DNA of 64,000 bases, taken from Spirochaetaceae bacterium (GTDB taxonomy: Bacteria > Spirochaetota > Spirochaetia > DSM-2461). The notes beneath the pieces are model-generated. The model searched no databases, had not been told where the DNA came from, and worked only from the letters and a program-made list of their open reading frames with translations. Position numbers and translations under genes: made by a program. The DNA lies in the NCBI GenBank assembly GCA_051531975.1, contig JAOPTT010000002.1, forward strand, positions 634,445 to 698,444, in the 5' to 3' direction. Of the stretch, positions 1 through 64,000 are shown piece after piece; within the stretch, counting starts at the first letter, position 1, and each line of letters begins with the position of its first letter.

Positions 1-788
1 GCAGCATATACTGGGTCACTCTGTATAAGTCGCCTCTGTATTTTTTTATCTTTTTTATGCTCCCCAGGAAAGTAGTCACCTTCCTCAAAAGTTTTTTTAA
101 CATCCAATCCTAAATCAGACGCTTTATCTCTGTATTTTTTAATCTTCTCTTCTTTTGCTTCTATAGGTGTATGAACAGAGTAGTACCACAGGTTAAGAAA
201 AAAAGGTCTGCCCTGGTCTCTATTAGAAATTAGATCTAATGTTTTATCTGTTAAATAGTCGGTTAAATAGGTTCCATCTGGGACATTTTCATCTTTTAAC
301 GCCTCAATACCCCAAGGGCTAAAATAACCATTAGGACCTGGTGATCCCATATAACATCCACCAATATTAATATCAAAACCGTGATTCTCTGGATAGTAAG
401 GCTTTTTACCAATATGCCATTTCCCAACATGCCATGTACTGTATCCAGCGTCTTTTAATGGAACTGCAAGGGAGGTTTCTTCTAATGAGAGGTGATCTAA
501 ATAGGGAGCATCTATTAATCTACCTCTACAATCCCCAACTGGTGAGTCAGAATCCCTAGAGTGATTTATCCAATCAGTAACTCCAGTTGATACCGGATAT
601 TTACCACTTAAAATACTAGCCCTTGTAGGTGAACAAACAGGACATGCCGCATAAGCTTGTGAAAAGAGCATACCTCTCTCTCGGATTTTATCAATATTAG
701 GGGTTTCGTAAAATTCACTACCTGTACAAGATAGATCTTTCCAACCCATATCATCAATCAAAATAAATACAATATTTGGTTTATTCAT
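1..788 (-). CDS. Sulfatase (arylsulfatase A family), 3' end runs off the window start
   Basis: Manual translation from ATG at 788: MNKPNIVFILIDDMGWKDL...ACPVCSPTRASILSGKYP (CxPxR formylglycine motif), later HVGKWHIG; RBS GGAG upstream. Absent from the ORF track because it is truncated. Confidence 0.93.
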   Translation of the reverse strand, partial: MNKPNIVFILIDDMGWKDLSCTGSEFYETPNIDKIRERGMLFSQAYAACPVCSPTRASILSGKYPVSTGVTDWINHSRDSDSPVGDCRGRLIDAPYLDHLSLEETSLAVPLKDAGYSTWHVGKWHIGKKPYYPENHGFDINIGGCYMGSPGPNGYFSPWGIEALKDENVPDGTYLTDYLTDKTLDLISNRDQGRPFFLNLWYYSVHTPIEAKEEKIKKYRDKASDLGLDVKKTFEEGDYFPGEHKKDKKIQRRLIQSDPVYA

Positions 789-815
789 TTAAACTCCATT
801 TGTTTTATTTGAGTA

Positions 816-878
816 AGTATAACACTGTGGTATAATGATTAAAATGTTACATATGGGAGAATACTTGTGTTAATTGAG
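816..878. promoter_or_regulatory. Divergent promoter region with putative AraC-type direct-repeat site
   Basis: Minus-strand -10 TATACT at 816-821; plus-strand extended -10 TGgTATAAT at 828-836; half-sites at 845 and 866 (21-bp period); 46/63 ungapped identity to 14367-14429. Confidence 0.6.
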
Positions 879-1670
879 CAACATATCTATAAACAATCAA
901 ACTACAGTAACAGAGGATATGAATTCTTAGATAATTCAATAAGGTGTGGATTTATATCTAAAAATAAAATAGTAAAAGAGGTTCAATTTTCAACGTCTCA
1001 GTATGCTCTAGTTTATATAGTAGAAGGTAGTGGAACATACTCTGATTCAAATGGTGTATTTAGTTTTAAAAAAGGAGATATTTTCCAAAGAGTGCCAAAT
1101 ATAGTACATGATGTAACATATAGTAAAGGTGCAAAAAGATTTTACGTAGCTATTCCAAACGAGATATTTAATATTATAAAGTTAACAGGAGATAATTTTC
1201 ATAAAGAAGCTGTACACTCTATAGGTTACGATAAAATTATTTTAGATAAGATAGATAAATTATTTACGTTTTGTAACTCAGACTGTGATCTGTTTAAAAT
1301 ACTTATTCAGATTCAAAATTTTATATCAGATTGTATTAATTTATCCAAACAAAATGATACAGAACTAGAGCAAATTATTAAAATGTTATGCGATAGCAAA
1401 TGTCATCTATCATTAGAAGAAATGACTTTTAAATTAGGTATGAACTACCACTCCTTTAGGAGGAAATTTAAGAGTTGTATGAATGTATCACCTGGCGAAT
1501 ATAGAATACAAAAAAAAATAGAGGCTGCTATATCCCTACTTCTATATAGGGATAAAACGATTTCAGATATTTCTAAAGAACTAGGGTACAACGACCTATA
1601 TACATTTTCATCTCAATTTAAAAAACATACTGGGTTATCTCCTATGAACTTTAGAAATAGAGTACATTAA
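867..1670 (+). CDS. AraC family transcriptional regulator
   Basis: N-terminal cupin (YIVEGSGTY); C-terminal double HTH ending LGYNDLYTFSSQFKKHTGLSP. Confidence 0.92.
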   Translation: MLIEQHIYKQSNYSNRGYEFLDNSIRCGFISKNKIVKEVQFSTSQYALVYIVEGSGTYSDSNGVFSFKKGDIFQRVPNIVHDVTYSKGAKRFYVAIPNEIFNIIKLTGDNFHKEAVHSIGYDKIILDKIDKLFTFCNSDCDLFKILIQIQNFISDCINLSKQNDTELEQIIKMLCDSKCHLSLEEMTFKLGMNYHSFRRKFKSCMNVSPGEYRIQKKIEAAISLLLYRDKTISDISKELGYNDLYTFSSQFKKHTGLSPMNFRNRVH

Positions 1671-1674
1671 CTTG

Positions 1675-3168
1675 TTACCAGTTAGCTATCCTACCTATAT
1701 TTGGGTTTAATGAATCAACACTCTGTTTTAACAGTTTCATAAACAGCTCATCTTTAGTTTTTTTATACTGAGGCAGGTTAGAACAGTCATTTAACTCATA
1801 TGGATCATCAGGGTGATAAAAGAGCTGTATCGTATTATCATTAGGAAAATAAATTAGATGATACTCTTTATCCCATATGGATAAATTTCTTTTATTGCTA
1901 AAATATATACACTGAGACATAGGTAGTTCATCTCTTTTTTTATATACACTACTTCCTTGGAGCCACTCTGGGTTTTCATATCCTAATAAATCGCATATTG
2001 TAGGAAAAACATCGATATTAGAGGAAGGGTTATTCTCTAAAACAGAGTGTTTATTTTTCCCATCTTTTACAATTAAGTTTATATGACACAAAGCTTTAGC
2101 TGATAAATCATTTTTACGTAGAAGATTAAAATCACCCATATAGTCTCCATGATCACTTGTAAAGACTACAATTGTATCATCGTATAAATTATTAATTTTT
2201 AGGGAAGATATAATTTCTCCAATTTTTTTATCAATAAGATAGTTTTGTGCATTTGTATACTCTTGAATTGTAGAGATAGATTCTTTTGAAAGATTTAACT
2301 CTTTTAAACTCTCTTTAAACAGAATATTAGAATGATTATAACTACGATCAAAGCTAGAATGTTTATAAAATTCATTTTTATCTACACCGTTTCTTTTTAT
2401 AATTGCCCTATACTCCGTTAGTGTCTCTTCTGGTGGTGTCCATGGGTGGTGAGGATCAGGGAACCCTGCAAATAGAAAAAATGGTTTATCGACTTTCTGG
2501 TTAGAGATATAGTCGCAACATTGTAAACCAACCCAACTAGAGTGATGATATTGTTCTGGAATTTTCGATGCATACTCTCCAACTTCTCCTCGTCCAGCAG
2601 CATCATTTTTTATATTAAACTCTGGATATTCTAGTTTCAACCAGTTATCATAAGCACCAATTGTATGCTCCCCATGACCTATGGTTGGTAGAAAACTGTC
2701 AAATCCATAATATGGTCCAACATCATCTTTGAGTTTACCATTTATCCAATCTTCTCTATTTTCCATGTTTTTAAAAGATGGATCACATTGAGTAGGAGTA
2801 ATATGTAGTTTACCCACTGCAGCAGTATTAAATCCTTTATCTTTAAGGAAATCACCTATAGTAGGAATATGGGAAATTAAGTTATTCCCTTTACTCTCGA
2901 TATATTTTTTTGCTAATTTCCCCAAGGGTATATCTGTTTCCCTTGGTAGCGGGATTCCATTTATGACAACACCATGAACTGAAGGATATGTTCCTGATAG
3001 CAGACTAGATCGTGATGGCATACAGACAGGATTTGTTGAGAAATGTCTAGTAAATTTATTACCCTCTTCTGCTAATCTATCTAAGTTTGGTGTTACTGCA
3101 CCAGGGTTTCCAGTGCAACCCAAACTATCGAATCTCTGTTGATCTGTATGAATAATTACAACATTCAT
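1675..3168 (-). CDS. Sulfatase
   Basis: IHTDQQRFD, PVCMPSRSS (CxPxR), GKLH, FPDPHHP and TSDHGD motifs. Confidence 0.92.
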   Translation of the reverse strand: MNVVIIHTDQQRFDSLGCTGNPGAVTPNLDRLAEEGNKFTRHFSTNPVCMPSRSSLLSGTYPSVHGVVINGIPLPRETDIPLGKLAKKYIESKGNNLISHIPTIGDFLKDKGFNTAAVGKLHITPTQCDPSFKNMENREDWINGKLKDDVGPYYGFDSFLPTIGHGEHTIGAYDNWLKLEYPEFNIKNDAAGRGEVGEYASKIPEQYHHSSWVGLQCCDYISNQKVDKPFFLFAGFPDPHHPWTPPEETLTEYRAIIKRNGVDKNEFYKHSSFDRSYNHSNILFKESLKELNLSKESISTIQEYTNAQNYLIDKKIGEIISSLKINNLYDDTIVVFTSDHGDYMGDFNLLRKNDLSAKALCHINLIVKDGKNKHSVLENNPSSNIDVFPTICDLLGYENPEWLQGSSVYKKRDELPMSQCIYFSNKRNLSIWDKEYHLIYFPNDNTIQLFYHPDDPYELNDCSNLPQYKKTKDELFMKLLKQSVDSLNPNIGRIANW

Positions 3169-4130
3169 TTTATACCATCGATTTTATTTTTTACTAGATC
3201 AATCTCTACTTCAGTATGGTTTTGAATAGATATTGTACTTTTTTCACCAAACTCTATAGGTAAAAACATATATGTTGAAGTAAAATATTTCTCTTTTTCT
3301 CCACCCCACCTATCACCTATATATAGATACGATGTGCTATTTTCACTTTTTACAGGAAGGACAGATGTTGGTTGACTACGATATGTTGTTTCATCCCCTA
3401 AGTTTTTAAGCATACTCCATTTACCATCAATGGATTCAGAATATGCGTAACAAGACTGATTTGGATCCCATCCAGAACAGGCTGAAGTTAACATATAATA
3501 TAAGTTATCTTTTTTAAAAACAGCAGGTGCTTCCCTGAACTGCCCTGGCCATAGAGTTCTTACATGCTCATCAATACTAAGATAATCATCTGATAACCTA
3601 TATATGTGTAAATCGGCATTTCCTCTTGAGGATGTAATAAAATAAGCACTACCATCATCATCTTTAAACAGAGTACAATCTCTAGACATATGTCCTATAG
3701 GATTAAAGCTGCCTAAATAGGTATAATCTCCTGCAATAGTATCGGAAATGGCTATTGCACATCGAGCTTCAGAGTAGTCTGATGGTTTCTCCCAATGCAT
3801 CCACATAACATATTTATCAATTTTTTCATTATATAGGATTTTAGGTCTCTCTATATTACAACCTTCACCTATACTTGCTTTGTCGTTATCTATCTCCAAC
3901 CTTAAGTCTGTTCCGAAGTAGTGTTTCTTAGTAGGACTATCTAAACTAAGAATGGTATTTTCAAAAGTCCAGTTAGTTAAATCGGAAGATGAATAGCAAG
4001 AGACTTTATTTCTACCTCGTCTATCTTCCCCTATCCAGTAGTAAATATTATTAACATGAATAATCTCTCCACCATGGGCATGCAGAGGTAGGTTATTGTT
4101 ATCTAGTATTTCTAATCCATTTTTAATCAT
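3165..4130 (-). CDS. Glycoside hydrolase family 43 (GH43_24-like; possible exo-beta-1,3-galactanase)
   Basis: HAHGG, YYWIGE, IERPKILYN, SRDCTLFKDDDG, REAPAVFK and SQPT beta-propeller motifs. Confidence 0.82.
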   Translation of the reverse strand: MIKNGLEILDNNNLPLHAHGGEIIHVNNIYYWIGEDRRGRNKVSCYSSSDLTNWTFENTILSLDSPTKKHYFGTDLRLEIDNDKASIGEGCNIERPKILYNEKIDKYVMWMHWEKPSDYSEARCAIAISDTIAGDYTYLGSFNPIGHMSRDCTLFKDDDGSAYFITSSRGNADLHIYRLSDDYLSIDEHVRTLWPGQFREAPAVFKKDNLYYMLTSACSGWDPNQSCYAYSESIDGKWSMLKNLGDETTYRSQPTSVLPVKSENSTSYLYIGDRWGGEKEKYFTSTYMFLPIEFGEKSTISIQNHTEVEIDLVKNKIDGIK

Positions 4131-5455
4131 TATCTATTTCCTTTTACAATCTCAGGGCTTTTTTCCCCTGCTTCGACCATTCTTCTTTTTAATGTCTGAG
4201 TTAACTGCTCTTTTATATCATCATGAATATCAGAATCGATTAAATTTTCTTTTTCATGGGGATCATTACGTAGGTCATATAAAAAATCTTCCGTGTATTC
4301 ATCACTTCCTGGGTGATCATTTCCATCTTTATTAGCAGCTCGAACAGAGAATTTCCATCGATCTGTTCTAATCGCTCTACCTACATGACTTTCGCTAATC
4401 TGTATAAAAACCTCTTTAGGCCAGTCTAAATGGCTACCATTAACAAGCTCTTTTAAACTATTACCTTGAAATGTAGATGGTACTTTAATATTAGATACAT
4501 CTAAAAACGTCTTAGGTAGATCAATTAAGCTAACCATATCATCCACAACTTTACCACCGCTGAACCCAGGACCACAAACGATTAATGGGATATGCACTGA
4601 TCCATCGTGACAGGATCGTTTATATTCACTATTTCTAGTTTTAAAATGTGAACCATGGTCACTTGTATAGACGATGATGGTATTCTCTTCTAATCCTAAT
4701 AATTTTAGTTCCTCTCTAATTCTTCCTACATTTTCGTCTAGGTTATTACAACACCCAAGGTAGTCTGGATAGTTTTCTCTCCAGTTCCCTTCTGTACCTT
4801 CGAGATCCCCAGGAACCTTAAAATCTTTAAATCGTTCTTTAGAGCCGTTAGGCCCCTCATAACATTCACGATCATTTTGATGATGGGGTTCTATATAGGA
4901 GACCATTAAAAAAAAAGGCTTATCACTTTTTTTACCATTAAGATACTCTAATGCAAAGTCTGTAGTCGCATCTCCTCTATAACCTTTAAAGTCCCTTTTT
5001 CTACTGTCTATGTCATACATATAACCGTCATATCCATGGGATGTAAACTCTAAAACATCAGATGCAATCCAGAAATCTTTATACCCACCTCTTAGTTCTT
5101 GGGGAACAGCTTTAATAGCATAATCATTTATGCCATGTGTTGTAGCTAAGTGCCATTTCCCAACATAAGCAGTCTCATATCCACTATCATTAAATAGATC
5201 CGCTATTTTAGGTAGATTGTGATCAAGACCTATACCATTTTTGAAACTTCCTGACTGTGTTGCGTATAAACCAGTTTGTAGACATGATCTAGCTGGTCCA
5301 CATACAGGCTGACAAGTAAATGCATTATTAAAAAGCACACCATCTTTTGCCATTTTATCTAGATTTGGTGTAACATCCATCTCTTGACCATAGGCTCCGA
5401 TGGTGTCCCATCTCTGCTGATCAGAAAATAGGAATACTATATTGGGTTGTTTCAT
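4130..5455 (-). CDS. Sulfatase
   Basis: PNIVFLFSDQQRWD, PVCGPARS, GKWHL, EPHHQ and TSDHG motifs. Confidence 0.93.
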   Translation of the reverse strand: MKQPNIVFLFSDQQRWDTIGAYGQEMDVTPNLDKMAKDGVLFNNAFTCQPVCGPARSCLQTGLYATQSGSFKNGIGLDHNLPKIADLFNDSGYETAYVGKWHLATTHGINDYAIKAVPQELRGGYKDFWIASDVLEFTSHGYDGYMYDIDSRKRDFKGYRGDATTDFALEYLNGKKSDKPFFLMVSYIEPHHQNDRECYEGPNGSKERFKDFKVPGDLEGTEGNWRENYPDYLGCCNNLDENVGRIREELKLLGLEENTIIVYTSDHGSHFKTRNSEYKRSCHDGSVHIPLIVCGPGFSGGKVVDDMVSLIDLPKTFLDVSNIKVPSTFQGNSLKELVNGSHLDWPKEVFIQISESHVGRAIRTDRWKFSVRAANKDGNDHPGSDEYTEDFLYDLRNDPHEKENLIDSDIHDDIKEQLTQTLKRRMVEAGEKSPEIVKGNR

Positions 5456-8367
5456 AAATTATCTCCAGTTCTTCTTAAAATTAATTTTTTGTTAAACCCA
5501 TATGCAGTACTAATAGAACCATTAGTATTATCTAATTCCAGTTCTATACACCTCTGATCTAACATTGATATACTATTTTTTTCACCACTATCAAACCAAA
5601 TCTCTCCTTGGCCTGCATAGTTTGGTACTTCTAAGAAGTCCAACGGAAAATCATACCACCATGAACCTAACTTCTGAGTATTATTTTTATCAATAACCCT
5701 CTCTATTAATCCATCTTCTTTAAAATTGAAGGTGAATTGTCCATCAGTCCAATAGCCAAAAAGTTTTTCAGAGAATGGGCCAACTGTTTGTTTTAAGTTT
5801 AAAACTTTATTACCATGGGCTAAATCTATGACCTTATCCCTCTCCCCTTTTATAAATGAAGATTGAATTTTATCTATTAGCTTTTTATTATTGTAGACCT
5901 TTATTACAACTTTTGATGAGTCACTCAGTTTTATTGGTTCTTTATATTCAAACCATTCACCACTGTTTATTTGCATAACTGATTTCAAGTTGACTAATAT
6001 CTCTGAGTTATCAAGGCTTAAATATTTAGCATCAACAGAGACTAAAGTAGAATCTTTAAAGACCTTATCCCCTAAAATAGATGATACATATATACCTGCA
6101 CTATTTATTTCATTTAATTCAGATTGCACAACAGCCATACATGACCCATAAAAAGCGTTTCTTCTAGTCGATATTAATGGTGTGGTATCTATGTGATCTC
6201 CATTCTCAGTTCCAAGAATGGTAATATCTCCCACTGCTTTAAAAGAGACAATATTGTCAGCATATGGAACCCTTATATTCTTCTCATCAAATATATTAAC
6301 ATCAATTTGAATTACATCATTACCGTCATTTGTCAAATTGATATCATCAGAAATAACTTGAATTTTTCTAGATGTTCCAGATGTGCTATATCCTTTTTCG
6401 CTAACAGTAACTCCACTGTTATACGAGATCGCTTTTATTGACCCCTCTATATATGGAACATCCCATTGTAAATATTTATTACTCCCAACTAATCTTTTAC
6501 CTAAAGATTGATTGTTAAGAAACAGCTCTACTTCTTCACAATTAGAATAAACCCATACAGGTATTTTTGTTCCTTTTTCTATATTAGGATGGGTCCAATG
6601 AGGTAATAGATGAACCATAGGTTCTTTACTCCACATACTTTGGTATAGGTAGTAAGAATCTTTAGGAATATTATCCATGCCTATTACACCGCTGTCACTA
6701 TATCTTGCAGGCCAATTAAAACTCTCACCATAATAATCAAAACCACTCCATCTAAACTCACCCATTAGATATGGTCTATCTTCTGATAATGTCCATGAAT
6801 CTCTAATACAAGCTCTAACTCCTGCATTGTCATATGAAGAGCTATAGGTAATATGTCCATCGAAAAATAGTTCTTCTTCACATAGATTTTCAATCTCTAT
6901 TCTAGGTTGATTTTTATCTCTCCACCACGTTTGTGTTCTATAAAAACCTCTAGTTTGACTTGTGTGTGGAGCTTCTGTTGCTACCATTAACTGATTAGGC
7001 CTTCTTTCATGATCCCTATCGTATGCAAAACATGCTCCTCCACCATCATTGTAACCTGCTATTTCAAACTCAGCTCTATTAACATCAGCATGGTCGTCAA
7101 CACCTTGAACCCCACAAGTAATAGGCCGTGTAGTATCAAGGTTTTTAATTATGGCTTGTAGCTTTCTACTTGTTTCAACCCTCATCCCAAGAACTTCATT
7201 ACCGATACTCCACATGATAATGGATGGATGATTTCTATCCCTACGTATAAAGTCGGTTAAATCTCTTTTATGCCACTCTTCAAAATATAGGCCATAGTCA
7301 TAGGAAGCTTTTTTCGTTTCCCAACCATCAAAGATCTCATCCATAACCATAATTCCTAGTTCATCGCAAACATCATAAAAATCTGACGAAAATGGGTTAT
7401 GGGCTGTTCGTATAGCGTTACATCCCATATCCTTTAATAACAGAACTCTCTTTTTTAATATTTTTTTAGTGACTGCTGCTCCTACAACTCCTGAATCATG
7501 GTGTAGGCAGACCCCTTTCAACTTCATATTTATATTGTTTAAATAAAAACCTTGGTTAGGTTTAAACTCTATTTTTCTTATTCCGAATTTACTCTTTTCT
7601 CTATCCTGTACAACACCATCTTTTACTACTTTTATTTCACAACTATATAGATATGGTGAATCTGTAGACCATAATTTACAACCATCTAGGGTAAATGTAA
7701 TACTACTTGTTAGCTTATCGGTTATGTTCTCTGATATGGTCTTATTATATATTGAATTAGCTTCCTGATCGTAAATATTATAAATGATATCCATAGAACA
7801 ATCATTTTTGTATCTGTTAGTAATCTCACTACTTATACTGATTTCAGCTCTGTTGTTATCAAGTACTTTAGTAGTAATATTTCTACCCCAAGTATTAAAG
7901 GATATTTTATGACTCTCTTTTAACCAAACATTTCTGTATATACCACAGCCATTATACCATCTACTTGACTCTTGTTTACTATTATCAACTCTAACTGATA
8001 TAATATTTAATCCTTCAACTAAATATTCTTCAAGATCATAACAAAAGCTAATATATCCATATGGTCGATGTCCCAAATGATGTCCATTAATATAAACATC
8101 ACTATTCATATAAACACCATCAAAGTGAATATTAAAACGTTTATTTAGTTTTTCTTTGGTTATATATAACTCTTTTCTATACCATCCTATACCTGTTCTA
8201 ACAAAACCTCCTCGTTTACCTGAGGTTTCATTTTTATCATAGGGGAAATCTCTACTCCAATCATGGGGGATTTGTATACGCTCCCAAGATGAGTGATCAA
8301 ATTGTACATTTTTGTTTTCATCTCTATCTGATAAAGAAAAATACCAGTCTTTATTATAGTTAGTCAT
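5452..8367 (-). CDS. Glycoside hydrolase family 2 (beta-galactosidase-like)
   Basis: IPHDW, FDGVYMNS, LKGVCLHHD, NAIRTAHNP, NHPSIIMWSIGNE, WSGFDYYGE. Start placed at ATG 8367 (RBS GAGGA); the ORF track starts at 8385. Confidence 0.9.
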   Translation of the reverse strand: MTNYNKDWYFSLSDRDENKNVQFDHSSWERIQIPHDWSRDFPYDKNETSGKRGGFVRTGIGWYRKELYITKEKLNKRFNIHFDGVYMNSDVYINGHHLGHRPYGYISFCYDLEEYLVEGLNIISVRVDNSKQESSRWYNGCGIYRNVWLKESHKISFNTWGRNITTKVLDNNRAEISISSEITNRYKNDCSMDIIYNIYDQEANSIYNKTISENITDKLTSSITFTLDGCKLWSTDSPYLYSCEIKVVKDGVVQDREKSKFGIRKIEFKPNQGFYLNNINMKLKGVCLHHDSGVVGAAVTKKILKKRVLLLKDMGCNAIRTAHNPFSSDFYDVCDELGIMVMDEIFDGWETKKASYDYGLYFEEWHKRDLTDFIRRDRNHPSIIMWSIGNEVLGMRVETSRKLQAIIKNLDTTRPITCGVQGVDDHADVNRAEFEIAGYNDGGGACFAYDRDHERRPNQLMVATEAPHTSQTRGFYRTQTWWRDKNQPRIEIENLCEEELFFDGHITYSSSYDNAGVRACIRDSWTLSEDRPYLMGEFRWSGFDYYGESFNWPARYSDSGVIGMDNIPKDSYYLYQSMWSKEPMVHLLPHWTHPNIEKGTKIPVWVYSNCEEVELFLNNQSLGKRLVGSNKYLQWDVPYIEGSIKAISYNSGVTVSEKGYSTSGTSRKIQVISDDINLTNDGNDVIQIDVNIFDEKNIRVPYADNIVSFKAVGDITILGTENGDHIDTTPLISTRRNAFYGSCMAVVQSELNEINSAGIYVSSILGDKVFKDSTLVSVDAKYLSLDNSEILVNLKSVMQINSGEWFEYKEPIKLSDSSKVVIKVYNNKKLIDKIQSSFIKGERDKVIDLAHGNKVLNLKQTVGPFSEKLFGYWTDGQFTFNFKEDGLIERVIDKNNTQKLGSWWYDFPLDFLEVPNYAGQGEIWFDSGEKNSISMLDQRCIELELDNTNGSISTAYGFNKKLILRRTGDNL

Positions 8368-8383
8368 TGTTATCCTCATAAAC

Positions 8384-8413
8384 AAAAAAGTGGAGGTCTC
8401 CCTCCACTTTTTT
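8384..8413. terminator. Intrinsic terminator or mRNA-stabilising hairpin downstream of the solute-binding protein gene
   Basis: AAAAAAGTGGAGG-TCTC-CCTCCACTTTTTT perfect inverted repeat with A/T tails on both sides. Confidence 0.8.
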
Positions 8414-8427
8414 AAAATTTGATAGTA

Positions 8428-10038
8428 TTAAAGGTTGTCGTACATCTTTTGGTAATAAGCTACGATATCTTTGTAATTCAGTTTTTCAACTTTTTTAAGG
8501 TGGTCTTTCCACTGGTCATCATTGATTCCGTCAATAACTGAGTTTGCTAAGAATATTTCTAGATACTGTTTAAGGTCAGTCCATAAATAGTTCATCTCTT
8601 CATCTTCATCTGTTAAAACATTTTTAGGTAATTTTGATGGCCAGAAATCAGGATAGAAATATGGTCTTGCCTGCTCAGACCATTGTTGTTTCATAAAAGT
8701 ACCAGATGTTTCATCTTGTCTTTCTGAGTATCCAATAATTTCTTTCATTATGAATTGAGTTCCATTTTGAGTCCCTTCTGTCTGTTTATACTCCTCATAA
8801 CCTACACCTAACTCTGCCAGTCGATCATGATTAATGCTATATGTTTTATCTTCTTCATGTAATACTATTACTCCATCCTTAAGTGGGCCTGCAGCAGTCT
8901 CTAAAGCATTTAATCCTTCATTTAAATAGTCACACCATCTAACAAGACCTTCAGGATATTCTGTTTTTGAAAAGATAATCAAACCGTCTTTAATATCCAG
9001 CTCATTAGGGTTGTAGATTGCAAACTGATCCCCAAACGGACCTACTAGTGGATCTAAAGCGATATATTGATCACCATTAAGTGTCGGTCTTGACCAACCT
9101 AAATAAGCTCCAACTATAGGCAGATCCTGCTCAATTTTTGCATTAAGTGCTGCACCGTTTTGGGTTAAAGACTCCTGATCCATAATTCCTTCATCAAATA
9201 GAGTATGGAAATATGTTAAAGCTGTTCTATATCTATCTTCAGCAGGGTGAAAGTATAGTTTACCATCCCGGATAGTAGTTTCAGCTTTATTTCTTGCACC
9301 TGAAATACCCCATGCACCAAACAGCTCCATAAAATCATATCCCAACCAGTACTTAGTGAATGTTACTGGAAGTTCATCTGAGTTATCCCCGTTACCATTA
9401 GGATCGTTCTCTTTAAAAGATTTTAAAACTTTATAAAAATCTTCTGTTGTTTTTGGAACTTCTAAATTTAAATTATCTAACCATACTTTGTTAATAAATA
9501 ATGGCGCACGTAAAGCTGCAAAATCCTTAACACCGATAGATGCGTATGAGTAGACTTTTCCATCACCCATATAGGAAGTTGATACTTTTGCATTTGGATA
9601 TTTTTTATATGCCTTCTGTAAATTTGGTGCATATTTTAAGTGCTCATCCATAGGTTCTACTAATCCAGCTTCAATTGCTTCTATAAATAACATATCTTCT
9701 AAACCACCGACAAATAGGGCATCTGGGAGTTCTCCGGAATTAACAGCTAAGTTAACTTTCTCAGTCCAACCGGATGCAGGAACCTCTTCCCAGTTAATGA
9801 TTACATTTGTCTCTTCCGAGATTCGTTTGTATGTCTCTTTCTCTTCAAAATACTTTTTTGCTAACTCTGGGTGTGGTACCATAATTGTATATTCAACTGG
9901 TTCGCTAAATATAGGTAATCCTGTTTCATTAAACACTACACCTTCAGATGTTTCACTTTTTTCTTCATTCTGACCACCAGCAAATGATACACTAATAAAC
10001 AGAACCAACAGTAAACCTAAAACTACAATTTTCTTCAT
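8428..10038 (-). CDS. Carbohydrate ABC transporter solute-binding protein
   Basis: Signal peptide; FINKVWLDNLNLEVPKTTEDFYKVLKSFKENDPNGNG motif of LplA-like SBPs; adjacent permeases. Confidence 0.92.
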   Translation of the reverse strand: MKKIVVLGLLLVLFISVSFAGGQNEEKSETSEGVVFNETGLPIFSEPVEYTIMVPHPELAKKYFEEKETYKRISEETNVIINWEEVPASGWTEKVNLAVNSGELPDALFVGGLEDMLFIEAIEAGLVEPMDEHLKYAPNLQKAYKKYPNAKVSTSYMGDGKVYSYASIGVKDFAALRAPLFINKVWLDNLNLEVPKTTEDFYKVLKSFKENDPNGNGDNSDELPVTFTKYWLGYDFMELFGAWGISGARNKAETTIRDGKLYFHPAEDRYRTALTYFHTLFDEGIMDQESLTQNGAALNAKIEQDLPIVGAYLGWSRPTLNGDQYIALDPLVGPFGDQFAIYNPNELDIKDGLIIFSKTEYPEGLVRWCDYLNEGLNALETAAGPLKDGVIVLHEEDKTYSINHDRLAELGVGYEEYKQTEGTQNGTQFIMKEIIGYSERQDETSGTFMKQQWSEQARPYFYPDFWPSKLPKNVLTDEDEEMNYLWTDLKQYLEIFLANSVIDGINDDQWKDHLKKVEKLNYKDIVAYYQKMYDNL

Positions 10039-10071
10039 TTAATTTCTCCTTTTTATATATTGATAAATCAA

Positions 10072-10971
10072 TTAACCTTTAATTGATCCAATCATGACAC
10101 CTTTAACAAAATGTTTTTGAACAAGTGGATAAATCATTATTATTGGTAGTGATGCAACAATTATCATTGCATACTTCATTGTTTCTGCCTGTTTTGTCAT
10201 CTCTTCAATCGCTTCAGGATCTGCATCGATCATTACTGATTGGTTTGCCAATAATATATCCCTTAAAATAAGTTGTAGAGGATATTTATTCATTTGATTT
10301 AGATAGATTAGAGACTTAAAATAGTCATTCCATTGACCTACAGCGTAATATAAAAACATGATCGCAATTATCGCTTTAGAGTTAGGTAACACAATACGAA
10401 AGAAGAACTGAAACATATTACAACCATCGATATTAGCCGCTTCCCATAACTCTTCAGGAATACTGTTTGAAAAGAATGTTTTGGCAATGATGAGATTCCA
10501 TATCCCAAGACTTCCAACTATTACAACTGCTGCTCTTGTATTGATTAACCCAAGCTTCTGTACCTGAATATACGTAGGGATTAACCCTCCTCTAAAATAC
10601 ATGGTTAGGAGGAAAAACCAAATGATAAACTTATACCCTACCATATCTCTTCTAGATAATGAGAATGCTGCAAATACTGTCATTATTACTGCTAAAGAAG
10701 AACCAAATACTGTATAAATTATTGTATTTTTATACCCCATCAGTATTCTAGGATCTGTTAATACCATTTTGTATGCACCTAGATGAATCTGTTTAGGAAG
10801 GAAAAAAACTTCTCCTCTATTTACAAAATGCGCATCGCTTATTGAAGCAATAACGACAAAGTAAAGAGGATAAAGAGTAACAACAAATACTACACTCAAT
10901 ATTACTATAATTACTTTATCAAATACTTTATCACTATCTATTTTTAACCTCTTAGTTAATGTCATGTTCAT
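10072..10971 (-). CDS. Carbohydrate ABC transporter permease (MalG/LplC-like)
   Basis: TM helices; EAA loop IPEELWEAANIDG; C-terminal QKHFVKGVMIGSIKG. Confidence 0.93.
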   Translation of the reverse strand: MNMTLTKRLKIDSDKVFDKVIIVILSVVFVVTLYPLYFVVIASISDAHFVNRGEVFFLPKQIHLGAYKMVLTDPRILMGYKNTIIYTVFGSSLAVIMTVFAAFSLSRRDMVGYKFIIWFFLLTMYFRGGLIPTYIQVQKLGLINTRAAVVIVGSLGIWNLIIAKTFFSNSIPEELWEAANIDGCNMFQFFFRIVLPNSKAIIAIMFLYYAVGQWNDYFKSLIYLNQMNKYPLQLILRDILLANQSVMIDADPEAIEEMTKQAETMKYAMIIVASLPIIMIYPLVQKHFVKGVMIGSIKG

Positions 10972-10992
10972 ACTTATATCTCCTGTTCTATA

Positions 10993-11913
10993 TTAAAATA
11001 GACTCGTTTTTGTTAGTTTTTTTGCGACACTATTAGCAGTAATTAGTAAAATAATATTAATTACTGTATTAAATAGTTCTATTGCTGTTGAATAACTAAA
11101 ATTACTTTGAATGAGTCCAACCTTGTAGACATAGGTTGATATTACTTCTGAAGCTCCTAAGTTTGCTCCATTTTGCAGTAGATATACCTTTTGAAATCCT
11201 AAATCCATTAACTTTCCAATTCGTAATACAAACATGATGATTATTGTCGGCGCTATACTAGGAAGATCGATATGTATGATTCTTTGGAGCTTATTGGCAC
11301 CGTCTATTATGGCTGCTTCATGTAGATCAGGAGGAACTGATGATAGTGATGCAATATAGATTATTGAACTCCACCCAGCAGATTGCCAAATACCTGATCC
11401 TACAAAAATATGTTTAAATAACCCAGGTATTAACATAAAGTTTATTTTATCACCACCAAAGTGACCTATAACGTTATTAATAACACCGGTATTTACAGAT
11501 AAAAACAGGGTAACCATACTACATAAAACAACAACAGAGATAAAATGGGGCATATAGGTTATCATCTGAACAACTTTTTTAAATCTTCTACTTGGAGAGT
11601 AATTTAATACTAAGGCAAGTACTATCGGTATTGGAAAAGTAATTAAAGATAGGATATTTATATTGATAGTATTTTTCATAATACTACCAAATTGAGGAGA
11701 ACCAATAAATCTGGCAAAGTGTTTTAATCCAACCCAGTCACTGCCCATTATACCTTTAAGCATAGAAAACTTTTTAAATGCTAATGTTATTCCATACATA
11801 GGTATATAAGATAATAAAATCGTATAAATTATTGCTGGTAGTAGTAGTATGTATAGTGGAATACTTAATTTAAACCTTCTTTTTAATGAAGCTGTAAAAT
11901 ATTTATTTTTCAT
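10993..11913 (-). CDS. Carbohydrate ABC transporter permease (MalF/LplB-like)
   Basis: WVGLKHF, YMPHFISVVV and LHEAAIIDGA motifs; start probably ATG 11913 (ORF track starts at 11967). Confidence 0.92.
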   Translation of the reverse strand: MKNKYFTASLKRRFKLSIPLYILLLPAIIYTILLSYIPMYGITLAFKKFSMLKGIMGSDWVGLKHFARFIGSPQFGSIMKNTININILSLITFPIPIVLALVLNYSPSRRFKKVVQMITYMPHFISVVVLCSMVTLFLSVNTGVINNVIGHFGGDKINFMLIPGLFKHIFVGSGIWQSAGWSSIIYIASLSSVPPDLHEAAIIDGANKLQRIIHIDLPSIAPTIIIMFVLRIGKLMDLGFQKVYLLQNGANLGASEVISTYVYKVGLIQSNFSYSTAIELFNTVINIILLITANSVAKKLTKTSLF

Positions 11914-12080
11914 TTTAATAATACCTTTAATATTCAATTTTTTCGAACGACTAAATAATCCTACCATCTATATACCGTTCGTAAATAAACTTATATTGAA
12001 CTATTAAAGGTGAGTGTACATATTAGAGTTGATATTAGGTATATATATACATTTTTTGAATAATAATTAACTATTTTCAA

Positions 12081-14258
12081 TTAAGGTCTATTATTTGCTC
12101 TATATTCACCAGGGGTTAAACCTTCACTTTTTTTAAAACTTCTAATAAAACTAGATGGATGATATCCACCAATCTCAGAAACTATATCAGAAATAGTCAT
12201 ACCAGAGTTTAATAACAGATTTTTTGCCTCATTAATCCTTATTTCATTTATGTAGGTTGAAATGTTTTTATCAAAATGAGTCTTAAAGAAGTGACTTACG
12301 TTAGATAGAGATGTATTAAATTCATTTGCAATTAATTTAACACTAAAGTTATTTGTTTTATAGTTTCTATTTATATAGTTAACAATTTCATCTCTATTTA
12401 AAGATGATTTTTTACTATTATTATTAACTTTCTTCTCTTTTTCAATAATAGATAAAATGTCACTTACTATTTTATCAATAATATTCTCAACATTTAGAAT
12501 AGAATCAAAATTAGAATTGTGAATTAGATAAGAATATTTATTAAAAAGATTATCGCAATTGATGTCCAATTCTGTTAAAGCCTGAATTGAAGTATTAACT
12601 ATATCGTGGATGATGTAGATCCATATATATTCATCACTAGGGTGGGATCTTAAAACATCCTTAAAAATATGACTTTTCCTTCTTATACTTTTTGCATCCA
12701 TTTCACTAATTGCCCGGGAGAGGTTTTCAATATTTGTACGATCATATAGTGACTTTTTATATCTTTTTACTTTTAGTTTATTATAAAAAGATATGGTTTT
12801 GTTTTTTGTTCTACTATTCTGAAGTGATATAAGAGCTTGACAGTAAGATCTATTTATTTTCTCTATATTCTCAACAAAGTCACCTACTCCTACAGTTATA
12901 GTGGATTTTTCTATTTTATCTAAACCAATAGATTTTAGAAGGTTTTCAACATATATAAAATCGTCAAACTTACTACCTACAACTAAGATAATATTATTAC
13001 TTTCATATAACTCTGCATAATATAAATCCTCAATCTTTTGTAATTTTAATCCAATTGATTCTTTAATCTCTTTATTGTAAATATCTAAACAGATACTAAT
13101 ATAATAGTTACTATTTGTATTTATACCACTTAGATTACACTCTTCTGCTACTTGCTCTCTATTACTAGTTGTATTTGATATTAGTTTTAAAACTGTTCTT
13201 TCACAGATATATTGTTTATTTATATTAGTTATATTTTTATTCTGTTCTACTAAACGTTCTAATATAAATCTAGTGGTATCTAGTTCTCCACTGTCTTTAC
13301 CATTATATTGAAAAAGGTTGCTAGCAAACGTTGACAATCGTTTAATTGGGAGATAATTAAACTTCATAGCAAACAATATCCCAATCACTCCTAATAAAAG
13401 TGAGACAACAAGTGAACCTAAAGATATAATTTTTAAAGGGTATGTAATTTTATTTATATAATCATTAGATAGATAAAGTTTAATTGAAAACTCCTCTCCT
13501 CTACTCTGTTTTAGACTATTTAAAGAGATGTAATCATTAAAATTTGAATTATTGGATAAAAATGTGGGATCGTTATAATAGATAATACTATCACCTATAT
13601 TTATAATAATTTTAAACTCCGAATCTAATAATAAAGGTTTAACGATTTCAGAGATAGCATTATAATTAATATGAAATATAACTGTAGATCTTGTTGCTTT
13701 ATTTCCAGTAAATGACTTTTCAATAGGAATAACACAAGTTGTAAATCTCCTTTTTTCACCATAAATTGTTAGATCTGACATTGGTATCCACTTAGCACTA
13801 CATGTAGATGTAAACAGATTAATATAATCAATATTTTTAAAAAATTCGTTTTTTATAACATCATTACAATATCTGTCTATTGTAAATGTATCTACACCAT
13901 AGATATAACCAGTACTATTAGATGAGAAGTATGCAGTATCTATAAAACTATTATTTGATGTATATTTCCTCATTGTAATTTCTATATTAATAAAATTAGC
14001 ACTGTTATCCTTAAACTTATAACTTTTAAACATATTATCCTGTATGATCTGTTCGGTAATACTATTAATATTAATAATTTCTGATTCCAAAATGGTGTGT
14101 ATATTATTTAAATTATGCTGATTTCTTTTTATTATCTCAGACTCATAATATCTATTAATTACTGTAGTAGTAAAAAGTATAAATATCATTATTGGGATTA
14201 ACAATATAACTGAGTATGACAATAAAAATTTAGACTGAATAGACATTTTATTTACCAA
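12081..14258 (-). CDS. Membrane-anchored AraC family regulator with extracytoplasmic sensor domain (YesS-like)
   Basis: Two TM segments flanking a ~240-aa domain; C-terminal AraC HTH (SSFIRSFKKSEGLTPGEYR). Confidence 0.85.
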   Translation of the reverse strand: MVNKMSIQSKFLLSYSVILLIPIMIFILFTTTVINRYYESEIIKRNQHNLNNIHTILESEIININSITEQIIQDNMFKSYKFKDNSANFINIEITMRKYTSNNSFIDTAYFSSNSTGYIYGVDTFTIDRYCNDVIKNEFFKNIDYINLFTSTCSAKWIPMSDLTIYGEKRRFTTCVIPIEKSFTGNKATRSTVIFHINYNAISEIVKPLLLDSEFKIIINIGDSIIYYNDPTFLSNNSNFNDYISLNSLKQSRGEEFSIKLYLSNDYINKITYPLKIISLGSLVVSLLLGVIGILFAMKFNYLPIKRLSTFASNLFQYNGKDSGELDTTRFILERLVEQNKNITNINKQYICERTVLKLISNTTSNREQVAEECNLSGINTNSNYYISICLDIYNKEIKESIGLKLQKIEDLYYAELYESNNIILVVGSKFDDFIYVENLLKSIGLDKIEKSTITVGVGDFVENIEKINRSYCQALISLQNSRTKNKTISFYNKLKVKRYKKSLYDRTNIENLSRAISEMDAKSIRRKSHIFKDVLRSHPSDEYIWIYIIHDIVNTSIQALTELDINCDNLFNKYSYLIHNSNFDSILNVENIIDKIVSDILSIIEKEKKVNNNSKKSSLNRDEIVNYINRNYKTNNFSVKLIANEFNTSLSNVSHFFKTHFDKNISTYINEIRINEAKNLLLNSGMTISDIVSEIGGYHPSSFIRSFKKSEGLTPGEYRANNRP

Positions 14259-14366
14259 GTATTAGCTCCACAATTAATATTGTTCTATCTTTTATCCGAC
14301 TTTTGCTGACACGGAGTAAGACTATTATAGCATATGTTTTTTATGTACATTATTAATGTTGGATTG

Positions 14367-14432
14367 AGTATAATACTTTAATATTATAGTTTAAATGTTA
14401 CATCTGAGAAGATATTTGTTACATTTGAGAAG
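14367..14432 (-). promoter_or_regulatory. Putative activator-dependent promoter with 21-bp-period direct repeat
   Basis: TGTTACATCTGAGAAG (14396) and TGTTACATTTGAGAAG (14417); minus-strand -10 TATACT at 14367-14372. Confidence 0.65.
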
Positions 14433-14720
14433 TGCAATTTCACAGACATTTAATATACAGGCTCTATAATTATGCTGTTTCTGAAATCTCTTTTCATATA
14501 CAAATTTGACTAAATATTCTGCTATAATCAGTCGTAGAGTACAGTCAATGGCTCAGACTTCTGCCTTCTGCCTTGACTGGGAAGATTGTAACATTTAGAA
14601 TTAAAGATATCTGGAAGATGTCTATTACGGAATAAAAGACAAAAACCAGTGTAGGTGTGATTAGTCATCCAGGAGCATAATCCAGGTAACTACCCCCTGG
14701 ACTCCTAAACGGAGACCATT

Positions 14721-17369
14721 ATGATTGAAGAAAAAAACGAAATGAAATCCACTATCCTAATTGTAGATGATCAAATTATCTTCATTAAAATCCTTGATGG
14801 CATGTTAAAAGATGAATACCATATTCAGTCAGCCAGCAACGGAAAGCAAGCCATTGATATCGCAATGGGAAAAGATCAACCCGATCTGATTCTTCTGGAC
14901 ATTGATATCCCACAAATGAACGGATTTGATATCTGTCGAAACCTTAAGAACAATGATAAAACCAAACATATCCCTATCATCTTTATCTCAGCTATGAATG
15001 GCACCGAAGATGAAGTTAAGGGTCTGGAACTTGGAGCCGTGGACTTTATCCATAAACCCTTCCAGTTCAATATCGTTAAAGCCAGGATAAAAACACACCT
15101 GAGTCTGAAACTCCTTGATGATCTGGACAGTGCCAATAAAGCTCTGCAGACCGCCATGAGAAACCTCCATACAACTAGGGTTTCTGCAGGGGTCTACTGG
15201 GTTCAGATCCCCGAGGCGAACCTTTATATCCTCTGCGGATGCCCCGCCGACGTTGTGAAGCATCTGATGAAACGAGGCCTTATCTCCACCGTTAAAAAAG
15301 GGGATACCATGTACGAAAATGGGCCTAACGCAATCCTGCTGTCAGATATGATGATGCAAAATGGAAAATTCGCCAACCTCTCGGAATTTCCCATCCTCCA
15401 GATGTTTTACCGCCAGGGCATGATCATACCCAACCATCCGGGGAACACCGGAGAAAGGCCAATCCTAATAGGCCGAGAGGATCAGGTAAAATCCCAAATG
15501 AACTACATCTACCGAGGAACATACGGTATGACATCCATGGAAGAAATCATGGAAGCTGGGGTTTCGCAAGAACTTGCCCAGGAGATTATAGAAATGAAGT
15601 TGAAGTTCGCCTATGGTAATATCCGAGCCACAGAAGAAGCCTTAGATTCAGTTATAGTAAATAAAGAGTTAATAGAGATTAAGAACGGAGTTTATATCCG
15701 GAGGGTCGATCACAACCGCTATGAATTCCAATACAAAGGTTTATCCACCATAATTGACTTAAACTTACAGCCCAGGGAAAATTACGAATCCCCCTACGAG
15801 CTGGGGTACCACGAAATAGAACGTGAGTATTTTGCGGTGATACACTCAGGAGAAGGTAACGGCTGGGATGTCAATCGACCATCTATGGGTAGCGTCTTAA
15901 TGTACCAAGGTGAAATCTATCTTATTGATGCCGGCCCCAATATACTATCGACCATCAGAGCCCTAGGCATTGATATCAGCGAGATCAAGGGTGTGTTTCA
16001 TACCCATTGCCATGACGACCATTTTGCCGGTCTTCCATCCCTTATGCGTTCGGATCATAAAATCAAATACTATGCGACTCCCCTGGTTCGGGAGTCGGTA
16101 GCTCGAAAACTGGCCTGCCTCATGAACATCCAGGAACAGGACTTCTACCAGTACTTTGATGTCCACGATCTTGAGCTCGATAAATGGAATAACCTTAATG
16201 GCCTTGAAGTAAAGCCACTATTCTCCCCTCATCCCGTAGAAAACAACCTTTTTATTTTCAGAACAATGGGAGAAGATGGATACAAATCCTACGCTCACTG
16301 GGCTGATCTTATATCCCAGGACCTTTTAAAATCCATGGTGTCCTTACCTGGGAAACCAGGGATCTCACAAAAGTTCTATGAAAAAGTCCTGGAAGACTAC
16401 CATTATCCAGCGGATCTAAAAAAACTGGATATCGGTGGTGGGATGATACACGGACAGGCCGGGGATTTTCGGAATGACCTATCTGGAAAAATTATTCTGG
16501 CTCATAAAGATGTGGCTCTGTCCGACATCGAAAAAGAGGTGGGCTCCCAGGCTGCCTTCGGGGTCATGGATGTCCTGATTCCCTCGTATCAGACCTACCT
16601 GCGTAAACAGGCCTTTTCCTACCTTAGAGACTACTTCCCTTCGGTTCTAGCGAACCAACTCCAAACCCTCCTGAACTCTAAAATGGTATCCTTTAATCCA
16701 GGAACCATAATACAAAAAGGAGGAGAACAGGTTCAATGGGTCTACCTGATTCTTGCGGGGAGCGTTGAATACATCCAATCGGATTCCGGTATACATAACA
16801 GCCTGTCAAATGGTTCTTTTGTAGGTGAAATATCCATCCTACGAAAAATACCGTCAGTTGGAACTTTTCGGGCGCTATCTCATGTTAAGGCTCTGCGCTT
16901 TTCATCCTACCAGTATCAAACCTTCCTAGAAATAAATGGTTTGTATAAAGAAATGAATAAAATTATCAATCATGTGCAATTCCTTCAGAAAACCTCCCTC
17001 TTCGGTGAAGGGATATCCTATCCTATCCAGAATAAAGTAGCACAGGTCCTTAAGTCATTGACAGTCTCTGACGGTCAAATCGTAATTCCGGAAACCATCA
17101 AAAGCCTATATATGGTCAAATCTGGAGAGATTCAACTTGTCCACCCCTCGGGTCATATTTCTGAAAAATTGGGATCTGGCACCTACTTCGGCGAACAGAG
17201 CTTTTTTTCTTCAGAACCCTTCCAATTCAAGGTCGTGGCAACAGGAATAACCGAATTGTATCTAATCCAGGATTATTCTCTCCTTGAGATTCCTATAGTG
17301 CACCTTAAGCTCTTAGAAACACTTTCAAAAAGAAAAATCATCCTTGAGAATGTTTTTCCAGGCTTATAA
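14721..17369 (+). CDS. Response-regulator receiver domain fused to a metallo-beta-lactamase-fold hydrolase and two cyclic-nucleotide-binding domains
   Basis: REC: ILIVDD, DLILLD, IIFIS, HKPF. MBL: LIDAG, FHTHCHDDH, PHPVE, IHG, LAH. cNMP-like: YLILAGSVE..GSFVGE and YMVKSGEIQ..GTYFGE. Confidence 0.82.
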   Translation: MIEEKNEMKSTILIVDDQIIFIKILDGMLKDEYHIQSASNGKQAIDIAMGKDQPDLILLDIDIPQMNGFDICRNLKNNDKTKHIPIIFISAMNGTEDEVKGLELGAVDFIHKPFQFNIVKARIKTHLSLKLLDDLDSANKALQTAMRNLHTTRVSAGVYWVQIPEANLYILCGCPADVVKHLMKRGLISTVKKGDTMYENGPNAILLSDMMMQNGKFANLSEFPILQMFYRQGMIIPNHPGNTGERPILIGREDQVKSQMNYIYRGTYGMTSMEEIMEAGVSQELAQEIIEMKLKFAYGNIRATEEALDSVIVNKELIEIKNGVYIRRVDHNRYEFQYKGLSTIIDLNLQPRENYESPYELGYHEIEREYFAVIHSGEGNGWDVNRPSMGSVLMYQGEIYLIDAGPNILSTIRALGIDISEIKGVFHTHCHDDHFAGLPSLMRSDHKIKYYATPLVRESVARKLACLMNIQEQDFYQYFDVHDLELDKWNNLNGLEVKPLFSPHPVENNLFIFRTMGEDGYKSYAHWADLISQDLLKSMVSLPGKPGISQKFYEKVLEDYHYPADLKKLDIGGGMIHGQAGDFRNDLSGKIILAHKDVALSDIEKEVGSQAAFGVMDVLIPSYQTYLRKQAFSYLRDYFPSVLANQLQTLLNSKMVSFNPGTIIQKGGEQVQWVYLILAGSVEYIQSDSGIHNSLSNGSFVGEISILRKIPSVGTFRALSHVKALRFSSYQYQTFLEINGLYKEMNKIINHVQFLQKTSLFGEGISYPIQNKVAQVLKSLTVSDGQIVIPETIKSLYMVKSGEIQLVHPSGHISEKLGSGTYFGEQSFFSSEPFQFKVVATGITELYLIQDYSLLEIPIVHLKLLETLSKRKIILENVFPGL

Positions 17370-17550
17370 TCCCGTGGTGTAGTTTAATACTTCCGTCCAA
17401 AAGAACACAGGACTAAAAGAAAGCTATCTACACTTGTACATAATGAAGAAGTTTCAGATAATATTGGTAATAAGTTAGAAACTTAAAATATTGGTGAGAA
17501 AGATCTTAAAGTCGTTGAACTTTAGAAGATCTTCTGGGTTAGAGGTATAA

Positions 17551-18216
17551 ATGAGTAATTTAGTAAAAGCAGTACTGTTTGATATGGATGGAGTATTAGT
17601 AGATTCGGAAAAGTTTATCTGCCAAGCTGCAATAAGCATGTTTAAAGAACTTGGATTAACTGTTAAAGAAGAGGATTTCCTGCCTTTTGTAGGTGCTGGA
17701 GAGAATTCTTACCTTGGTGGGGTAGCAAATAAATACGACCTGGATTTTGATTTAACTAAGGGCAAAAAAAGAACATACGATATCTACCTTGAGATGATAA
17801 AGGGTAAACTTAACTGTCTTCCTGGTGTAGAAGAGTTTATTAAAGAGTGTAGAAAAAGAGATATTAAGATTGCAGTTGCAACAAGTGCAGATTATGTAAA
17901 GATGAATGCTAACTTAGAGGAGATTGGACTACCAGCACAAACTTTTGATGCTGTTGTTAATGGTCTTCAGGTGGAAAGAAAAAAACCATACCCTGATATC
18001 TATAAATTAGCAGCTTCTTTAATAGATGTAGACCCTAAAAACTGTCTGGTTGTAGAAGATGCAATAAATGGTATTGAAGCAGCAAAAGCAGCCGGTGCTA
18101 AATGCCTTGCTTTAACAACCAGTTTTCCTAGGGATTTATTACAACAAGCTGATTGGATCATACCAGATCTATCATATGTTAATGAAGTTATCGAAGAGAT
18201 GTTTGTTATTAAATGA
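17551..18216 (+). CDS. HAD family phosphatase (beta-phosphoglucomutase-like)
   Basis: FDMDGVLVDS, VATS, KPYPDIY and VEDAING motifs. Confidence 0.9.
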   Translation: MSNLVKAVLFDMDGVLVDSEKFICQAAISMFKELGLTVKEEDFLPFVGAGENSYLGGVANKYDLDFDLTKGKKRTYDIYLEMIKGKLNCLPGVEEFIKECRKRDIKIAVATSADYVKMNANLEEIGLPAQTFDAVVNGLQVERKKPYPDIYKLAASLIDVDPKNCLVVEDAINGIEAAKAAGAKCLALTTSFPRDLLQQADWIIPDLSYVNEVIEEMFVIK

Positions 18217-18259
18217 TTCATACATTGTTTATACGTTCCTATTGATGTAAGATCCAGTT

Positions 18260-18577
18260 ATGAAGAAAATATTTATACTTACACACCCTAAGAAAAAGAA
18301 AGACAGATTATTTGAAGAAGCCAAACGTGACGTAAAAAAGTACATAAAAAGAGAGACTAGCAAAGCATTGCCAGAAGATTTTGATTCTTGGATATTTGAT
18401 TGTAGATTTGGTAAAACAGAAGATGAAGCTAAAACAATAGATAGGAATGATATAACTAAAAATATTGATGCCGCTCAAAAAGAGGATCTGGATTCATTTT
18501 ATCTGGAAATATTAGCAAGACCTTGGAATAAACCCGCAAGTGTATTTATTGATAGATCAGAAGAATCTACTGATTAA
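18260..18577 (+). CDS. DUF6172-like conserved hypothetical protein
   Basis: Recognisable pattern KKYIKRE..KALPEDFDSWIFDCRFG...SFYLEILAR; family assignment is from memory. Confidence 0.65.
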   Translation: MKKIFILTHPKKKKDRLFEEAKRDVKKYIKRETSKALPEDFDSWIFDCRFGKTEDEAKTIDRNDITKNIDAAQKEDLDSFYLEILARPWNKPASVFIDRSEESTD

Positions 18578-18591
18578 TATAATTTTTTAGT

Positions 18592-18631
18592 AAAAAAAAA
18601 GCACAGAGCCTTTAAAAGACTATCTGTGCTT
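18592..18631 (-). terminator. Intrinsic terminator (minus strand)
   Basis: Stem GCACAGA...TCTGTGC followed on the minus strand by nine T residues (A9 at 18592-18600). Confidence 0.75.
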
Positions 18632-18772
18632 ACTACTGTGAGTGTTTATATCTCACTATAATCCCACGTAGGAGATTATCTTTATATTATTATGTAACTA
18701 ACTTTTTTTTTCAATTAGGTGGTTCACCCTCATTATTCAATAATACAGCCCCCTCATAATCAGAATTTACTT

Positions 18773-19030
18773 CTAACTTACTAACTAACTTTATTACTAA
18801 CTAACTAACTTAATTACTAACTATTTTTAAAACTAACTTAAAAACTAACTAACTTAAAAAACTAACTAACTAACTTAAAAAACTAACTAACTTAAAAAAC
18901 TAACTAACTTAAAAAACTAACTAACTTAAAAACTAACTAGCGCTATAACTAACTTACAAACTAACTTACAAACTAACTTACAAACTAACTTACAAACTAA
19001 CTTACAAACTAACAAACTTACTAACTAACC
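18773..19030. repeat. Low-complexity tandem repeat array of CTAA/CTAAC units
   Basis: Block of A5-6(CTAA)nCTT units at ~18829-18937, palindrome TAGCGCTA at 18938-18945, then four perfect AAACTAACTTAC copies at 18958-19005 plus variants. Confidence 0.95.
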
Positions 19031-19038
19031 TACTTATA

Positions 19039-19067
19039 ACTATAAGCTCCAATATTAAATAGCGCAA
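19039..19067 (-). promoter_or_regulatory. Sigma70-type promoter pointing into the repeat array
   Basis: -35 TTGCGC (19067-19062), exactly 17-bp spacer, -10 TATAGT (19044-19039), AT-rich upstream tract. Confidence 0.65.
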
Positions 19068-19152
19068 TGTTTTTCTCATTAAATTGTAAAGAAAATAAAA
19101 TAACACTTCGATTTCTTTAATATTTGAAGTGCTAAAATAATAACAGTAATCA

Positions 19153-20643
19153 TTATATTCTACTTAGAAAACTATCCATATATTTGAATATGTTATCAAG
19201 TTTAACAGACTCAACTTTTGTCATTTCAATATCTACGAATTCTTTTAAATCATTAAGAGGAATACCTTTCAGAGCTGATTTACCAAGCAGTGCTGCTCCA
19301 AAGGAAGTTGCTTCACTAATGTTAGTAATATACACAGGATTATCCGGGTACATTGATGCTATTAGTTTTATATAAACATCGTTATTTCTAAAGCCACCTT
19401 CAATATAAATAGGAGAACCTTTTGGTGCTTTAACTCTATCTATAGATACTTTGGTCTGGATAGCCAATGAGAGATTTAACACAGTATAGGCATATTCGTA
19501 GTTCTCAAAAAAACCGGGATTATTATTAGTAGTTATTTCATTAGTGGAATAAATCCTCTTATCCTCAATTACCACTGGAGAAGTCTCAGGAAACTGCCCT
19601 GCCCCTTTCATTATTCCAGGAATAATATATTCAGAATTTTTATTAATTATGGATTGTATTAAACCCATATCAAAATTGGGGTAATCCTCTTTATTGTTAA
19701 TCTTTTTTATTAGAGTCATATAAGTTTCAAACTCTAGACCACCCATAAAAATAGCGGTTTTAACAAGATCCTGCTCTGCTGATATGTTATAAAATACAGT
19801 TTTCCCTATTTCATCCTTAGAAAATGAGTACTCTTTTGTTGGGTGCATTACAACACACCATGTTCCAGTGGAATTCAGTATAAAATTATCATCACCCTTT
19901 AAAAGATATGGTATTAACGATGAGTTAGAATCATGAATCCCTACAGTAACAACAGTATCTTGGCTGAGTCCAGTTAATAACGCCATCTCTTTTGTTATAG
20001 TCCCAAGGACCTCGCCTGGATTTTTAACTTCTGTTGGTAATTTAGATTGAATATTTAGTTTATTAACTACATTTGACCATGTCCAATCTTTAAAATTCCA
20101 TAAATATGTGTGGCACCCAGTATACGTATAATCAGCAGCAATTTTTCCAGTAAGTTTGTACCCAAAATAACTAGGATACATAAGAATATTTTCTGTTTTT
20201 TTATAATCCTCAGGATATCTTTTCTGAATAAAATAGATCAGTTTTGCTAGGTTAATTAACGGTTTAACCTGGGCTGTTCCTGTCTCTTCCTGAAGTGTAT
20301 CAGCAGTGCCAACCAGATTATTAAATTCGTTGTGAAATTTTTCAGTTACTTCATTGGTATATGCTACAACAGGAACTGCAAGATCACCTTTGTTATCAAT
20401 ACAAACACATGTTGCTCCATGGGTTGAAATAGAGATCGATTTAATGTTGTATTTTTTACTAAATACCTTCAGGTTTTCATAAAACCATCTCTCAATCTCT
20501 TTTACATTTTCAACATCAAGTTCTCCATGATTAACTGTAGGGATTGAACTATAAATAGAATCAATCTGTCTTAATTTATCATCATAAATTACTATTTTTT
20601 TATTTGTCTTCCCAATATCCAGTACTGCTATAACATATTCCAT
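19153..20643 (-). CDS. FGGY family carbohydrate kinase (probable rhamnulokinase)
   Basis: VLDIGKTNKK, STHGAT, GIHDSN, STGTW, EGGF and ATSFGAA motifs; downstream of rhaA. Confidence 0.85.
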   Translation of the reverse strand: MEYVIAVLDIGKTNKKIVIYDDKLRQIDSIYSSIPTVNHGELDVENVKEIERWFYENLKVFSKKYNIKSISISTHGATCVCIDNKGDLAVPVVAYTNEVTEKFHNEFNNLVGTADTLQEETGTAQVKPLINLAKLIYFIQKRYPEDYKKTENILMYPSYFGYKLTGKIAADYTYTGCHTYLWNFKDWTWSNVVNKLNIQSKLPTEVKNPGEVLGTITKEMALLTGLSQDTVVTVGIHDSNSSLIPYLLKGDDNFILNSTGTWCVVMHPTKEYSFSKDEIGKTVFYNISAEQDLVKTAIFMGGLEFETYMTLIKKINNKEDYPNFDMGLIQSIINKNSEYIIPGIMKGAGQFPETSPVVIEDKRIYSTNEITTNNNPGFFENYEYAYTVLNLSLAIQTKVSIDRVKAPKGSPIYIEGGFRNNDVYIKLIASMYPDNPVYITNISEATSFGAALLGKSALKGIPLNDLKEFVDIEMTKVESVKLDNIFKYMDSFLSRI

Positions 20644-20744
20644 TATTACTCCTATAGTGAAACTAAGCTGCGCTATTTTTTATATAACAACATCAGCTAT
20701 AATGTAATTAAGGAGCACATATGACTTTCATCATACATACCTTC

Positions 20745-21848
20745 CTATTTAGATTGAGAAAATCTATATTTTTCTACTTCCCAGTTTCGTATAAAATCAA
20801 TTTTATCTTTTGGCATAAATTGAACACCACCAAAACTTTCACAATAGACAACAATTTTTACATCATCTATAAATAACTGCTTTGCTTTATTTGCAAGAGA
20901 CATTGTACTGTTAAAAGCAAACGCCCCAATGCCAGAAATTACAACTAATCTAGGATTGCTACCATTTTCTTTTACAAAATGAATCAGATTTTCTTTTAAA
21001 TTATCAAGACTAGATGAATAAACAGGTTTGAATCCATAATAGACTATGTGATCAGGAGTTAGAGATAACTTTAATGGAGCAAATGTTTCTTCTGTTTTTA
21101 TTAAAGATAATATATCACTGTTTGCAAATGCTGTAACTTCAACACCTTCTATTGTCTCTTTAATGATCTGGGCTACTCTATCTGCGTCTGCCCTGTTTAT
21201 ATGTATCTGATTAACATCAGGAAACTTAGTTACATGGTCTTTTATTGATTTAATAATACTGTCATATACTTTATCAATTTCTTCAATATTATGGCCATAA
21301 ACAAATACACCATGATTCTGAAGGAATATCATTTCAGGGTACTCTTTACCACTTTTTACATGTCCATCAATTTTATCTTTAACTTCTTTAGACAGAATAT
21401 AACCAGGATTAGTAACAGGAATCCAGATAGCCTTATCGCCAAACATTTTAGCTACAGCCTGTTCTCCCTCAATACTGCATGTTAAAGCATTTATTAATGC
21501 GGGATGTGTATGCACAACATATTTATATGGCAACAGAGCGTGCAAAAGTGTTTCTACACTAGGTCTTTTCTCTTTCTGACCCGGGAAACGTGATTCCATT
21601 AGATCAACTAGAACTTCTTCTTCCCTTACATCACTATCTTGTGAATAGGATTTAGACCATATGTTATCAAGTTTTTTAAGATCAACTTTTACAAAGCCAT
21701 CCTCTGTAATTGTAGCAAGTTCAGTTCCAGAACCTTTTACATACATAAACTCTTCAGTTTTCCAGGATGTATTACCACCACCTGCAATAACATATTCAGT
21801 ATCGACACCATATCTATTGGATACGGCTATCAGGGTTTCCATACTCAT
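20745..21848 (-). CDS. Class II aldolase/adducin family protein (probable rhamnulose-1-phosphate aldolase)
   Basis: GGGNTSWK, VKGSG, RPSVETLLH, VVHTHP, LQNHG and TPDH motifs. Confidence 0.85.
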   Translation of the reverse strand: MSMETLIAVSNRYGVDTEYVIAGGGNTSWKTEEFMYVKGSGTELATITEDGFVKVDLKKLDNIWSKSYSQDSDVREEEVLVDLMESRFPGQKEKRPSVETLLHALLPYKYVVHTHPALINALTCSIEGEQAVAKMFGDKAIWIPVTNPGYILSKEVKDKIDGHVKSGKEYPEMIFLQNHGVFVYGHNIEEIDKVYDSIIKSIKDHVTKFPDVNQIHINRADADRVAQIIKETIEGVEVTAFANSDILSLIKTEETFAPLKLSLTPDHIVYYGFKPVYSSSLDNLKENLIHFVKENGSNPRLVVISGIGAFAFNSTMSLANKAKQLFIDDVKIVVYCESFGGVQFMPKDKIDFIRNWEVEKYRFSQSK

Positions 21849-23102
21849 CTATTTTCTCCCAGCCAATACTGTCTCTTCATATGTTTGAACATTTTCTATT
21901 AGCTCACGATCTGTAGCTACACCCATCTCTTTACAATATTGATCCCATATTATTCCAAAAGGTTTTGTTTTAACTTCTTCTAAAAGAGCTAATCTACCAA
22001 AATTGTTACCATTTTCTTCATAGGATTTAAGTTGTTTATAAGGTTCTAAAAGTGCAAATAGCAGACCTTTAAGTGAAGCTCTAGATCCTACAGCCCATGC
22101 TCCTATTCGATTTAAAGTACCATCAAAAAAGTCTAGACCAATATAGGTATTATCAACTTTTCCAGAACGTACAAGTTCCTGCATTAAAGCGTAAATATCA
22201 TCGTTTAAAGTAACAACATGGTCTGAGTCCCATCGTACTGGTCTAGAGACATGTAATAACATTTCATCAAGATACTGGTATAGAGATGATATTTTATCTG
22301 CAATAGATTCTGTTGGATGAAAATGTCCAAGATCCAGGCATAACATTTTATTTCTAGTTAATGCATAACCCATATAAAACTCATGGGAACCAACAACAAA
22401 AGATTCACTACCAATTCCAAAAAGTTTACACTCTACAGCGTCTTTTATCTCTTTATCATCTAATTCAAGTGCAAAAACCTCATCAAGAGACTCTTTTAGT
22501 ATTGTTCTGTGGTCCATTCGACTTACAACACTGTCTTTTGCACCATCTGGAATCCATAGATTATGAACTGAAGGTGACCCCTGTTCTCTACCAAAATATG
22601 CTGTAATCTCTCTGGCTCTTTTAACGTGGTCTATCCAGAAGTCTCTAACTTTTTTATCTTTACTACTTAGAGTAAAACCTGAATCAGCCATAGGATGAGA
22701 AAAGCATGAAGCATTAAAATCAAGTTTTACACTGTTTTTTTTAGCCCATTCTACCCATGTTTTAAAGTGTTTTGGTTCTATCTGGTCTCTATCTACTTTT
22801 TCACCTTTAAAATCACCATAAATAGCATGTAAGTTCAGTCTATGTTCCCCAGGAATAAGGCTATATACTTTTTCAAGATCCTTTCTTAATTCTTCCACAT
22901 TTCTTGCTTTACCAGGATAGTTACCTGTTACCTGAATACCACCACCTGATAGTTCTGAATCCGCAGTTTCAAAGCCACCAACATCATCACCCTGCCAACA
23001 GTGAATTGATAAAGATATCTTTTTTAGTTTTTCTATAGCTGATTTAACATCAACACCTATCTCTTCGTATTGTCCTTTCGCGTAATCGTACATATTAGTC
23101 AT
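21849..23102 (-). CDS. rhaA: L-rhamnose isomerase
   Basis: SIHCWQGDDVGGFE, TGNYPGKAR, ECKLFGIGSES, DLGHFHPTE, HVSRPVRWDSDHVV; true start ATG 23102 with RBS AGGAG. Confidence 0.96.
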   Translation of the reverse strand: MTNMYDYAKGQYEEIGVDVKSAIEKLKKISLSIHCWQGDDVGGFETADSELSGGGIQVTGNYPGKARNVEELRKDLEKVYSLIPGEHRLNLHAIYGDFKGEKVDRDQIEPKHFKTWVEWAKKNSVKLDFNASCFSHPMADSGFTLSSKDKKVRDFWIDHVKRAREITAYFGREQGSPSVHNLWIPDGAKDSVVSRMDHRTILKESLDEVFALELDDKEIKDAVECKLFGIGSESFVVGSHEFYMGYALTRNKMLCLDLGHFHPTESIADKISSLYQYLDEMLLHVSRPVRWDSDHVVTLNDDIYALMQELVRSGKVDNTYIGLDFFDGTLNRIGAWAVGSRASLKGLLFALLEPYKQLKSYEENGNNFGRLALLEEVKTKPFGIIWDQYCKEMGVATDRELIENVQTYEETVLAGRK

Positions 23103-23162
23103 AATATAACTCCTGATTCTCTTTAATATATATTCATTATCAATCCGGAATCTATTTCTCAC

Positions 23163-23200
23163 CTTGATTATACCGTCAATTAATAGCATAATTCCGTCAT
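23163..23200. promoter_or_regulatory. Putative RhaS/RhaR-type direct-repeat site
   Basis: CCGTCA at 23173 and 23194 (21-bp period) in the rhaA/araC divergent intergenic region; the second copy overlaps the regulator's ATG. Confidence 0.45.
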
Positions 23201-24068
23201 GAGAGAAGAGCACCATTTACTTGGGGAAAACTTTTTTACTAGTGGTGAGATCCCTTTAAAAATCTTACATCGTGATCCACAGCCGGAATATCCTATCCAT
23301 ACCCATGATTTTTCTGAGTTAGTTATAGTACTAAAAGGTCAAGGTACTCACTTCACCCATAAAAATGATTTTAAAGTGCAGGCTGGGGACCTTTTTGTTA
23401 TAAATGGGGACTTAGCCCACGGATATAAAGACCTGGACAATCTTGTTTTAATAAATATTTTATTTGATATGCAGGCCCTGAAATTACCAAATTTTGATAT
23501 AGGTCGATCCCCAGGTTTCCATACACTTTTTACTATTGAACCACTTTTACGAGAGGATTCTAAATTCTCCAGTCGTCTGAAACTGGATTATAAAGAGATA
23601 GATTTTGTTATTAATTTAGTAAAAAAAATGGAAGATGAATTAAAAAACAGGCAAGATGGATATCACTATTTAACTGTCTCTCTTTTTATGCAGTTAATCG
23701 CTTATTTGTCCAGGTGTTATTCTGATAAATCACGTAACGATAGTTCGAGTCTCTACCAACTGGGGGAGACTATAAGTTTTATAGAACACAATCTGGATAG
23801 GAATATAACTGTTAATGAACTTCTTAATATTTCCCATATGTCAGAGAGCAGCCTTCTCCGTGCATTTAAAAAAATTACAGGGTCCTCCCCTCTAAATTTT
23901 CATTTAAAAAAAAGAATAGACAAGTCGTGTAAAAAACTTATAGAGAGTAATGATTCCATAACAATGATAGCCTATGATATTGGATTTAGTGACAGTAATT
24001 ATTTTTCCAGGCAGTTTAAAAAGATAAAAGGTGAAACTCCTGGAACTTACCGAAAAAGAAGCCGGTAA
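23199..24068 (+). CDS. AraC family regulator (RhaS/RhaR-like)
   Basis: PQPEYPIHTHDFSELVIV cupin and GFSDSNYFSRQFKK HTH; divergent from rhaA. Confidence 0.9.
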   Translation: MREEHHLLGENFFTSGEIPLKILHRDPQPEYPIHTHDFSELVIVLKGQGTHFTHKNDFKVQAGDLFVINGDLAHGYKDLDNLVLINILFDMQALKLPNFDIGRSPGFHTLFTIEPLLREDSKFSSRLKLDYKEIDFVINLVKKMEDELKNRQDGYHYLTVSLFMQLIAYLSRCYSDKSRNDSSSLYQLGETISFIEHNLDRNITVNELLNISHMSESSLLRAFKKITGSSPLNFHLKKRIDKSCKKLIESNDSITMIAYDIGFSDSNYFSRQFKKIKGETPGTYRKRSR

Positions 24069-24080
24069 CCCAGTTTTTTA

Positions 24081-25151
24081 TTAGTATCCGCCGTATTTAC
24101 GTCCCGTTTCATACATAGCCAGTATATTCTCCAGAGGGGAATTGTCCTGAATACTATGGGCAGGAGAGAGAAAATATCCGTTCCCCGGCTTCATAACTTC
24201 AAGGGTGTGTTTCACATGGTCCTCTACATCTTTCACAGAGCCAAATGACAACTGATTGGTAGTGCTTATTCCACCGTGAAAAGAAGCCCGTGTTCCAAAT
24301 TCCTTCATAAGATACTCTGGGCTCATATTATGACACTCGGGTTGTAAGGTATCAAAGGCCGTAACTCCCGCTTTTATATACTCTTCATAGGACCAACTGC
24401 TGGAGCCACAAGTATGGATCATTACAGGTAGATTGTAGGATTTTGCCAGTTCGATAAAGGGTTTTTGCCGGGGTAGGATATGTTTTTGGAACATCTCCAT
24501 GCTGATCATCGGTGCTATTTGAGTTCCCAGGTCTTCACCTATCCAGAAAAACTCCATATGCTTACCTACTTTCTCCAGCTCCCGTTCTGTCACTTCCAGC
24601 TGAATTTTTAGAAAACGGTCAATAAGTAATAATCCCGCAGGTTCATCAAGGGCAAGATCCATGAACATCTGGTCCATACCTCGGAAAAACCCCGCTGTAT
24701 TCATAACGCAGGAGAGCCCGGCATTACCGACATGCATACCATAATCTTTATAACTTTCACAAACGTCACCTAGAACATCATAATCATAATCATCGGGAGA
24801 AGGCATTGGATAATTCGCCACAGTCTCTTCATCCGCTTCTTTTAAGGGGAAATCGCAAAAGTCCCAATAACCTTGACCATTTGAGTGCTCCACCCATCTT
24901 GTATTCCAGCCCCATAACGGATCAACCTTTCTTTCAGCTACTTCCTGATGAAGACGTGGTCCTGTATAAGGCGCGCCGATGGATCTAACATCGACACCGA
25001 GAGCCTGCCTAAGACCTTCGTCGTCAGTTTGATTCAAAGCAAAATGTCTTTTGAGCTGTTTATCTATATCTAAATTACCAAAATAATTAACCGGTACACG
25101 GTCTGTTTTTTCCCGATAAAGGGTGTTTTTTACACGTTCTCTTGAATTCAT
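24081..25151 (-). CDS. Uroporphyrinogen decarboxylase family protein (MtaA/CmuA-like)
   Basis: MNSRERV..L.REKTDRVP, GEDLGTQ, IHTCG, FHGGIS and SPAHSIQ..SPLENI motifs. Confidence 0.85.
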   Translation of the reverse strand: MNSRERVKNTLYREKTDRVPVNYFGNLDIDKQLKRHFALNQTDDEGLRQALGVDVRSIGAPYTGPRLHQEVAERKVDPLWGWNTRWVEHSNGQGYWDFCDFPLKEADEETVANYPMPSPDDYDYDVLGDVCESYKDYGMHVGNAGLSCVMNTAGFFRGMDQMFMDLALDEPAGLLLIDRFLKIQLEVTERELEKVGKHMEFFWIGEDLGTQIAPMISMEMFQKHILPRQKPFIELAKSYNLPVMIHTCGSSSWSYEEYIKAGVTAFDTLQPECHNMSPEYLMKEFGTRASFHGGISTTNQLSFGSVKDVEDHVKHTLEVMKPGNGYFLSPAHSIQDNSPLENILAMYETGRKYGGY

Positions 25152-25316
25152 AATATACCTCTATTAGTAGAATACCACGATAATTAGTTCAGAATAGTGG
25201 ACATATAATCCATAATACAGGATTATATATTCAACATTTGCAAAAAGGAGATACCCATCGATCCATTAATAAACTCAGTTATAATTTATTCTAACTATTA
25301 CCAATTTGAACCATCT

Positions 25317-26123
25317 ATGATCATTACGAATAGTGAAGTATACAGTAGAATGTTTCTCTGGTGTGAATCCGGTGCTGGAGAAATAACAGTAAATGGGAAT
25401 CGATACAAATTTTCAAAAGGAAGCTACCTCATCCTACCCTGGAGACATACAATTACCTATAAGGCGGATAAGGCCATCCCATTTAATCTAGGTGGTATCC
25501 ATTTAATCCCCTATTACTCCCCTTCCCTACCTTTTAAAACCGATGTAGCCCACAATAACCAGCAGGTCTGGTGGAAAGGGGATTCAATTAGAGATTTGGA
25601 AATTCCCCATTTAGACAAGGTTACAGGCGGTCGGTTCAATAAAAACACAAAAGCATTGGAACGGCTGGTAGCCCATACAGTAGAATTGTATCACAGACAA
25701 AGATTTAGACGGATAACTGCCAGTTCACTTGCCCACCTTCTGTTTGAAGAGATTCGATTTGTAGTCGAGAACTTGGCTGTAAATTTAAACAGTACAGAAT
25801 CCAGTAGGTTTGAAAGAATAACCGGATTTATAAGAGAAAATCTGGACAGAGAGATATCTCTTGACCAATTATGTGACTTGGGAGCTGTAAGTTTGTCCAC
25901 ACTACGTCGGCTATTTTTAAAGTCCGTTGGTGTTTCTCCCTATGAATGGATTCTCCAGGCACGTATTGAACGGGCACGTTATTTACTAAGAACCACATCA
26001 GAACCGATCTCTCAGATAAGTCTTCAAATAGGTTTTGAAGATCCCTCCTATTTTGTCCGCCTGTTTCACAAGAGAGAAGGACAAACACCCCACAGGTATC
26101 GTGTTGGGGCTTTTAAAATATAA
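25317..26123 (+). CDS. AraC family transcriptional regulator
   Basis: Cupin (GAGEITVNG) and GFEDPSYFVRLFHKREGQTP HTH; the frame is open upstream to 25209, so the start may be earlier. Confidence 0.9.
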   Translation: MIITNSEVYSRMFLWCESGAGEITVNGNRYKFSKGSYLILPWRHTITYKADKAIPFNLGGIHLIPYYSPSLPFKTDVAHNNQQVWWKGDSIRDLEIPHLDKVTGGRFNKNTKALERLVAHTVELYHRQRFRRITASSLAHLLFEEIRFVVENLAVNLNSTESSRFERITGFIRENLDREISLDQLCDLGAVSLSTLRRLFLKSVGVSPYEWILQARIERARYLLRTTSEPISQISLQIGFEDPSYFVRLFHKREGQTPHRYRVGAFKI

Positions 26124-26197
26124 TTATGATATATAAAATTCAATCTGATTCCCATGTAAAAAATAATTATCTGTATGCAGTGGTGTCAATACTTATG

Positions 26198-26632
26198 TTA
26201 AGTTGCAAAGATTGCATTTACTGGGAAATCAGGAAAAGCTTTAACGATCTTCCCTAGTGTTTTGATGGTAGGATTCCCCTGCCTTTCCAACTTAACATAG
26301 GTATTTCTACTCTTCATTCCTAATGCTTCTCTCATCTGGTGTTGAGTTAATTTGTGTTGATGTCTGTAGTGTCTTAGTAGTGTGATAAAAGCAACATCAG
26401 ATCGAACCTCAACCATAAGGTAGTTGTTATGATTATTGTTTAAGCTTTCATCTGGTAGAGGATGAGAAGGGAACTTCGAGTCGATAGGTTCTTCTAAATA
26501 AACGTTCAGTGCATCTTCTGCCATGAGTTCCAAATCTTCTATTGTATCACCTTGTGTAATACACCCTTTTAGCTCTACACACTCAGTAAAATAACCATCA
26601 TCTTCTTCATGTATAACAAAATGGTATTTCAT
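26198..26632 (-). CDS. hicB: HicB family antitoxin with C-terminal HTH
   Basis: YHFVIHEEDDGY..ELKGCITQGDTIED..AEDAL HicB fold plus an XRE-like HTH. Confidence 0.88.
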   Translation of the reverse strand: MKYHFVIHEEDDGYFTECVELKGCITQGDTIEDLELMAEDALNVYLEEPIDSKFPSHPLPDESLNNNHNNYLMVEVRSDVAFITLLRHYRHQHKLTQHQMREALGMKSRNTYVKLERQGNPTIKTLGKIVKAFPDFPVNAIFAT

Positions 26633-26810
26633 TATTCTATCTCCTTTAGCAAAGCTTTCTCTATGCCTGTACTTAAACTTTTACTCTTAGGGATAATCTG
26701 TGTATTATTCCCTTTCCTAAGTTTAGTATGACTTCCTTTGCCTTGACCTTTAACAATTATCCAACCCGCCTTTTTATACCTTTTATCATCTCTTTGCTAG
26801 AAATTGGCAC
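26632..26810 (-). pseudogene. hicA: HicA toxin, frameshifted
   Basis: GTG 26810 (RBS GAGGAG) MPISSKEMIK, then a one-base shift at the A-run (26781-26784) into RYKKAGWIIVKGQGKGSHTKLRKG..IIP..LSTGIEKALLKEIE*; stop overlaps the hicB ATG (TAATG). Confidence 0.85.
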
Positions 26811-26839
26811 TAGTTGAACTCCTCTTTACTTTATACTTA

Positions 26840-26868
26840 ATAATACAACAGTCTTTATTGGATGTCAA
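26840..26868 (-). promoter_or_regulatory. Sigma70 promoter of hicAB
   Basis: TTGACA-17 bp-TATTAT. Confidence 0.75.
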
Positions 26869-27047
26869 CTATAGGTGTCAGTAATGTATTAGTAGATAGC
26901 TCTGTGACTGGCATGATGCTTACCATCAAAACAAGCTCTGATTGGACATGCTTTAATAACGAACATATTTTTATCCCCGAATCAATATCCTGCTTAGATT
27001 CATTTCAAAAAAAAGCACACTAAATATTCTAAAGTAGTAATTTCAAT

Positions 27048-27335
27048 CTGGATAAAAGAATAATTCAAGCGGAACTTGAGACAACGGCTAAAGAATATCC
27101 AATTATTACCATTATCGGTCCCAGGCAGTCAGGGAAAACAACCCTGGTAAAAAAGTGCTTTCCAAATTACAACTATGCAAATCTTGAAAATCCAGAACTC
27201 CAAACATTAACAATAAATGATCCAAAGAGTTTTCTGATTTTGCATAGCCCACCGGTAATCCTTGATGAAATTCAGAATGTTCCCAACCTTCTATCCTGGA
27301 TACAGGTAATCACAGATGAAAATCCTAAAATATGA
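27048..27335 (+). pseudogene. N-terminal fragment of an AAA+ ATPase (AAA_14/DUF4143 type)
   Basis: LDKRIIQAEL..IITIIGPRQSGKTTL (Walker A)..VILDEIQNVPNLL (Walker B), stop after ~95 codons; no ATG start. Confidence 0.82.
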
Positions 27336-27467
27336 CTGAGACCTGGAAATTGATACACAAAATATTAAGGTGAGGAATTTCAGGGACCTATTTACTAAAG
27401 ATGTGTTGCTTTGATTTGTATACATTCCTCATGAAACGTCAGTAAAATTATGGGCATAATTTAGTAG

Positions 27468-29726
27468 CTAATTAGCCGCTAAAACCATTTTTCTAAATTC
27501 TGTGGCGCTGTGATTATGTTTTCTTTTAAAAACCTTACTGAAAGTATTTAGTGAACTATACCCAGCATCATAGGCAATCATTTTAAGAGGTTCATTAGTA
27601 TTTGAAAGTTTATCTTTTACATACTCCAGTCTCATATCCTCAATATAATTCCTGAAAGACTCATCAAACAGTCGGGTGAATATTCTGGAGAAATAGAATG
27701 AGGATAGTTGAAATTCTTCTGCAACCATTAATAAGTTGAGGTTATTATCTCTGAAGTTTTTACGAAGAAAACCGTGGATTTTTGTTTTAAGTATACTATC
27801 CTGGGTATTTTCAGCAGAATGAACCATCCCAGACAGATCCTGAAAGAGTTCACTTATAGCCCCAAAACACTCTTTAAGATCATTAATATGATAAGATGAA
27901 AGACTTTTAATTCTCTGCTCCATCCTAATGTTATCCAGACCGGTTTCAGAATAAGTTTTAAGCAGTGTTGCGATCAAGTTGTATAAAAATAGACGTTGTA
28001 CTTCCGGCGACTGCAAATCCGGATTCATATTTTTTAACTGCGATTCCTTTAAAAAGTGATTCAATTCCTCTGTTTTCCCAAGTTTTACATAGCTAACAAG
28101 GCGGTTTTCCATTTCAACAGTATAAAAGAAGTGGATTTTATTACCCTTTGAATTAACATTAAAAACAGCAAAATCTTCAAGATTCCCAGGAATTGATTTC
28201 AGTATAATTTTAGCTTCTGTCAGAGATTTGTAGAGATCTGATAGATTTTCACGGACTAAACCAATCCCGAATTTTAGTCTTTCATGAAGTTCATTCTCTA
28301 GTTTGTCTTTGACTGACCGAAACAAATCTTCCGCTTTCTTCATAGCTTCATTTTTATCAAACCCGGTAAGTTTACCAATTAATGCAAATCTTGTTGGAGA
28401 GATCTGATGGTAATTTATGGTATCGGTATAATAATTTTGAAGAAACTCTCTGATTGCTATTTGAGTGAAAATTCCATCTCGGCTATCATTCAGACATATG
28501 TCTACGCAGGCTATTGCAAAATAACCAGCTTCAAAATCGAGATCAAGAAGTTTTGAGTTATTAAGTATTTCAACTTCAGTTAATTCCCCTGATAAGAGAG
28601 ATTTATAAAACAGTTGTTCGATATAGGGTTTTTGTAACTTCAGCTCATTTTTAAGTTTCCGGTTTTGACCGGTAATGTCTCTGAAAAAGCTCCCGATATC
28701 AGAGGATGATTTTTCACCTGATTCTATATCTAATTGTTGCTTTTTTATACCTTTTAATATGTCAAACAGTGGTTTAGAAGTAAAAAAAGATGCCACTATA
28801 GCAACTAGCGTTCCTATTAATGTTACAAATATTATAATAAAAATAGTAATTCTGGAAATGTATAATGCCTGAGAATTAATATCTTTTTTGGTTTGTGAAA
28901 TAATGAGTTTCCCCGGAAAGTTCACTAATTTATGGGTGGTTAAATAGAAAGAATCTTTCTCTAACATACTGACATTTTCAAATTCAGTTTGACTTTCCAG
29001 TATCTGTTTTGGAAAAGTTTTATTGGTTGTGGAAATGATATTACCATTGTTTCCGATGATCCCGACACAACCATTCTCAGAATAAGATATCTCTTTTAGT
29101 TGTTTAAGGATTTCTGATTCGGGAAGGAAAAAAACTATTGACCCTGCAATATCTCCTTGAAACTGAAATGATTTAATATAAGGAATATAAGAAGTACTGC
29201 TCTCCTGTGAGTTATCAATAAACTTTAGTTTTGTCAGGTAATCCCCTTTCCATTTCTTCCCGATATAATCACTGACCCAGGTCTCCTGGCTCATCCCCTG
29301 TGCTTTGGAAATATAGTTCCAAAATGTTCCCAGACTGGAACAATGATTTGGTCCATAAACCATAAGGGAATTTTCAAGAAAGATATAATATTTCCCGATT
29401 ATTTTATTAGACAGGCTGTAAGGGGTTAATTCATTGTTATTCAGAAAATTCCATTTATCATATTTATATTCAGATTGGTTTATTTCCTTCTCAAATAAAT
29501 TTTCAAGTTGGGTTTCCATTATAGCATGAGAACCAACCCTCTCAATTTCATTAGTGACCTGATAAAATGTTTTTTCTATCTGTTCAATCTGAAATTGATT
29601 ATTATCCTCAAGATGTTTCCTAGCAGTCAAAATAGTCTGTCTGTAGAATACACTTCCCATAATAAGGGGGATTATTATCACTATTGAGAAAAATATAATG
29701 TATCTTTGAAATATTTTACCTTTCAT
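27468..29726 (-). CDS. Membrane-anchored AraC family regulator (YesS-like)
   Basis: Two TM segments, sensor domain, C-terminal AGYSSLNTFSKVFKR HTH. Confidence 0.87.
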   Translation of the reverse strand: MKGKIFQRYIIFFSIVIIIPLIMGSVFYRQTILTARKHLEDNNQFQIEQIEKTFYQVTNEIERVGSHAIMETQLENLFEKEINQSEYKYDKWNFLNNNELTPYSLSNKIIGKYYIFLENSLMVYGPNHCSSLGTFWNYISKAQGMSQETWVSDYIGKKWKGDYLTKLKFIDNSQESSTSYIPYIKSFQFQGDIAGSIVFFLPESEILKQLKEISYSENGCVGIIGNNGNIISTTNKTFPKQILESQTEFENVSMLEKDSFYLTTHKLVNFPGKLIISQTKKDINSQALYISRITIFIIIFVTLIGTLVAIVASFFTSKPLFDILKGIKKQQLDIESGEKSSSDIGSFFRDITGQNRKLKNELKLQKPYIEQLFYKSLLSGELTEVEILNNSKLLDLDFEAGYFAIACVDICLNDSRDGIFTQIAIREFLQNYYTDTINYHQISPTRFALIGKLTGFDKNEAMKKAEDLFRSVKDKLENELHERLKFGIGLVRENLSDLYKSLTEAKIILKSIPGNLEDFAVFNVNSKGNKIHFFYTVEMENRLVSYVKLGKTEELNHFLKESQLKNMNPDLQSPEVQRLFLYNLIATLLKTYSETGLDNIRMEQRIKSLSSYHINDLKECFGAISELFQDLSGMVHSAENTQDSILKTKIHGFLRKNFRDNNLNLLMVAEEFQLSSFYFSRIFTRLFDESFRNYIEDMRLEYVKDKLSNTNEPLKMIAYDAGYSSLNTFSKVFKRKHNHSATEFRKMVLAAN

Positions 29727-29894
29727 AAGCTCCTAAACTCTCCCTAGTATAGCAAGGGAATACATTCTGTCATATTAAAATCCAATTCGATAGCAGATTA
29801 ATCCATCAAAAGACAAGTCTTTCCAATTTACAGCAGTCAAACGTCTGTTATTCTGAATTATCGTTATATTAAATAAAATAATAAGGAGAATAAG

Positions 29895-30812
29895 TTGCTT
29901 CAAATTAAGAGAGAAAGTATATGGGGAAATATTAAAAAATATCCTGCTCTATACTTTATGCTGATTCCAGGAATCATCTGGCTGATACTATTTAGATATA
30001 TACCTTTTATGGGATCAGTTATAGCTTTTCAGGATTATCAGATTTTTAGAGGAGTTATGGAAAGTCCCTGGGTGGGATTGAAGCACATTAAGAGCTTGAT
30101 TGAATATCCTGATTTTTACAGAATACTAAAAAATACATTAATCTTAGGTTGCTATACTGTAGCATTCACTTTTCCAGTTCCACTGATGTTAGCTATTATG
30201 ATAAATGAAGTCACCTCCAACGTCGTAAAAAAAAGTGTCCAGACTATATTGTATATTCCCCATTTCTTCTCGTGGGTAATTATTGCGGGATTTGCTTTTC
30301 AACTGCTCGGTTCAGATGGTCTGGTTAATACGTTCCGTGAGTGGGTGGGATTGGAGCCTATACTTTTTATTCAATACCCTAAATATTTCCGAATGATTGT
30401 AACTGGAGCATCTATCTACAGGAATGCAGGTTGGGGAACTATTGTTTATCTAGCGGCTATTTCAAGCATCCCTCCTGAAATTTATGAAGCTGCAGTTGTG
30501 GATGGAGCCAGCCGTTTACAGAGAATCCGCTTTATCACCTTTCCAATAATTCTGCCAACTGCCATTATTTTACTACTGTTATCCATTGGCCATTTTATGA
30601 ATCTAGGCTTTGATCGAATTTTTGTATTCCTGACACCTATGACATATAAAGTTGGAGATATTTTTGATACCTATGTTTACAGAGCCGGAATTGCCCAGGG
30701 GCAATACAGTTTTGCAACAGCTGTAGGACTGTTCCAGAGCTTAGTAGGATTTACTTTGGTTGGAATATGTAATTATTTTTCTAAAAAAGTCGGCAACGAA
30801 GGGGTTTTCTAA
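29895..30812 (+). CDS. Carbohydrate ABC transporter permease
   Basis: PWVGLKH, YIPHFFSWV and IYEAAVVDGA motifs. Confidence 0.93.
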   Translation: MLQIKRESIWGNIKKYPALYFMLIPGIIWLILFRYIPFMGSVIAFQDYQIFRGVMESPWVGLKHIKSLIEYPDFYRILKNTLILGCYTVAFTFPVPLMLAIMINEVTSNVVKKSVQTILYIPHFFSWVIIAGFAFQLLGSDGLVNTFREWVGLEPILFIQYPKYFRMIVTGASIYRNAGWGTIVYLAAISSIPPEIYEAAVVDGASRLQRIRFITFPIILPTAIILLLLSIGHFMNLGFDRIFVFLTPMTYKVGDIFDTYVYRAGIAQGQYSFATAVGLFQSLVGFTLVGICNYFSKKVGNEGVF

Positions 30813-31690
30813 TGGGAAAATATTACGATACGCTTAAAGACAAGCGACTTGGACGGAATATATCGGTAGTCCTTATTTTAGTTGGGCTCATATGTGCCTA
30901 TCCGGTAATTAATACTCTGTTTGTTTCGATAAGTAGTGGATTTATGGCTGACAGAGGTAAAGTTTATTTTATTCCAAGGGAAGTAAATTTTGATTCATGG
31001 TCTTATATATTCAGAGATACATCTTTGTGGAGATCCATGGCAAATAGTATTTTTGTAACAATTATAGGAACCATAATAAGTTTATTAATAACATCTATGT
31101 TCGCTTATTCCCTTGCAAATAAGAAACTACATAAAAAAGTAGGAGCCACATTAAGTTTCTTAATCATATTCACAATGATATTCAGATATCCAATAATTCC
31201 CTATTTTCTTTCAATTAGATCCTATGGACTTATGGATTCCCTTTGGGCATTGATTTTACCCCATGCAGTTGTTGCCTATAATCTGATTATCCTAAGAACT
31301 TTTTTCAGACAAATGCCAGATTCCCTAGAAGAGAGTGCGATAATGGAAGGTGCAGGATTTTTCCGTATACTCTTTCAGATTATTCTACCCCTAGCAAAAC
31401 CGGCTCTAGCGACAATCGGTCTCTTTTATGCCGTTTCATACTGGAATCTATTCCTGCATACAATTCTATTTATTAGAAGTGATCATCTAATGACCCTTCA
31501 ACCCAAACTTAGAATGATGCTCGATGCGGTTCTCAGCGAAGAAGAAAATGTGCAGACCATTGTCAATTATAGCGGTTTAACTATTAGAGCTGCTGTGATT
31601 ATGTTTGCAACTATGCCCATTATAATTATTTATCCTTTCCTTCAGAAACATTTTGTAAAAGGTGCCATGCTGGGATCGGTAAAAGGTTAA
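30812..31690 (+). CDS. Carbohydrate ABC transporter permease
   Basis: SLEESAIMEGA EAA loop; QKHFVKGAMLGSVKG C-terminus. Confidence 0.93.
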   Translation: MGKYYDTLKDKRLGRNISVVLILVGLICAYPVINTLFVSISSGFMADRGKVYFIPREVNFDSWSYIFRDTSLWRSMANSIFVTIIGTIISLLITSMFAYSLANKKLHKKVGATLSFLIIFTMIFRYPIIPYFLSIRSYGLMDSLWALILPHAVVAYNLIILRTFFRQMPDSLEESAIMEGAGFFRILFQIILPLAKPALATIGLFYAVSYWNLFLHTILFIRSDHLMTLQPKLRMMLDAVLSEEENVQTIVNYSGLTIRAAVIMFATMPIIIIYPFLQKHFVKGAMLGSVKG

Positions 31691-31759
31691 AATTTTGTAA
31701 AATAAATCTGTTCAATCTTCAAATAGGAATGGACAGTTTATATAAAAAAGGAGTTTACA

Positions 31760-33295
31760 ATGAAACAAAAGTTTTACAGTGTAATTATTCTTCTTATCCT
31801 GGCTGCTTTCAATCTGAATGCGTCTGGACAAAAAGAATCCGCAGATCAGAATGCCTCAATAGATGGGAAAGACCCGATTGTCTGGGTAGAAATGTGGAGT
31901 GATGGTAGCTTTAAAGGTCCAATGGAAAAGGACTATCCTCAATCTGTTTTTTTCCAAGAGAATTTAGGAGTAGGAATCCATGGTCCCCAGATAAACTGGA
32001 ACGGTGGGAAAGATTATGTTGAGCGTCTTAGATTGAACATTGCCAGTGGAGATCTTCCCGATATGTTTCAACCTCGAGAAGGGCTAGAATTGGAACTGGC
32101 TGAACAGGGGGCTATTATGGCTCTAGATGAACTGCTTCCAAAATACGCTCCGAATCTATGGAAAAGAGTACCTAAATCTGTATGGGATATTGTTAAAGCA
32201 AATAGCCCTGATGGAAAAATATATTATTTACCAAAAATATGGGAAGATTTCAGTTTAACTGGATTTATCCGAACAGACTGGCTTGATAGAGTTAATGCCA
32301 CAATACCTACAACTATTGAAGAGTATGAAAAAGTTCTAGCCCTATTTAAGAAAATGGATGCCAATGGAAATGGGGATCCTGATGATGAGCTTCCAACTAC
32401 AGGTCGACAGGATGCATCTTGGATGGATCATCTTTTTGCTCCTTATGGAGTTGCTATAGATTCGGGAAGACCACAATGGGATATATATGATGGAAAATTA
32501 ACATATTCTGCTGTTACAGGAAATATGAAAGCAGCCCTAGAATGGCAAGCAAGTCTCTTTAAAAAAGGGCTTATTGATCAGGAAACACTGCTAAATTCAA
32601 AAACTATGTGGGATGGAAAAATAAAAAATAACAGAGTTGGAACCTGGTTTCATGGAGCACAATGGGTAATAAGTCGTTTAACTGCTATTCAAAAAATTGA
32701 TCCCGACTTAAACATTGCAGTTCTTCCGGCTTTAAAAGCAAAAGGTTATGATGGTTTTTATTCAAGAATGGCTTATAAGGGGCCGCAATGGGTTTTTTCT
32801 GCGGAAAGTGAAGAAAAAGTTATTGCTGCATTAAAAGTTCTAAATTATCTGAATGACCCTGATACTATCGAAGATCTGGCCCATGGATATGAAAGTATAA
32901 ATTATGAAATTCAAGATGGAAAAGAGGTCCGGATTGCCCAACCACCTAATACTCAGGATATTATGACACCGTTAGTTACTAATAAGGAGAGTGAAATTTA
33001 TTTCAGATTCAGCAATATTACAGATGGAACGTTACTTCCACTGGCTAATATGATTTCTAATGTAATAAGAGATATCGATAATAAAGAGATAGCCGGACAG
33101 GGAATGCCAGCACACATATATGAAGGTTATCCTGATATCCAAAATCATACATTATATAAAGAGTATGCCTCCCTGGTAATACTAGGTGAATATGATATCA
33201 ATGATTTTGATGATTTCAGAGAAAAATGGTATGCATCAGGTGGTGATGTTGTAACAGAAAGAATCAGAAAATGGTATGCGGGAATACAGAATTAA
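31760..33295 (+). CDS. Carbohydrate ABC transporter solute-binding protein
   Basis: Signal peptide; IASGDLPD and IRTDWLD..PTT..DANGNG motifs. Confidence 0.92.
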   Translation: MKQKFYSVIILLILAAFNLNASGQKESADQNASIDGKDPIVWVEMWSDGSFKGPMEKDYPQSVFFQENLGVGIHGPQINWNGGKDYVERLRLNIASGDLPDMFQPREGLELELAEQGAIMALDELLPKYAPNLWKRVPKSVWDIVKANSPDGKIYYLPKIWEDFSLTGFIRTDWLDRVNATIPTTIEEYEKVLALFKKMDANGNGDPDDELPTTGRQDASWMDHLFAPYGVAIDSGRPQWDIYDGKLTYSAVTGNMKAALEWQASLFKKGLIDQETLLNSKTMWDGKIKNNRVGTWFHGAQWVISRLTAIQKIDPDLNIAVLPALKAKGYDGFYSRMAYKGPQWVFSAESEEKVIAALKVLNYLNDPDTIEDLAHGYESINYEIQDGKEVRIAQPPNTQDIMTPLVTNKESEIYFRFSNITDGTLLPLANMISNVIRDIDNKEIAGQGMPAHIYEGYPDIQNHTLYKEYASLVILGEYDINDFDDFREKWYASGGDVVTERIRKWYAGIQN

Positions 33296-33319
33296 TAATT
33301 ATTAGATTTGTTAACCTCT

Positions 33320-33364
33320 AAAGCGGAATTCCATTCATTGTAATGTATGGGAATCCGCTTTTTT
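33320..33364 (+). terminator. Hairpin or terminator after the solute-binding protein gene
   Basis: AAAGCGGA...TCCGCTTT stem followed by a T-run. Confidence 0.65.
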
Positions 33365-33401
33365 AGAAAATGAATAATGTCCACAAGATTTAGGGGGAAA
33401 T

Positions 33402-34337
33402 ATGCTTAAAAGAGATTTTGGAAAAACAAATTGGAAAATATCCTCCATCGGACTGGGAACCTGGAATATCGGTAACCAGTGGGGTGAAATGGATGATGAG
33501 ACAGCCGTGTCTATAATCAAAGCTGCTTATGATAAGGGTATGAACCTTTTTGATGTAGCCGAATCCTACGGTATCCCCAGTGGACTCAGTGAAATTAGAT
33601 TGGGAAAAGCATTAAAAGAGATGAATCGGAAAGATGTTTATCTTGTCAGTAAAATCGGTCATTTTGGTAGTAGAACAGGCTGTGGCGTTCCCAAGAAAAC
33701 AATAGATATGATCCGCCTTTGTGGACATGCCTGTCTTGGTAGACTTCAGACAAGTTACATAGACCTAATGTTGTGTCATGACGGTGGCATAAAAGACCCA
33801 TCAATATATATAAATGGATTCCAAGAGCTCAAAAAAGAGGGATTTATCAGAGAATACGGAATCTCCACGGATGATCTCGATGTACTAAAAAAATTTTATG
33901 ATACTTCAGGTGGCCAATGTGCCGCCGTAGAACTAGACTATTCTCTAATAAATAGAAAAGCTGAAATAGAACTGCTTAATTACTGCCAAGAAAAAAATCT
34001 GGGAGTTCTTGTTAGAGGAGCCCTTGCTCAGGGCCTTCTTTCAGGCAAGTATAACGAAGATACGGTTTTTACCGATACTGTTCGCTCAAAATGGAACAGA
34101 GAGGGCAATCAGAGAAAAACCTTCGAGGAAAAACTAACAATATTAAATAAACTGAAAAATAATCCTGGGCTTAAAGATAATATAGTGAAGACGGGACTTC
34201 AATACGTCATATCACATCCCTGTAATCCTGTAGCTATACCGGGAGCGACATCAATCGACCAGGCTGTTTTTAATGCTGGGGCCGGAGACAGTCTATTATC
34301 AGATGACATTCTGAAAATGATACAGGAGAAATTATAA
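33402..34337 (+). CDS. Aldo/keto reductase
   Basis: IGLGTW, FDVAESYG, SKIG, LQTSYIDL, YSLINR, LAQGLLSGKY and IPGA motifs. Confidence 0.92.
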   Translation: MLKRDFGKTNWKISSIGLGTWNIGNQWGEMDDETAVSIIKAAYDKGMNLFDVAESYGIPSGLSEIRLGKALKEMNRKDVYLVSKIGHFGSRTGCGVPKKTIDMIRLCGHACLGRLQTSYIDLMLCHDGGIKDPSIYINGFQELKKEGFIREYGISTDDLDVLKKFYDTSGGQCAAVELDYSLINRKAEIELLNYCQEKNLGVLVRGALAQGLLSGKYNEDTVFTDTVRSKWNREGNQRKTFEEKLTILNKLKNNPGLKDNIVKTGLQYVISHPCNPVAIPGATSIDQAVFNAGAGDSLLSDDILKMIQEKL

Positions 34338-36097
34338 TGTTATATCCAAGAGAATCAGAAACAAGAGAAATCGTTAATCTTTGTGGAATATGGAAGTTTA
34401 AACTAGATGACGAAATATTAAACGAAGAGATTGTAAAAAAACCTCTCTCTCAGTCCATAAATATGGCTGTTCCTGCTAGTTATAATGATCTGACACAGAA
34501 CTCTAGCATCAGAGATCATATAGGTTGGGTCTGGTACGAACGAGAAATTTGTATCAGTCGCTACTGGAAAGGTCGTAAAAAAATACTTCATTTTGGAAGT
34601 GTGACCCATGAAGCTAAAGTTTATATAAACGGCAAACACGTAACTTCCCACAAAGGGGGATATCTTCCTTTCGATGTTGATATTTCTGAGTATTGCAATG
34701 ATTCCTCAGAGATACGCTTATCTGTTGCCGTTAGCAATATACTGGATTGGACAACACTACCTCCTGGACAAATATTGACATACGATGATGAGAACCACCC
34801 TAAAGGTTTTAAAACACAGGAGTATTTTCATGATTTTTTTAACTACTCAGGGATTCACAGACCTGTAAAACTATGTTTAATCCCTGAATCAAATATTTCT
34901 TCAATATCTATAAATGCAGATGTTCAAAATGATAAGGGAATAGTTAAATACGATATAACCTTATCTGAAAAACCGGAAAAAACAGATATTGAACTATTAG
35001 ACAGAGATGGAAAACCAGTGGTTATAGACAACTCTGGTACCGGTACTTTTGAAGTTTTGACCCCTACTCTGTGGGAACCGGGGAAAGCTTATCTCTATAC
35101 GCTAAAAGTTCACTGCGTCTGGAAATCGGGAGTAGAGGATATATATTCTCTTCCAATTGGATTTCGCTCCATAGCTCTAAAAAACGGTAAATTTTTAATC
35201 AATGGGAAAGAATTTTATTTCAAAGGATTTGGAAGACATGAGGATTTTACCATTTTAGGTAAGGGCCTAAATAATGCTCTTAATGTTAAAGACTTCAGTT
35301 TACTAAAATGGATTGGAGCGAATTCATTTAGAACTAGCCACTACCCATATAGCGAAGAGATGATGAATATGGCCGATGAAGAGGGAATCGTAATTATCGA
35401 TGAATCCCCTGCCGTTGGATTATGGAATAAAACCAATCCTGTTTTCTGTGAAGGAAGAGTTGGAGATGAAATGTTAGATCACCATCTGAATGTGATGGAG
35501 GAATTGATTAATAGAGACAGACATCATCCATCTGTAGTGATGTGGAGCGTCGTAAATGAACCAGCTTCATGGGAGGAGAATTCAAGACCCTATTTCGAAA
35601 AGGTTGCATCCTATACCCGAAGCCTGGATCCCTCTAGACCTATATGTGCTGTTCTTCATAGTAATCCGCTAAAAGACAACATTGGTGATCTGTTTGATGT
35701 TATCGGCTTCAATACCTACCCTTCATGGTACACAGATTCTGGCTCTCTTGAAGTAATAAATATACAGTTGACCAGGAACTTACAAAACTGGTTTAAAAGA
35801 TATGGAAAACCTGTGATAGTCACAGAATACGGAGCGGATACAATAGCAGGATTGCATCAGAATCCAGCGGAAATGTTCACAGAAGAGTACCAGTGGAGAA
35901 TGATTGATGAATGCCAGAAAGTATTTGACCAGCACGACTTTGTTATAGGAGAGCATTTATGGAACTTCGCGGATTTTGCGACAAAACAAGGGGTTAGACG
36001 GCCCGGTGGTAACAGAAAAGGGATTTTCACCCGTAACAGAGAACCAAAATTATCCGCTCATTTTCTAAGACGCAGATGGACTGGAAAAGAACTATAA
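34337..36097 (+). CDS. uidA: Beta-glucuronidase (GH2)
   Basis: DFFNYSGIHRPV, KGFGRHED, NSFRTSHYPY, WSVVNEP, TEYGAD, WNFADF and the GUS-specific N-x-KG motif (GNRKGIFTR). Confidence 0.92.
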   Translation: MLYPRESETREIVNLCGIWKFKLDDEILNEEIVKKPLSQSINMAVPASYNDLTQNSSIRDHIGWVWYEREICISRYWKGRKKILHFGSVTHEAKVYINGKHVTSHKGGYLPFDVDISEYCNDSSEIRLSVAVSNILDWTTLPPGQILTYDDENHPKGFKTQEYFHDFFNYSGIHRPVKLCLIPESNISSISINADVQNDKGIVKYDITLSEKPEKTDIELLDRDGKPVVIDNSGTGTFEVLTPTLWEPGKAYLYTLKVHCVWKSGVEDIYSLPIGFRSIALKNGKFLINGKEFYFKGFGRHEDFTILGKGLNNALNVKDFSLLKWIGANSFRTSHYPYSEEMMNMADEEGIVIIDESPAVGLWNKTNPVFCEGRVGDEMLDHHLNVMEELINRDRHHPSVVMWSVVNEPASWEENSRPYFEKVASYTRSLDPSRPICAVLHSNPLKDNIGDLFDVIGFNTYPSWYTDSGSLEVINIQLTRNLQNWFKRYGKPVIVTEYGADTIAGLHQNPAEMFTEEYQWRMIDECQKVFDQHDFVIGEHLWNFADFATKQGVRRPGGNRKGIFTRNREPKLSAHFLRRRWTGKEL

Positions 36098-36114
36098 TAA
36101 TAAAGGAATAAAAT

Positions 36115-37227
36115 ATGAATATTAATAAGATTTTTGCACAAACCGGAATCCATATGAAAAATATGATTAAAACCATAGGAGAATTGGATGGGAATCCCCG
36201 ATGTACCAACGCCGACGGATCTGTCCGTTACGTGAAACCGGGAGATTGGACCAGTGGATTTTTTCCTGGTTGTTTATGGCTTCAATATGAATATACAGGA
36301 GATTCCTTCTGGAAGGATGCAGCTGTTAAATACACGGAAAAACTTAAAGAACAGCAATTCAATGATACAAACCACGATATAGGTTTCAAGATGTACTGTA
36401 GTTACGGTGCAGGTTTGAGATTGTCAGACAAGGTTGCTTACAAAGATGTACTTCTCCAGAGCGCCAAAACACTGATCAGCCGGTATAATCCAGTTACAGG
36501 ATGTATTAGATCCTGGAACCACCATAAGGATAAATGGGGGTTTCCCGTTATCATCGATAATATGATGAACCTCGAATTACTATTCTGGGCTTCAAAAGAG
36601 AGTGGAGATTCTACTTATTACGATATCGCCTTGTCCCATGCAGAAAAAACATTAGATAACCATTTCAGAGCGGATAATAGTTGTTACCACGTACTGGATT
36701 ATAATACATTAACAGGTGCTGTTGAGCATAAACATACCCGGCAAGGTCACGCTCATGAATCTGCTTGGGCGAGGGGTCAGGCCTGGGCAATTTATGGATT
36801 CACAATGTGTTATCGTGAAACAGGTTTTAGAAAATTTCTAGATCAGGCGGTTAAAGTGGCTGATTTTATAATGAACCACAACAGACTTCCAGAAGATGGA
36901 GTACCATTCTGGGATTTTGACGATCCAAAGATTCCCCATGCGCCACGGGACGCTTCTTCCGCTGCTGCGATCTGCTCTGGGTTGTATGAGTTAAACACTT
37001 ATCTCGGAGAGTCGGGAAAAAAATATAGAGTTTTTGCAGATAAACTTTTCCAGGCTCTTTCCTCCCCCGAATATCTGGCGGGAACAGGAGAGAATAACAA
37101 TTTCATACTAAAACATAGCGTAGGAAACCTTCCACAGAATGATGAAGTAGATCAGCCGATTATCTATGCAGATTATTATTATCTAGAAGCGGCTCTGCGA
37201 AAAAACAAGCTGGAAACCGGATCATAA
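36115..37227 (+). CDS. Unsaturated glucuronyl hydrolase (GH88)
   Basis: WTSGFFPG, HDIGF, IIDNMMNL, WARGQAW, RDASSAAA and YADYYYLEA motifs. Confidence 0.92.
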   Translation: MNINKIFAQTGIHMKNMIKTIGELDGNPRCTNADGSVRYVKPGDWTSGFFPGCLWLQYEYTGDSFWKDAAVKYTEKLKEQQFNDTNHDIGFKMYCSYGAGLRLSDKVAYKDVLLQSAKTLISRYNPVTGCIRSWNHHKDKWGFPVIIDNMMNLELLFWASKESGDSTYYDIALSHAEKTLDNHFRADNSCYHVLDYNTLTGAVEHKHTRQGHAHESAWARGQAWAIYGFTMCYRETGFRKFLDQAVKVADFIMNHNRLPEDGVPFWDFDDPKIPHAPRDASSAAAICSGLYELNTYLGESGKKYRVFADKLFQALSSPEYLAGTGENNNFILKHSVGNLPQNDEVDQPIIYADYYYLEAALRKNKLETGS

Positions 37228-37232
37228 TAGAC

Positions 37233-37262
37233 AATAGATGGGGTCATGAGATCCCATCTATT
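37233..37262. terminator. Inverted repeat ending the glucuronidase operon
   Basis: AATAGATGGG...CCCATCTATT 10-bp stem. Confidence 0.6.
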
Positions 37263-37324
37263 AAACAAACAAAGTCAATAAGCCCAGTAGTTTTTCCTAT
37301 AACTTTCATATATAATTTATAGCT

Positions 37325-37957
37325 ATGAAAAGAGAACTAAATGTAATTAATGCAGGCCGATTATCTTACAACGATGCACTTGAACTACAACTTAAAACAC
37401 AGCAAGATCGAATGGAAAACAAAATAGTAGATACAATAATTTTTGTGGAGCACAACCACGTCTTAACAACTGGTCGTAGAGACCAAAGCCATAATATATT
37501 AGTAGACCCAAAAGTTGTTGGAGCTGAACTTGTTCAAACCAACCGTGGTGGAGAAGTAACCTATCATGGACCTGGTCAGATAGTTGGATATATTATAATA
37601 AACCTAAAAGAGTATGGAAAAGGTATAAAAGGTTATATTACAGATTTAGAAGAAATATTCATTAGACTTTTAGAAAAAAACTACTCTATCGAATCATACA
37701 GAGATAGTGAACATCGGGGTGTATGGGTTAATAATGCAAAAATAACTGCTGTTGGAATTGCCGTAAACAGAGGAATTACAATGCATGGTTTTGCTTTTAA
37801 TGTGAATACAGACCTAGACTGTTTTAAATGGATAGTACCATGTGGTATCCAAGGTCGTGATGTTGAGTCACTTCAAAGATTAACAGGAAAAGAACTAGAT
37901 ATGGACATTGTAAGAGAACAAGTTCTAACATCTTTTAAAGATGTATTTGATTATTAA
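37325..37957 (+). CDS. lipB: Lipoyl(octanoyl) transferase
   Basis: EH..V.T.GR, RGGEVTYHGPGQ, KITAVG, HGFAFNV and IVPCG motifs. Confidence 0.95.
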   Translation: MKRELNVINAGRLSYNDALELQLKTQQDRMENKIVDTIIFVEHNHVLTTGRRDQSHNILVDPKVVGAELVQTNRGGEVTYHGPGQIVGYIIINLKEYGKGIKGYITDLEEIFIRLLEKNYSIESYRDSEHRGVWVNNAKITAVGIAVNRGITMHGFAFNVNTDLDCFKWIVPCGIQGRDVESLQRLTGKELDMDIVREQVLTSFKDVFDY

Positions 37958-37972
37958 TTAAGGAAAACAGAG

Positions 37973-38626
37973 ATGAAAATAGAAGCAATAATTTTTGATT
38001 TAGATGGAACACTTCTAAATACATTAGATGATTTAGCAGGAAGTATGAATAAAGTTCTAGAGGAGAATTCATTACCAACCCACCCATCTAGTTCATATCT
38101 GTATTTTATAGGTGGTGGTGCAAAAAAACTTGTCGAGAGTGCACTACCTGAAACAGAAAGAACCCCAGAACTAATAGATAAATATCTTAATAGATACCGA
38201 GATATCTACAGAGAGAATTGGAATGTTAATACAAAGTTATATGATGACATAGAGAGTATGTTAATTAAGCTAAAAAGCCTAAATGTACCTATTGCTGTAT
38301 TGTCTAATAAACCACATTCAGATGTTTTGAAATGTGTAGATTATTATTTTAAACCAGAAACATTTTTATCAGTAGCAGGGCAAAAGGATTCTATACCCCA
38401 CAAACCTGCACCCGATGGAGCTTTTAATATAGTAAATGAACTGAATGTTAATGTAGAAAATACAATCTTTGTTGGTGATTCCTCTGTTGATATGAAAACA
38501 GCAAAAGCAGCTAAAATGATTGCTGTAGGAGTATCCTGGGGGTTCCGTACCACTGAAGAGCTATTAAAAAATGGTGCTGACCATATTATTAACAATCCAG
38601 GCCAGTTACTTTCCCTTTTGAACTAG
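37973..38626 (+). CDS. HAD family hydrolase (phosphoglycolate phosphatase-like)
   Basis: FDLDGTLLNT, LSNK, KPAP, VGDS and GVSWGFR motifs. Confidence 0.88.
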   Translation: MKIEAIIFDLDGTLLNTLDDLAGSMNKVLEENSLPTHPSSSYLYFIGGGAKKLVESALPETERTPELIDKYLNRYRDIYRENWNVNTKLYDDIESMLIKLKSLNVPIAVLSNKPHSDVLKCVDYYFKPETFLSVAGQKDSIPHKPAPDGAFNIVNELNVNVENTIFVGDSSVDMKTAKAAKMIAVGVSWGFRTTEELLKNGADHIINNPGQLLSLLN

Positions 38627-38633
38627 AATTGCC

Positions 38634-38679
38634 TTGACTTAAAAAGTACTTCGAAAGATAATAGAAAGTATAACGAAAG
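38634..38679 (+). promoter_or_regulatory. Promoter overlapped by a triple GAAAG direct-repeat operator (probably DeoR)
   Basis: TTGACT-17 bp-GATAAT; CGAAAGATAATAGAAAGTATAACGAAAG at 38652-38679 matches the reverse complement of 47727-47754 at 26/28 positions. Confidence 0.75.
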
Positions 38680-38693
38680 TCAGGAGAAATACT

Positions 38694-39956
38694 ATGAAAA
38701 CTAAAGCTGTAAGATTATATGGTAAAAGTGATTTAAGATTAGAAGAATTTGAACTACCAGAAATTAAAGAGGGAGAGATTCTTGCAAAGATAATTTCAGA
38801 CAGCCTTTGTATGTCTTCATATAAGGCGCAAAGCCAGGGATCTGATCATAAAAGAGTTCCAAACGATATATCTGAAAACCCTATTATTATAGGTCATGAA
38901 TTTTGTGGAGAGATTGTAGAAGTCGGAAACAATTGGTCAACACAATTCAAATCAGGAGATCGATTTTCTATTCAACCAGCACTTAACTATAAGGGAAGCC
39001 TAGAAGCTCCAGGTTACTCATTCAGACATATTGGTGGTGACGCTACATATATAATAATTCCAGAAGAAGTTATGTTAATGAACTGCCTATTACCATACCA
39101 GGGAGACTCTTTTTTCATGGGTTCTTTAGCAGAACCAATGTCATGTCTTGTAGGTGCTATGCATGCAAACTACCATATTAAACAGGGTACATATATTCAT
39201 GAAATGGGTATTGTAGAAAATGGTAAAATGGCAATTTTAGCTGGTGTTGGACCAATGGGATTAGGAATGATCGACTATGCAATTCACTGTGATAGAAAAC
39301 CAGCTCTATTAGTTGTTACAGATATAGATGCAGCTCGATTAGAAAGAGCAGCATCTATATATACTGTTAAAGAAGCTAAAAAAAATGGTGTTGAACTTAT
39401 TTATATAAATACTTCAGATGTTAAAGATCCAATTGAAAAACTTATGGGTTTAACTGACGGTACAGGATTTGACGATGTATTTGTTATGGCACCTGTTAAA
39501 CCTGTTGTAGAACAGGGTGATAAGATCTTAGGTAAAGATGGTTGTTTAAACTTTTTTGCTGGACCTTCAAATACTGACTTTGCTGCTACTTTGAACTTCT
39601 ATGATGTTCATTATGCTGCTCACCATATTGTTGGAACAAGTGGTGGAAACACTGATGACATGAAAGAGTCTTTAGAAATGATGGCTGCAGGTAAAATTAA
39701 TCCAGCTGCTATGGTTACACATATTGGAGGTTTAGATTCAGTTGCAGAAACTACAATAAATCTTCCTAAAATACCTGGTGGAAAAAAACTTGTTTATACT
39801 AATGTTAAAATGGAAATGACAGCAATTGAGGACTTTAAAGAGAAAGGTAAAACTGATGATTTCTTTAAAGAACTAGCAGTTTTAGCAGAAAAATATAATG
39901 GTTTATGGTCTACAGAAGCAGAAAAGTTTCTAATGGCAAATTGTGAATCTATTTAA
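38694..39956 (+). CDS. Zinc-binding dehydrogenase, L-sorbose-1-phosphate reductase (SorE/YggP)-like
   Basis: MKTKAVRLYGK.DLRLEEFELP, SDSLCMSSYKA, GHEFCG, GPMGLG, GTSGG and PGGKKL motifs. Confidence 0.85.
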   Translation: MKTKAVRLYGKSDLRLEEFELPEIKEGEILAKIISDSLCMSSYKAQSQGSDHKRVPNDISENPIIIGHEFCGEIVEVGNNWSTQFKSGDRFSIQPALNYKGSLEAPGYSFRHIGGDATYIIIPEEVMLMNCLLPYQGDSFFMGSLAEPMSCLVGAMHANYHIKQGTYIHEMGIVENGKMAILAGVGPMGLGMIDYAIHCDRKPALLVVTDIDAARLERAASIYTVKEAKKNGVELIYINTSDVKDPIEKLMGLTDGTGFDDVFVMAPVKPVVEQGDKILGKDGCLNFFAGPSNTDFAATLNFYDVHYAAHHIVGTSGGNTDDMKESLEMMAAGKINPAAMVTHIGGLDSVAETTINLPKIPGGKKLVYTNVKMEMTAIEDFKEKGKTDDFFKELAVLAEKYNGLWSTEAEKFLMANCESI

Positions 39957-39992
39957 CCTATAATAAACGTGTAAATATAGTTTCAAAATACT

Positions 39993-40023
39993 TAAAACCC
40001 CATGCAAAAGCATGGGGTTTTTA
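39993..40023 (+). terminator. Intrinsic terminator
   Basis: TAAAACCCCATGC-AAAA-GCATGGGGTTTTT. Confidence 0.85.
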
Positions 40024-40047
40024 TTTATAACAACTATTTGAATCAAC

Positions 40048-40082
40048 AAAAAAAAAGCCACAAGGATGAGCTCCCTGTGACT
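40048..40082 (-). terminator. Intrinsic terminator of the dehydrogenase operon
   Basis: Minus strand AGTCACAGGGA-GCTCA-TCCTTGTGGCT followed by a T-run. Confidence 0.75.
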
Positions 40083-40117
40083 AATGGAAAAAATTAAAAT
40101 GATAAAATGTTGTATTG

Positions 40118-41203
40118 TTATTTAAGCATTACTTGCCCACCGGTAACAGGCACAGCCTGTCCAGTTTCATACTTCTGATCAACTATATATGTTACAGCTT
40201 TCATTACATCCTCTGTAGTACAACCCCTTTTCATAGGAACTTTACCTTCGTAAAAAGCTCTAACATCAGCAATTGTTGTTGCTCCCGGAACCTTACCAGT
40301 ATTAAGATACTGAACAAAAAGTCCTCTATCTGGATCTGACCATAATGGTCCATCTAGAAAGTTACCTGGAGCAATTGAATTTACTTTTATATTATCAGAA
40401 ATTAACTCTAAGGCAAAACTTTGCGTGAGACCAATCCCCCCGAATTTAGCCCCTGCATAGGCTCCATTTTTATTAGAGCCTTCAAGTCCTGACTTAGAGT
40501 TTATCTGAATAATGTCAGTTAAATAATTGTTTGAATATTTGTTTTGCTCAGCCATTAAAACAGAAACAAACTTAGTACATATAAAGTAACCTGTATAATC
40601 TACAGATGTTACAAAATTAAAATCCTTAAGGGACATCTCTTTAACACTACCGGCTTTTAAAACTCCGGCATTACTAATAAAAACATCAATACCACCAACA
40701 GTTAAAGCAATCTCTTCTACCATCTGTTCTACGGAATCTTCATCTGTTACATTTACAGCTACTGCATAAGCTACAGTCTGACCTTTAGACTCATTTAGTT
40801 CCGCAGCTAGTTTTTTAGCACCATCTATATTCATATCTGCAATAAAAACTGTGCTTCCATAAGTTACTAAATCTCGAACAAGTCCTTCACCAAACCCTTG
40901 AGCTCCACCTGTTACAACTGAAACTTTTCTGTTTAATGGATGGTGGTTAGATTCATCAAAATCTGAATCTATTAAATAACTTCCTTTTCCAGCAATATTT
41001 ACACAATCAGGAAAAACTCCATGATCTTTAACATAACCTGTAAAAGCCTCAGTTAAACTTTTTTCTAAATCATTATTATCTGCAATTTCTAAAGTGTTAT
41101 TACAATTTGGGTTTAATTTTCCAGAATATAAGATCTTTGACAATCTATCTTCTATTTGTGTTAAACCTCTTAGTTGTGTTGCTATCTTTACAATCTCTTT
41201 CAT
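40118..41203 (-). CDS. SDR oxidoreductase, sorbitol-6-phosphate 2-dehydrogenase (SrlD)-like, with N-terminal extension
   Basis: TGGAQGFG, NAG, IQINSKSG..GS.KN.AYAGAKFGGIGLTQSFALEL and VTGGQVM motifs. Confidence 0.85.
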   Translation of the reverse strand: MKEIVKIATQLRGLTQIEDRLSKILYSGKLNPNCNNTLEIADNNDLEKSLTEAFTGYVKDHGVFPDCVNIAGKGSYLIDSDFDESNHHPLNRKVSVVTGGAQGFGEGLVRDLVTYGSTVFIADMNIDGAKKLAAELNESKGQTVAYAVAVNVTDEDSVEQMVEEIALTVGGIDVFISNAGVLKAGSVKEMSLKDFNFVTSVDYTGYFICTKFVSVLMAEQNKYSNNYLTDIIQINSKSGLEGSNKNGAYAGAKFGGIGLTQSFALELISDNIKVNSIAPGNFLDGPLWSDPDRGLFVQYLNTGKVPGATTIADVRAFYEGKVPMKRGCTTEDVMKAVTYIVDQKYETGQAVPVTGGQVMLK

Positions 41204-42495
41204 ATCATCTTCTCTTCATTTATAATTTTTTGTATCTCATCTGTTAATACAGGATTACTTGGATCTAATAATCTTCCAATTTTTTCATAACAACTAATTC
41301 TCTTTTCTAATGATAAAGATGCTAGTTTGTTATTTTTAGAAAAAATAGAGTAACTACTATCTATGTTAGTTAGTTTCTCATGAGCAATTAATGCCCATGT
41401 TGATCCAATTAGATGAGAGAAATCTGGGTCTAAAACTTCAGGACAGTTAAAAGATTGTCTTGATGAGTTAATATCAACACCACTTATTTCCATAAAACCT
41501 AGCTTTTTACAGATGTTTTTTACTCTGTTAAGCTGTTTTTTACTATTTCTTGGAGGCATGTAAGTAATAGCCTTAAATCCAATTCTTTTAAGTTCTTCTA
41601 AAAGTTCATCTAGAAAGTCATCTTCAAACTTCTCAGCTTTTTTATCCCCAGTAGAGCTATTACCAACATCACCTAAGTAGGCATAAGTTGGTAGAGCACC
41701 AATAAGATTAGCAAAATCTACAACTGTTTGAACACCTATACATTCGTCTTCTGTTGGTTGTATAAAAAAGCTTGGTAAATAGTTAGACTTTAGGATACCA
41801 AGAAGATCATAAAGATAGTGAGGATTTTCCTCATCAAGTAAAAATTCTTTAACCTTTAGTGGTATATCAAGTCTCATTACATTTTCAATAAAATACAGAG
41901 CCCGAAGTCTTACAGGATATTTTTTAGCTATCTTTTTAGCTAAAGCATAAAGAATGTGTCTTTCTGTAATACTTCCATTTATCTTTGTATTAGATATAGA
42001 AACTATATCTTTCTCAAAATCTATGGGATCTAGAGAAAAGGGTAAAATTAACTCATTAAGCTTTTTAACCTCTTCTCTATTTCTTCTATTCCTTTCGATA
42101 TTTAAAGGCGCAATAAACTTTTCAACTTCAGAAAACTTTGATGCAGGAATACCATGAACAGCCATGTAGGCTATATTTTTTGAGTCAGGATTATTTAACT
42201 TCTTACCCTGAACTGTTGTTCCGTTCATATTAACCCTAACTTCAAAACCAGCTGTGGAGGCTATACCTAGCACTTTACACGCTTCAAGTAGTTCATTTGC
42301 TCCTGAAATACTGTCATGATCCATAATACCTACAGCATTTAAACCTGCTTTCCATGCATAAAAAGCTGCACTTGTTGGAGAATATGGACTAAATGAATAT
42401 GTAGTATGAACATGATTATTAACCTCAATGTTTTTAACTACTGGTCCATTTTCTGCCATCTTCTCTTTTAAATTATCTAATGAAATAGTTTCCAT
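41200..42495 (-). CDS. PHP domain-containing protein
   Basis: NNHVHTTYS, IMDHDS, GFE, AVHG motifs; terminal motif reads GVDIN instead of GSDxH. Confidence 0.8.
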   Translation of the reverse strand: METISLDNLKEKMAENGPVVKNIEVNNHVHTTYSFSPYSPTSAAFYAWKAGLNAVGIMDHDSISGANELLEACKVLGIASTAGFEVRVNMNGTTVQGKKLNNPDSKNIAYMAVHGIPASKFSEVEKFIAPLNIERNRRNREEVKKLNELILPFSLDPIDFEKDIVSISNTKINGSITERHILYALAKKIAKKYPVRLRALYFIENVMRLDIPLKVKEFLLDEENPHYLYDLLGILKSNYLPSFFIQPTEDECIGVQTVVDFANLIGALPTYAYLGDVGNSSTGDKKAEKFEDDFLDELLEELKRIGFKAITYMPPRNSKKQLNRVKNICKKLGFMEISGVDINSSRQSFNCPEVLDPDFSHLIGSTWALIAHEKLTNIDSSYSIFSKNNKLASLSLEKRISCYEKIGRLLDPSNPVLTDEIQKIINEEKMI

Positions 42496-42507
42496 AATCT
42501 CCCCTAA

Positions 42508-44967
42508 TTAAACACCGTCACGGTTACGTCTTAAAACTTCGCCATTAGTCTGGTTACTAATTGGTGTATATCCAGCTAAAGGTAGAATCTGCTCATGAAT
42601 TGCATCTAATATCCACTCTGGTGCAGGGAAGAAATACTCTTCCATCTCTGCTGGTGGAGTTATCCAGTTCATTGCACCAACAACAACTGGAGGTGCATCT
42701 AAGTAGTCAAAAGCCTGTCTACTAACATGGGATGCTACAGTATGAAGGAATGAACCTCTCTCACTTGCATCAGATGCTAGAACTAACTTACCAGTCTTTT
42801 TAACAGACGCTATAATTTTGTCGTAGTTTAATGGATTCATAAATCTCATGTCTATTACTTCGGCTTCAAGGTTATGTTCTTCTTTAAGCTTCTTAGCTGC
42901 TTTCATAGCTGTATAAAGTGTTGAACCAATAGTAAGGATAGTTATATCTTTACCTTCACATCTAATTGCTGGCTCCCCTTCTTCTATTTCGTAATAACCT
43001 TCAGGAACACCATCTTTTTCAAATTCTTCACCAATACCGTATAACTTCTGACTTTCGAAGAAAATTACAGGATCTGTACCTCTAAGTGCTAAGTTTAACA
43101 TTCCTTTAGCATCGTAAGGTGTAGTTGGGAACATTACTTTAAGCCCTGGCATATGAGCTGTTAAAGCTGTCCAGTCCTGTGAATGTTGTGCTCCATATTT
43201 ATTACCAACAGAAACTCTTAAAACAAGAGGCATTTTTAAAACACCACCACTCATTGACTGCCACTTAGGCATCTGGTTAAAGATTTGATCTCCAGCTCTA
43301 CCCATAAAGTCACAATACATAAGTTCGGCAACTGCTCGTCCACCACTCATCGCATACCCTACAGCACTACCAACAATAGCAGCCTCTGAAATAGGAGAGT
43401 TAAAAAGTCTATGGTATGGTAGGGCCTCAGTAAGTCCACGGTAAACAGCAAATGCTCCACCCCAGTCTCTATTTTCCTCACCATATGCAACCATAGTTGG
43501 ATCTTCGTAAAATCTATGTAACATAGCCTCAAATAGACCATCTCTTAATGTAAATGTTTTAGCAGCTGAAAATGGTTTACCTTTAGCATCAAATGCGTAT
43601 CTATTTTTTCTCTTAATAGATTTAACAGTAGGATTTTCCTCTTTTGTTAAAAGAACTTCTGGTTCTCTGTCATCTAGTTTTGGTTCATTACCGTTCGAGA
43701 ACATAATTGACTCAATAAATTGACCATTTACATGAGGAGAAATATCATCGTTTATAGCAAGAGACATAGTATTAGTAATTTTACCTACTATTTTCTCTTT
43801 TAGTTCACTCTCTTCACTTTCTGATATAACACCGTTTTCAAGTAGATATTCACCATACATACTAAGACTGTCGTGTTTCTTAAAGTTATCCATCTCTTCT
43901 TTTGTTCTATAAGAAGCAGCATCTGAAGGTGAGTGACCTGAGTGTCTATATGTAATAGTTTCCATAAAAACAGGACCTTTACCAGCTAATAGAAGCTCTT
44001 TCTTTCTCTCCATTGCGTCAGCAACAGCTAGTGGATTAAATCCATCAACTCTCTCTGTATGCATATTATCTGGATTAACACCGGCACCAACTCTTGCTGC
44101 AAGTCCATAACCCATTGTTTCACCGTTAGTTTGACCACCCATTCCGTAGAAGTTGTTAAAAATATTTAACATCCATGGAGGAGCGCCGCCCATCTCTTTT
44201 TCCCAAAGTGTATTATATTGGTCCATTGCACCCATTGATAGGGCTTCCCAAACTGGTCCACAACCTAATGATGCGTCACCGATATTACCAATAACAATTC
44301 CAGGTTTTCTGTTTATTCTTTTAAATAGAGCTGCACCCATACTTACATCGGCACTACCACCAACAATTGCGTTGTTAGGCATACTTCCAAAAGGAGAGAA
44401 GAATGTATGCATTGAACCACCAAGACCTTTATTAAATCCTGTTTCTCTAGCAAAAATCTCTGCTAATGCACCATATAAAATGAAGTTCTCTGCTAGGTCT
44501 GCTGTATTTGAGCTTTTATACCCTTTCTCAACAATTCTTAAACTGTCTCCACCAAAAAAACCTTCCATTGTTCCTACAAGTGCAGAATCTTTCATCTGTC
44601 TGATTGCAGAAAATGATTTAGATAAAATCTCACCATGGGATCTATGTGAACCAAAGATATAATCGTCTGCATCTAAGTGGTAACTCTGACCAACTGCTGC
44701 AGATTCTTGACCTGCAGACAAATGGGCAGGACCTCTGTGGTTATATTCAATTCCATTATAGGAACCTTCTGTTTTAATAGAGTTTAACATCATCTCAAAC
44801 TCTCTAATCATTAACATATCGTAGTAAATGTTCTTTAGACCATCTTTACCATACTTCTTAAGCTCTTTCTTAATATCCGGCTTATACTGGTTAACAGGGA
44901 TATCTTTAAGCTTTATCATATCCGGCTTTCTTACTTCAATTGGATCAATTATTTGATTCTTTGGCAT
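42508..44967 (-). CDS. ThDP-dependent dehydrogenase E1 component, fused alpha and beta subunits
   Basis: [23 protein letters not shown] ThDP motif, [11 protein letters not shown]; beta part [20 protein letters not shown]. Confidence 0.9.
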
Positions 44968-44986
44968 ATCATGTTCTCCTTGTTTT

Positions 44987-46315
44987 CTATAAATTCCACA
45001 ATGTATCTTTAATAATTTCAGATACAGATGGATGTGGAAAGATAATCTCTTTTATCTCTTTAACTCTTAATTCAGCTTCTATCATTACTGATGCAGCAGC
45101 TATAATTTCACTACAAACACCACCAAGCATATGAACACCAAGTAGAATATCTGTTTCAGCATCAACTACAACTTTACAAAGACCACCGGCTTTACCGTTT
45201 TCTGCGAAGAAACGACCGTTACCTCTCATCTGCATAGATGCTGTTTTAACTTTAATACCTTTCTCTTTAGCTTCAGAATCAGTTAAACCACAACCTGCAG
45301 CTTCTGGATATGTATAAACAGCCCATGGAACAGAGTTGTAACGCATAACGTCATCCTCGCCACAGATCTGTTTAACTACAACTTCACCCATTCTATAAGC
45401 AGAGTGTGCCAGAAGAGATTCCCCTGTAACGTCTCCGATTGCATAAACACCAGGAAGATTTGTTTTCATTCTGTCGTCTACTTTTATACGGCCTCTTTCT
45501 ATATCAAGACCTGAACCTTCAAGTGATGCTATATTTGGTCTACGACCAACAGCCATCAAAATTAACTCGGCATCTATAACTTTTTCAGCCTTCTTTTTAT
45601 CTGTGTATGTAACTTTACTTCCATCAATTTTTTGAACCTGACATGATAGATTAAATGTTATATCTTTCATCTCTCGTCTCATAATTTTTGCAAGATCTTT
45701 ATCCATAAAAGGAACAATCTCATCCATCATTTCAACAATATCAGTTTTAATTCCAAGGTTAGAAAAGAAAGAAGCAAACTCTAAACCAATTACACCTCCA
45801 CCAATAACCACAACAGATTTTGGCAGTGTTTCAAGATTTAAAACTTCTCTACTTGTTAAAACGTTTGGACTATCTGCACCTGGAATTGGAGGAACAAACG
45901 GAGAAGAACCAGTAGCAATTACAATGTTTTCCCCTTGGTAATCCTGTCCATTAACAGAAACAGTTTTACCACCTTTAAAAGTAGCCTCACCTTTAATAAC
46001 TTCAACTTTGTTGTGCTTCATTAAATATTCAACACCACTTCTATTTTGCTGTATAACTTCTTCTTTCCAGGCCATAGCGTCTTTCATATTAAAAGTTACA
46101 TTTTCAGAAGTAACTCCATATTTTTGACTGCTTTTAGCCTTTTTATACAGTTTAGAAGAGTTTAGAAGACTCTTTGTTGGAATACACCCTCTATTAAGAC
46201 ATACTCCACCTAAGTGTTCTTTCTCTATGATTAATACTTTTTTACCCTGATGCCCTGCTCTTTCAGCAGTTAAATATCCACCAGGGCCTGCACCAATAAC
46301 TATAATATCGTACAT
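44987..46315 (-). CDS. lpdA: Dihydrolipoyl dehydrogenase (E3)
   Basis: [33 protein letters not shown] and HPSVSE motifs. Confidence 0.95.
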
Positions 46316-46325
46316 TTATTTCCCC

Positions 46326-47693
46326 TTAGAGTGCGATCAAAAGATCGATATTTTCTATAGCGCTAACAAGAGCTTTTAAGAAAGCTGCAGCTGGTGCTCC
46401 ATCCACTGATTGGTGGTCAAAAGTTAAAGATAAACCAATATGAGGAATAAATTTTACTTCGTTTCCTTTTTGGATAGGTTTTAAGTTAATATTACATACA
46501 CCTATAATTCCAACTTCTGGTTTATTTAATACTGGAGTAAAACTCTCTATACCCATTGAACCAAGGTTTGTAACTGTAAAAGTTCCACCTTGTAGATCGT
46601 CAGGTACTGCTTTACCTTCTAATGCTGCACCAAAAATCTCTTTACCTTTGTCAGAAATACCTTTAAGTGAGTAAGAACCAGCATCTTTAATTACTGGAAC
46701 TAAAAGACCTTTAGGAGTATCAACTGCACATCCTAAATGTACTTTTTCAAACTGCTTGATTGTATCGCCTAACCAGTGAGCATTCATATCTGGAAATTTT
46801 GGAAGTGTTTTAGCAACTGCAAATAGTATTAGATCGTTAATAGTAACTCTCTGCATTCCAAATGATTCATCACTATTTTTAAACTTCTGTCTTAGTGCCT
46901 GTAGTGCTGTTGCATCTGCAGAGCTATTAAGTGTTAATTGTGCTGTTTTAGAAATAGACTCAAACATATACTTTGCAGTAACTTTTCTAACACCTTTAAC
47001 TTTAATATCAGTAACTGGTCCTGGAAAAGAGACCTGACCTGCAACCGCTGTATTTACAACAGGTGCTATAACAGCTTCATTTTGAATATCTGATAACAGA
47101 ACTCTTCCACCAATTCCACTACCTTTAACTGGTACTGGTCTACCTGATTTAAGTAGTTCTTCAATTGCTGCTGGGGATAGAGATGGAAATTCTTTTGTTA
47201 ATGCAAGAATATCTCTTTCTATAACTCTTCCGACCGGGCCAGATCCTGCTATTGTTTGAATATCAAGACCTTTAGCTGATGCTAAATTCATAGCTCTTGG
47301 AGATCCAATCTTTCGACCTTCTACACCCTCTGTTGGCACTGCTGTTGGAACAGGTACTGCTACTACTTCTTTTTCTGCTGGAGAACTTGACTCTGTATCT
47401 TCATCAGAATCATCATCAGAACTAACTTCAGCTAAATACTCAGTAATGTCTTCCCCTGGTGTACCAATTAAGGCAATTAAATTATGTACAGGAATATCAT
47501 CATCTTCTTCATATAATGCCTTTAGAAATGTACCTTCAAAACTTGATTCTACCTCGATGGTTGCCTTATCGGTTTCCACTTCACATAAGATATCACCAAC
47601 TACTACTGCATCACCCTCTTTTTTAAGCCATGCTACAAGTATACATGACTCTACCGAGTTACCCTGCTTAGGCATTAAAACTTTATCCGCCAT
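46326..47693 (-). CDS. Dihydrolipoamide acyltransferase (E2)
   Basis: Lipoyl domain ETDKA, subunit-binding motif GSGPVGRV, GGTFTVTNLG, catalytic DHQSVDGA; start ATG 47693 with RBS AGGAG. Confidence 0.92.
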   Translation of the reverse strand: MADKVLMPKQGNSVESCILVAWLKKEGDAVVVGDILCEVETDKATIEVESSFEGTFLKALYEEDDDIPVHNLIALIGTPGEDITEYLAEVSSDDDSDEDTESSSPAEKEVVAVPVPTAVPTEGVEGRKIGSPRAMNLASAKGLDIQTIAGSGPVGRVIERDILALTKEFPSLSPAAIEELLKSGRPVPVKGSGIGGRVLLSDIQNEAVIAPVVNTAVAGQVSFPGPVTDIKVKGVRKVTAKYMFESISKTAQLTLNSSADATALQALRQKFKNSDESFGMQRVTINDLILFAVAKTLPKFPDMNAHWLGDTIKQFEKVHLGCAVDTPKGLLVPVIKDAGSYSLKGISDKGKEIFGAALEGKAVPDDLQGGTFTVTNLGSMGIESFTPVLNKPEVGIIGVCNINLKPIQKGNEVKFIPHIGLSLTFDHQSVDGAPAAAFLKALVSAIENIDLLIAL

Positions 47694-47726
47694 AACATCT
47701 CCTATTTTCATTTTAATTATTAAAGT

Positions 47727-47772
47727 CTTTCGTTATGGTTTCTATTATCTTTCGTTATTCTTATTTCGTCAA
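47727..47772 (-). promoter_or_regulatory. Promoter with triple GAAA(G) operator for the E2-E3-E1-PHP-SDR operon
   Basis: TTGACG-17 bp-GATAAT; operator CGAAAGATAATAGAAACCATAACGAAAG. Confidence 0.75.
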
Positions 47773-47855
47773 GCTTTAAGCTTAACAAATTCTTTCTTTT
47801 TGCTTTTCTTTTTCTTTCTTTTTACCTTTAATTTGTAATAATTGATCGAATTAAT

Positions 47856-47893
47856 AAAAAAAGGCCACTTCTGCTAAATTAACAAAAGTGGCC
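47856..47893 (-). terminator. Intrinsic terminator after tkt
   Basis: GGCCACTT...AAGTGGCC stem with seven T residues on the minus strand. Confidence 0.75.
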
Positions 47894-47913
47894 AATATTA
47901 TATAAAACTAATT

Positions 47914-49905
47914 TTATGAAAAATGTTTAGTAATTTTTTCTACTACTGCTTCAGGAACAAAACCAAATTTTTTCTGTAAAACAGAAGCTGGCGCAGATTC
48001 ACCAAAGTGATCAATACCAATTGAAAGTCCTTCTAGACCAACATATTTACCCCAACCAAAAGTTGTAGCAGCTTCAATAGAAACACGCTTTGTAATAGAT
48101 AGTGGTAAAACAGAATCTCTATAAGACTTTTCTTGTCTTTCAAAAATCTCTCTTGAAGGCATAGATACAACTCTAACTTTTTTACCATCTTTTCTAAGTA
48201 TATCAGCAGATTCTAATGCTAAATTAACTTCAGATCCAGTTGCAATTATTAGTAAGTCATAATCTTTATCTTCACTTAATACATATGCACCTTTATCCAT
48301 ATCAATTTTCTTAGCTTGCTCTACACTTAGTGGAGCAAGGTTCTGTCTAGTAAAAATAAGAGCAACAGGACCTTCAATTTTAACAGCACTGTTCCATGCA
48401 TGAGCAACTTCGTTTGCATCAGCAGGTCTAATAACTGTCATATCTGGAATAGTTCTTAACATAGGTAATTGCTCAATAGGCTCATGTGTTGGACCATCTT
48501 CACCAACAAAAAATGAGTCGTGAGTAAATACATATACAAGGTTTAAATTCTGAAGTGCTGCAAGTCTTACAGCTGGCTTCATATAGTCAGAAAATACAAA
48601 AAATGTTGAAGAGTATGGTATTCCTGTTCCGTATAGAGCCATACCATTAGCTATCATACCCATACCAAGTTCTCTTACACCAAAGTGGAAGTTTCTTCCC
48701 TTATATGAATCAGCTAAGAAACTAGCTTCACCAACAATATCTGTTTTTGTAGAAGGAGATAAGTCAGCAGAACCACCAAATAAAGCAGGTACTAACTCTG
48801 CTACTTTTTGTAATACTTTACCACCAGAAGCTCTAGTAGCTATTGGAGAATCAACTGGTGTAACAGCTAATAACTCTTCTAATAGATTCTCTGGAACAAA
48901 CTTACTAGTCAATTTAGTAATTAACTCTGCTTGCTTAGGGTTAGATTTTTGATATTCGTCAAAAGATTTATTCCAAGATTTTGCATCTGCTTGTAGCTCT
49001 AATACTCTAGCATGGATATCTTTTTGAAGATTTTCATCAACAACAAAAGATTCATCACCAAAACCAAATGCAGTTTTTGTAGCTGCAAGCTCTTCGACAC
49101 CTAAAGGTTCTCCATGAGCCTTATGTGAACCACCTTTATTAGGGGCACCATAACCAATTGTAGTTTTACCAATAATAAGAGTTGGCTGACCAGTACTTAT
49201 CTGAGCTTCTGCTAACGCTTTATCAACTTGGTCTAAATCGTTTGCGTTTGCAACATTAATAACTCTCCAATCATAGGATTTATATCTCATTTCAACATCT
49301 TCACTAAAAGAGATGTCTGTATTTCCTTCAATTGTTATACTGTTATCATCATAAAATACTATTAGGTTATCAAGTTTAAGATGTCCAGCTAAAGATGAAG
49401 CTTCAGAAGTAGTTCCTTCCTGGAAACAACCATCTCCTGATACAGCGTAAATTTTCTGATCCTTAAATAGATCATTTTTATCTAGACCAGTTCTTGAAGA
49501 GAAGTTTTTAGCTGCTATTGCCATTCCAACTGCTGATGCAAAACCACTACCTAAAGGTCCAGTAGTACAATCAACTCCGGCTGTATGTCCAAACTCAGGA
49601 TGTCCTGGAGTTAAACTACCTAGTTGTCTAAAGTTTTTAAGTTCTTCCATTGATAAACCATACTCAAATAGATGAAGTAGGGAATATAATAACATTGATC
49701 CATGTCCAGCAGATAAAACAAATCTATCTCGACCTATCCATGTAGGATTAGTAGGATCATGACGTAGATATTTACTCCATAAAGTATAAGTAAAATCTGC
49801 ACATCCCATTGGCATTCCCGGGTGTCCTGAATTGGCTTTTTGAATAGCCTCAGCTGATAAAATTCTAATTGTATCCGCTGCTAATTTTGCATTTTCTTTT
49901 TGCAT
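47914..49905 (-). CDS. tkt: Transketolase
   Basis: ANSGHPGMPMG, RDRFVLSAGHGS, TTGPLG, GDGCFQEG, FGVRE and THDS..GEDGPTHEP motifs. Confidence 0.97.
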   Translation of the reverse strand: MQKENAKLAADTIRILSAEAIQKANSGHPGMPMGCADFTYTLWSKYLRHDPTNPTWIGRDRFVLSAGHGSMLLYSLLHLFEYGLSMEELKNFRQLGSLTPGHPEFGHTAGVDCTTGPLGSGFASAVGMAIAAKNFSSRTGLDKNDLFKDQKIYAVSGDGCFQEGTTSEASSLAGHLKLDNLIVFYDDNSITIEGNTDISFSEDVEMRYKSYDWRVINVANANDLDQVDKALAEAQISTGQPTLIIGKTTIGYGAPNKGGSHKAHGEPLGVEELAATKTAFGFGDESFVVDENLQKDIHARVLELQADAKSWNKSFDEYQKSNPKQAELITKLTSKFVPENLLEELLAVTPVDSPIATRASGGKVLQKVAELVPALFGGSADLSPSTKTDIVGEASFLADSYKGRNFHFGVRELGMGMIANGMALYGTGIPYSSTFFVFSDYMKPAVRLAALQNLNLVYVFTHDSFFVGEDGPTHEPIEQLPMLRTIPDMTVIRPADANEVAHAWNSAVKIEGPVALIFTRQNLAPLSVEQAKKIDMDKGAYVLSEDKDYDLLIIATGSEVNLALESADILRKDGKKVRVVSMPSREIFERQEKSYRDSVLPLSITKRVSIEAATTFGWGKYVGLEGLSIGIDHFGESAPASVLQKKFGFVPEAVVEKITKHFS

Positions 49906-49927
49906 TTAATTAAGTCTCCTTCAACTT

Positions 49928-50683
49928 TTATACAAGCTTTATATCTGTACCGCTCTTTTTAATTTTTTCTACATATTCTTTATCTAAACCAGTATCAGAA
50001 ATAATACAGTGTAGATGATCAAGTGATAATATTTTTACAAATCCATTTTTTCCATATTTTGTAGAGTCAGCTACTAAAATAGTTTTATCGGCCTGTATAT
50101 TCATTTTCTTAATTACTTCTGCACCGTCTACAAGGTGTGTAGTCATACCAGTCTCCAGGGAAAAGCCACTTGTACCAACAAATGCATATTTCACATGAAA
50201 GTTTCCTAAATCATTTAACGTAACAGGACCAACTAAAGCCTCTGAGGATGAGTTAAAAGTTCCTCCTACTAAAGTTAAACTAAGTGCTGTATTTATTCTT
50301 GCATAAGAGAATACAAGTGTAGAGTTTGTTACAATATGAATATCCCTTTTACCTAATAGATACTTAGGTATAAGAGAAGATGTAGTACCGTCATTAATCA
50401 TAACAGTATCTCCATCTTTTATCATATCTGCTGCAGCTTTAGCAATTCTATTTTTTTCCTCTATAAAATGTCTCTGACTCTCAAGAATGTCAGGATGAAA
50501 AGCAGGGAAAGCTCCACCTCTTGTTCTAACAATAAACCCCTTCTCTTCTAGAGAGCTAAAGTCGCTTCTAATAGTAACTTTAGAAACTCCTAACATCTCA
50601 CTAATATCGTTAACCGAAGGTTTATTATCGTTCATAAGTAGTTCAAGAATTTTGTTTTCTCTTTCTGTTAAACCTGCATTCAT
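49928..50683 (-). CDS. DeoR/GlpR family transcriptional regulator
   Basis: GVSKVTIRSD..LE..G...RTRGGA HTH; EKNRIAKAAA, DGTT, VTNS and ADSTK motifs. Confidence 0.94.
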   Translation of the reverse strand: MNAGLTERENKILELLMNDNKPSVNDISEMLGVSKVTIRSDFSSLEEKGFIVRTRGGAFPAFHPDILESQRHFIEEKNRIAKAAADMIKDGDTVMINDGTTSSLIPKYLLGKRDIHIVTNSTLVFSYARINTALSLTLVGGTFNSSSEALVGPVTLNDLGNFHVKYAFVGTSGFSLETGMTTHLVDGAEVIKKMNIQADKTILVADSTKYGKNGFVKILSLDHLHCIISDTGLDKEYVEKIKKSGTDIKLV

Positions 50684-51564
50684 ACTTTTTTATTCCTTTC
50701 TATTAAATTATACATTTCTTCCGCATTATATGAGCTCCTAACAAGTGGACTTGAAGCGACGGATAAAAAGCCAAGTTTTTCACCTAACCTTTTATACTCT
50801 TCAAATTTATCTGGGTGTATATATTCTACAACTTCATGATGATCTTCCGATGGAGCTAGATATTGGCCTATAGTTAAAATCTGACACTCTACTTCTCTTA
50901 AATCTTTTAATAGATAAAAGATCTGGTCTGCTGTCTCACCAAGCCCAAGCATTATTCCAGATTTTGTTACGATCTCTGGGGCTATTTCTTTAACCCTTTT
51001 TAATAACTCTAGGGATTGTTCATATTTTGCCTGAGGTCTAACTTCGTCATATAAAGATTTAACAGTCTCCATATTGTGATTTATAATATCAGGAGCCGCA
51101 TCTATAACTGTTCTTAATGCGTCTTCATTACCTCTAAAGTCTGGAATTAATACTTCTATTATAACCGATGGGCTACTCTCTTTTATTCTATTTATTATTT
51201 CTGCAAAGTGGGCCGATCCACCATCTGCTAAATCATCTCTTGTAACAGATGTTATAACAACATGCCGTAGTCCCATCTCTTTTACAGCTAAAGCAATATT
51301 ACCTGGTTCATTTATATCTGGAGTTTCTGTTTTACCCTTAGTTACTGTGCAAAAAGTACAATTTCTAGTGCATACTTTCCCTAATACAATAAATGTAGCA
51401 GTCTTTTTACTATAACACTCACCTCTATTAGGGCACATGGCTTCGTTACATACAGTATTTAGGGACCTTTTTTTAAGAAGATCTTCTATAAAAGTTAAAT
51501 TATCATTCTGGTTAACTTTTATTCTTAACCAGTCTGGCTTTTTCTTATAATTTCGAACAGACAT
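50680..51564 (-). CDS. lipA: Lipoyl synthase
   Basis: CNEAMCPNRGEC, CTRNCTFC, VITSVTRDDL, HNMETV, TIGQYL and VRSSY motifs. Confidence 0.97.
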   Translation of the reverse strand: MSVRNYKKKPDWLRIKVNQNDNLTFIEDLLKKRSLNTVCNEAMCPNRGECYSKKTATFIVLGKVCTRNCTFCTVTKGKTETPDINEPGNIALAVKEMGLRHVVITSVTRDDLADGGSAHFAEIINRIKESSPSVIIEVLIPDFRGNEDALRTVIDAAPDIINHNMETVKSLYDEVRPQAKYEQSLELLKRVKEIAPEIVTKSGIMLGLGETADQIFYLLKDLREVECQILTIGQYLAPSEDHHEVVEYIHPDKFEEYKRLGEKLGFLSVASSPLVRSSYNAEEMYNLIERNKKV

Positions 51565-51580
51565 TATTAACCTCTAAAAC

Positions 51581-51640
51581 ACTATATCACGCTTTTGTTT
51601 AACTTATCAATATCTTTCGAATGGCTTTGCTTAAACTTTC
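51581..51640 (-). promoter_or_regulatory. lipA-deoR-tkt promoter with an upstream triple (G/C)AAAG repeat
   Basis: TTGATA-18 bp-TATAGT; CTTTC/CTTTG/CTTTC at 51614, 51625 and 51636 (11-bp period). Confidence 0.55.
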
Positions 51641-51727
51641 ACTATTTTTTTGTTTAAATAGTTTTACCATAGTTTCCAGAATATTATCTAATATATTCAT
51701 TTTATAGATAAGTTAAAATACTTTAAG

Positions 51728-52642
51728 TCATGGTTTAGCATAATAATCAGTTTTTAATTTAACAGAAGATGCATATTCTGATGGAGTCATTCCTATATAA
51801 CGTTTAAATACTTTTGAAAAGTATTGTTGGGAGCTGTAGTTTAAAACATCACTAATCTGAGAAATATTACTTGATCCCTCTCTTATCATCTGCTTTGCTT
51901 TTTCAAGTTTTATCCTTTTATAATACTCCATAATACTCCGGGTGGTTTTATCTTTAAATATTCTATGCAGGTATGACCGGCTATAACCTGTTGCATTACA
52001 TAGATCCTCAAGTGAAAATTCATTGGTCAAATTGTCCTGCATATAATTAACAACTTTATTAAATGCACTCTCTTTTGTTCTATTATCTATACTATTTGTA
52101 ATTCGGTCAGGTAGTGATATATCGGAATCCCGTCTAATAAGTCTAATTAATAACTCTTCTAGATGTATCTTAATCATATTTTCACATCCAAAAGGGGCAT
52201 TCTCTCTTCTTTCTAGGCCTATTGTAGTTGGGTCATCTAATGGAGTAATAAAGTTTCTCTGAGATTCATGTATAATATGTCCTAACAATGTTCTTTCCTG
52301 ATCTTTCATTTTTAGAATTTTTCTTGAAAACCATTTAGCAGCAGGGCTTTTACACTCAAAACTCATTACAACAAGGTTAGGTGCAGTTTTACCATTTGCC
52401 CATAACTGATGGAACTCCCCTGGCTCATGAAATAGTATGTCCCCTTTAAAAAGAGTATGTTGAACCCCAGCAGCTGTTACCTCTATAACCCCAGCATCTA
52501 CATATATAAATTCCCAAAAGTCATGTTCCTCTCCACCAAAGAAAAAATCCTTGGTATATTCAAAATAGTGTATGGTGTAAATTTTACTTATTTTTATATC
52601 CTGTTTTATCTCGGTACATTTATACTTAATTTCATCATTCAT
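51728..52642 (-). CDS. AraC family transcriptional regulator
   Basis: GEEHDFWEFIYVDAG cupin; YSSQQYFSKVFKRYIGMTPSEY HTH. Confidence 0.92.
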   Translation of the reverse strand: MNDEIKYKCTEIKQDIKISKIYTIHYFEYTKDFFFGGEEHDFWEFIYVDAGVIEVTAAGVQHTLFKGDILFHEPGEFHQLWANGKTAPNLVVMSFECKSPAAKWFSRKILKMKDQERTLLGHIIHESQRNFITPLDDPTTIGLERRENAPFGCENMIKIHLEELLIRLIRRDSDISLPDRITNSIDNRTKESAFNKVVNYMQDNLTNEFSLEDLCNATGYSRSYLHRIFKDKTTRSIMEYYKRIKLEKAKQMIREGSSNISQISDVLNYSSQQYFSKVFKRYIGMTPSEYASSVKLKTDYYAKP

Positions 52643-52813
52643 TCTAAAATAATATCATTTATTTGCTTTTTTTGTTATAAAAAATCTATTTTTTGAATAA
52701 AAGTGGCAAATATTGTCAACGTATAGACAAACCAAGTCAAAAAAGCCGTGCTACAATTTTATTGAGTGGAAATGATCTATTCACTGAATAATAATAAATC
52801 ATAGGAGAATGAA

Positions 52814-54115
52814 ATGAACATTAAAAGTAAGTTTTTATTAGTATTAGCTATCGCAATGATAGGGTTACTTTCTAGTTGCCAGAAAAAAGAGGAAACAAAA
52901 GTGGCTGACACAACAGAAGCTGCAGTAAAAGAAGTTAACCTTGTATACTGGTCAATGTGGAACGAGACAGAGCCTCAGGCTATGGTTATTAAAGAAGGTG
53001 TAAAAGAATTCATGTCACTAAACCCTGGTGTTAAAGTTGAGATGCAATTTAATGGTCGTGATATTAGAACAACGTTACAACCTGGAATTGAATCTGGAAC
53101 ACAAATAGATATGTGGGAAGAAGATATTGATAGAATTATTGGCCAATGGCAAAAATATGCTGCTCCTTTAGATGAATATTATTCAAATGTTTACCCTACA
53201 ACAAATGGAAAAGCATTTAAAGACTCTATTATGGGTCCAATTCAGGACATAGTTAAAACTCTATCTACAGATGGAAAAACATATTGTGTTCCTTACCAAC
53301 CATTTGTAGTTGCTTCATTCTATAATAAAGATCACTTCAAAGAAGCTGGAATTACAAGTACACCTACTAACTGGGTTGAATTTCTTGAAGTTTGTCAAAA
53401 ATTACAAGATGCTGGTTTTACACCATTAACTATCGACGATGCATACATGGATCTTCCTATTGGAATTCACTTAAACAAAATGTTTGGAAATACTGACGAT
53501 GTTGAAGCTCTTGTAAAAGACAGAACAGGAAAACTTTGGGATGATCCAAAAGTATTACAAGCGGCAAAAGACTTAGAAGCATTAGCGCCTTATATGTCAA
53601 AACAAGTTGCTTCAAACAAGTGGCCTGCAGGTCAGCAGGAAGTTGCTACAGACCAAGTTTCTATCTACCTTTTAAATGGTACATGGTTACCAAACGAAGT
53701 AATGGGAACTACTGGTCCTGATTTTAATTGGGGTCAATTTGCATACCCAGATGTAACAGGTGGAGCTAATACTAATGGTGGTATTATAAGTTCACAAGGT
53801 TTCCAGATTAGTAAAGATTGTGCCAACAAAGATGTTGCATTTGCACTTGCTGCACATTTAACTACAGGTAAGTGGGATCAAGAATTATCTAAAAAATCAT
53901 TTGGAGCTGCAATGGATAAAAATGCAGTATGGCCAGTTCAAGTTGCTGAAAGTAAAGTTATATTTGATAGCCTTGAAAGAAGAATGCCATGGAGTGGTGG
54001 AATTGGTGCAGATGGTGATGCATTCGCTATAATTAAAATGGAAGAAACAGCACTATTAGCTGGAACAATTACAGCAGAAGAATTTATTGCAAATATAAAG
54101 TCTTCTTTAAAATAA
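52814..54115 (+). CDS. Sugar ABC transporter solute-binding lipoprotein
   Basis: Lipobox LLSSC; YWSMWNETEPQ, FYNKDHFKEAGI..PTNW motifs. Confidence 0.92.
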   Translation: MNIKSKFLLVLAIAMIGLLSSCQKKEETKVADTTEAAVKEVNLVYWSMWNETEPQAMVIKEGVKEFMSLNPGVKVEMQFNGRDIRTTLQPGIESGTQIDMWEEDIDRIIGQWQKYAAPLDEYYSNVYPTTNGKAFKDSIMGPIQDIVKTLSTDGKTYCVPYQPFVVASFYNKDHFKEAGITSTPTNWVEFLEVCQKLQDAGFTPLTIDDAYMDLPIGIHLNKMFGNTDDVEALVKDRTGKLWDDPKVLQAAKDLEALAPYMSKQVASNKWPAGQQEVATDQVSIYLLNGTWLPNEVMGTTGPDFNWGQFAYPDVTGGANTNGGIISSQGFQISKDCANKDVAFALAAHLTTGKWDQELSKKSFGAAMDKNAVWPVQVAESKVIFDSLERRMPWSGGIGADGDAFAIIKMEETALLAGTITAEEFIANIKSSLK

Positions 54116-54128
54116 TATAATTAATATA

Positions 54129-54156
54129 ATTTGATCCCCATAAGTGGGGATCAAAT
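54129..54156. terminator. Hairpin after the solute-binding protein gene
   Basis: ATTTGATCCCCA-TAAG-TGGGGATCAAAT perfect 12-bp stem. Confidence 0.7.
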
Positions 54157-54174
54157 ATATGATAGGGAAAAACG

Positions 54175-55089
54175 ATGAAACGCGACAAAAAAATGATGAT
54201 AATGTTTTTAACACCAGCCCTTTTTTCGTTCCTGCTGGTGTTCTTATACCCGACTTTAAGAACTTTTGTAATGAGTTTCTTTTATGTTGGAGCTATTGCA
54301 GACAAATTTAGTCTTTGGGAATTTGTTGGAATTGGTAACTATATTGGTCTCTTTAAAAGCCAAATGTTTGTTCAATCATTAAAAAATATATTTAATATCT
54401 GGTTCTATGGTGGAATCGGAGTATTTGTAATTGCACTTTTTATGTCCCTTCTTTTAACTTCAGGATATAAAGGGAAAGATTTTTATAGATCCGTATTATA
54501 CTTGCCAAATGTTGTTTCAGCAGTTGCAATGGGTACAATGTGGGTTCACTATGTATTTAATAGTTCATATGGTCTACTTCACAAGTTCTTTAGCTTTCTA
54601 GGTATGGAAACTATAGCAGCTTTTCAATGGACATCTCCCACCAATCAGCTAGTTGCAATGACGATTGCATACAGTTTTGGAATGGTTGGGTATTATGTTC
54701 TTATATTCATGTCAGGAATAGAGAAAATACCATCATCCTATTTAGAAGCAGCAACGATGGAAGGTGCAAATATTTTCCAGAAGTTTATTAATATAACATT
54801 CCCATTAATGCGTGGGGTATTTAAAAGTAGTATTGTTATGTGGTCAGTTACGTCAATTGCATTTTTTATATGGTCAAAGACGTTCTCTCCATTAGATCCA
54901 GATTTTGGAACTATTACCCCTATGGTTTATATGTACGAACAAGTATTTGGACGTAGTTTAGGTGCCGTAGATCCTGCACTTCTTAATGCAGGAGCTGGTT
55001 CCGCAGTTGGTGTTATAATGACAACTTTAACAATTACTGTATTTAGTCTTGTTAATCTGCTACTCCGTGATAAAAAAATACAGTATTAA
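54175..55089 (+). CDS. Sugar ABC transporter permease
   Basis: FVGIGNY, YLPNVVS and YLEAATMEGA motifs. Confidence 0.92.
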   Translation: MKRDKKMMIMFLTPALFSFLLVFLYPTLRTFVMSFFYVGAIADKFSLWEFVGIGNYIGLFKSQMFVQSLKNIFNIWFYGGIGVFVIALFMSLLLTSGYKGKDFYRSVLYLPNVVSAVAMGTMWVHYVFNSSYGLLHKFFSFLGMETIAAFQWTSPTNQLVAMTIAYSFGMVGYYVLIFMSGIEKIPSSYLEAATMEGANIFQKFINITFPLMRGVFKSSIVMWSVTSIAFFIWSKTFSPLDPDFGTITPMVYMYEQVFGRSLGAVDPALLNAGAGSAVGVIMTTLTITVFSLVNLLLRDKKIQY

Positions 55090-55100
55090 GAGGATAATAA

Positions 55101-55952
55101 ATGAATATTAAAAAGCGTTTTTTTAACAAACAAGCAATGTCTAAATTGCCAGGATATATAATATTAAATGGTTGGGTGCTATTTACAGTAATTGTAATCG
55201 GTTGGATTATATTTGCATCCTTATCAACAACTAGAGAGATTTTTACAAGTAACCTATTAAAATCAGGTATTCAATTTAAAAACTATTATAACGCATTAGT
55301 TGTTCACAATGTTAGTAGATATTTTATGAACAGTGTAATATATACAATTTCTGCTAATATTTTAGTAATCTTAATAGCAGCACCATGTGCCTATGTTTTA
55401 GCCCGATTTCAATTTAGAGGGAATAGTCTAATACAGAATATGTTTGTAGGTTCCCTGGGGATTCCTCAGATTATGATAATTATACCTCTATTTTTTATAG
55501 CTTCAACATTTAAAATGATGAACTCTAGGGCACTCATAATTTTATTATATACATGTTTCACAGTCCCTTTTACTGTATTTTTCCTAATAAGTTTCTTTGC
55601 GACTCTACCTGTTTCTTTAGAAGAGTCTGCTTCAATGGATGGTTGTTCTCCAATAAAAACATTTTGGTTAATAATGTTCCCATTGGCGCAACCAGGAATA
55701 ATAACAGTTGTAATTTTTAACTTTATTGTTTTATGGAATGAGTTCTTTATAGCTCTAATATTTGCTAATACATCGGAACTTAGACCTTTAGCTGTAGGTT
55801 TATATGCCATGATAAGATCTATGAGATACATCGGAGACTGGGCAGGAATGTTTGCCGCAGTAATAATAGTCTTTGTACCTACCTTTATCATCTACATCTT
55901 TTTATCCAAAAAGATTATTGCAGGTGTTACAGGTGGAGCAGTTAAGGGGTAA
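55101..55952 (+). CDS. Sugar ABC transporter permease
   Basis: LEESASMDGCS, WNEF and GVTGGAVKG motifs. Confidence 0.92.
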   Translation: MNIKKRFFNKQAMSKLPGYIILNGWVLFTVIVIGWIIFASLSTTREIFTSNLLKSGIQFKNYYNALVVHNVSRYFMNSVIYTISANILVILIAAPCAYVLARFQFRGNSLIQNMFVGSLGIPQIMIIIPLFFIASTFKMMNSRALIILLYTCFTVPFTVFFLISFFATLPVSLEESASMDGCSPIKTFWLIMFPLAQPGIITVVIFNFIVLWNEFFIALIFANTSELRPLAVGLYAMIRSMRYIGDWAGMFAAVIIVFVPTFIIYIFLSKKIIAGVTGGAVKG

Positions 55953-55957
55953 AAATT

Positions 55958-57919
55958 ATGAGTATAAGTTATGAAATCCTCTACATGAAGGGTTCGACTT
56001 TAGGAAGAGAAAATCCTCTACCTAAATTCAGATCCCTAGAGAGAGAAATGCCCTTAGAGCATGATGAGACATTTCTAGAGAAAGATAAAAAACTGTTTGG
56101 GAGTGAGACGGGCTTTAGAGTTTTACCATATAGCCTCCAGGATAGTTATACCCGAGATAAAAAGCATATAGAACTACAAACGGTAGTGTTGGAAAATGAA
56201 TTTTTAAGAGCACAGTTTCTAACAGATTTTGGAGCTCGTCTTATATCTCTAATTGATAAAAAAACAGGTAAAGAACTACTGTTTAAAAACACTGTTTTTC
56301 AGACAGCGAACCTTGCAGTCCGTGATGCGTGGTTTGCTGGAGGTATAGAGTGGAATATTGGCCAGTTTGGTCATACTCCATTAACCTGTGTTCCCTACTT
56401 TTTTGCAAAGGTATTAGATGATTCTGGGCAAGAGTTTCTTAGGGCTTACGAATACGAAAGAAATAGAAAGGTTTTTATATCAATAGATTTCCACCTACCA
56501 GAGGGAGCTAAAGAACTTGGTACATATGTAAGGATAATAAATCAAAACGATCTACCAACTCCTATGTACTGGTGGACAAATATTGCAATTAAGGAAGACA
56601 GGGATGTACGTATTTTTTCTGATACGAATGAAGTTCTTTATATTAAACCGGAATCAATAGAGATAGAGAACTCAGTACATCAGTTTGGACGGGGAACAAT
56701 AGATAACCTACCTTCCCTTCCAGGTAGAGATGCATCAGAACCTCGAAATTTTCCTTTTGCTAGTGAGTACTTTTTTCAAACTCCACAAGAGACTGTCTCC
56801 CCATGGGAAGCCGCTGTATATAACGATGGATTTACTTTCTTTGAAAAATCAACATCTTTGTTACAGTATAGAAAGATGTTCTGCTGGGGTACTCATAGTG
56901 GTGGACGAAACTGGTGTGATTACCTAAGTGAACCTGGTAAAGGGGATTATTTGGAAATACAGGCTGGTATATCTCCAACTCAAGTACACGGATTAGAGAT
57001 GCCAGGAAACAGTACCTGGGATTTTACTCAGATCTTTGGATCTACAACTTTAGATGTTAATAAAAGCTATCTAGATTGGGACAGATCTAAGAATTATGTG
57101 CAAGAATCTCTAACTAATATTCTAGATGATAATGAAGTTCTAAATAGACATGAAACATATAAAAAATATGCAGAGTATGAGCCAGTGCAGATAATTCATA
57201 ATGGTTCAGGTTGGGGTGCTTTAGAAGAACAAAGAGATGGAACACCAAAAGGTTTAGTTTTTCCAGAATCTACTATAGGTCCTCTACAAAAACCCTGGGT
57301 CGATCTATTAGAAACTGGTATTTTCCCTTCAGATTATGTAGAAAACTCATGGATGGTTGATGCAAAATGGAAAGAACTATTACTTAAACATTTAGATAAA
57401 AACAATAAAAACCCATGGCCATTAATTCACCTAGGAGTGATCCTATACGAAGAAGGGGATCATGTAAAAGCTCTGGAACTATGGGAAAAATCCTTACGAC
57501 TTAAGGAAACACCTATAGCACTACGTAATGTATCAATTTTCTACAAAGATAAAGGCCAAGATGATAAGGCTCTGGAATATATGTTCAAATCTGTTAATTC
57601 AGAATCAGAAAACAGAGATATTTACTTAACAGTAGAACTTATGGAACTACTATATAAGTTAAATAGATACAAAGAAGTATGGGAAACATATAACAAACTA
57701 CCACCAGATCTAAAACAGAATGAAAGAATTATTGTTTTAGTTGGTCTATGTGCATTTGAAATAGAAGAGTATGAATTTCTAGAAGAACTTTTTAATAAAG
57801 AATTTGCCTATATTAAAGAGGGTGAAACCAGACTGTTTGAACTTTGGGATAAGTATTGTATTAAAAAATACGGATCTAAAAAAACAGCCCCTAAAACTAT
57901 AGATTTTAGTATGGCTTAA
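55958..57919 (+). CDS. DUF5107 domain protein with C-terminal TPR-like helices
   Basis: VVLENEFL..FGARLISL.DK..GKELLFKN..NLAVRDAWFAGGIEWNIG, YWWTNIA and YLEIQAG motifs; TPR-like tail. Confidence 0.75.
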   Translation: MSISYEILYMKGSTLGRENPLPKFRSLEREMPLEHDETFLEKDKKLFGSETGFRVLPYSLQDSYTRDKKHIELQTVVLENEFLRAQFLTDFGARLISLIDKKTGKELLFKNTVFQTANLAVRDAWFAGGIEWNIGQFGHTPLTCVPYFFAKVLDDSGQEFLRAYEYERNRKVFISIDFHLPEGAKELGTYVRIINQNDLPTPMYWWTNIAIKEDRDVRIFSDTNEVLYIKPESIEIENSVHQFGRGTIDNLPSLPGRDASEPRNFPFASEYFFQTPQETVSPWEAAVYNDGFTFFEKSTSLLQYRKMFCWGTHSGGRNWCDYLSEPGKGDYLEIQAGISPTQVHGLEMPGNSTWDFTQIFGSTTLDVNKSYLDWDRSKNYVQESLTNILDDNEVLNRHETYKKYAEYEPVQIIHNGSGWGALEEQRDGTPKGLVFPESTIGPLQKPWVDLLETGIFPSDYVENSWMVDAKWKELLLKHLDKNNKNPWPLIHLGVILYEEGDHVKALELWEKSLRLKETPIALRNVSIFYKDKGQDDKALEYMFKSVNSESENRDIYLTVELMELLYKLNRYKEVWETYNKLPPDLKQNERIIVLVGLCAFEIEEYEFLEELFNKEFAYIKEGETRLFELWDKYCIKKYGSKKTAPKTIDFSMA

Positions 57920-58046
57920 TAATTTAATAGAGCTTCTGTATCTAATGGTATTTAAGCTCTATCTATATTTAATTTGAAACTTAATTAATCAATTGTTATG
58001 TAAAAATGTAAAGTAATTCCATTAAATTGATCATTAAGGAGAAATT

Positions 58047-59885
58047 ATGAAAATTAGAAGTAAACTATCGCTATTATCAGCAATTATTGTAACATCTATA
58101 GTTATATCTGTTGGGGTAAACATAATATCAAATAATTATGTTGATAAAATGTTATCTGAGGAGAAAGAACTTGTGTTACTCCGAGATCTAATGTTACAGC
58201 AGACAATAGAGCTCGCAAAATTGATTGAAGCAACACAAAATATAACTCCTACAATTACTCAGTATAAAAAAATCAAACTAAAAATTGATGAAACAAATAT
58301 TCAATTAGAGGTTGTTAGAAATTTAAATCTGCTTCCTGGTTTAAATGAACAAACAATATCTGCATTTGGATCCATAGGTAAATTAGATAATTTGTTGAAA
58401 AATTCTTACACTAAATTTCATTCAGCTATAGAAGGTTTTATAAATTCATTCGAAGAAAATGATAAAACATTTGCAATAACTAAGCTATTTTTATATAAAA
58501 ATAAAAAAAACTATTCAACATTAATGTTTAAGTCAACTTTAGTTACCGAAGAAGTTGTTATTGTTGAAGCCGCATTAGCAGCAGCCTCTAATCTTTTAGC
58601 AAAGCAAAGTTTGATTATAGCTACCGTTGTAAGTTCATATAAGAGACTTTCTATGTTGATATCTCTAATTGTTGTAGCACTAGCTATATTAGTTTCCATT
58701 ATAGTTTCAATGTTAATATCCAGATCTATTTCCAAATCTATAGAAACCTTAAGCAGTGGACTCTCTGTTATGGTTACTGGAGATTTCACCAATGATATTA
58801 TTATAAAATCAAAGGATGAACTTGGAACCTTAGGTTCTGAGATAAATAGATTCCAGGAAGATCTTAATAAATCTCTTGTTAGAATAAAAGAGTCATCTAA
58901 AGCTAATGAAGATGCAAACATAGCTTTAATAGAGACAACTGCAGATTCATCAGCTGTTTCTTCAGAGATTTCTGCAAATATAAACTCAATAGATTCACAG
59001 GTGTCCCAACTTGATAACAGTATTGAAAGATCAAATAATGAAGTGCAGGAAGTGACCTCATTTACAAACGAGTTAAATAACTATACTTCTGAGCAGATGG
59101 CTATGGTAGAAGAGTCTACGGCTGCAATAACCCAGATGATAGCATCAATTTCAAGTATCTCAGATCTAACTGATAACAACTCAAATATCATAAAGGTATT
59201 AGAATCTACAGCTAGAGAGGGTGATAATAAACTAACAGAGACAACAGAACTAATTGATGAGATAAACTCAACTGTTAACGAGATTAATAGTATGTCTGGA
59301 ATAATTCAGAATATTTCAGCCCAGACAAATCTTTTAGCAATGAATGCTGCAATTGAAGCTGCACATGCAGGGGATGCAGGTAAGGGTTTTGCAGTTGTTG
59401 CAGACGAAATTAGAAAACTTGCTGAAGCTTCAGCTATGAATAGTAAAGATATTAGTAATAACTTAAAAGAGATAACTAAAAAATTCGAATTAGCTTCTAA
59501 GTCTGGTCAAAGTACTAGAGAAGCGTTTACAAATATCAATAATAATATAACAAATGTATCCAGTGCTTTAATGGTAGTATCCTCAAGTACATCTGAATTA
59601 GACACAGGTGGTTCCCAGATTTTAGAAGCGATGGAGAGCCTAAAAGAGATATCAGTTTCTGTTCAGGAAAAAGCATATGAGATGAAGGCTAAGACAAAAA
59701 CCATAGAAGAGATTTCCTCTGATGTATTTAATATTTCTGGGGCTGTATCGGGAGCTATCTCTGAAGCTAATATTGGTTTTTCAGGTGTTACAGACTCAAT
59801 GGTATCTTTAAAAGATGTATCAGATAGAGTTGGGGTTGTTAGTAAAGAGATTAATCACGAGATTAATAAGTTTAAGACTAAATAA
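58047..59885 (+). CDS. Methyl-accepting chemotaxis protein
   Basis: Two TM segments, HAMP domain (SKDELGTL) and signature [35 protein letters not shown]. Confidence 0.96.
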
Positions 59886-59919
59886 AAATTGAAAAGGCTG
59901 TGTTATACTAAGTTCCAAA

Positions 59920-60243
59920 CTAGTCTATTAGCATTTCGGAAAGTACTTTTTTTACACCATTTATCTCTTTGGATTTTAGTTTTCCAATTTTTTTTACAAC
60001 TCTATTCTTATCTATAGTTCTAATTTGATCTAATACTATCCAACCTTCTTTTCCTTGAAAATTAAGATTTAATCTAGTTGGATAATCATGTGATTTAGTT
60101 GTCATTGGAGCTATTATGATAGTTTTTATATAATGATTCATTTCATTTGGTGATATTACTACGCAAGGTCTCGTTTTTTGTATTTCATGACCAACAGTTG
60201 GGTCTAGGTTTACTAACAAGATATCATATTGATTCATTACCAT
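59920..60243 (-). CDS. mazF: PemK/MazF family toxin
   Basis: VNLDPTVGHEIQKTRPCVVISP, APMTT and LDQIRTIDK motifs; start at ATG 60243 or 60237, overlapping the antitoxin stop. Confidence 0.93.
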   Translation of the reverse strand: MVMNQYDILLVNLDPTVGHEIQKTRPCVVISPNEMNHYIKTIIIAPMTTKSHDYPTRLNLNFQGKEGWIVLDQIRTIDKNRVVKKIGKLKSKEINGVKKVLSEMLID

Positions 60244-60485
60244 ACCCAATCTGATTCCTCAATGTCTAAATCATCAGAAATAAATAATTCATCATCAATA
60301 TGGTATGACATTTGTGAAAAGGATTTGGCCCAACCTTCTCTAGCGTTCTTATGTATAGGCTTAATTAGTAATTCATCTTTGTGAACTTCTAATTCAACTG
60401 AATCTTCAATGTGTAACTGCTGTAATATTTTTTTTGGAATTCTTATACCTTTTGAATTACCTATTGGTATTACTGATACTAACAT
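60237..60485 (-). CDS. mazE: AbrB/MazE/SpoVT family antitoxin
   Basis: IGNSKGIRIPK motif; acidic C-terminus; directly upstream of mazF. Confidence 0.9.
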   Translation of the reverse strand: MLVSVIPIGNSKGIRIPKKILQQLHIEDSVELEVHKDELLIKPIHKNAREGWAKSFSQMSYHIDDELFISDDLDIEESDWVW

Positions 60486-60502
60486 AATCTCACCACCTAT
60501 AT

Positions 60503-60523
60503 TGTAATTATATAGTAATTACA
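60503..60523. promoter_or_regulatory. Palindromic operator of mazEF overlapping the -10
   Basis: TGTAATTA-tatag-TAATTACA; minus-strand TATAAT at 60512-60507. Confidence 0.7.
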
Positions 60524-60752
60524 TTTGATTAACAATATAATGTGTAAAAACTAGGGGATATGAAAGAAAAAAGCTCATATTAAAAATGTCACTTCAAGCA
60601 ATGATCTCGATAATAGTTCAGGCCCTGTACAATAATTCCATGTCTTATTTCTTTCTTTTCATTCTCCGGTGTAAGTGAAGTGGCATCGGTATATTGAATA
60701 AATAAATATTTTTTTGTATTAAGTTTAACAAGTACTGTAATCCCACTGTATG

Positions 60753-60786
60753 AAAAACTCCATCCTTTTAAATGTCAGAATGGAGT
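60753..60786 (-). terminator. Probable terminator
   Basis: Minus strand ACTCCATTCT...AGGATGGAGT followed by TTTT. Confidence 0.55.
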
Positions 60787-60811
60787 ATTGGATTATTCAA
60801 TTAGGAATATA

Positions 60812-62083
60812 TTATATTTCCATTCCAAAAATAATTTTTAATAAACTTCTAACTATTGGATTACTGGATACTCTGTTCCTGATATCCAGCATGGATATAT
60901 ATATTTTCCCCTTACCATACTCTTTTACCCCCAAAGCAATAGCACTACACCACTCTGCTGAATCATTAGTATTCCCACTTTCTAAAATGGGTCTAAAACC
61001 ATCTGAAACAAATGTTGAATAGATTATTGGTTTTATTCCATCATCTTTTGGATTGTACCAGAACCTGAAATCATCCTCATAAAACAGTTTTGAGAAATCT
61101 GAATCCTCATTTATTGAGACAAAATGTATAGGCATCATAGAGCTCCCTTTAACTTCAACGCTCTGTTTAGCTATTTCATACTCCCCATTTTCAAGGGATA
61201 GAAAAAGTAGTGTGGCACCCTGTCTTACACTTTCCAGAATACTCTCCTTATTAGAGGTAAAATCTGAATGTTTGTCTATAAGGATAAGATCCGGAATGGA
61301 GTTTTTTTGTTTTGTATCAAGATTAAAACCTTTAATTATCTCTTCCGACAGTTCATCTTCAAATGAAAAGGTTGTTATTTGCTTATCCATTTCAACTTTA
61401 GGAAACAGTTCTACAGATATAGTATCAGTTGATAAAGTTTTCTCCCCTGATAATAACCCAACATTAATTTTTATTGTCTGCCGCTCTTTTACCTCAGGTG
61501 CTATGAATTTTATTAATCCCTGATATTCTGAAGTACAGTCATTTATGTGAGTAGTTATAGAACCTAATGATATAAAACCGTTTTTATCTTCTGTTGAGTA
61601 GATAAGTTCAAGATCATCCTCCCTATTTGTATCATTACAAATCCATACCTCTGCTGTAATCTCATTGGATGAAAAGTATCTGGTTTTATCAGTACGAAGG
61701 TTTACCTTCAAGGGTTCTAAAGCGTCCCTATAGGCAAAGAAACCTTTTTTAGGAGTATTAAAAGCCTCTGGAGAAATAATTCTAAAATTATGAATACGGC
61801 CAGGTTCGACTTCACATACCCGACATTGAAAATTGCCTTTGAATATTCTTATTTCACCCCTAGGGTCGAACTCCGGCTGACTAGCACTAACATAAATATC
61901 AAAATGAGGAGCATCGGTGACAAATCTGATTTCACAGCCTATTGAGTCCATGGCCACAAACCGGGCACGCTCATTTAAACAATGTCTGATCTTTTCAGGC
62001 ACCCGCATAAGACAACTATCCCCAAGGCCTTCAATTTCCTCCACAGCTCCGACATTATGGAGTTCTGTGTTTTCAAAATTCAT
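60812..62083 (-). pseudogene. Probable in-frame deletion fusion: N-terminus of an SGNH/GDSL-esterase-associated protein joined to the C-terminal part of a GH2-like hydrolase
   Basis: First ~108 aa (ELHNV..RVPE.IR..LN..GCEIRFV) resemble esterase N-termini; from PKKGFFAYRDALEPLKVNLR onward the sequence resembles post-barrel GH2 domains; neither catalytic core is present. Confidence 0.55.
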
Positions 62084-62329
62084 CTGTTTCTCCGATTTAT
62101 ATTAATATTTTTAGTAGTGGTACATTACCCATCCTTTGTAAGTATGCATCTATTTTCTATCGGATTCATAGGGAACGAAAGGGGAAATTATTAACAAAGG
62201 GAGTTCATATTTGACAAGTAGAGGGAACCTTATGGGTGGAATTGGTTCCATTATTACTAATGGTTTCTTTTTTTGTTTTTGTTATGTTATAAGAGCATAT
62301 TTAAAAAATTATTAACCTATATATATCAT

Positions 62330-63214
62330 ATGATAAAAGACATTCATGACAGACAGTATAAAAAAGTATTTTCGACGCCCATTTTAGCTCAAAAGTTATT
62401 AACGTCATTTGTACATGAAAAATTCATTAAACATTTAGATTTTGATACTATGACCAGGAAAGATAAAAGTTATGTTACACCTAATATGAAAAAGTATGAG
62501 TCTGATATTGTTTATGAGATATATTTTAAAGACAGACCTGTTTATATCTATATACTAATGGAATTTCAGTCTACAGTAGATAAGAAAATGCCAATTAGGT
62601 TTCTTCGTTATATATTAGAACTTTATGAAGATAATGGAAAAAATAGTGAAACAGGACTATATCCTGCCATCTTTCCTCTTTTATTGTATAATGGTGAAGC
62701 TAAGTGGACTGCAAAACGGGATATTTCTGAGATCATTGATAGTACTATACCTGGTAAATATATTCCTAATTTTAAGTATTATCCTATTTTAATTAACGAG
62801 ATTGAAAAAAAGGATCTTTTAAATATACATAATGCTGTTTCGGCGATATTTTATATGGAAAATACTAATTCACGGGATTATCATAAAGCTATAGATGATT
62901 TAGTATTATTAATTAAAGGTTCCAGTGTATTGGAAGCAACAGTTTTTGCTAATTGGGTTAATAACTTTTTATTAAGCCAGGGTGATGAACTGACATATAA
63001 AGATTTTGATAAGATAAAAAAACCAGAGGAGGTTCTACCAATGATGGCTGCAAATATAGAAAGATATAGAGAAGAATTAATTAGTGAAGGTGTTAATAAA
63101 GAAAAAATTGAGATTGCAACTAATTTGTTAAAGGAAGGTTCAGAACTTGAATTTGTATCAAAAGTAACAGGGCTATCAATAAAAGCTCTTAAGTACATAA
63201 AAAAATCTACTTAA
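62330..63214 (+). CDS. Rpn family recombination-promoting nuclease / putative transposase (PD-(D/E)xK)
   Basis: HDRQYKKVF, ESDIVY, YILMEFQSTVDKKMPIRFLRY, PLLLYNG..W motifs; C-terminal IATNLLKEG..VSKVTGLS. Start set by alignment with the second copy. Confidence 0.9.
   Translation: MIKDIHDRQYKKVFSTPILAQKLLTSFVHEKFIKHLDFDTMTRKDKSYVTPNMKKYESDIVYEIYFKDRPVYIYILMEFQSTVDKKMPIRFLRYILELYEDNGKNSETGLYPAIFPLLLYNGEAKWTAKRDISEIIDSTIPGKYIPNFKYYPILINEIEKKDLLNIHNAVSAIFYMENTNSRDYHKAIDDLVLLIKGSSVLEATVFANWVNNFLLSQGDELTYKDFDKIKKPEEVLPMMAANIERYREELISEGVNKEKIEIATNLLKEGSELEFVSKVTGLSIKALKYIKKST
63041..63214 (+). CDS. Putative internally translated small Rpn C-terminal protein (RpnS-like antitoxin, 57 aa)
   Basis: GAGGAGG at 63026-63032, 8 nt before the in-frame ATGATG. 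Confidence 0.6.
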   Translation: MMAANIERYREELISEGVNKEKIEIATNLLKEGSELEFVSKVTGLSIKALKYIKKST

Positions 63215-63365
63215 ATTAAATAACTTCTTCTGTTTTATATCATTCATTGAAACTTAATTATTCTAAAGGTTGCTCTTATTTGAAAAGAGAGCAAAAGGTT
63301 TACTTTATTTAGTGTTTATTATGCTATAAAACATATTTAAAAAATTATTAACCTATATATATCAT

Positions 63366-63797
63366 ATGATAAAACATCATGACAGACAGTATAAAAAAGT
63401 ATTTTCGACACCCATTTTAGCTCAAAAGTTATTAACATCATTTGTACATGAAAAATTCATTAAACATTTAGATTTTGATACTATGACCAGGAAAGATAAA
63501 AGTTATGTTACACCTAATATGAAAAAGTATGAGTCTGATATTGTTTATGAGATATATTTTAAAGACAGACCAGTTTATATCTATATACTAATGGAATTTC
63601 AGTCTACAGTAGATAAGAAGATGCCAATTAGGTTTCTTCGTTATATATTGAAACAGGACTATATCCTGCCACCTTTCCTCTTTTATTGTATTATGGTGAA
63701 GCTAAGTGGACTGCAAAACGGGATATTTCTGAGATCATTGATAGTACTATACCTAGTAAAGATATTCCTAATTTTAAGTATTATCCTATTTTATTAA
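63366..63797 (+). pseudogene. Degenerate duplicate of the Rpn gene
   Basis: Near-identical to 62330-62795 including upstream sequence, but lacks the 31 bp equivalent to 62617-62647 (frameshift) and the whole 3' half. Confidence 0.88.
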
Positions 63798-63894
63798 GAA
63801 CATCAACACCGGCTTCTATCAGATGTCTTTATTAAAAAAATAATAATCTGAATCAAAAGGGACAAATTCTCTATATATAGACTAAGGAGTCTAT

Positions 63895-64000
63895 GTGGTA
63901 AGAGAACATGATAAACGTTTTAAGAAGTTATTTGAAAATCACCACTTGGTAGAACATTTACTTAGATCATTTGTGGGTCTTAAGTTTGTTGATGATCTAG
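63895..64000 (+). CDS. Third, divergent Rpn family gene (5' end; runs off the window)
   Basis: RBS AAGGAG at 63884-63889, GTG start, MVREHDKRFKKLFENHHLVEHLLRSFVGLKFVDDL, homologous to the N-terminus of the first Rpn. Confidence 0.78.
   Translation, partial: MVREHDKRFKKLFENHHLVEHLLRSFVGLKFVDDL

Follow-up and report, generated by a model that had tools for sequence, protein, structure and literature searches.

A GTTA-type repeat array in the putative 5' leader of a family-restricted small-ORF RNA gene of Spirochaetales

The window analyzed here, a stretch of 64,000 nucleotides from the genome of a Spirochaetaceae bacterium (G000; 5.46 Mb, 31.5% G+C), contains a minus-strand unit composed of a promoter, a GTTAG-rich repeat array, a Shine-Dalgarno (SD) site, a tiny open reading frame, two hairpins, and a terminator. 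Upstream of the unit and on the same strand, Pfam matches identified rhaA (21849-23216), a class II aldolase gene (20745-21848), and an FGGY kinase gene (19153-20643). Just past the kinase stop (19153), a weak minus-strand hairpin with a U-rich stretch was predicted (19101-19134; -8.9 kcal/mol, z -1.94), which may be the terminator of this rhamnose operon. On the other side, a gene for a DUF6172 protein (18260-18577, plus strand, Pfam) is convergent with the unit and lies 16 nt from it. 

The unit opens with the sigma-70-type promoter TTGCGC-17-TATAGT (19039-19067, minus strand; -35 box at 19067-19062, -10 box at 19044-19039), from which transcription would start at approximately 19033. This promoter, already proposed in the initial annotation, was the best TTG-anchored site within the upstream 330 nt and is homologous to those of related units. 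Both the promoter and the terminator of the unit escaped a generic consensus scan; the promoter was absent from the scan list because it scored 8 of 12 against a threshold of 9. Therefore, we relied on comparative conservation for both signals.

Nearly the whole 5' leader is occupied by the array (19029-18773, minus strand). By direct count it holds 28 GTTAG motifs in 257 nt, 25 of the extended motif AGTTAGT, and 31 UAG triplets, and its base composition is T129, A72, G54, and C2. These values agreed with the earlier estimate of about 28 GUUAG motifs in about 260 nt almost free of C. In 2,000 mononucleotide shuffles of the array, GTTAG occurred 0.83 times on average and five times at most. Stop codons were as dense as had been claimed: of the 87 codons in each of the three frames, they made up 21, 13, and 16. 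When the full 442-nt RNA was compared with shuffled sequences, the z score was -1.15 and the ensemble frequency of the minimum free energy structure was essentially zero; hence, the array is predicted to be unstructured, as the initial annotation had supposed. Such an array was found at no other place in G000. A second cluster of seven GTTAG motifs on contig C14 is a coding acidic repeat, and the motif is not enriched genome-wide, with 4,238 and 4,189 occurrences on the two strands.

Tandem Repeats Finder reported a repeat of period 4 for the array (63.2 copies, 64% matches), on which periods of 16 and 17 (74-89% matches) are superimposed; aligned to (CTAA)63, the array matched at 64%. The GTTAG core was unbroken in every distinct block type, and the sequence between the cores varied; the apparent spacers (TTTGTAA five times, TTTTTTAA four times, and others) are mutated GTTA units. 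The start-to-start spacing of the UAG triplets was 4 nt in 12 cases, 12 nt in 11, and 13 nt in four. Because the array matches (CTAA)63 at 64% and contains blocks of 12 and 17 nt that were re-amplified, its appearance is that of a microsatellite in decay, which may be turning into a minisatellite. In unit length and make-up it is a simple sequence repeat, as is the (GTTA)n tract of a related species described below. Judging from the predicted signals, its place between the -10 box and the SD site of the small ORF would also be that of a hypermutable contingency locus, in which the number of repeats in a promoter, 5' UTR, or ORF can alter expression.

Downstream of the array, the SD site GAGGGGG (18749-18755) lies 8 nt ahead of a TTG codon at 18740, which opens a frame of 9 aa ending with TGA at 18711 (18711-18740, minus strand) and putatively encoding (M/L)NNEGEPPN. 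The initial annotation was correct in finding no ORF longer than about 11 codons, and it overlooked this frame, which is conserved. In a set of 19 homologous units, both an SD-like site (GGAGG, GAGGAG, AGGAG, or GAGGGGG) and the tiny ORF were present in all 19. The ORF was 8-18 aa long, with the consensus M-N-[NK]-E-[GS]-E-P-P and with ATG (13 units), TTG (four), CTG (one), or ATT (one) as the start codon. Codon 4 encoded Glu in 17 of the 19 ORFs and codon 7 encoded Pro, also in 17 (CCA in 12, CCG in five). Codon 8 encoded Pro in 13 (CCT in four, CCA in six, CCC in three) and Thr in five. The Pro pair was replaced by P-T in three units of genus g4 and in G006, and was missing from G002 and G003. 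Conservation was confined to the first eight residues. The mean pairwise differences at codon positions 1, 2, and 3 were 0.30, 0.24, and 0.49, respectively, with the third position varying most. The segment of SD site and ORF was predicted to be open (z 0.52), and since a helix placed within the ORF by RNAalifold was unsupported (66.7% paired), the constraint on the ORF probably acts on the peptide. As far as the alignment indicates, the tiny ORF is conserved at the peptide level with synonymous variation, and it is presumably translated.

The two hairpins and the U9 terminator reported in the initial annotation were found in place. Hairpin 1 (18658-18679) and hairpin 2 (18638-18656) jointly had a predicted folding energy of -11.6 kcal/mol (z -2.65), and the intrinsic terminator (18592-18631), a GC-rich stem followed by U9 (T9 at 18600-18592), reached -15.1 kcal/mol (z -4.5). 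In an alignment of 18 units, 93.6% of the cells paired and 17 of 23 pairs showed compensatory changes, whereas none of 500 shuffled alignments scored as high and slid controls were 32-51% paired. Base pairs changed on both sides numbered six of seven in hairpin 1 (96.6% of cells paired), five of five in hairpin 2 (94.4%), and five of nine in the terminator (96.9%). This alignment had been fitted to a covariance model; an earlier run of MAFFT and RNAalifold on nine units, which was independent of the model, gave eight compensatory pairs of 23.

The distribution of the unit was investigated by homology searches. A DNA search of relatives indicated that the non-repeat tail (18772-18592) is conserved and the array is not. 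G000 itself carries an array-less paralog 29 kb away (G000:C2:605095-605310, minus strand), which shares 82% identity over the 145 nt of the matched tail and consists of a promoter (TTGTGT-17-TATAGT), a GAGGGGG SD site, the tiny ORF, hairpin 1, and a degenerate terminator. A covariance model built from nine units was searched against 38 genomes of one Spirochaetales family and detected the unit in 16 of them: all four genomes of genus g1 (G000, G001, G002, and G003), all four of g3, and eight of the 11 of g4, with none in g2 (14 genomes), g5 (four), or g6 (one). A refined model added G006, giving a total of 19 units in 17 of the 38 genomes and in three genera. When the refined model was applied to 45 other families of the class, represented by 145 genomes, no unit was found, and the order-level search with the model covered the same 38 genomes as the family search. 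A scan of genome contigs for the core of the small ORF returned five loci, namely three known g3 units and two chance matches. Among metagenome contigs scanned for the array and the leader junction, 60 loci were returned; on inspection they included neither units nor arrays, and at most six GTTAG motifs were counted, in unrelated sequence. Rfam 15 contained no family matching the unit, either for positions 17500-20000 of the window (E up to 10) or for six homologous loci (E up to 1), which bears out the initial annotation on the absence of a described RNA family, and in the literature searched we found no description of GUUAG/UUAG arrays or of this spirochaete unit. Therefore, we concluded that the unit is a previously undescribed small gene that is limited, as far as searched, to one Spirochaetales family and is characterized by a conserved eight-residue peptide start (MN-E-EPP).

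The surroundings of the units were compared as well. The next ORF downstream was on the same strand in 12 of 18 examined units, 19-220 nt past the terminator, and convergent in six, including the array-bearing unit of G000. The identity of the downstream gene shifted between lineages, and all four g3 units preceded a conserved pair of ORFs. Since the strand and identity of the downstream ORF vary and no alternative antiterminator was seen, the unit is best viewed as a stand-alone gene for a small RNA bearing a small ORF. The initial annotation had described the locus as a stand-alone non-coding RNA made of GUUAG repeats. The minus-strand unit with its own promoter and terminator was borne out; the rest was not, in that 17 of the 19 units lack the array and the RNA, with its SD site and tiny ORF, is not simply non-coding.

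The homologous promoter, of the form TTGnnn-17(±1)-TAnnnT, ranked first by score at the corresponding position in 13 of the 19 units. It was also seen by eye in G003, G014, G022, and G045; G019 has a -10 box and no TTG at 17 nt, and the by-eye inspection covered the units other than that of G006. Immediately past the start site, a stem-loop of the GTTC-loop-GAAC type is seen in 14 of the 18 inspected units (by eye). In its place G002 and G003 have different hairpins, and neither G000 copy has one there. At the present locus, 266 nt separate the -10 box from the beginning of the conserved unit, versus 17-20 nt in the other units with a best-scoring homologous promoter, so that the leader has gained approximately 250 nt.

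A GTTA-type leader array was observed in two of the 19 units, those of G000 and G002. Likewise, GTTAGTTAGTTAGTTAG, allowing at most one mismatch, occurred in these two genomes alone among the 38 of the family, in both cases in the leader of the unit. The recommendation of the initial annotation to look for such arrays in related genomes was thus rewarded in one species, although homologous units generally lack them. In G002 the array is a pure (GTTA)n tract that breaks the assembly: it runs to the ends of two contigs, one (C65) carrying the homologous promoter and a 5' hairpin and the other (C97) carrying the unit of SD site, small ORF, and hairpins, and the two tracts together span at least 135 nt. 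In a tree of RpoB, the single marker on which the species relations rest, G000 paired with G001 (support 84/89), and G002 was closest to G003 (94.0% identity). In the tree of units, the two G000 copies were sisters (97/95). Because the species bearing the array are not sisters and the G000 copies are, the array either arose on two occasions or arose once and was then lost on at least three, and under either history its recurrence hints at selection or a site-specific mutational bias. In addition, a low-depth contig of the DNA run that is the likely source of G000 (X1) leads from a promoter-like sequence straight into an array (30 letters, by eye); it does not derive from G000, because G000 has only one array. 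A contig from an RNA library (X2) likewise shows an array running into an AGGAGG site (30 letters, by eye). These sequences suggest that further array-bearing variants occur in nature, and the recurrence across species and variants is the chief reason to regard the array as more than noise. It also amounts to a natural experiment, in which the leaders of two congeners carry more than 130 and about 250 nt of GTTA-type repeat, and the paralog and the other relatives carry none.

Contigs assembled from three RNA libraries (X2, X3, and X4) were aligned to the locus. An X4 contig (167 nt, depth 13.3, one mismatch, one gap) covered 18652-18819, in which the final 47 nt of the array are continuous with the SD site, the small ORF, and hairpin 1; beyond 18819 the array was uncovered in this library. 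An X2 contig (218 nt, six gaps) covered 18680-18850. X3 yielded only array-like pieces of 45-66 nt, mostly 90-95% alike, and left the unit uncovered. None of the three libraries covered the flanking genes. The depth in X2 was about 300 for array pieces versus 3.6 for the part with the small ORF; array-like pieces possibly came from other organisms, and neither the depth of contigs nor holes in their cover prove anything. The contigs, which carry no information on strand, ends, or level, give a weak hint that the transcript includes the array.

On balance, we lean towards the explanation that a rapidly evolving repeat derived from GTTA underwent expansion within the 5' leader of a gene for a small-ORF RNA that is new and family-restricted, and that it either tunes this RNA or is tolerated there. 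The sigma-70 promoter would drive an RNA composed of a strong SD site, the tiny ORF, an A/U-rich linker, two hairpins, and the intrinsic terminator, roughly 200 nt long without the array and about 440 nt long at this locus. The repeat would have originated as a tetranucleotide microsatellite, acquired point changes (GTTT, GTAA, and T-runs), and later been re-amplified as 12- and 17-nt blocks. It appears to replace the 5'-terminal stem-loop of most homologs and, once transcribed, would give the small-ORF RNA an unstructured 5' extension that is free of C and rich in stop codons. This extension may alter the half-life or the translation of the RNA, or may merely be tolerated, and slippage in the repeat could generate heritable variation in length; the array would not be the reason for the existence of the gene. 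If the role of the array goes no further than tuning, or if the array is simply tolerated, it represents another transcribed bacterial simple sequence repeat. The gene itself can be compared with dual-function small RNAs such as SgrS/SgrT, RNAIII/hld, SR1/SR1P, and AzuCR/AzuC. It resembles them in its predicted short transcript, which would be bounded by its own promoter and intrinsic terminator, in its conserved small ORF behind a good SD site, and in its structured RNA. Unlike these RNAs, it has a small ORF of only 8-18 aa, occurs in one spirochaete family, and has no Rfam entry.

Several other explanations were weighed against this one. The tiny ORF lies ahead of a strong terminator and, in 13 of 19 units, contains consecutive Pro codons. 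In this it recalls the proline-codon leader ORFs mgtP and mgtL of Salmonella, which are also very short; the unit could thus be a cis-acting leader-peptide attenuator, in which ribosome pausing at Pro-Pro controls the terminator and the downstream gene and the array is an irrelevant insertion. The many same-strand downstream ORFs and the constant gene pair behind the g3 units fit such a role. However, the next gene is convergent in a third of the examined units, the array-bearing one among them, and otherwise differs by lineage, unlike the mgtP and mgtL arrangement; no alternative antiterminator pairing was seen by eye, and the two hairpins and the terminator covary as they stand; and the Pro pair is uneven across units. 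On these grounds attenuation was rejected as the main reading, and we regard it as very unlikely. The array might instead belong to the 3' UTR of the rhamnose operon, or be a neutral intergenic repeat with no promoter, considering that it lies 124 nt past the kinase stop on the same strand, that the hairpin behind the kinase is weak, and that the generic scan called no promoter. Against this, the promoter is homologous in sequence and position to those of units in unrelated neighborhoods, and the RNA-library contigs cover the unit and not the kinase gene, which is weak evidence; we consider this explanation highly improbable. That the array is an assembly artefact, or is given with a wrong length, is scarcely credible. 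Logan unitigs of X1 do break inside the array, one low-depth joint in this run skips 167 nt (its shorter side being 20 nt), and the homologous array breaks the G002 assembly. Nevertheless, zero-mismatch X1 unitigs tile parts of the array at a depth of about 43, compared with 40-45 in the flanks, contigs enter the array from either side, and the repeat blocks, of about 70-90 nt each, are shorter than typical reads, and the contig reaches 698 kb.

The remaining alternative, which we hold to be possible and rather doubtful, is that the array is a selected docking or sponge module whose 25-28 single-stranded AGUUAGU motifs titrate or recruit an RRM-1 protein or ribosomal protein S1. CsrB, RsmY, RsmZ, and CrcZ are sponge small RNAs of this general kind, and those of the Csr/Rsm type are marked by multiple GGA (A(N)GGA) motifs, most of which lie in the loops of hairpins. 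The present unit is similar in being an RNA that runs from promoter to terminator with many short motif copies predicted to be single-stranded. It differs in its motif, AGUUAGU, in its conserved SD site and tiny ORF, in the absence of the array from 17 of 19 homologs, and in a make-up of decaying microsatellite in place of sites presented by hairpins. The 257-nt array contains no GGA, and the whole 442-nt RNA contains one; a single CsrA match was found in G000 (C16:84763-84918), and its presence is irrelevant because the array offers no GGA sites. Repeated UAG triplets in RNA predicted to be single-stranded also recall the sites of TRAP (MtrB), with 9-11 (G/U)AG triplets 2-3 nt apart and a regular start-to-start distance of 5-6 nt, and those of HutP, with UAG triplets separated by 4-nt spacers, or 7 nt from start to start. 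In contrast to both, the array is spaced by 4, 12, or 13 nt and never by 7 nt. Moreover, searches of the 98.5%-complete G000 gave no match to TRAP (PF02081, for which a Bacillus subtilis control was positive), HutP (PF09021), or Hfq. 

An RRM-1 protein would be the most plausible partner of such a module, and G000 has a single RRM-1 gene (C6:270788-270997). In one report, the Bacteroides RRM-1 protein RbpB bound three copies of GUAGGAUA, a G/U/A motif containing UAG, at a KD of 5.1 uM, and a C/U-rich motif was not bound (bioRxiv 10.1101/2021.04.27.441718). Since a motif of this kind is bound with micromolar affinity, the idea is chemically plausible. The predicted lack of stable structure, the preservation of the core motif throughout the block types, and the recurrence of the array in the leader of the same gene in two non-sister species, and possibly in further environmental variants, also speak for it. 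A single AGTTAGT additionally occurs in the linker between the small ORF and hairpin 1 (18697-18703, minus strand), as does a similar motif in G003 (TAGTTAGTA); in the G000 paralog it is imperfect (ATTAGTT; by eye). On the other hand, 36 of the 38 genomes of the family have RRM-1 genes, with or without an array, and the array-bearing G002, which is 81% complete, yielded no RRM-1 gene. A genome-wide search for further GTTAG clusters did not bring out natural targets: the 19 windows of G000 with at least three GTTAG motifs were scattered or coding, the array excepted. Because the G002 version is a pure microsatellite and the G000 blocks are recent tandem duplicates, the 28 copies do not represent 28 independent events of conservation. 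We consider it unlikely that the array is a selected module, evolved or retained repeatedly in this marine genus, that makes an abundant, stable small-ORF RNA a multivalent decoy or docking platform for a UAG-reading, single-stranded RNA-binding protein, most plausibly RRM-1. If this were true, it would represent the first sponge RNA for an RRM protein in bacteria and the first such RNA to be built from a microsatellite, and any binding of protein by the array would add a new type of sponge in a phylum with poorly known post-transcriptional control.

Returning to the preferred explanation, in which the leader repeat has a tuning role or is tolerated, the closest documented counterpart of a repeat so placed is that of hmw1A of Haemophilus influenzae, for which one report describes upstream (ATCTTTC)n repeats that are transcribed in the 5' UTR and whose length sets expression (PMC12721329). 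In hmw1A, the repeats are reported to make up one arm of a long hairpin that is cut by RNase III (PMC12721329). Both are tandem repeats located between a promoter and a start codon; those of hmw1A are transcribed in the leader, as the present array would be. The present array differs in being C-free and predicted to be unstructured, and in preceding a tiny ORF on a small RNA instead of an adhesin gene. By analogy, the array could act as an expression rheostat, because its copy number differs between lineages. Contigs from other samples had indels of 1-3 nt in the T-runs of the array, and these differences, like the joint that skips 167 nt, possibly came from other organisms.

A paralog of the unit lacking the array was located in the same genome, on the minus strand of contig C2 (positions 605095–605310; 1501–1674 in locus L037), 29 kb ahead of the window start. 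The terminator of this copy was degenerate, its U-run being absent, and in the tree of homologous units the paralog was placed on a long branch (0.33 vs 0.024). It may represent a decaying duplicate. An FMN riboswitch (RF00050) was also detected approximately 1.2 kb away from this paralog on the minus strand (L037 185–319), with a score of 93.5 bits, which exceeds the gathering score.

Among the Logan unitigs of X1, the likely DNA source run, one omitted 167 nt of the array (window 18822–18990) and carried 11 other letters at the joint, the shorter side of which was just 20 nt; its depth was 12.7 compared with approximately 40 in the flanks. This unitig may represent a shorter array variant in the same sample or a relative. 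Besides the array, the sole GTTAG-dense spot in the genome was a long coding tandem repeat on the minus strand of contig C14 (186400–187300), which has a high content of Glu, Asp, Leu, and Val and is of the EELDEVEELDE... type.

In the second genus with units, an ORF of approximately 255–265 aa with the C-terminal end LDLWG began 19–36 nt downstream of the unit in all four genomes. It was followed by an ORF of approximately 89–94 aa starting with MG.EKGAAALKW, a putative FlhB C-terminal-domain protein (unit and ORF pair at approximately 1690–2760 of L021, L022, L024, and L025). The window itself encodes, at 14721–17369 on the plus strand, an 882-aa protein in which a response-regulator receiver occurs together with a metallo-beta-lactamase fold and a pair of cNMP-binding domains.

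Locus L017, a contig end of a Gastranaerophilales MAG, matched the sORF pattern used for scanning by chance, and its element bears no relation to the unit: two near-identical copies of approximately 90 nt, both within approximately 200 nt, with a long GGGTGAGCCACC...GGTGGCTCA hairpin.

Follow-up and report, generated by a model that had tools for sequence, protein, structure and literature searches.

A conserved ThDP- and lipoate-dependent gene module in a spirochaete-like genome and its possible role in L-rhamnose and L-fucose catabolism

Genes and predicted control elements of the locus

The locus described here lies in a 64,000-nt window (the whole stretch of DNA analysed) of a marine spirochaete-like genome. 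An initial annotation of this DNA had grouped eleven genes into one block, and an ORF check of the window recovered all eleven reading frames exactly where it had placed them, with family scans in agreement:

37325..37957 (+): lipB, octanoyl/lipoyl transferase (TIGR00214, 175.7 bits, cut-off 83.55)
37973..38626 (+): HAD-IA phosphatase, phosphoglycolate-phosphatase-like (PF13419; best NCBIfam match 146.5 bits, below the 225 cut-off)
38694..39956 (+): Zn-ADH, homologue of the SorE-family ketose-1-phosphate reductases, 420 aa (tblastn against plasmids)
40118..41203 (-): SrlD-like SDR, 361 aa with a 90-aa N-terminal extension (PDB and NCBIfam matches)
41200..42495 (-): divergent PHP-fold metal hydrolase-like protein, 431 aa (PF02811, 30.3 bits)
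42508..44967 (-): fused ThDP-dependent E1 alpha-beta, 819 aa (E1_dh, Transket_pyr, and Transketolase_C domains)
44987..46315 (-): E3, dihydrolipoyl dehydrogenase (TIGR01350, 500.3 bits, cut-off 408.8)
46326..47711 (-): E2, lipoyl-bearing acyltransferase (PF00364 lipoyl, PF02817 E3-binding, PF00198 2-oxoacid_dh)
47914..49905 (-): transketolase, canonical type (TIGR00232, 815.5 bits, cut-off 682.25)
49928..50683 (-): DeoR-family regulator (PF08220 and PF00455)
50680..51564 (-): lipA, lipoyl synthase (TIGR00510, 387.5 bits, cut-off 310.25)

The E2, E3, E1, and PHP genes are spaced 10, 19, and 12 bp apart, and PHP overlaps the SDR gene that follows by 4 bp. Together with a promoter-like site upstream and a terminator-like hairpin at the end, this spacing fits the co-transcription initially suggested for these five genes. 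The candidate control elements are as follows:

within 38634..38679 (+): promoter-like site TTGACT-17-GATAAT before the Zn-ADH gene, overlapped by the 28-nt element
38652-38679 (+): 28-nt element CGAAAG-N16-CGAAAG before the Zn-ADH gene
39994-40021: terminator-like hairpin ending the Zn-ADH unit, one of a convergent pair (region 39994..40082)
40082-40056 (-): terminator-like hairpin ending the E2-to-SDR unit, convergent with the hairpin at 39994-40021
47727-47754 (-): second copy of the 28-nt element, before E2
47772-47744 (-): promoter-like site TTGACG-17-GATAAT before E2, within the feature 47727..47772
47893-47863 (-): terminator-like hairpin between transketolase and E2, 14 pairs and a T-run

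Since the last of these hairpins parts the transketolase gene from E2, lipA, the DeoR gene, and transketolase probably form a separate unit. The pattern of the 28-nt element has two matches in the window and none in 100 shuffles, and in a direct string comparison 26 of the 28 bases were identical between the two copies. Upstream of lipA there is also a half-site, CGAAAGATATTGA (window 51607-51619). We propose the 28-nt element as a putative DeoR operator. The DeoR-family gene is the probable repressor of the module; a DeoR gene lies upstream of E2 in 23 of 40 flank-complete loci, i.e., those among the 80 related loci compared in which E1 is flanked by 5 kb or more on both sides.

Relationships of the E1/E2/E3 complex

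The initial view that this complex is not a housekeeping pyruvate dehydrogenase (PDH) is borne out by several observations. Genome-wide domain searches identified E1 as the only dehydrogenase-type E1_dh protein and E2 as the only 2-oxoacid_dh domain of a genome that also encodes a full PFOR (1732.7 bits, cut-off 911). All PDH cut-offs were missed, by E1 alpha (TIGR03182, 173.1 bits, cut-off 393.85), by E1 beta (PRK09212, 239.5 bits, cut-off 321), and by E2 (TIGR01349, 269.7 bits, cut-off 445). The comparison of E1 with PDH, BCKDH, and Aco sequences that had been proposed as a check placed it in a separate clade: in trees of 24 rows, with a small reference set drawn from plasmid annotation (including 3 PDH-annotated sequences and 1 BCKDH sequence), 14 sugar-linked fused E1s formed their own deep clade, with an SH-aLRT of 100 in each of the two trees and stem lengths of 1.41 (alpha) and 0.64 (beta). 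E1 fell in both trees outside the PDH and BCKDH references, the Mycetohabitans and Enterococcus aco-type loci, and three other Aco-annotated references. The nearest outside rows in the alpha tree were an Aco-like E1 from C. difficile and a Streptomyces fusion on a long branch, a placement that is unsure.

It thus appears highly improbable that the locus merely combines a conventional pyruvate dehydrogenase or acetoin/2,3-butanediol system with adjacent sugar genes, even though the best NCBIfam names of E1 and E2 are those of PDH components, butanediol dehydrogenases are found in both the SDR and the Zn-ADH family, and lipA is known within aco clusters, for instance in the Mycetohabitans aco-type locus. 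Beyond the missed cut-offs, the position of E1, and the presence of PFOR, this reading is opposed by the occurrence of E1 orthologues (59-100% identity) in only 9 of 201 genomes drawn evenly from the phylum, by a DeoR regulator where two aco-type reference loci have sigma-54 (AcoR-type) ones, and by the SDR, whose best PDB match is the sorbitol-6-phosphate dehydrogenase 5o3z (167 bits; next match 101) as against 95 bits for acetoin reductase.

The acetoin dehydrogenase system (AcoA/AcoB/AcoC/AcoL) nonetheless resembles the module in encoding a ThDP E1, a lipoyl-E2, and an E3 together, in having lipA in the cluster, and in a chemistry suited to cleaving CH3-CO-CHOH-R. Its differences, besides the regulator, are that the module's E1 is a fusion protein with some 140 additional aa in the alpha part and belongs to a separate clade, and that the module lies in a sugar phosphate context where the substrate would presumably be a phosphorylated deoxyketose. 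E1 is 51-52% identical to a Rhizobiales fused E1 of the same clade, which is encoded beside a stand-alone lipoyl protein and an alpha/beta-fold hydrolase (the AcoC-type E2 architecture), and also beside lipA, sugar kinases, and sugar transporters. The lipoate supply suggested to be dedicated to the complex is not exclusive to it, since a GcvH gene lies elsewhere in the genome. No lipB homologue was found near the module in the 80 related loci, making this linkage specific to the window, and the HAD gene was likewise not found in the other loci of that set.

Conservation of the gene set and its deoxyhexose context

Among the 40 flank-complete loci, E2 and E3 were each found in 34, the SDR in 32, both SDR and Zn-ADH in 26, and PHP in 31 (main type in 22, Bacteroidales type in 9). 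Within the phylum, PHP occurred in 8 of the 9 E1-bearing genomes and in none of the other 192, and Zn-ADH of at least 61% identity in the same 8 genomes, while one of the 192 has a homologue at 53% identity; because kin are not independent, these phyletic counts overstate the support. The linkage of the complex to SDR, PHP, and SorE-like genes, on which the initial reading leaned, is thus conserved both across phyla and phyletically. Not every E1 locus has these neighbors: an adjacent SDR, Zn-ADH, or PHP is missing from five Oceanispirochaeta loci, L030, L067, and L075, and a search of 5 such genomes with the PHP query gave no match in 2.

The initial annotation had left the substrate open, and gene neighborhoods suggest L-rhamnose and L-fucose. 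Rhamnose or fucose genes were detected in 26 of the 40 flank-complete loci (35 of all 80), most often a rhamnulokinase-like kinase (24 loci), FucI (10), or RhaA (7), along with mutarotases (FucU, RhaM), RhaT, FucP, and a rhamnose ABC transporter. The kinase gene directly follows Zn-ADH in 10 loci and comes after Zn-ADH with a pyrophosphatase gene in between in 3. All 9 module holders carry rhaA or fucI, compared to 35 of the 192 other genomes; as these 35 manage without the module, it is not needed for deoxyhexose use. In the window itself, rhamnose-type genes lie at 19-24 kb, 15 kb upstream of the cluster:

19153..20643 (-): FGGY sugar kinase of the rhaA operon, outside the span initially annotated and only remotely similar to rhamnulokinase (76.8 bits)
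20745..21848 (-): 367-aa RhaE-like protein with a class II aldolase fold, split partner of the SDR
21849..23216 (-): rhaA, L-rhamnose isomerase (NF002203, 650.3 bits, cut-off 572)
23199..24068 (+): RhaS/RhaR-like AraC regulator, divergent from rhaA

The true start of rhaA is probably internal, with the HMM match beginning at residue 39. Of the canonical L-rhamnose gene set, RhaA thus passes its cut-off and the kinase is represented only by the distant FGGY protein; no RhaD-type aldolase was found in the window, only the RhaE-like protein. The genome as a whole is not aldolase-free: five of its genes encode a class II aldolase fold, including one roughly 4 kb away from fucI. This counts against the route proposed below.

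The "SorE-like" and "SrlD-like" labels initially given to the two dehydrogenases both hold. Zn-ADH aligns over 100% of its length, at 47.8-48.3% identity, with sorE (L-sorbose-1-phosphate reductase) of Serratia, Citrobacter, and Klebsiella, three reference records whose names were assigned by similarity, and is 53-55% identical to E. coli yggP-type genes; its PDB matches are distant polyol dehydrogenases only. For the SDR, SrlD is the nearest solved relative, although the SrlD equivalog cut-off was missed (PRK12384, 239.6 bits, cut-off 307). The module thus has both enzyme families of the L-sorbose pathway (SorE with SorD/SrlD) in common with it, a Zn reductase with an SDR adjacent or nearby, a pair that can shift the keto group between the ends of a ketose-1-phosphate. 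Unlike in that pathway, the two dehydrogenases are coupled to a PHP protein and a ThDP/lipoamide complex, their neighbors are rhamnose and fucose genes, and no sorbose PTS accompanies them, family scans having found no PTS genes in the window or the related loci. A full-text literature search found no characterized pathway with this gene set, as the initial annotation had supposed, and a 2026 fucoidan study, in its own classification, assigns genomes to fucose pathways I and II only (PMC13668718). The module is a widely conserved, biochemically uncharacterized gene set that joins sugar-phosphate dehydrogenases of the sorbose-pathway type to a thiamine/lipoate complex of its own.

A possible route through the module

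Taken together, we see an even chance that this cluster represents, in the window, a conserved, DeoR-controlled module for the catabolism of 6-deoxyhexoses (L-rhamnose/L-fucose), with acetyl-CoA and a tetrose-4-phosphate as products. We count the 28-nt element shared by the E2 and Zn-ADH promoters as co-regulation, which favors this reading, as do an FSA/TalC-like gene and a transketolase gene that flank the module in two Pontiellaceae loci. By homology, an isomerase and a kinase would yield L-rhamnulose-1-phosphate or L-fuculose-1-phosphate, and all steps after the kinase are proposed by analogy. The SorE-family reductase would reduce the C2 keto group to give a 6-deoxyhexitol-1-phosphate (equivalently a 1-deoxyhexitol-6-phosphate), as in the conversion of L-sorbose-1-phosphate to D-glucitol-6-phosphate. 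The SrlD-like SDR may then oxidize the penultimate carbon at the methyl end, yielding a 1-deoxy-ketohexose-6-phosphate; in our own analysis, the L-configured C5 of rhamnose and fucose matches the C2 that SrlD oxidizes in D-glucitol-6-phosphate. More speculatively, the RhaE-like protein, which in Bacteroidales is fused to the SDR, may change the configuration at C4 in the manner of AraD. Because the 1-deoxy-ketohexose-6-phosphate is a methyl ketone with an alpha-hydroxyl, it would resemble acetoin or DXP, and on the acetoin dehydrogenase mechanism the fused E1 would split C2-C3 and pass acetyl to the lipoyl-E2, with E2 forming acetyl-CoA and E3 forming NADH. The remaining tetrose-4-phosphate would enter the pentose-phosphate pathway via transketolase or transaldolase; our Fischer-projection analysis predicts D-threose-4-phosphate without the epimerase step and D-erythrose-4-phosphate with it. 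We know of no fate for D-threose-4-phosphate, which counts against the route without an epimerase.

This route revises parts of the initial reading, of which the non-housekeeping complex and its conserved linkage are supported. Acetyl-CoA, formed from the methyl-ketone end of the 1-deoxyhexulose phosphate, is a more likely product than the hydroxyacyl-CoA first suggested. Recycling of the remainder by the adjacent transketolase is suggestive only: the gene passes the canonical equivalog cut-off, the genome has three full-length copies in all, and a transketolase lies near E1 in just 4 of 80 loci. Compared to the canonical pathways (RhaABD; FucIKA with FucO/AldA; MetaCyc L-fucose degradation I), the isomerase, kinase, and inferred ketose-1-phosphate would be shared, and the proposed steps would replace or bypass the split into DHAP and lactaldehyde. 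If correct, the methyl end of rhamnose or fucose would become acetyl-CoA rather than being wasted as propanediol, and by our stoichiometry all six carbons would reach central metabolism, for about 3.7 ATP per sugar versus 2 ATP with propanediol excretion, at the cost of more reducing equivalents.

The RhaE-like protein aligns end to end, at 35-39% identity, with the N-terminal half of 645-693-aa fusions with the SDR found in 11 Bacteroidales loci. These fusions recall RhaEW (B. subtilis YuxG, Chloroflexus Caur_2283), which in vitro converts rhamnulose-1-phosphate and NAD+ to DHAP and lactate (PMC3870299): both combine a class II aldolase fold with an SrlD-related SDR fold, and the Bacteroidales versions lie in rha loci. 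The fused proteins, however, score far below the RhaEW cut-off (TIGR02632, 218-260 bits, cut-off 567.75), as do the window halves (136 and 137 bits to TIGR02632/PRK08324), while the SDR half of the fusions alone scores 205-221 bits to the SrlD model. The fusion also always occurs with Zn-ADH, PHP, and E1/E2, none of which are mentioned in the description of RhaEW used for comparison (PMC3870299).

Given this homology, the RhaE-like protein and SDR could simply be an aldolase and a lactaldehyde dehydrogenase. An unlikely reading in this direction is that the module disposes of lactaldehyde, the RhaE-like protein acting as rhamnulose-1-phosphate aldolase and the complex oxidizing L-lactaldehyde, or a C3 derivative such as methylglyoxal or hydroxyacetone, to an acyl-CoA. 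It accommodates the class II aldolase-fold gene as part of the module but leaves the SorE-family reductase, the SrlD-like SDR, and PHP unexplained, though these co-occur with E1 in 8 of 9 genomes, and cleavage of hydroxyacetone would release formaldehyde. To our knowledge, moreover, no ThDP/lipoamide E1 acts on a 2-hydroxyaldehyde, which also counts against this reading. A lactaldehyde role was guessed for the homologous Athe_0702-4 of Caldicellulosiruptor by Rodionov et al. 2021 (PMC8579813), who describe a homologue of acetoin dehydrogenase in a rhamnose regulon under a DeoR protein (RhaR2), from which, as they note, lactaldehyde reductase and dehydrogenase are absent, although the same paper also lists Athe_0702-4 without an assigned function. 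Consistent with lactaldehyde disposal, Pontiella strain F1 is described as making lactate from fucose without an identified aldA (PMC7356697).

Returning to the proposed acetyl-CoA and tetrose-4-phosphate, it is decidedly unlikely that the same end products arise by another order or branch of steps, in either of two variants that fit the same enzyme families. In variant (a), the SDR would first oxidize C5 of the ketose-1-phosphate to a 6-deoxy-2,5-diulose-1-phosphate (similar to DKFP), E1 would cleave this diulose, and Zn-ADH would reduce the C4 keto-aldehyde phosphate; the SorE- and SrlD-type enzymes would then need substrates unlike those of their families. In variant (b), a RhaE-like or FSA-like aldolase would split a 1-deoxyhexulose-6-phosphate into GAP and hydroxyacetone, leaving E1/E2/E3 only hydroxyacetone as substrate and giving formaldehyde. 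The RhaE-like domain-SDR fusion suggests consecutive steps, and the FSA/TalC-like gene (214 bits, below the 246 cut-off) flanks the module in L047 and L049, but such a gene lies at the module in only these 2 of 80 loci. According to a review (PMC13450708), 1-deoxyfructose-6-phosphate is a documented bacterial metabolite, and hence a precedent for the intermediate of the proposed route, and FSA-type aldolases are reported there to split it into GAP and hydroxyacetone. As described there, the 1,5-anhydroglucitol/mannitol route (YbiW/PflD and FSA) shares the 1-deoxy-ketohexose-6-phosphate intermediate, whereas it is formed by glycyl-radical isomerases and split by an aldolase, and the route has no ThDP/lipoamide complex.

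PHP is the most tightly linked accessory gene, yet the proposed route gives it no role. An AF2 model (pLDDT 91.4) confirmed the PHP fold, with 3e0f, 2yb1, and RNase AM as the nearest folds (Foldseek E 6e-12 to 5e-10, target-normalized TM-scores 0.68-0.72). The HxH, Asp, Glu, and C-terminal His ligands of the TrpH/Cv1693/RNase AM-type PHP phosphoesterases are kept, while the module protein is about 150 aa longer and similar in sequence at only 23 bits. Residues H28, H30, D59, E85, N343, H372, E178, and R179 are invariant, whereas the Bacteroidales and Victivallales variants lack two canonical histidines, H60 and H113.

Gene content and shared promoter element

The initial annotation had proposed eleven genes between 37325 and 51564, and all eleven are real and lie where it had placed them, with every family assignment upheld by Pfam and NCBIfam scans, as follows.

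37325-37957 (+): lipB; Pfam/NCBIfam, passes a curated equivalog cut-off
37973-38626 (+): HAD-IA phosphatase; Pfam/NCBIfam, no equivalog cut-off passed
38694-39956 (+): Zn-dependent dehydrogenase (Zn-ADH), 420 aa; no equivalog cut-off passed
40118-41203 (-): SDR, 361 aa; no equivalog cut-off passed
41200-42495 (-): PHP-domain protein, 431 aa; Pfam/NCBIfam
42508-44967 (-): fused E1 alpha-beta, 819 aa; no equivalog cut-off passed
44987-46315 (-): E3; passes a curated equivalog cut-off
46326-47711 (-): E2; no equivalog cut-off passed
47914-49905 (-): transketolase; passes a curated equivalog cut-off
49928-50683 (-): DeoR regulator; no equivalog cut-off passed
50680-51564 (-): lipA; passes a curated equivalog cut-off

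The plus-strand lipB/HAD/Zn-ADH group is convergent with the minus-strand group running from lipA to the SDR gene. Within the latter, E2, E3, E1, PHP and SDR lie close together, 10, 19 and 12 bp apart in turn, and the last two overlap by 4 bp, with a promoter-like site upstream of E2 (47772-47744) and a terminator-like hairpin downstream of SDR (40082-40056). Because a 14-pair hairpin followed by a T-run (47893-47863) splits transketolase from E2, lipA, DeoR and transketolase probably form a separate transcription unit. Zn-ADH has a promoter-like site of its own (38634-38662). An Rfam scan detected no RNA families in the window, and no RNA records of this stretch were found among the holders listed. 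Metatranscriptome X3, a small dataset from the sample that also yielded the probable source, contained two short, 100%-identical contigs (SDR, 40902-41083, and the 3' end of E2, 46324-46491), which are neutral on expression as DNA carry-over is possible.

The E2 and Zn-ADH promoters have a common layout, namely TTGAC, a spacer, and a 28-nt element (CGAAAGATAATAGAAA..ATAACGAAAG) containing the -10, the two copies of which are identical at 26 of 28 bases when the matched strings are compared. The pattern CGAAAG-N14-18-CGAAAG matched twice in the window, at exactly these two promoters, and never in 100 shuffles. Genome-wide, the loose CGAAAG pattern yielded three matches (including one extra, unrelated-looking one) vs three for its reversed control, and the half-site pattern nine vs six. 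Since the reversed control matches as often across the genome, the evidence lies in the near-identity of the two sites and not in the loose pattern. A single half-site was also present upstream of lipA. The genome-wide operator search gave no callable further regulon members and no operator-like site at the fucI-kinase locus on contig 7. From these sequences, we infer that one repressor is common to the E2 and Zn-ADH promoters, the simplest candidate being the adjacent DeoR protein.

Conservation of the module across bacteria

In a scan of one genome per species, the fused E1 had at least 588 relatives, and the best 80 of these loci, which were analysed here, span Spirochaetota, Kiritimatiellales/Pontiellaceae, Victivallales, Bacteroidales, Atribacteria, Calditrichia, Chloroflexota, and Hydrogenedentes. 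Neighbours were counted by tblastn with the window proteins, requiring a minimum of 50% coverage and 40% identity and using only the 40 loci with at least 5 kb on both sides of E1. Most of these flank-complete loci encode E2 (34/40), E3 (34/40), SDR (32/40), and Zn-ADH (26/40, the same number as for SDR and Zn-ADH together), along with DeoR (23/40) and PHP (22/40, plus nine with a shorter Bacteroidales PHP variant); transketolase was found in two. The commonest gene order is DeoR-E2-E3-E1-PHP-SDR-ZnADH. Open reading frames at related loci were called with a crude longest-ORF heuristic, and antisense artefact clusters (c10, c12, c23, c38) were disregarded. E1 occurs without these neighbours at five Oceanispirochaeta loci and at three others (L030, L067, L075). 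Three of five such genomes encode a PHP orthologue elsewhere (60-62% identity), next to SDR, Zn-ADH and kinase genes in one case; the window PHP query found none in the remaining two.

The same association was seen in 201 evenly sampled genomes of the phylum, all at least 90% complete, although related genomes are not independent and the counts are not to be read as statistics. Nine genomes encode an E1 orthologue (59-100% identity), and PHP was detected in eight of these and in none of the 192 others. Zn-ADH at 61% identity or more was restricted to the same eight, with a 53%-identity paralogue in one of the 192. Both datasets indicate that the linkage to SDR, PHP, and SorE-like genes noticed in the window is conserved. 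In one family (f16, e.g., G058, G089, G096), all nine sampled genomes carry one to three distant fused E1 alpha-beta genes (34-38% identity) as well as fucI, and this distant E1 may represent a second variant of the system.

Rhamnose and fucose genes around the module

Additional neighbours were identified by clustering the ORFs of all 80 loci and scanning representatives. A rhamnulokinase-like FGGY kinase (502 bits vs a 528-bit cut-off) was found at 24 loci, either directly after Zn-ADH (10 loci) or after an intervening pyrophosphatase gene (3 loci), and L-fucose isomerase and L-rhamnose isomerase occurred near E1 at 10 and 7 loci, respectively. Other recurrent neighbours include fucose and rhamnose mutarotases, RhaT, FucP, a rhamnose ABC transporter, and, in Bacteroidales loci, a lipoate-protein ligase. 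Overall, 26 of 40 flank-complete loci (35/80 in total) carry at least one rhamnose or fucose gene of this set. In Sphaerochaeta loci, the module lies on one strand, flanked by the rhamnose transporter and mutarotase at one end and by the kinase at the opposite end. Across the phylum sample, rhaA or fucI was present in 9/9 module holders vs 35/192 other genomes; fucI or rhaA is thus used without the module in many genomes, which we count against the reading proposed below.

The window itself encodes, at 19-24 kb, a RhaS-like regulator, rhaA (650 bits vs a 572-bit cut-off), a RhaE-like class II aldolase-fold gene, and an FGGY kinase, ringed by sulfatases, GH2, GH88, beta-glucuronidase, and sugar ABC transporters, and the same genome carries fucI and a rhamnulokinase-like kinase on another contig. 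The stretch at 1675-14258 comprises two arylsulfatase-like genes (1675-3168 and 4130-5455), a 977-aa GH2 (5452-8385), ABC permeases, and a 725-aa AraC-type hybrid regulator, and GH88 and beta-glucuronidase lie at 34-37 kb. With these genes, the window resembles a region devoted to using a sulfated, rhamnose- and uronate-containing polysaccharide, perhaps ulvan-like. Beside the rha genes and between AraC regulators, a 356-aa protein (24081-25151, -) displays weak, sub-cut-off similarity to MtaA/CmuA methylcobamide methyltransferases (51 bits) and could serve methyl-sugar demethylation. Just past lipA, and under an AraC regulator, a sugar ABC transporter is followed by a 653-aa DUF5107/TPR protein (55958-57919, +).

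A putative 1-deoxyhexulose phosphate route

SorE/SrlD pairs shift the keto group of a ketose-1-phosphate from C2 to the far end, as in the conversion of L-sorbose-1-P to D-glucitol-6-P and on to D-fructose-6-P. Zn-ADH is 47.8-48.3% identical over its full length to genes annotated as sorE (L-sorbose-1-phosphate reductase) and 53-55% identical to E. coli yggP-type genes, and the nearest solved structure to SDR is sorbitol-6-phosphate dehydrogenase (167 bits vs 101 for the runner-up). A second SorE-family paralogue in the genome (G000:C9:27999-29255), 54% identical to the window Zn-ADH, has no E1 nearby. By analogy, a SorE/SrlD-type shift on L-rhamnulose-1-P or L-fuculose-1-P would give a 1-deoxy-ketohexose-6-phosphate, a one-carbon homologue of DXP with the CH3-CO-CHOH-R motif cleaved by acetoin dehydrogenase E1. 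Cleavage by E1 would then yield acetyl-lipoamide, hence acetyl-CoA and NADH, plus a tetrose-4-phosphate. Fischer-projection analysis showed that the C2 oxidised by SrlD in glucitol-6-P has its counterpart in C5 of the two sugars, which is L-configured in both, and that both sugars lead to a single tetrose phosphate. This is D-threose-4-P if C4 of the deoxyketose has not been inverted beforehand.

Speculatively, a class II aldolase-fold enzyme resembling L-ribulose-5-P 4-epimerase could perform this inversion, giving D-erythrose-4-P instead. In 11 Bacteroidales loci, SDR makes up the C-terminal half of a fusion protein of 645-693 aa whose N-terminal half is 35-39% identical end to end to the window RhaE-like protein, and on account of this fusion we assign the RhaE-like protein to the module. 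The fusions are similar to RhaEW but score only 218-260 bits vs its 568-bit cut-off, and the sole solved relative of the RhaE-like protein is the uncharacterised 3m4r. A 4-epimerase step would explain both the fusion and the adjoining transketolase (the window and four Pontiellaceae/Pontiella loci) and FSA/TalC-like genes (L047 and L049). Six Bacteroidales loci (L012, L013, L014, L015, L021, L027) encode, after Zn-ADH, a 432-aa protein with two class II aldolase domains (best NCBIfam match 3-oxo-tetronate-4-phosphate decarboxylase, 167 bits vs a 250-bit cut-off), followed by a lipoate-protein ligase gene in all except L021, where none was found.

We tentatively propose, as a possibility we would not yet bet on, that this is the first ThDP/lipoamide complex with a sugar phosphate as natural substrate. 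It would convert 1-deoxyhexulose-6-phosphate, formed from rhamnulose-1-P or fuculose-1-P by the SorE/SrlD-type keto-shuffle and class II aldolase-fold 4-epimerase, to acetyl-CoA and erythrose-4-phosphate, in a third, aldolase-independent and propanediol-free L-fucose/L-rhamnose pathway that would be widespread among anaerobes degrading polysaccharides in sediments, digesters, and guts. Algal fucoidans, ulvans, pectins, and mucins contain fucose and rhamnose as major monomers, and the anaerobic breakdown of these two sugars is currently modelled through DHAP and lactaldehyde, with propanediol excreted as a cross-feeding product. If the proposal is correct, all six carbons would instead enter acetyl-CoA and the pentose-phosphate pathway. 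Predictions of ATP yield, of H2 and propanediol fluxes, and of cross-feeding would then change for marine sediments, digesters, and guts, and so would the assignment of genomes to guilds, for which only the two MetaCyc fucose pathways are counted. The proposal would also provide a new substrate class for acetoin/2-oxoacid dehydrogenase complexes and functions for the RhaEW paralogue family and the large orphan PHP family (at least 7951 homologues, i.e., 7951 of 8000 scored candidates at E <= 0.001).

Several points count against this route. It assigns no step to PHP, whose structure model (pLDDT 91.4) places it nearest to TrpH/Cv1693/RNase AM-type phosphoesterases in a fold search; by sequence alone, its only PDB match scores 23 bits, and two of the canonical histidines vary within the family. 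The genome also encodes other class II aldolase-fold genes, five in all, and we rejected an argument from an aldolase-free genome. According to PMC3870299, RhaEW proper converts rhamnulose-1-P and NAD+ to DHAP and lactate in vitro, and assays without NAD+ gave neither product. On a speculative note, this NAD+ requirement would fit a reaction in which oxidation comes before C-C cleavage, as opposed to simple aldolase action with an aldehyde dehydrogenase acting next. For a Caldicellulosiruptor DeoR rhamnose regulon, PMC8579813 suggests a homologous three-subunit complex for the last, lactaldehyde-consuming step, and also lists that complex as without assigned function. Searches of openly available full-text articles found no other published idea on the role of the complex and no description of the pathway proposed here. 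1-Deoxyfructose-6-P is documented as a metabolite of another pathway (PMC13450708).

E1 alpha and beta trees were built from 24 rows, comprising 12 module E1s, two fused Rhizobiales E1s, nine split references from annotated plasmid loci (five Aco-type or Aco-annotated, three PDH, one BCKDH), and an unrelated fused Streptomyces E1. In these quick searches with a small reference set, the module and Rhizobiales E1s formed one clade in both trees (SH-aLRT 100), on long stems (0.64 for beta, 1.41 for alpha). Next after the Rhizobiales E1s (51-52% identity), an AcoC-type E2 is encoded in two parts, a separate lipoyl protein and an alpha/beta-fold hydrolase. These genes lie amid lipA, sugar kinases, SorC-type regulators, sugar transporters, and a FucU/RbsD gene, and may represent a non-phosphorylated entry into the same cleavage. 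Both loci, on Agrobacterium pAt15955 (L082) and a Rhizobium indicum plasmid (L083), belong to aerobes and include PfkB and FGGY kinases and a mannitol-dehydrogenase-family gene.

The genome of the window encodes a full PFOR and, outside the module, no second dehydrogenase-type E1 or E2. The general idea of a dedicated sugar-cleaving lipoate/ThDP complex holds, and its substrate class, initially left open, can be named on genomic grounds as putatively rhamnose/fucose. Two of its suggested accessories fared less well: a lipoate supply dedicated to the complex is weakened by the one GcvH gene elsewhere in the genome, and a dedicated transketolase is weakened by further full-length copies, by its rarity near E1, and by the hairpin separating it from E2. 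Of these two further transketolase-like genes (G000:C7:248875-251411 and C9:344953-348006), one neighbours an FGGY kinase and the other a class II aldolase-fold gene, and their loci may represent additional sugar modules based on ThDP enzymes.
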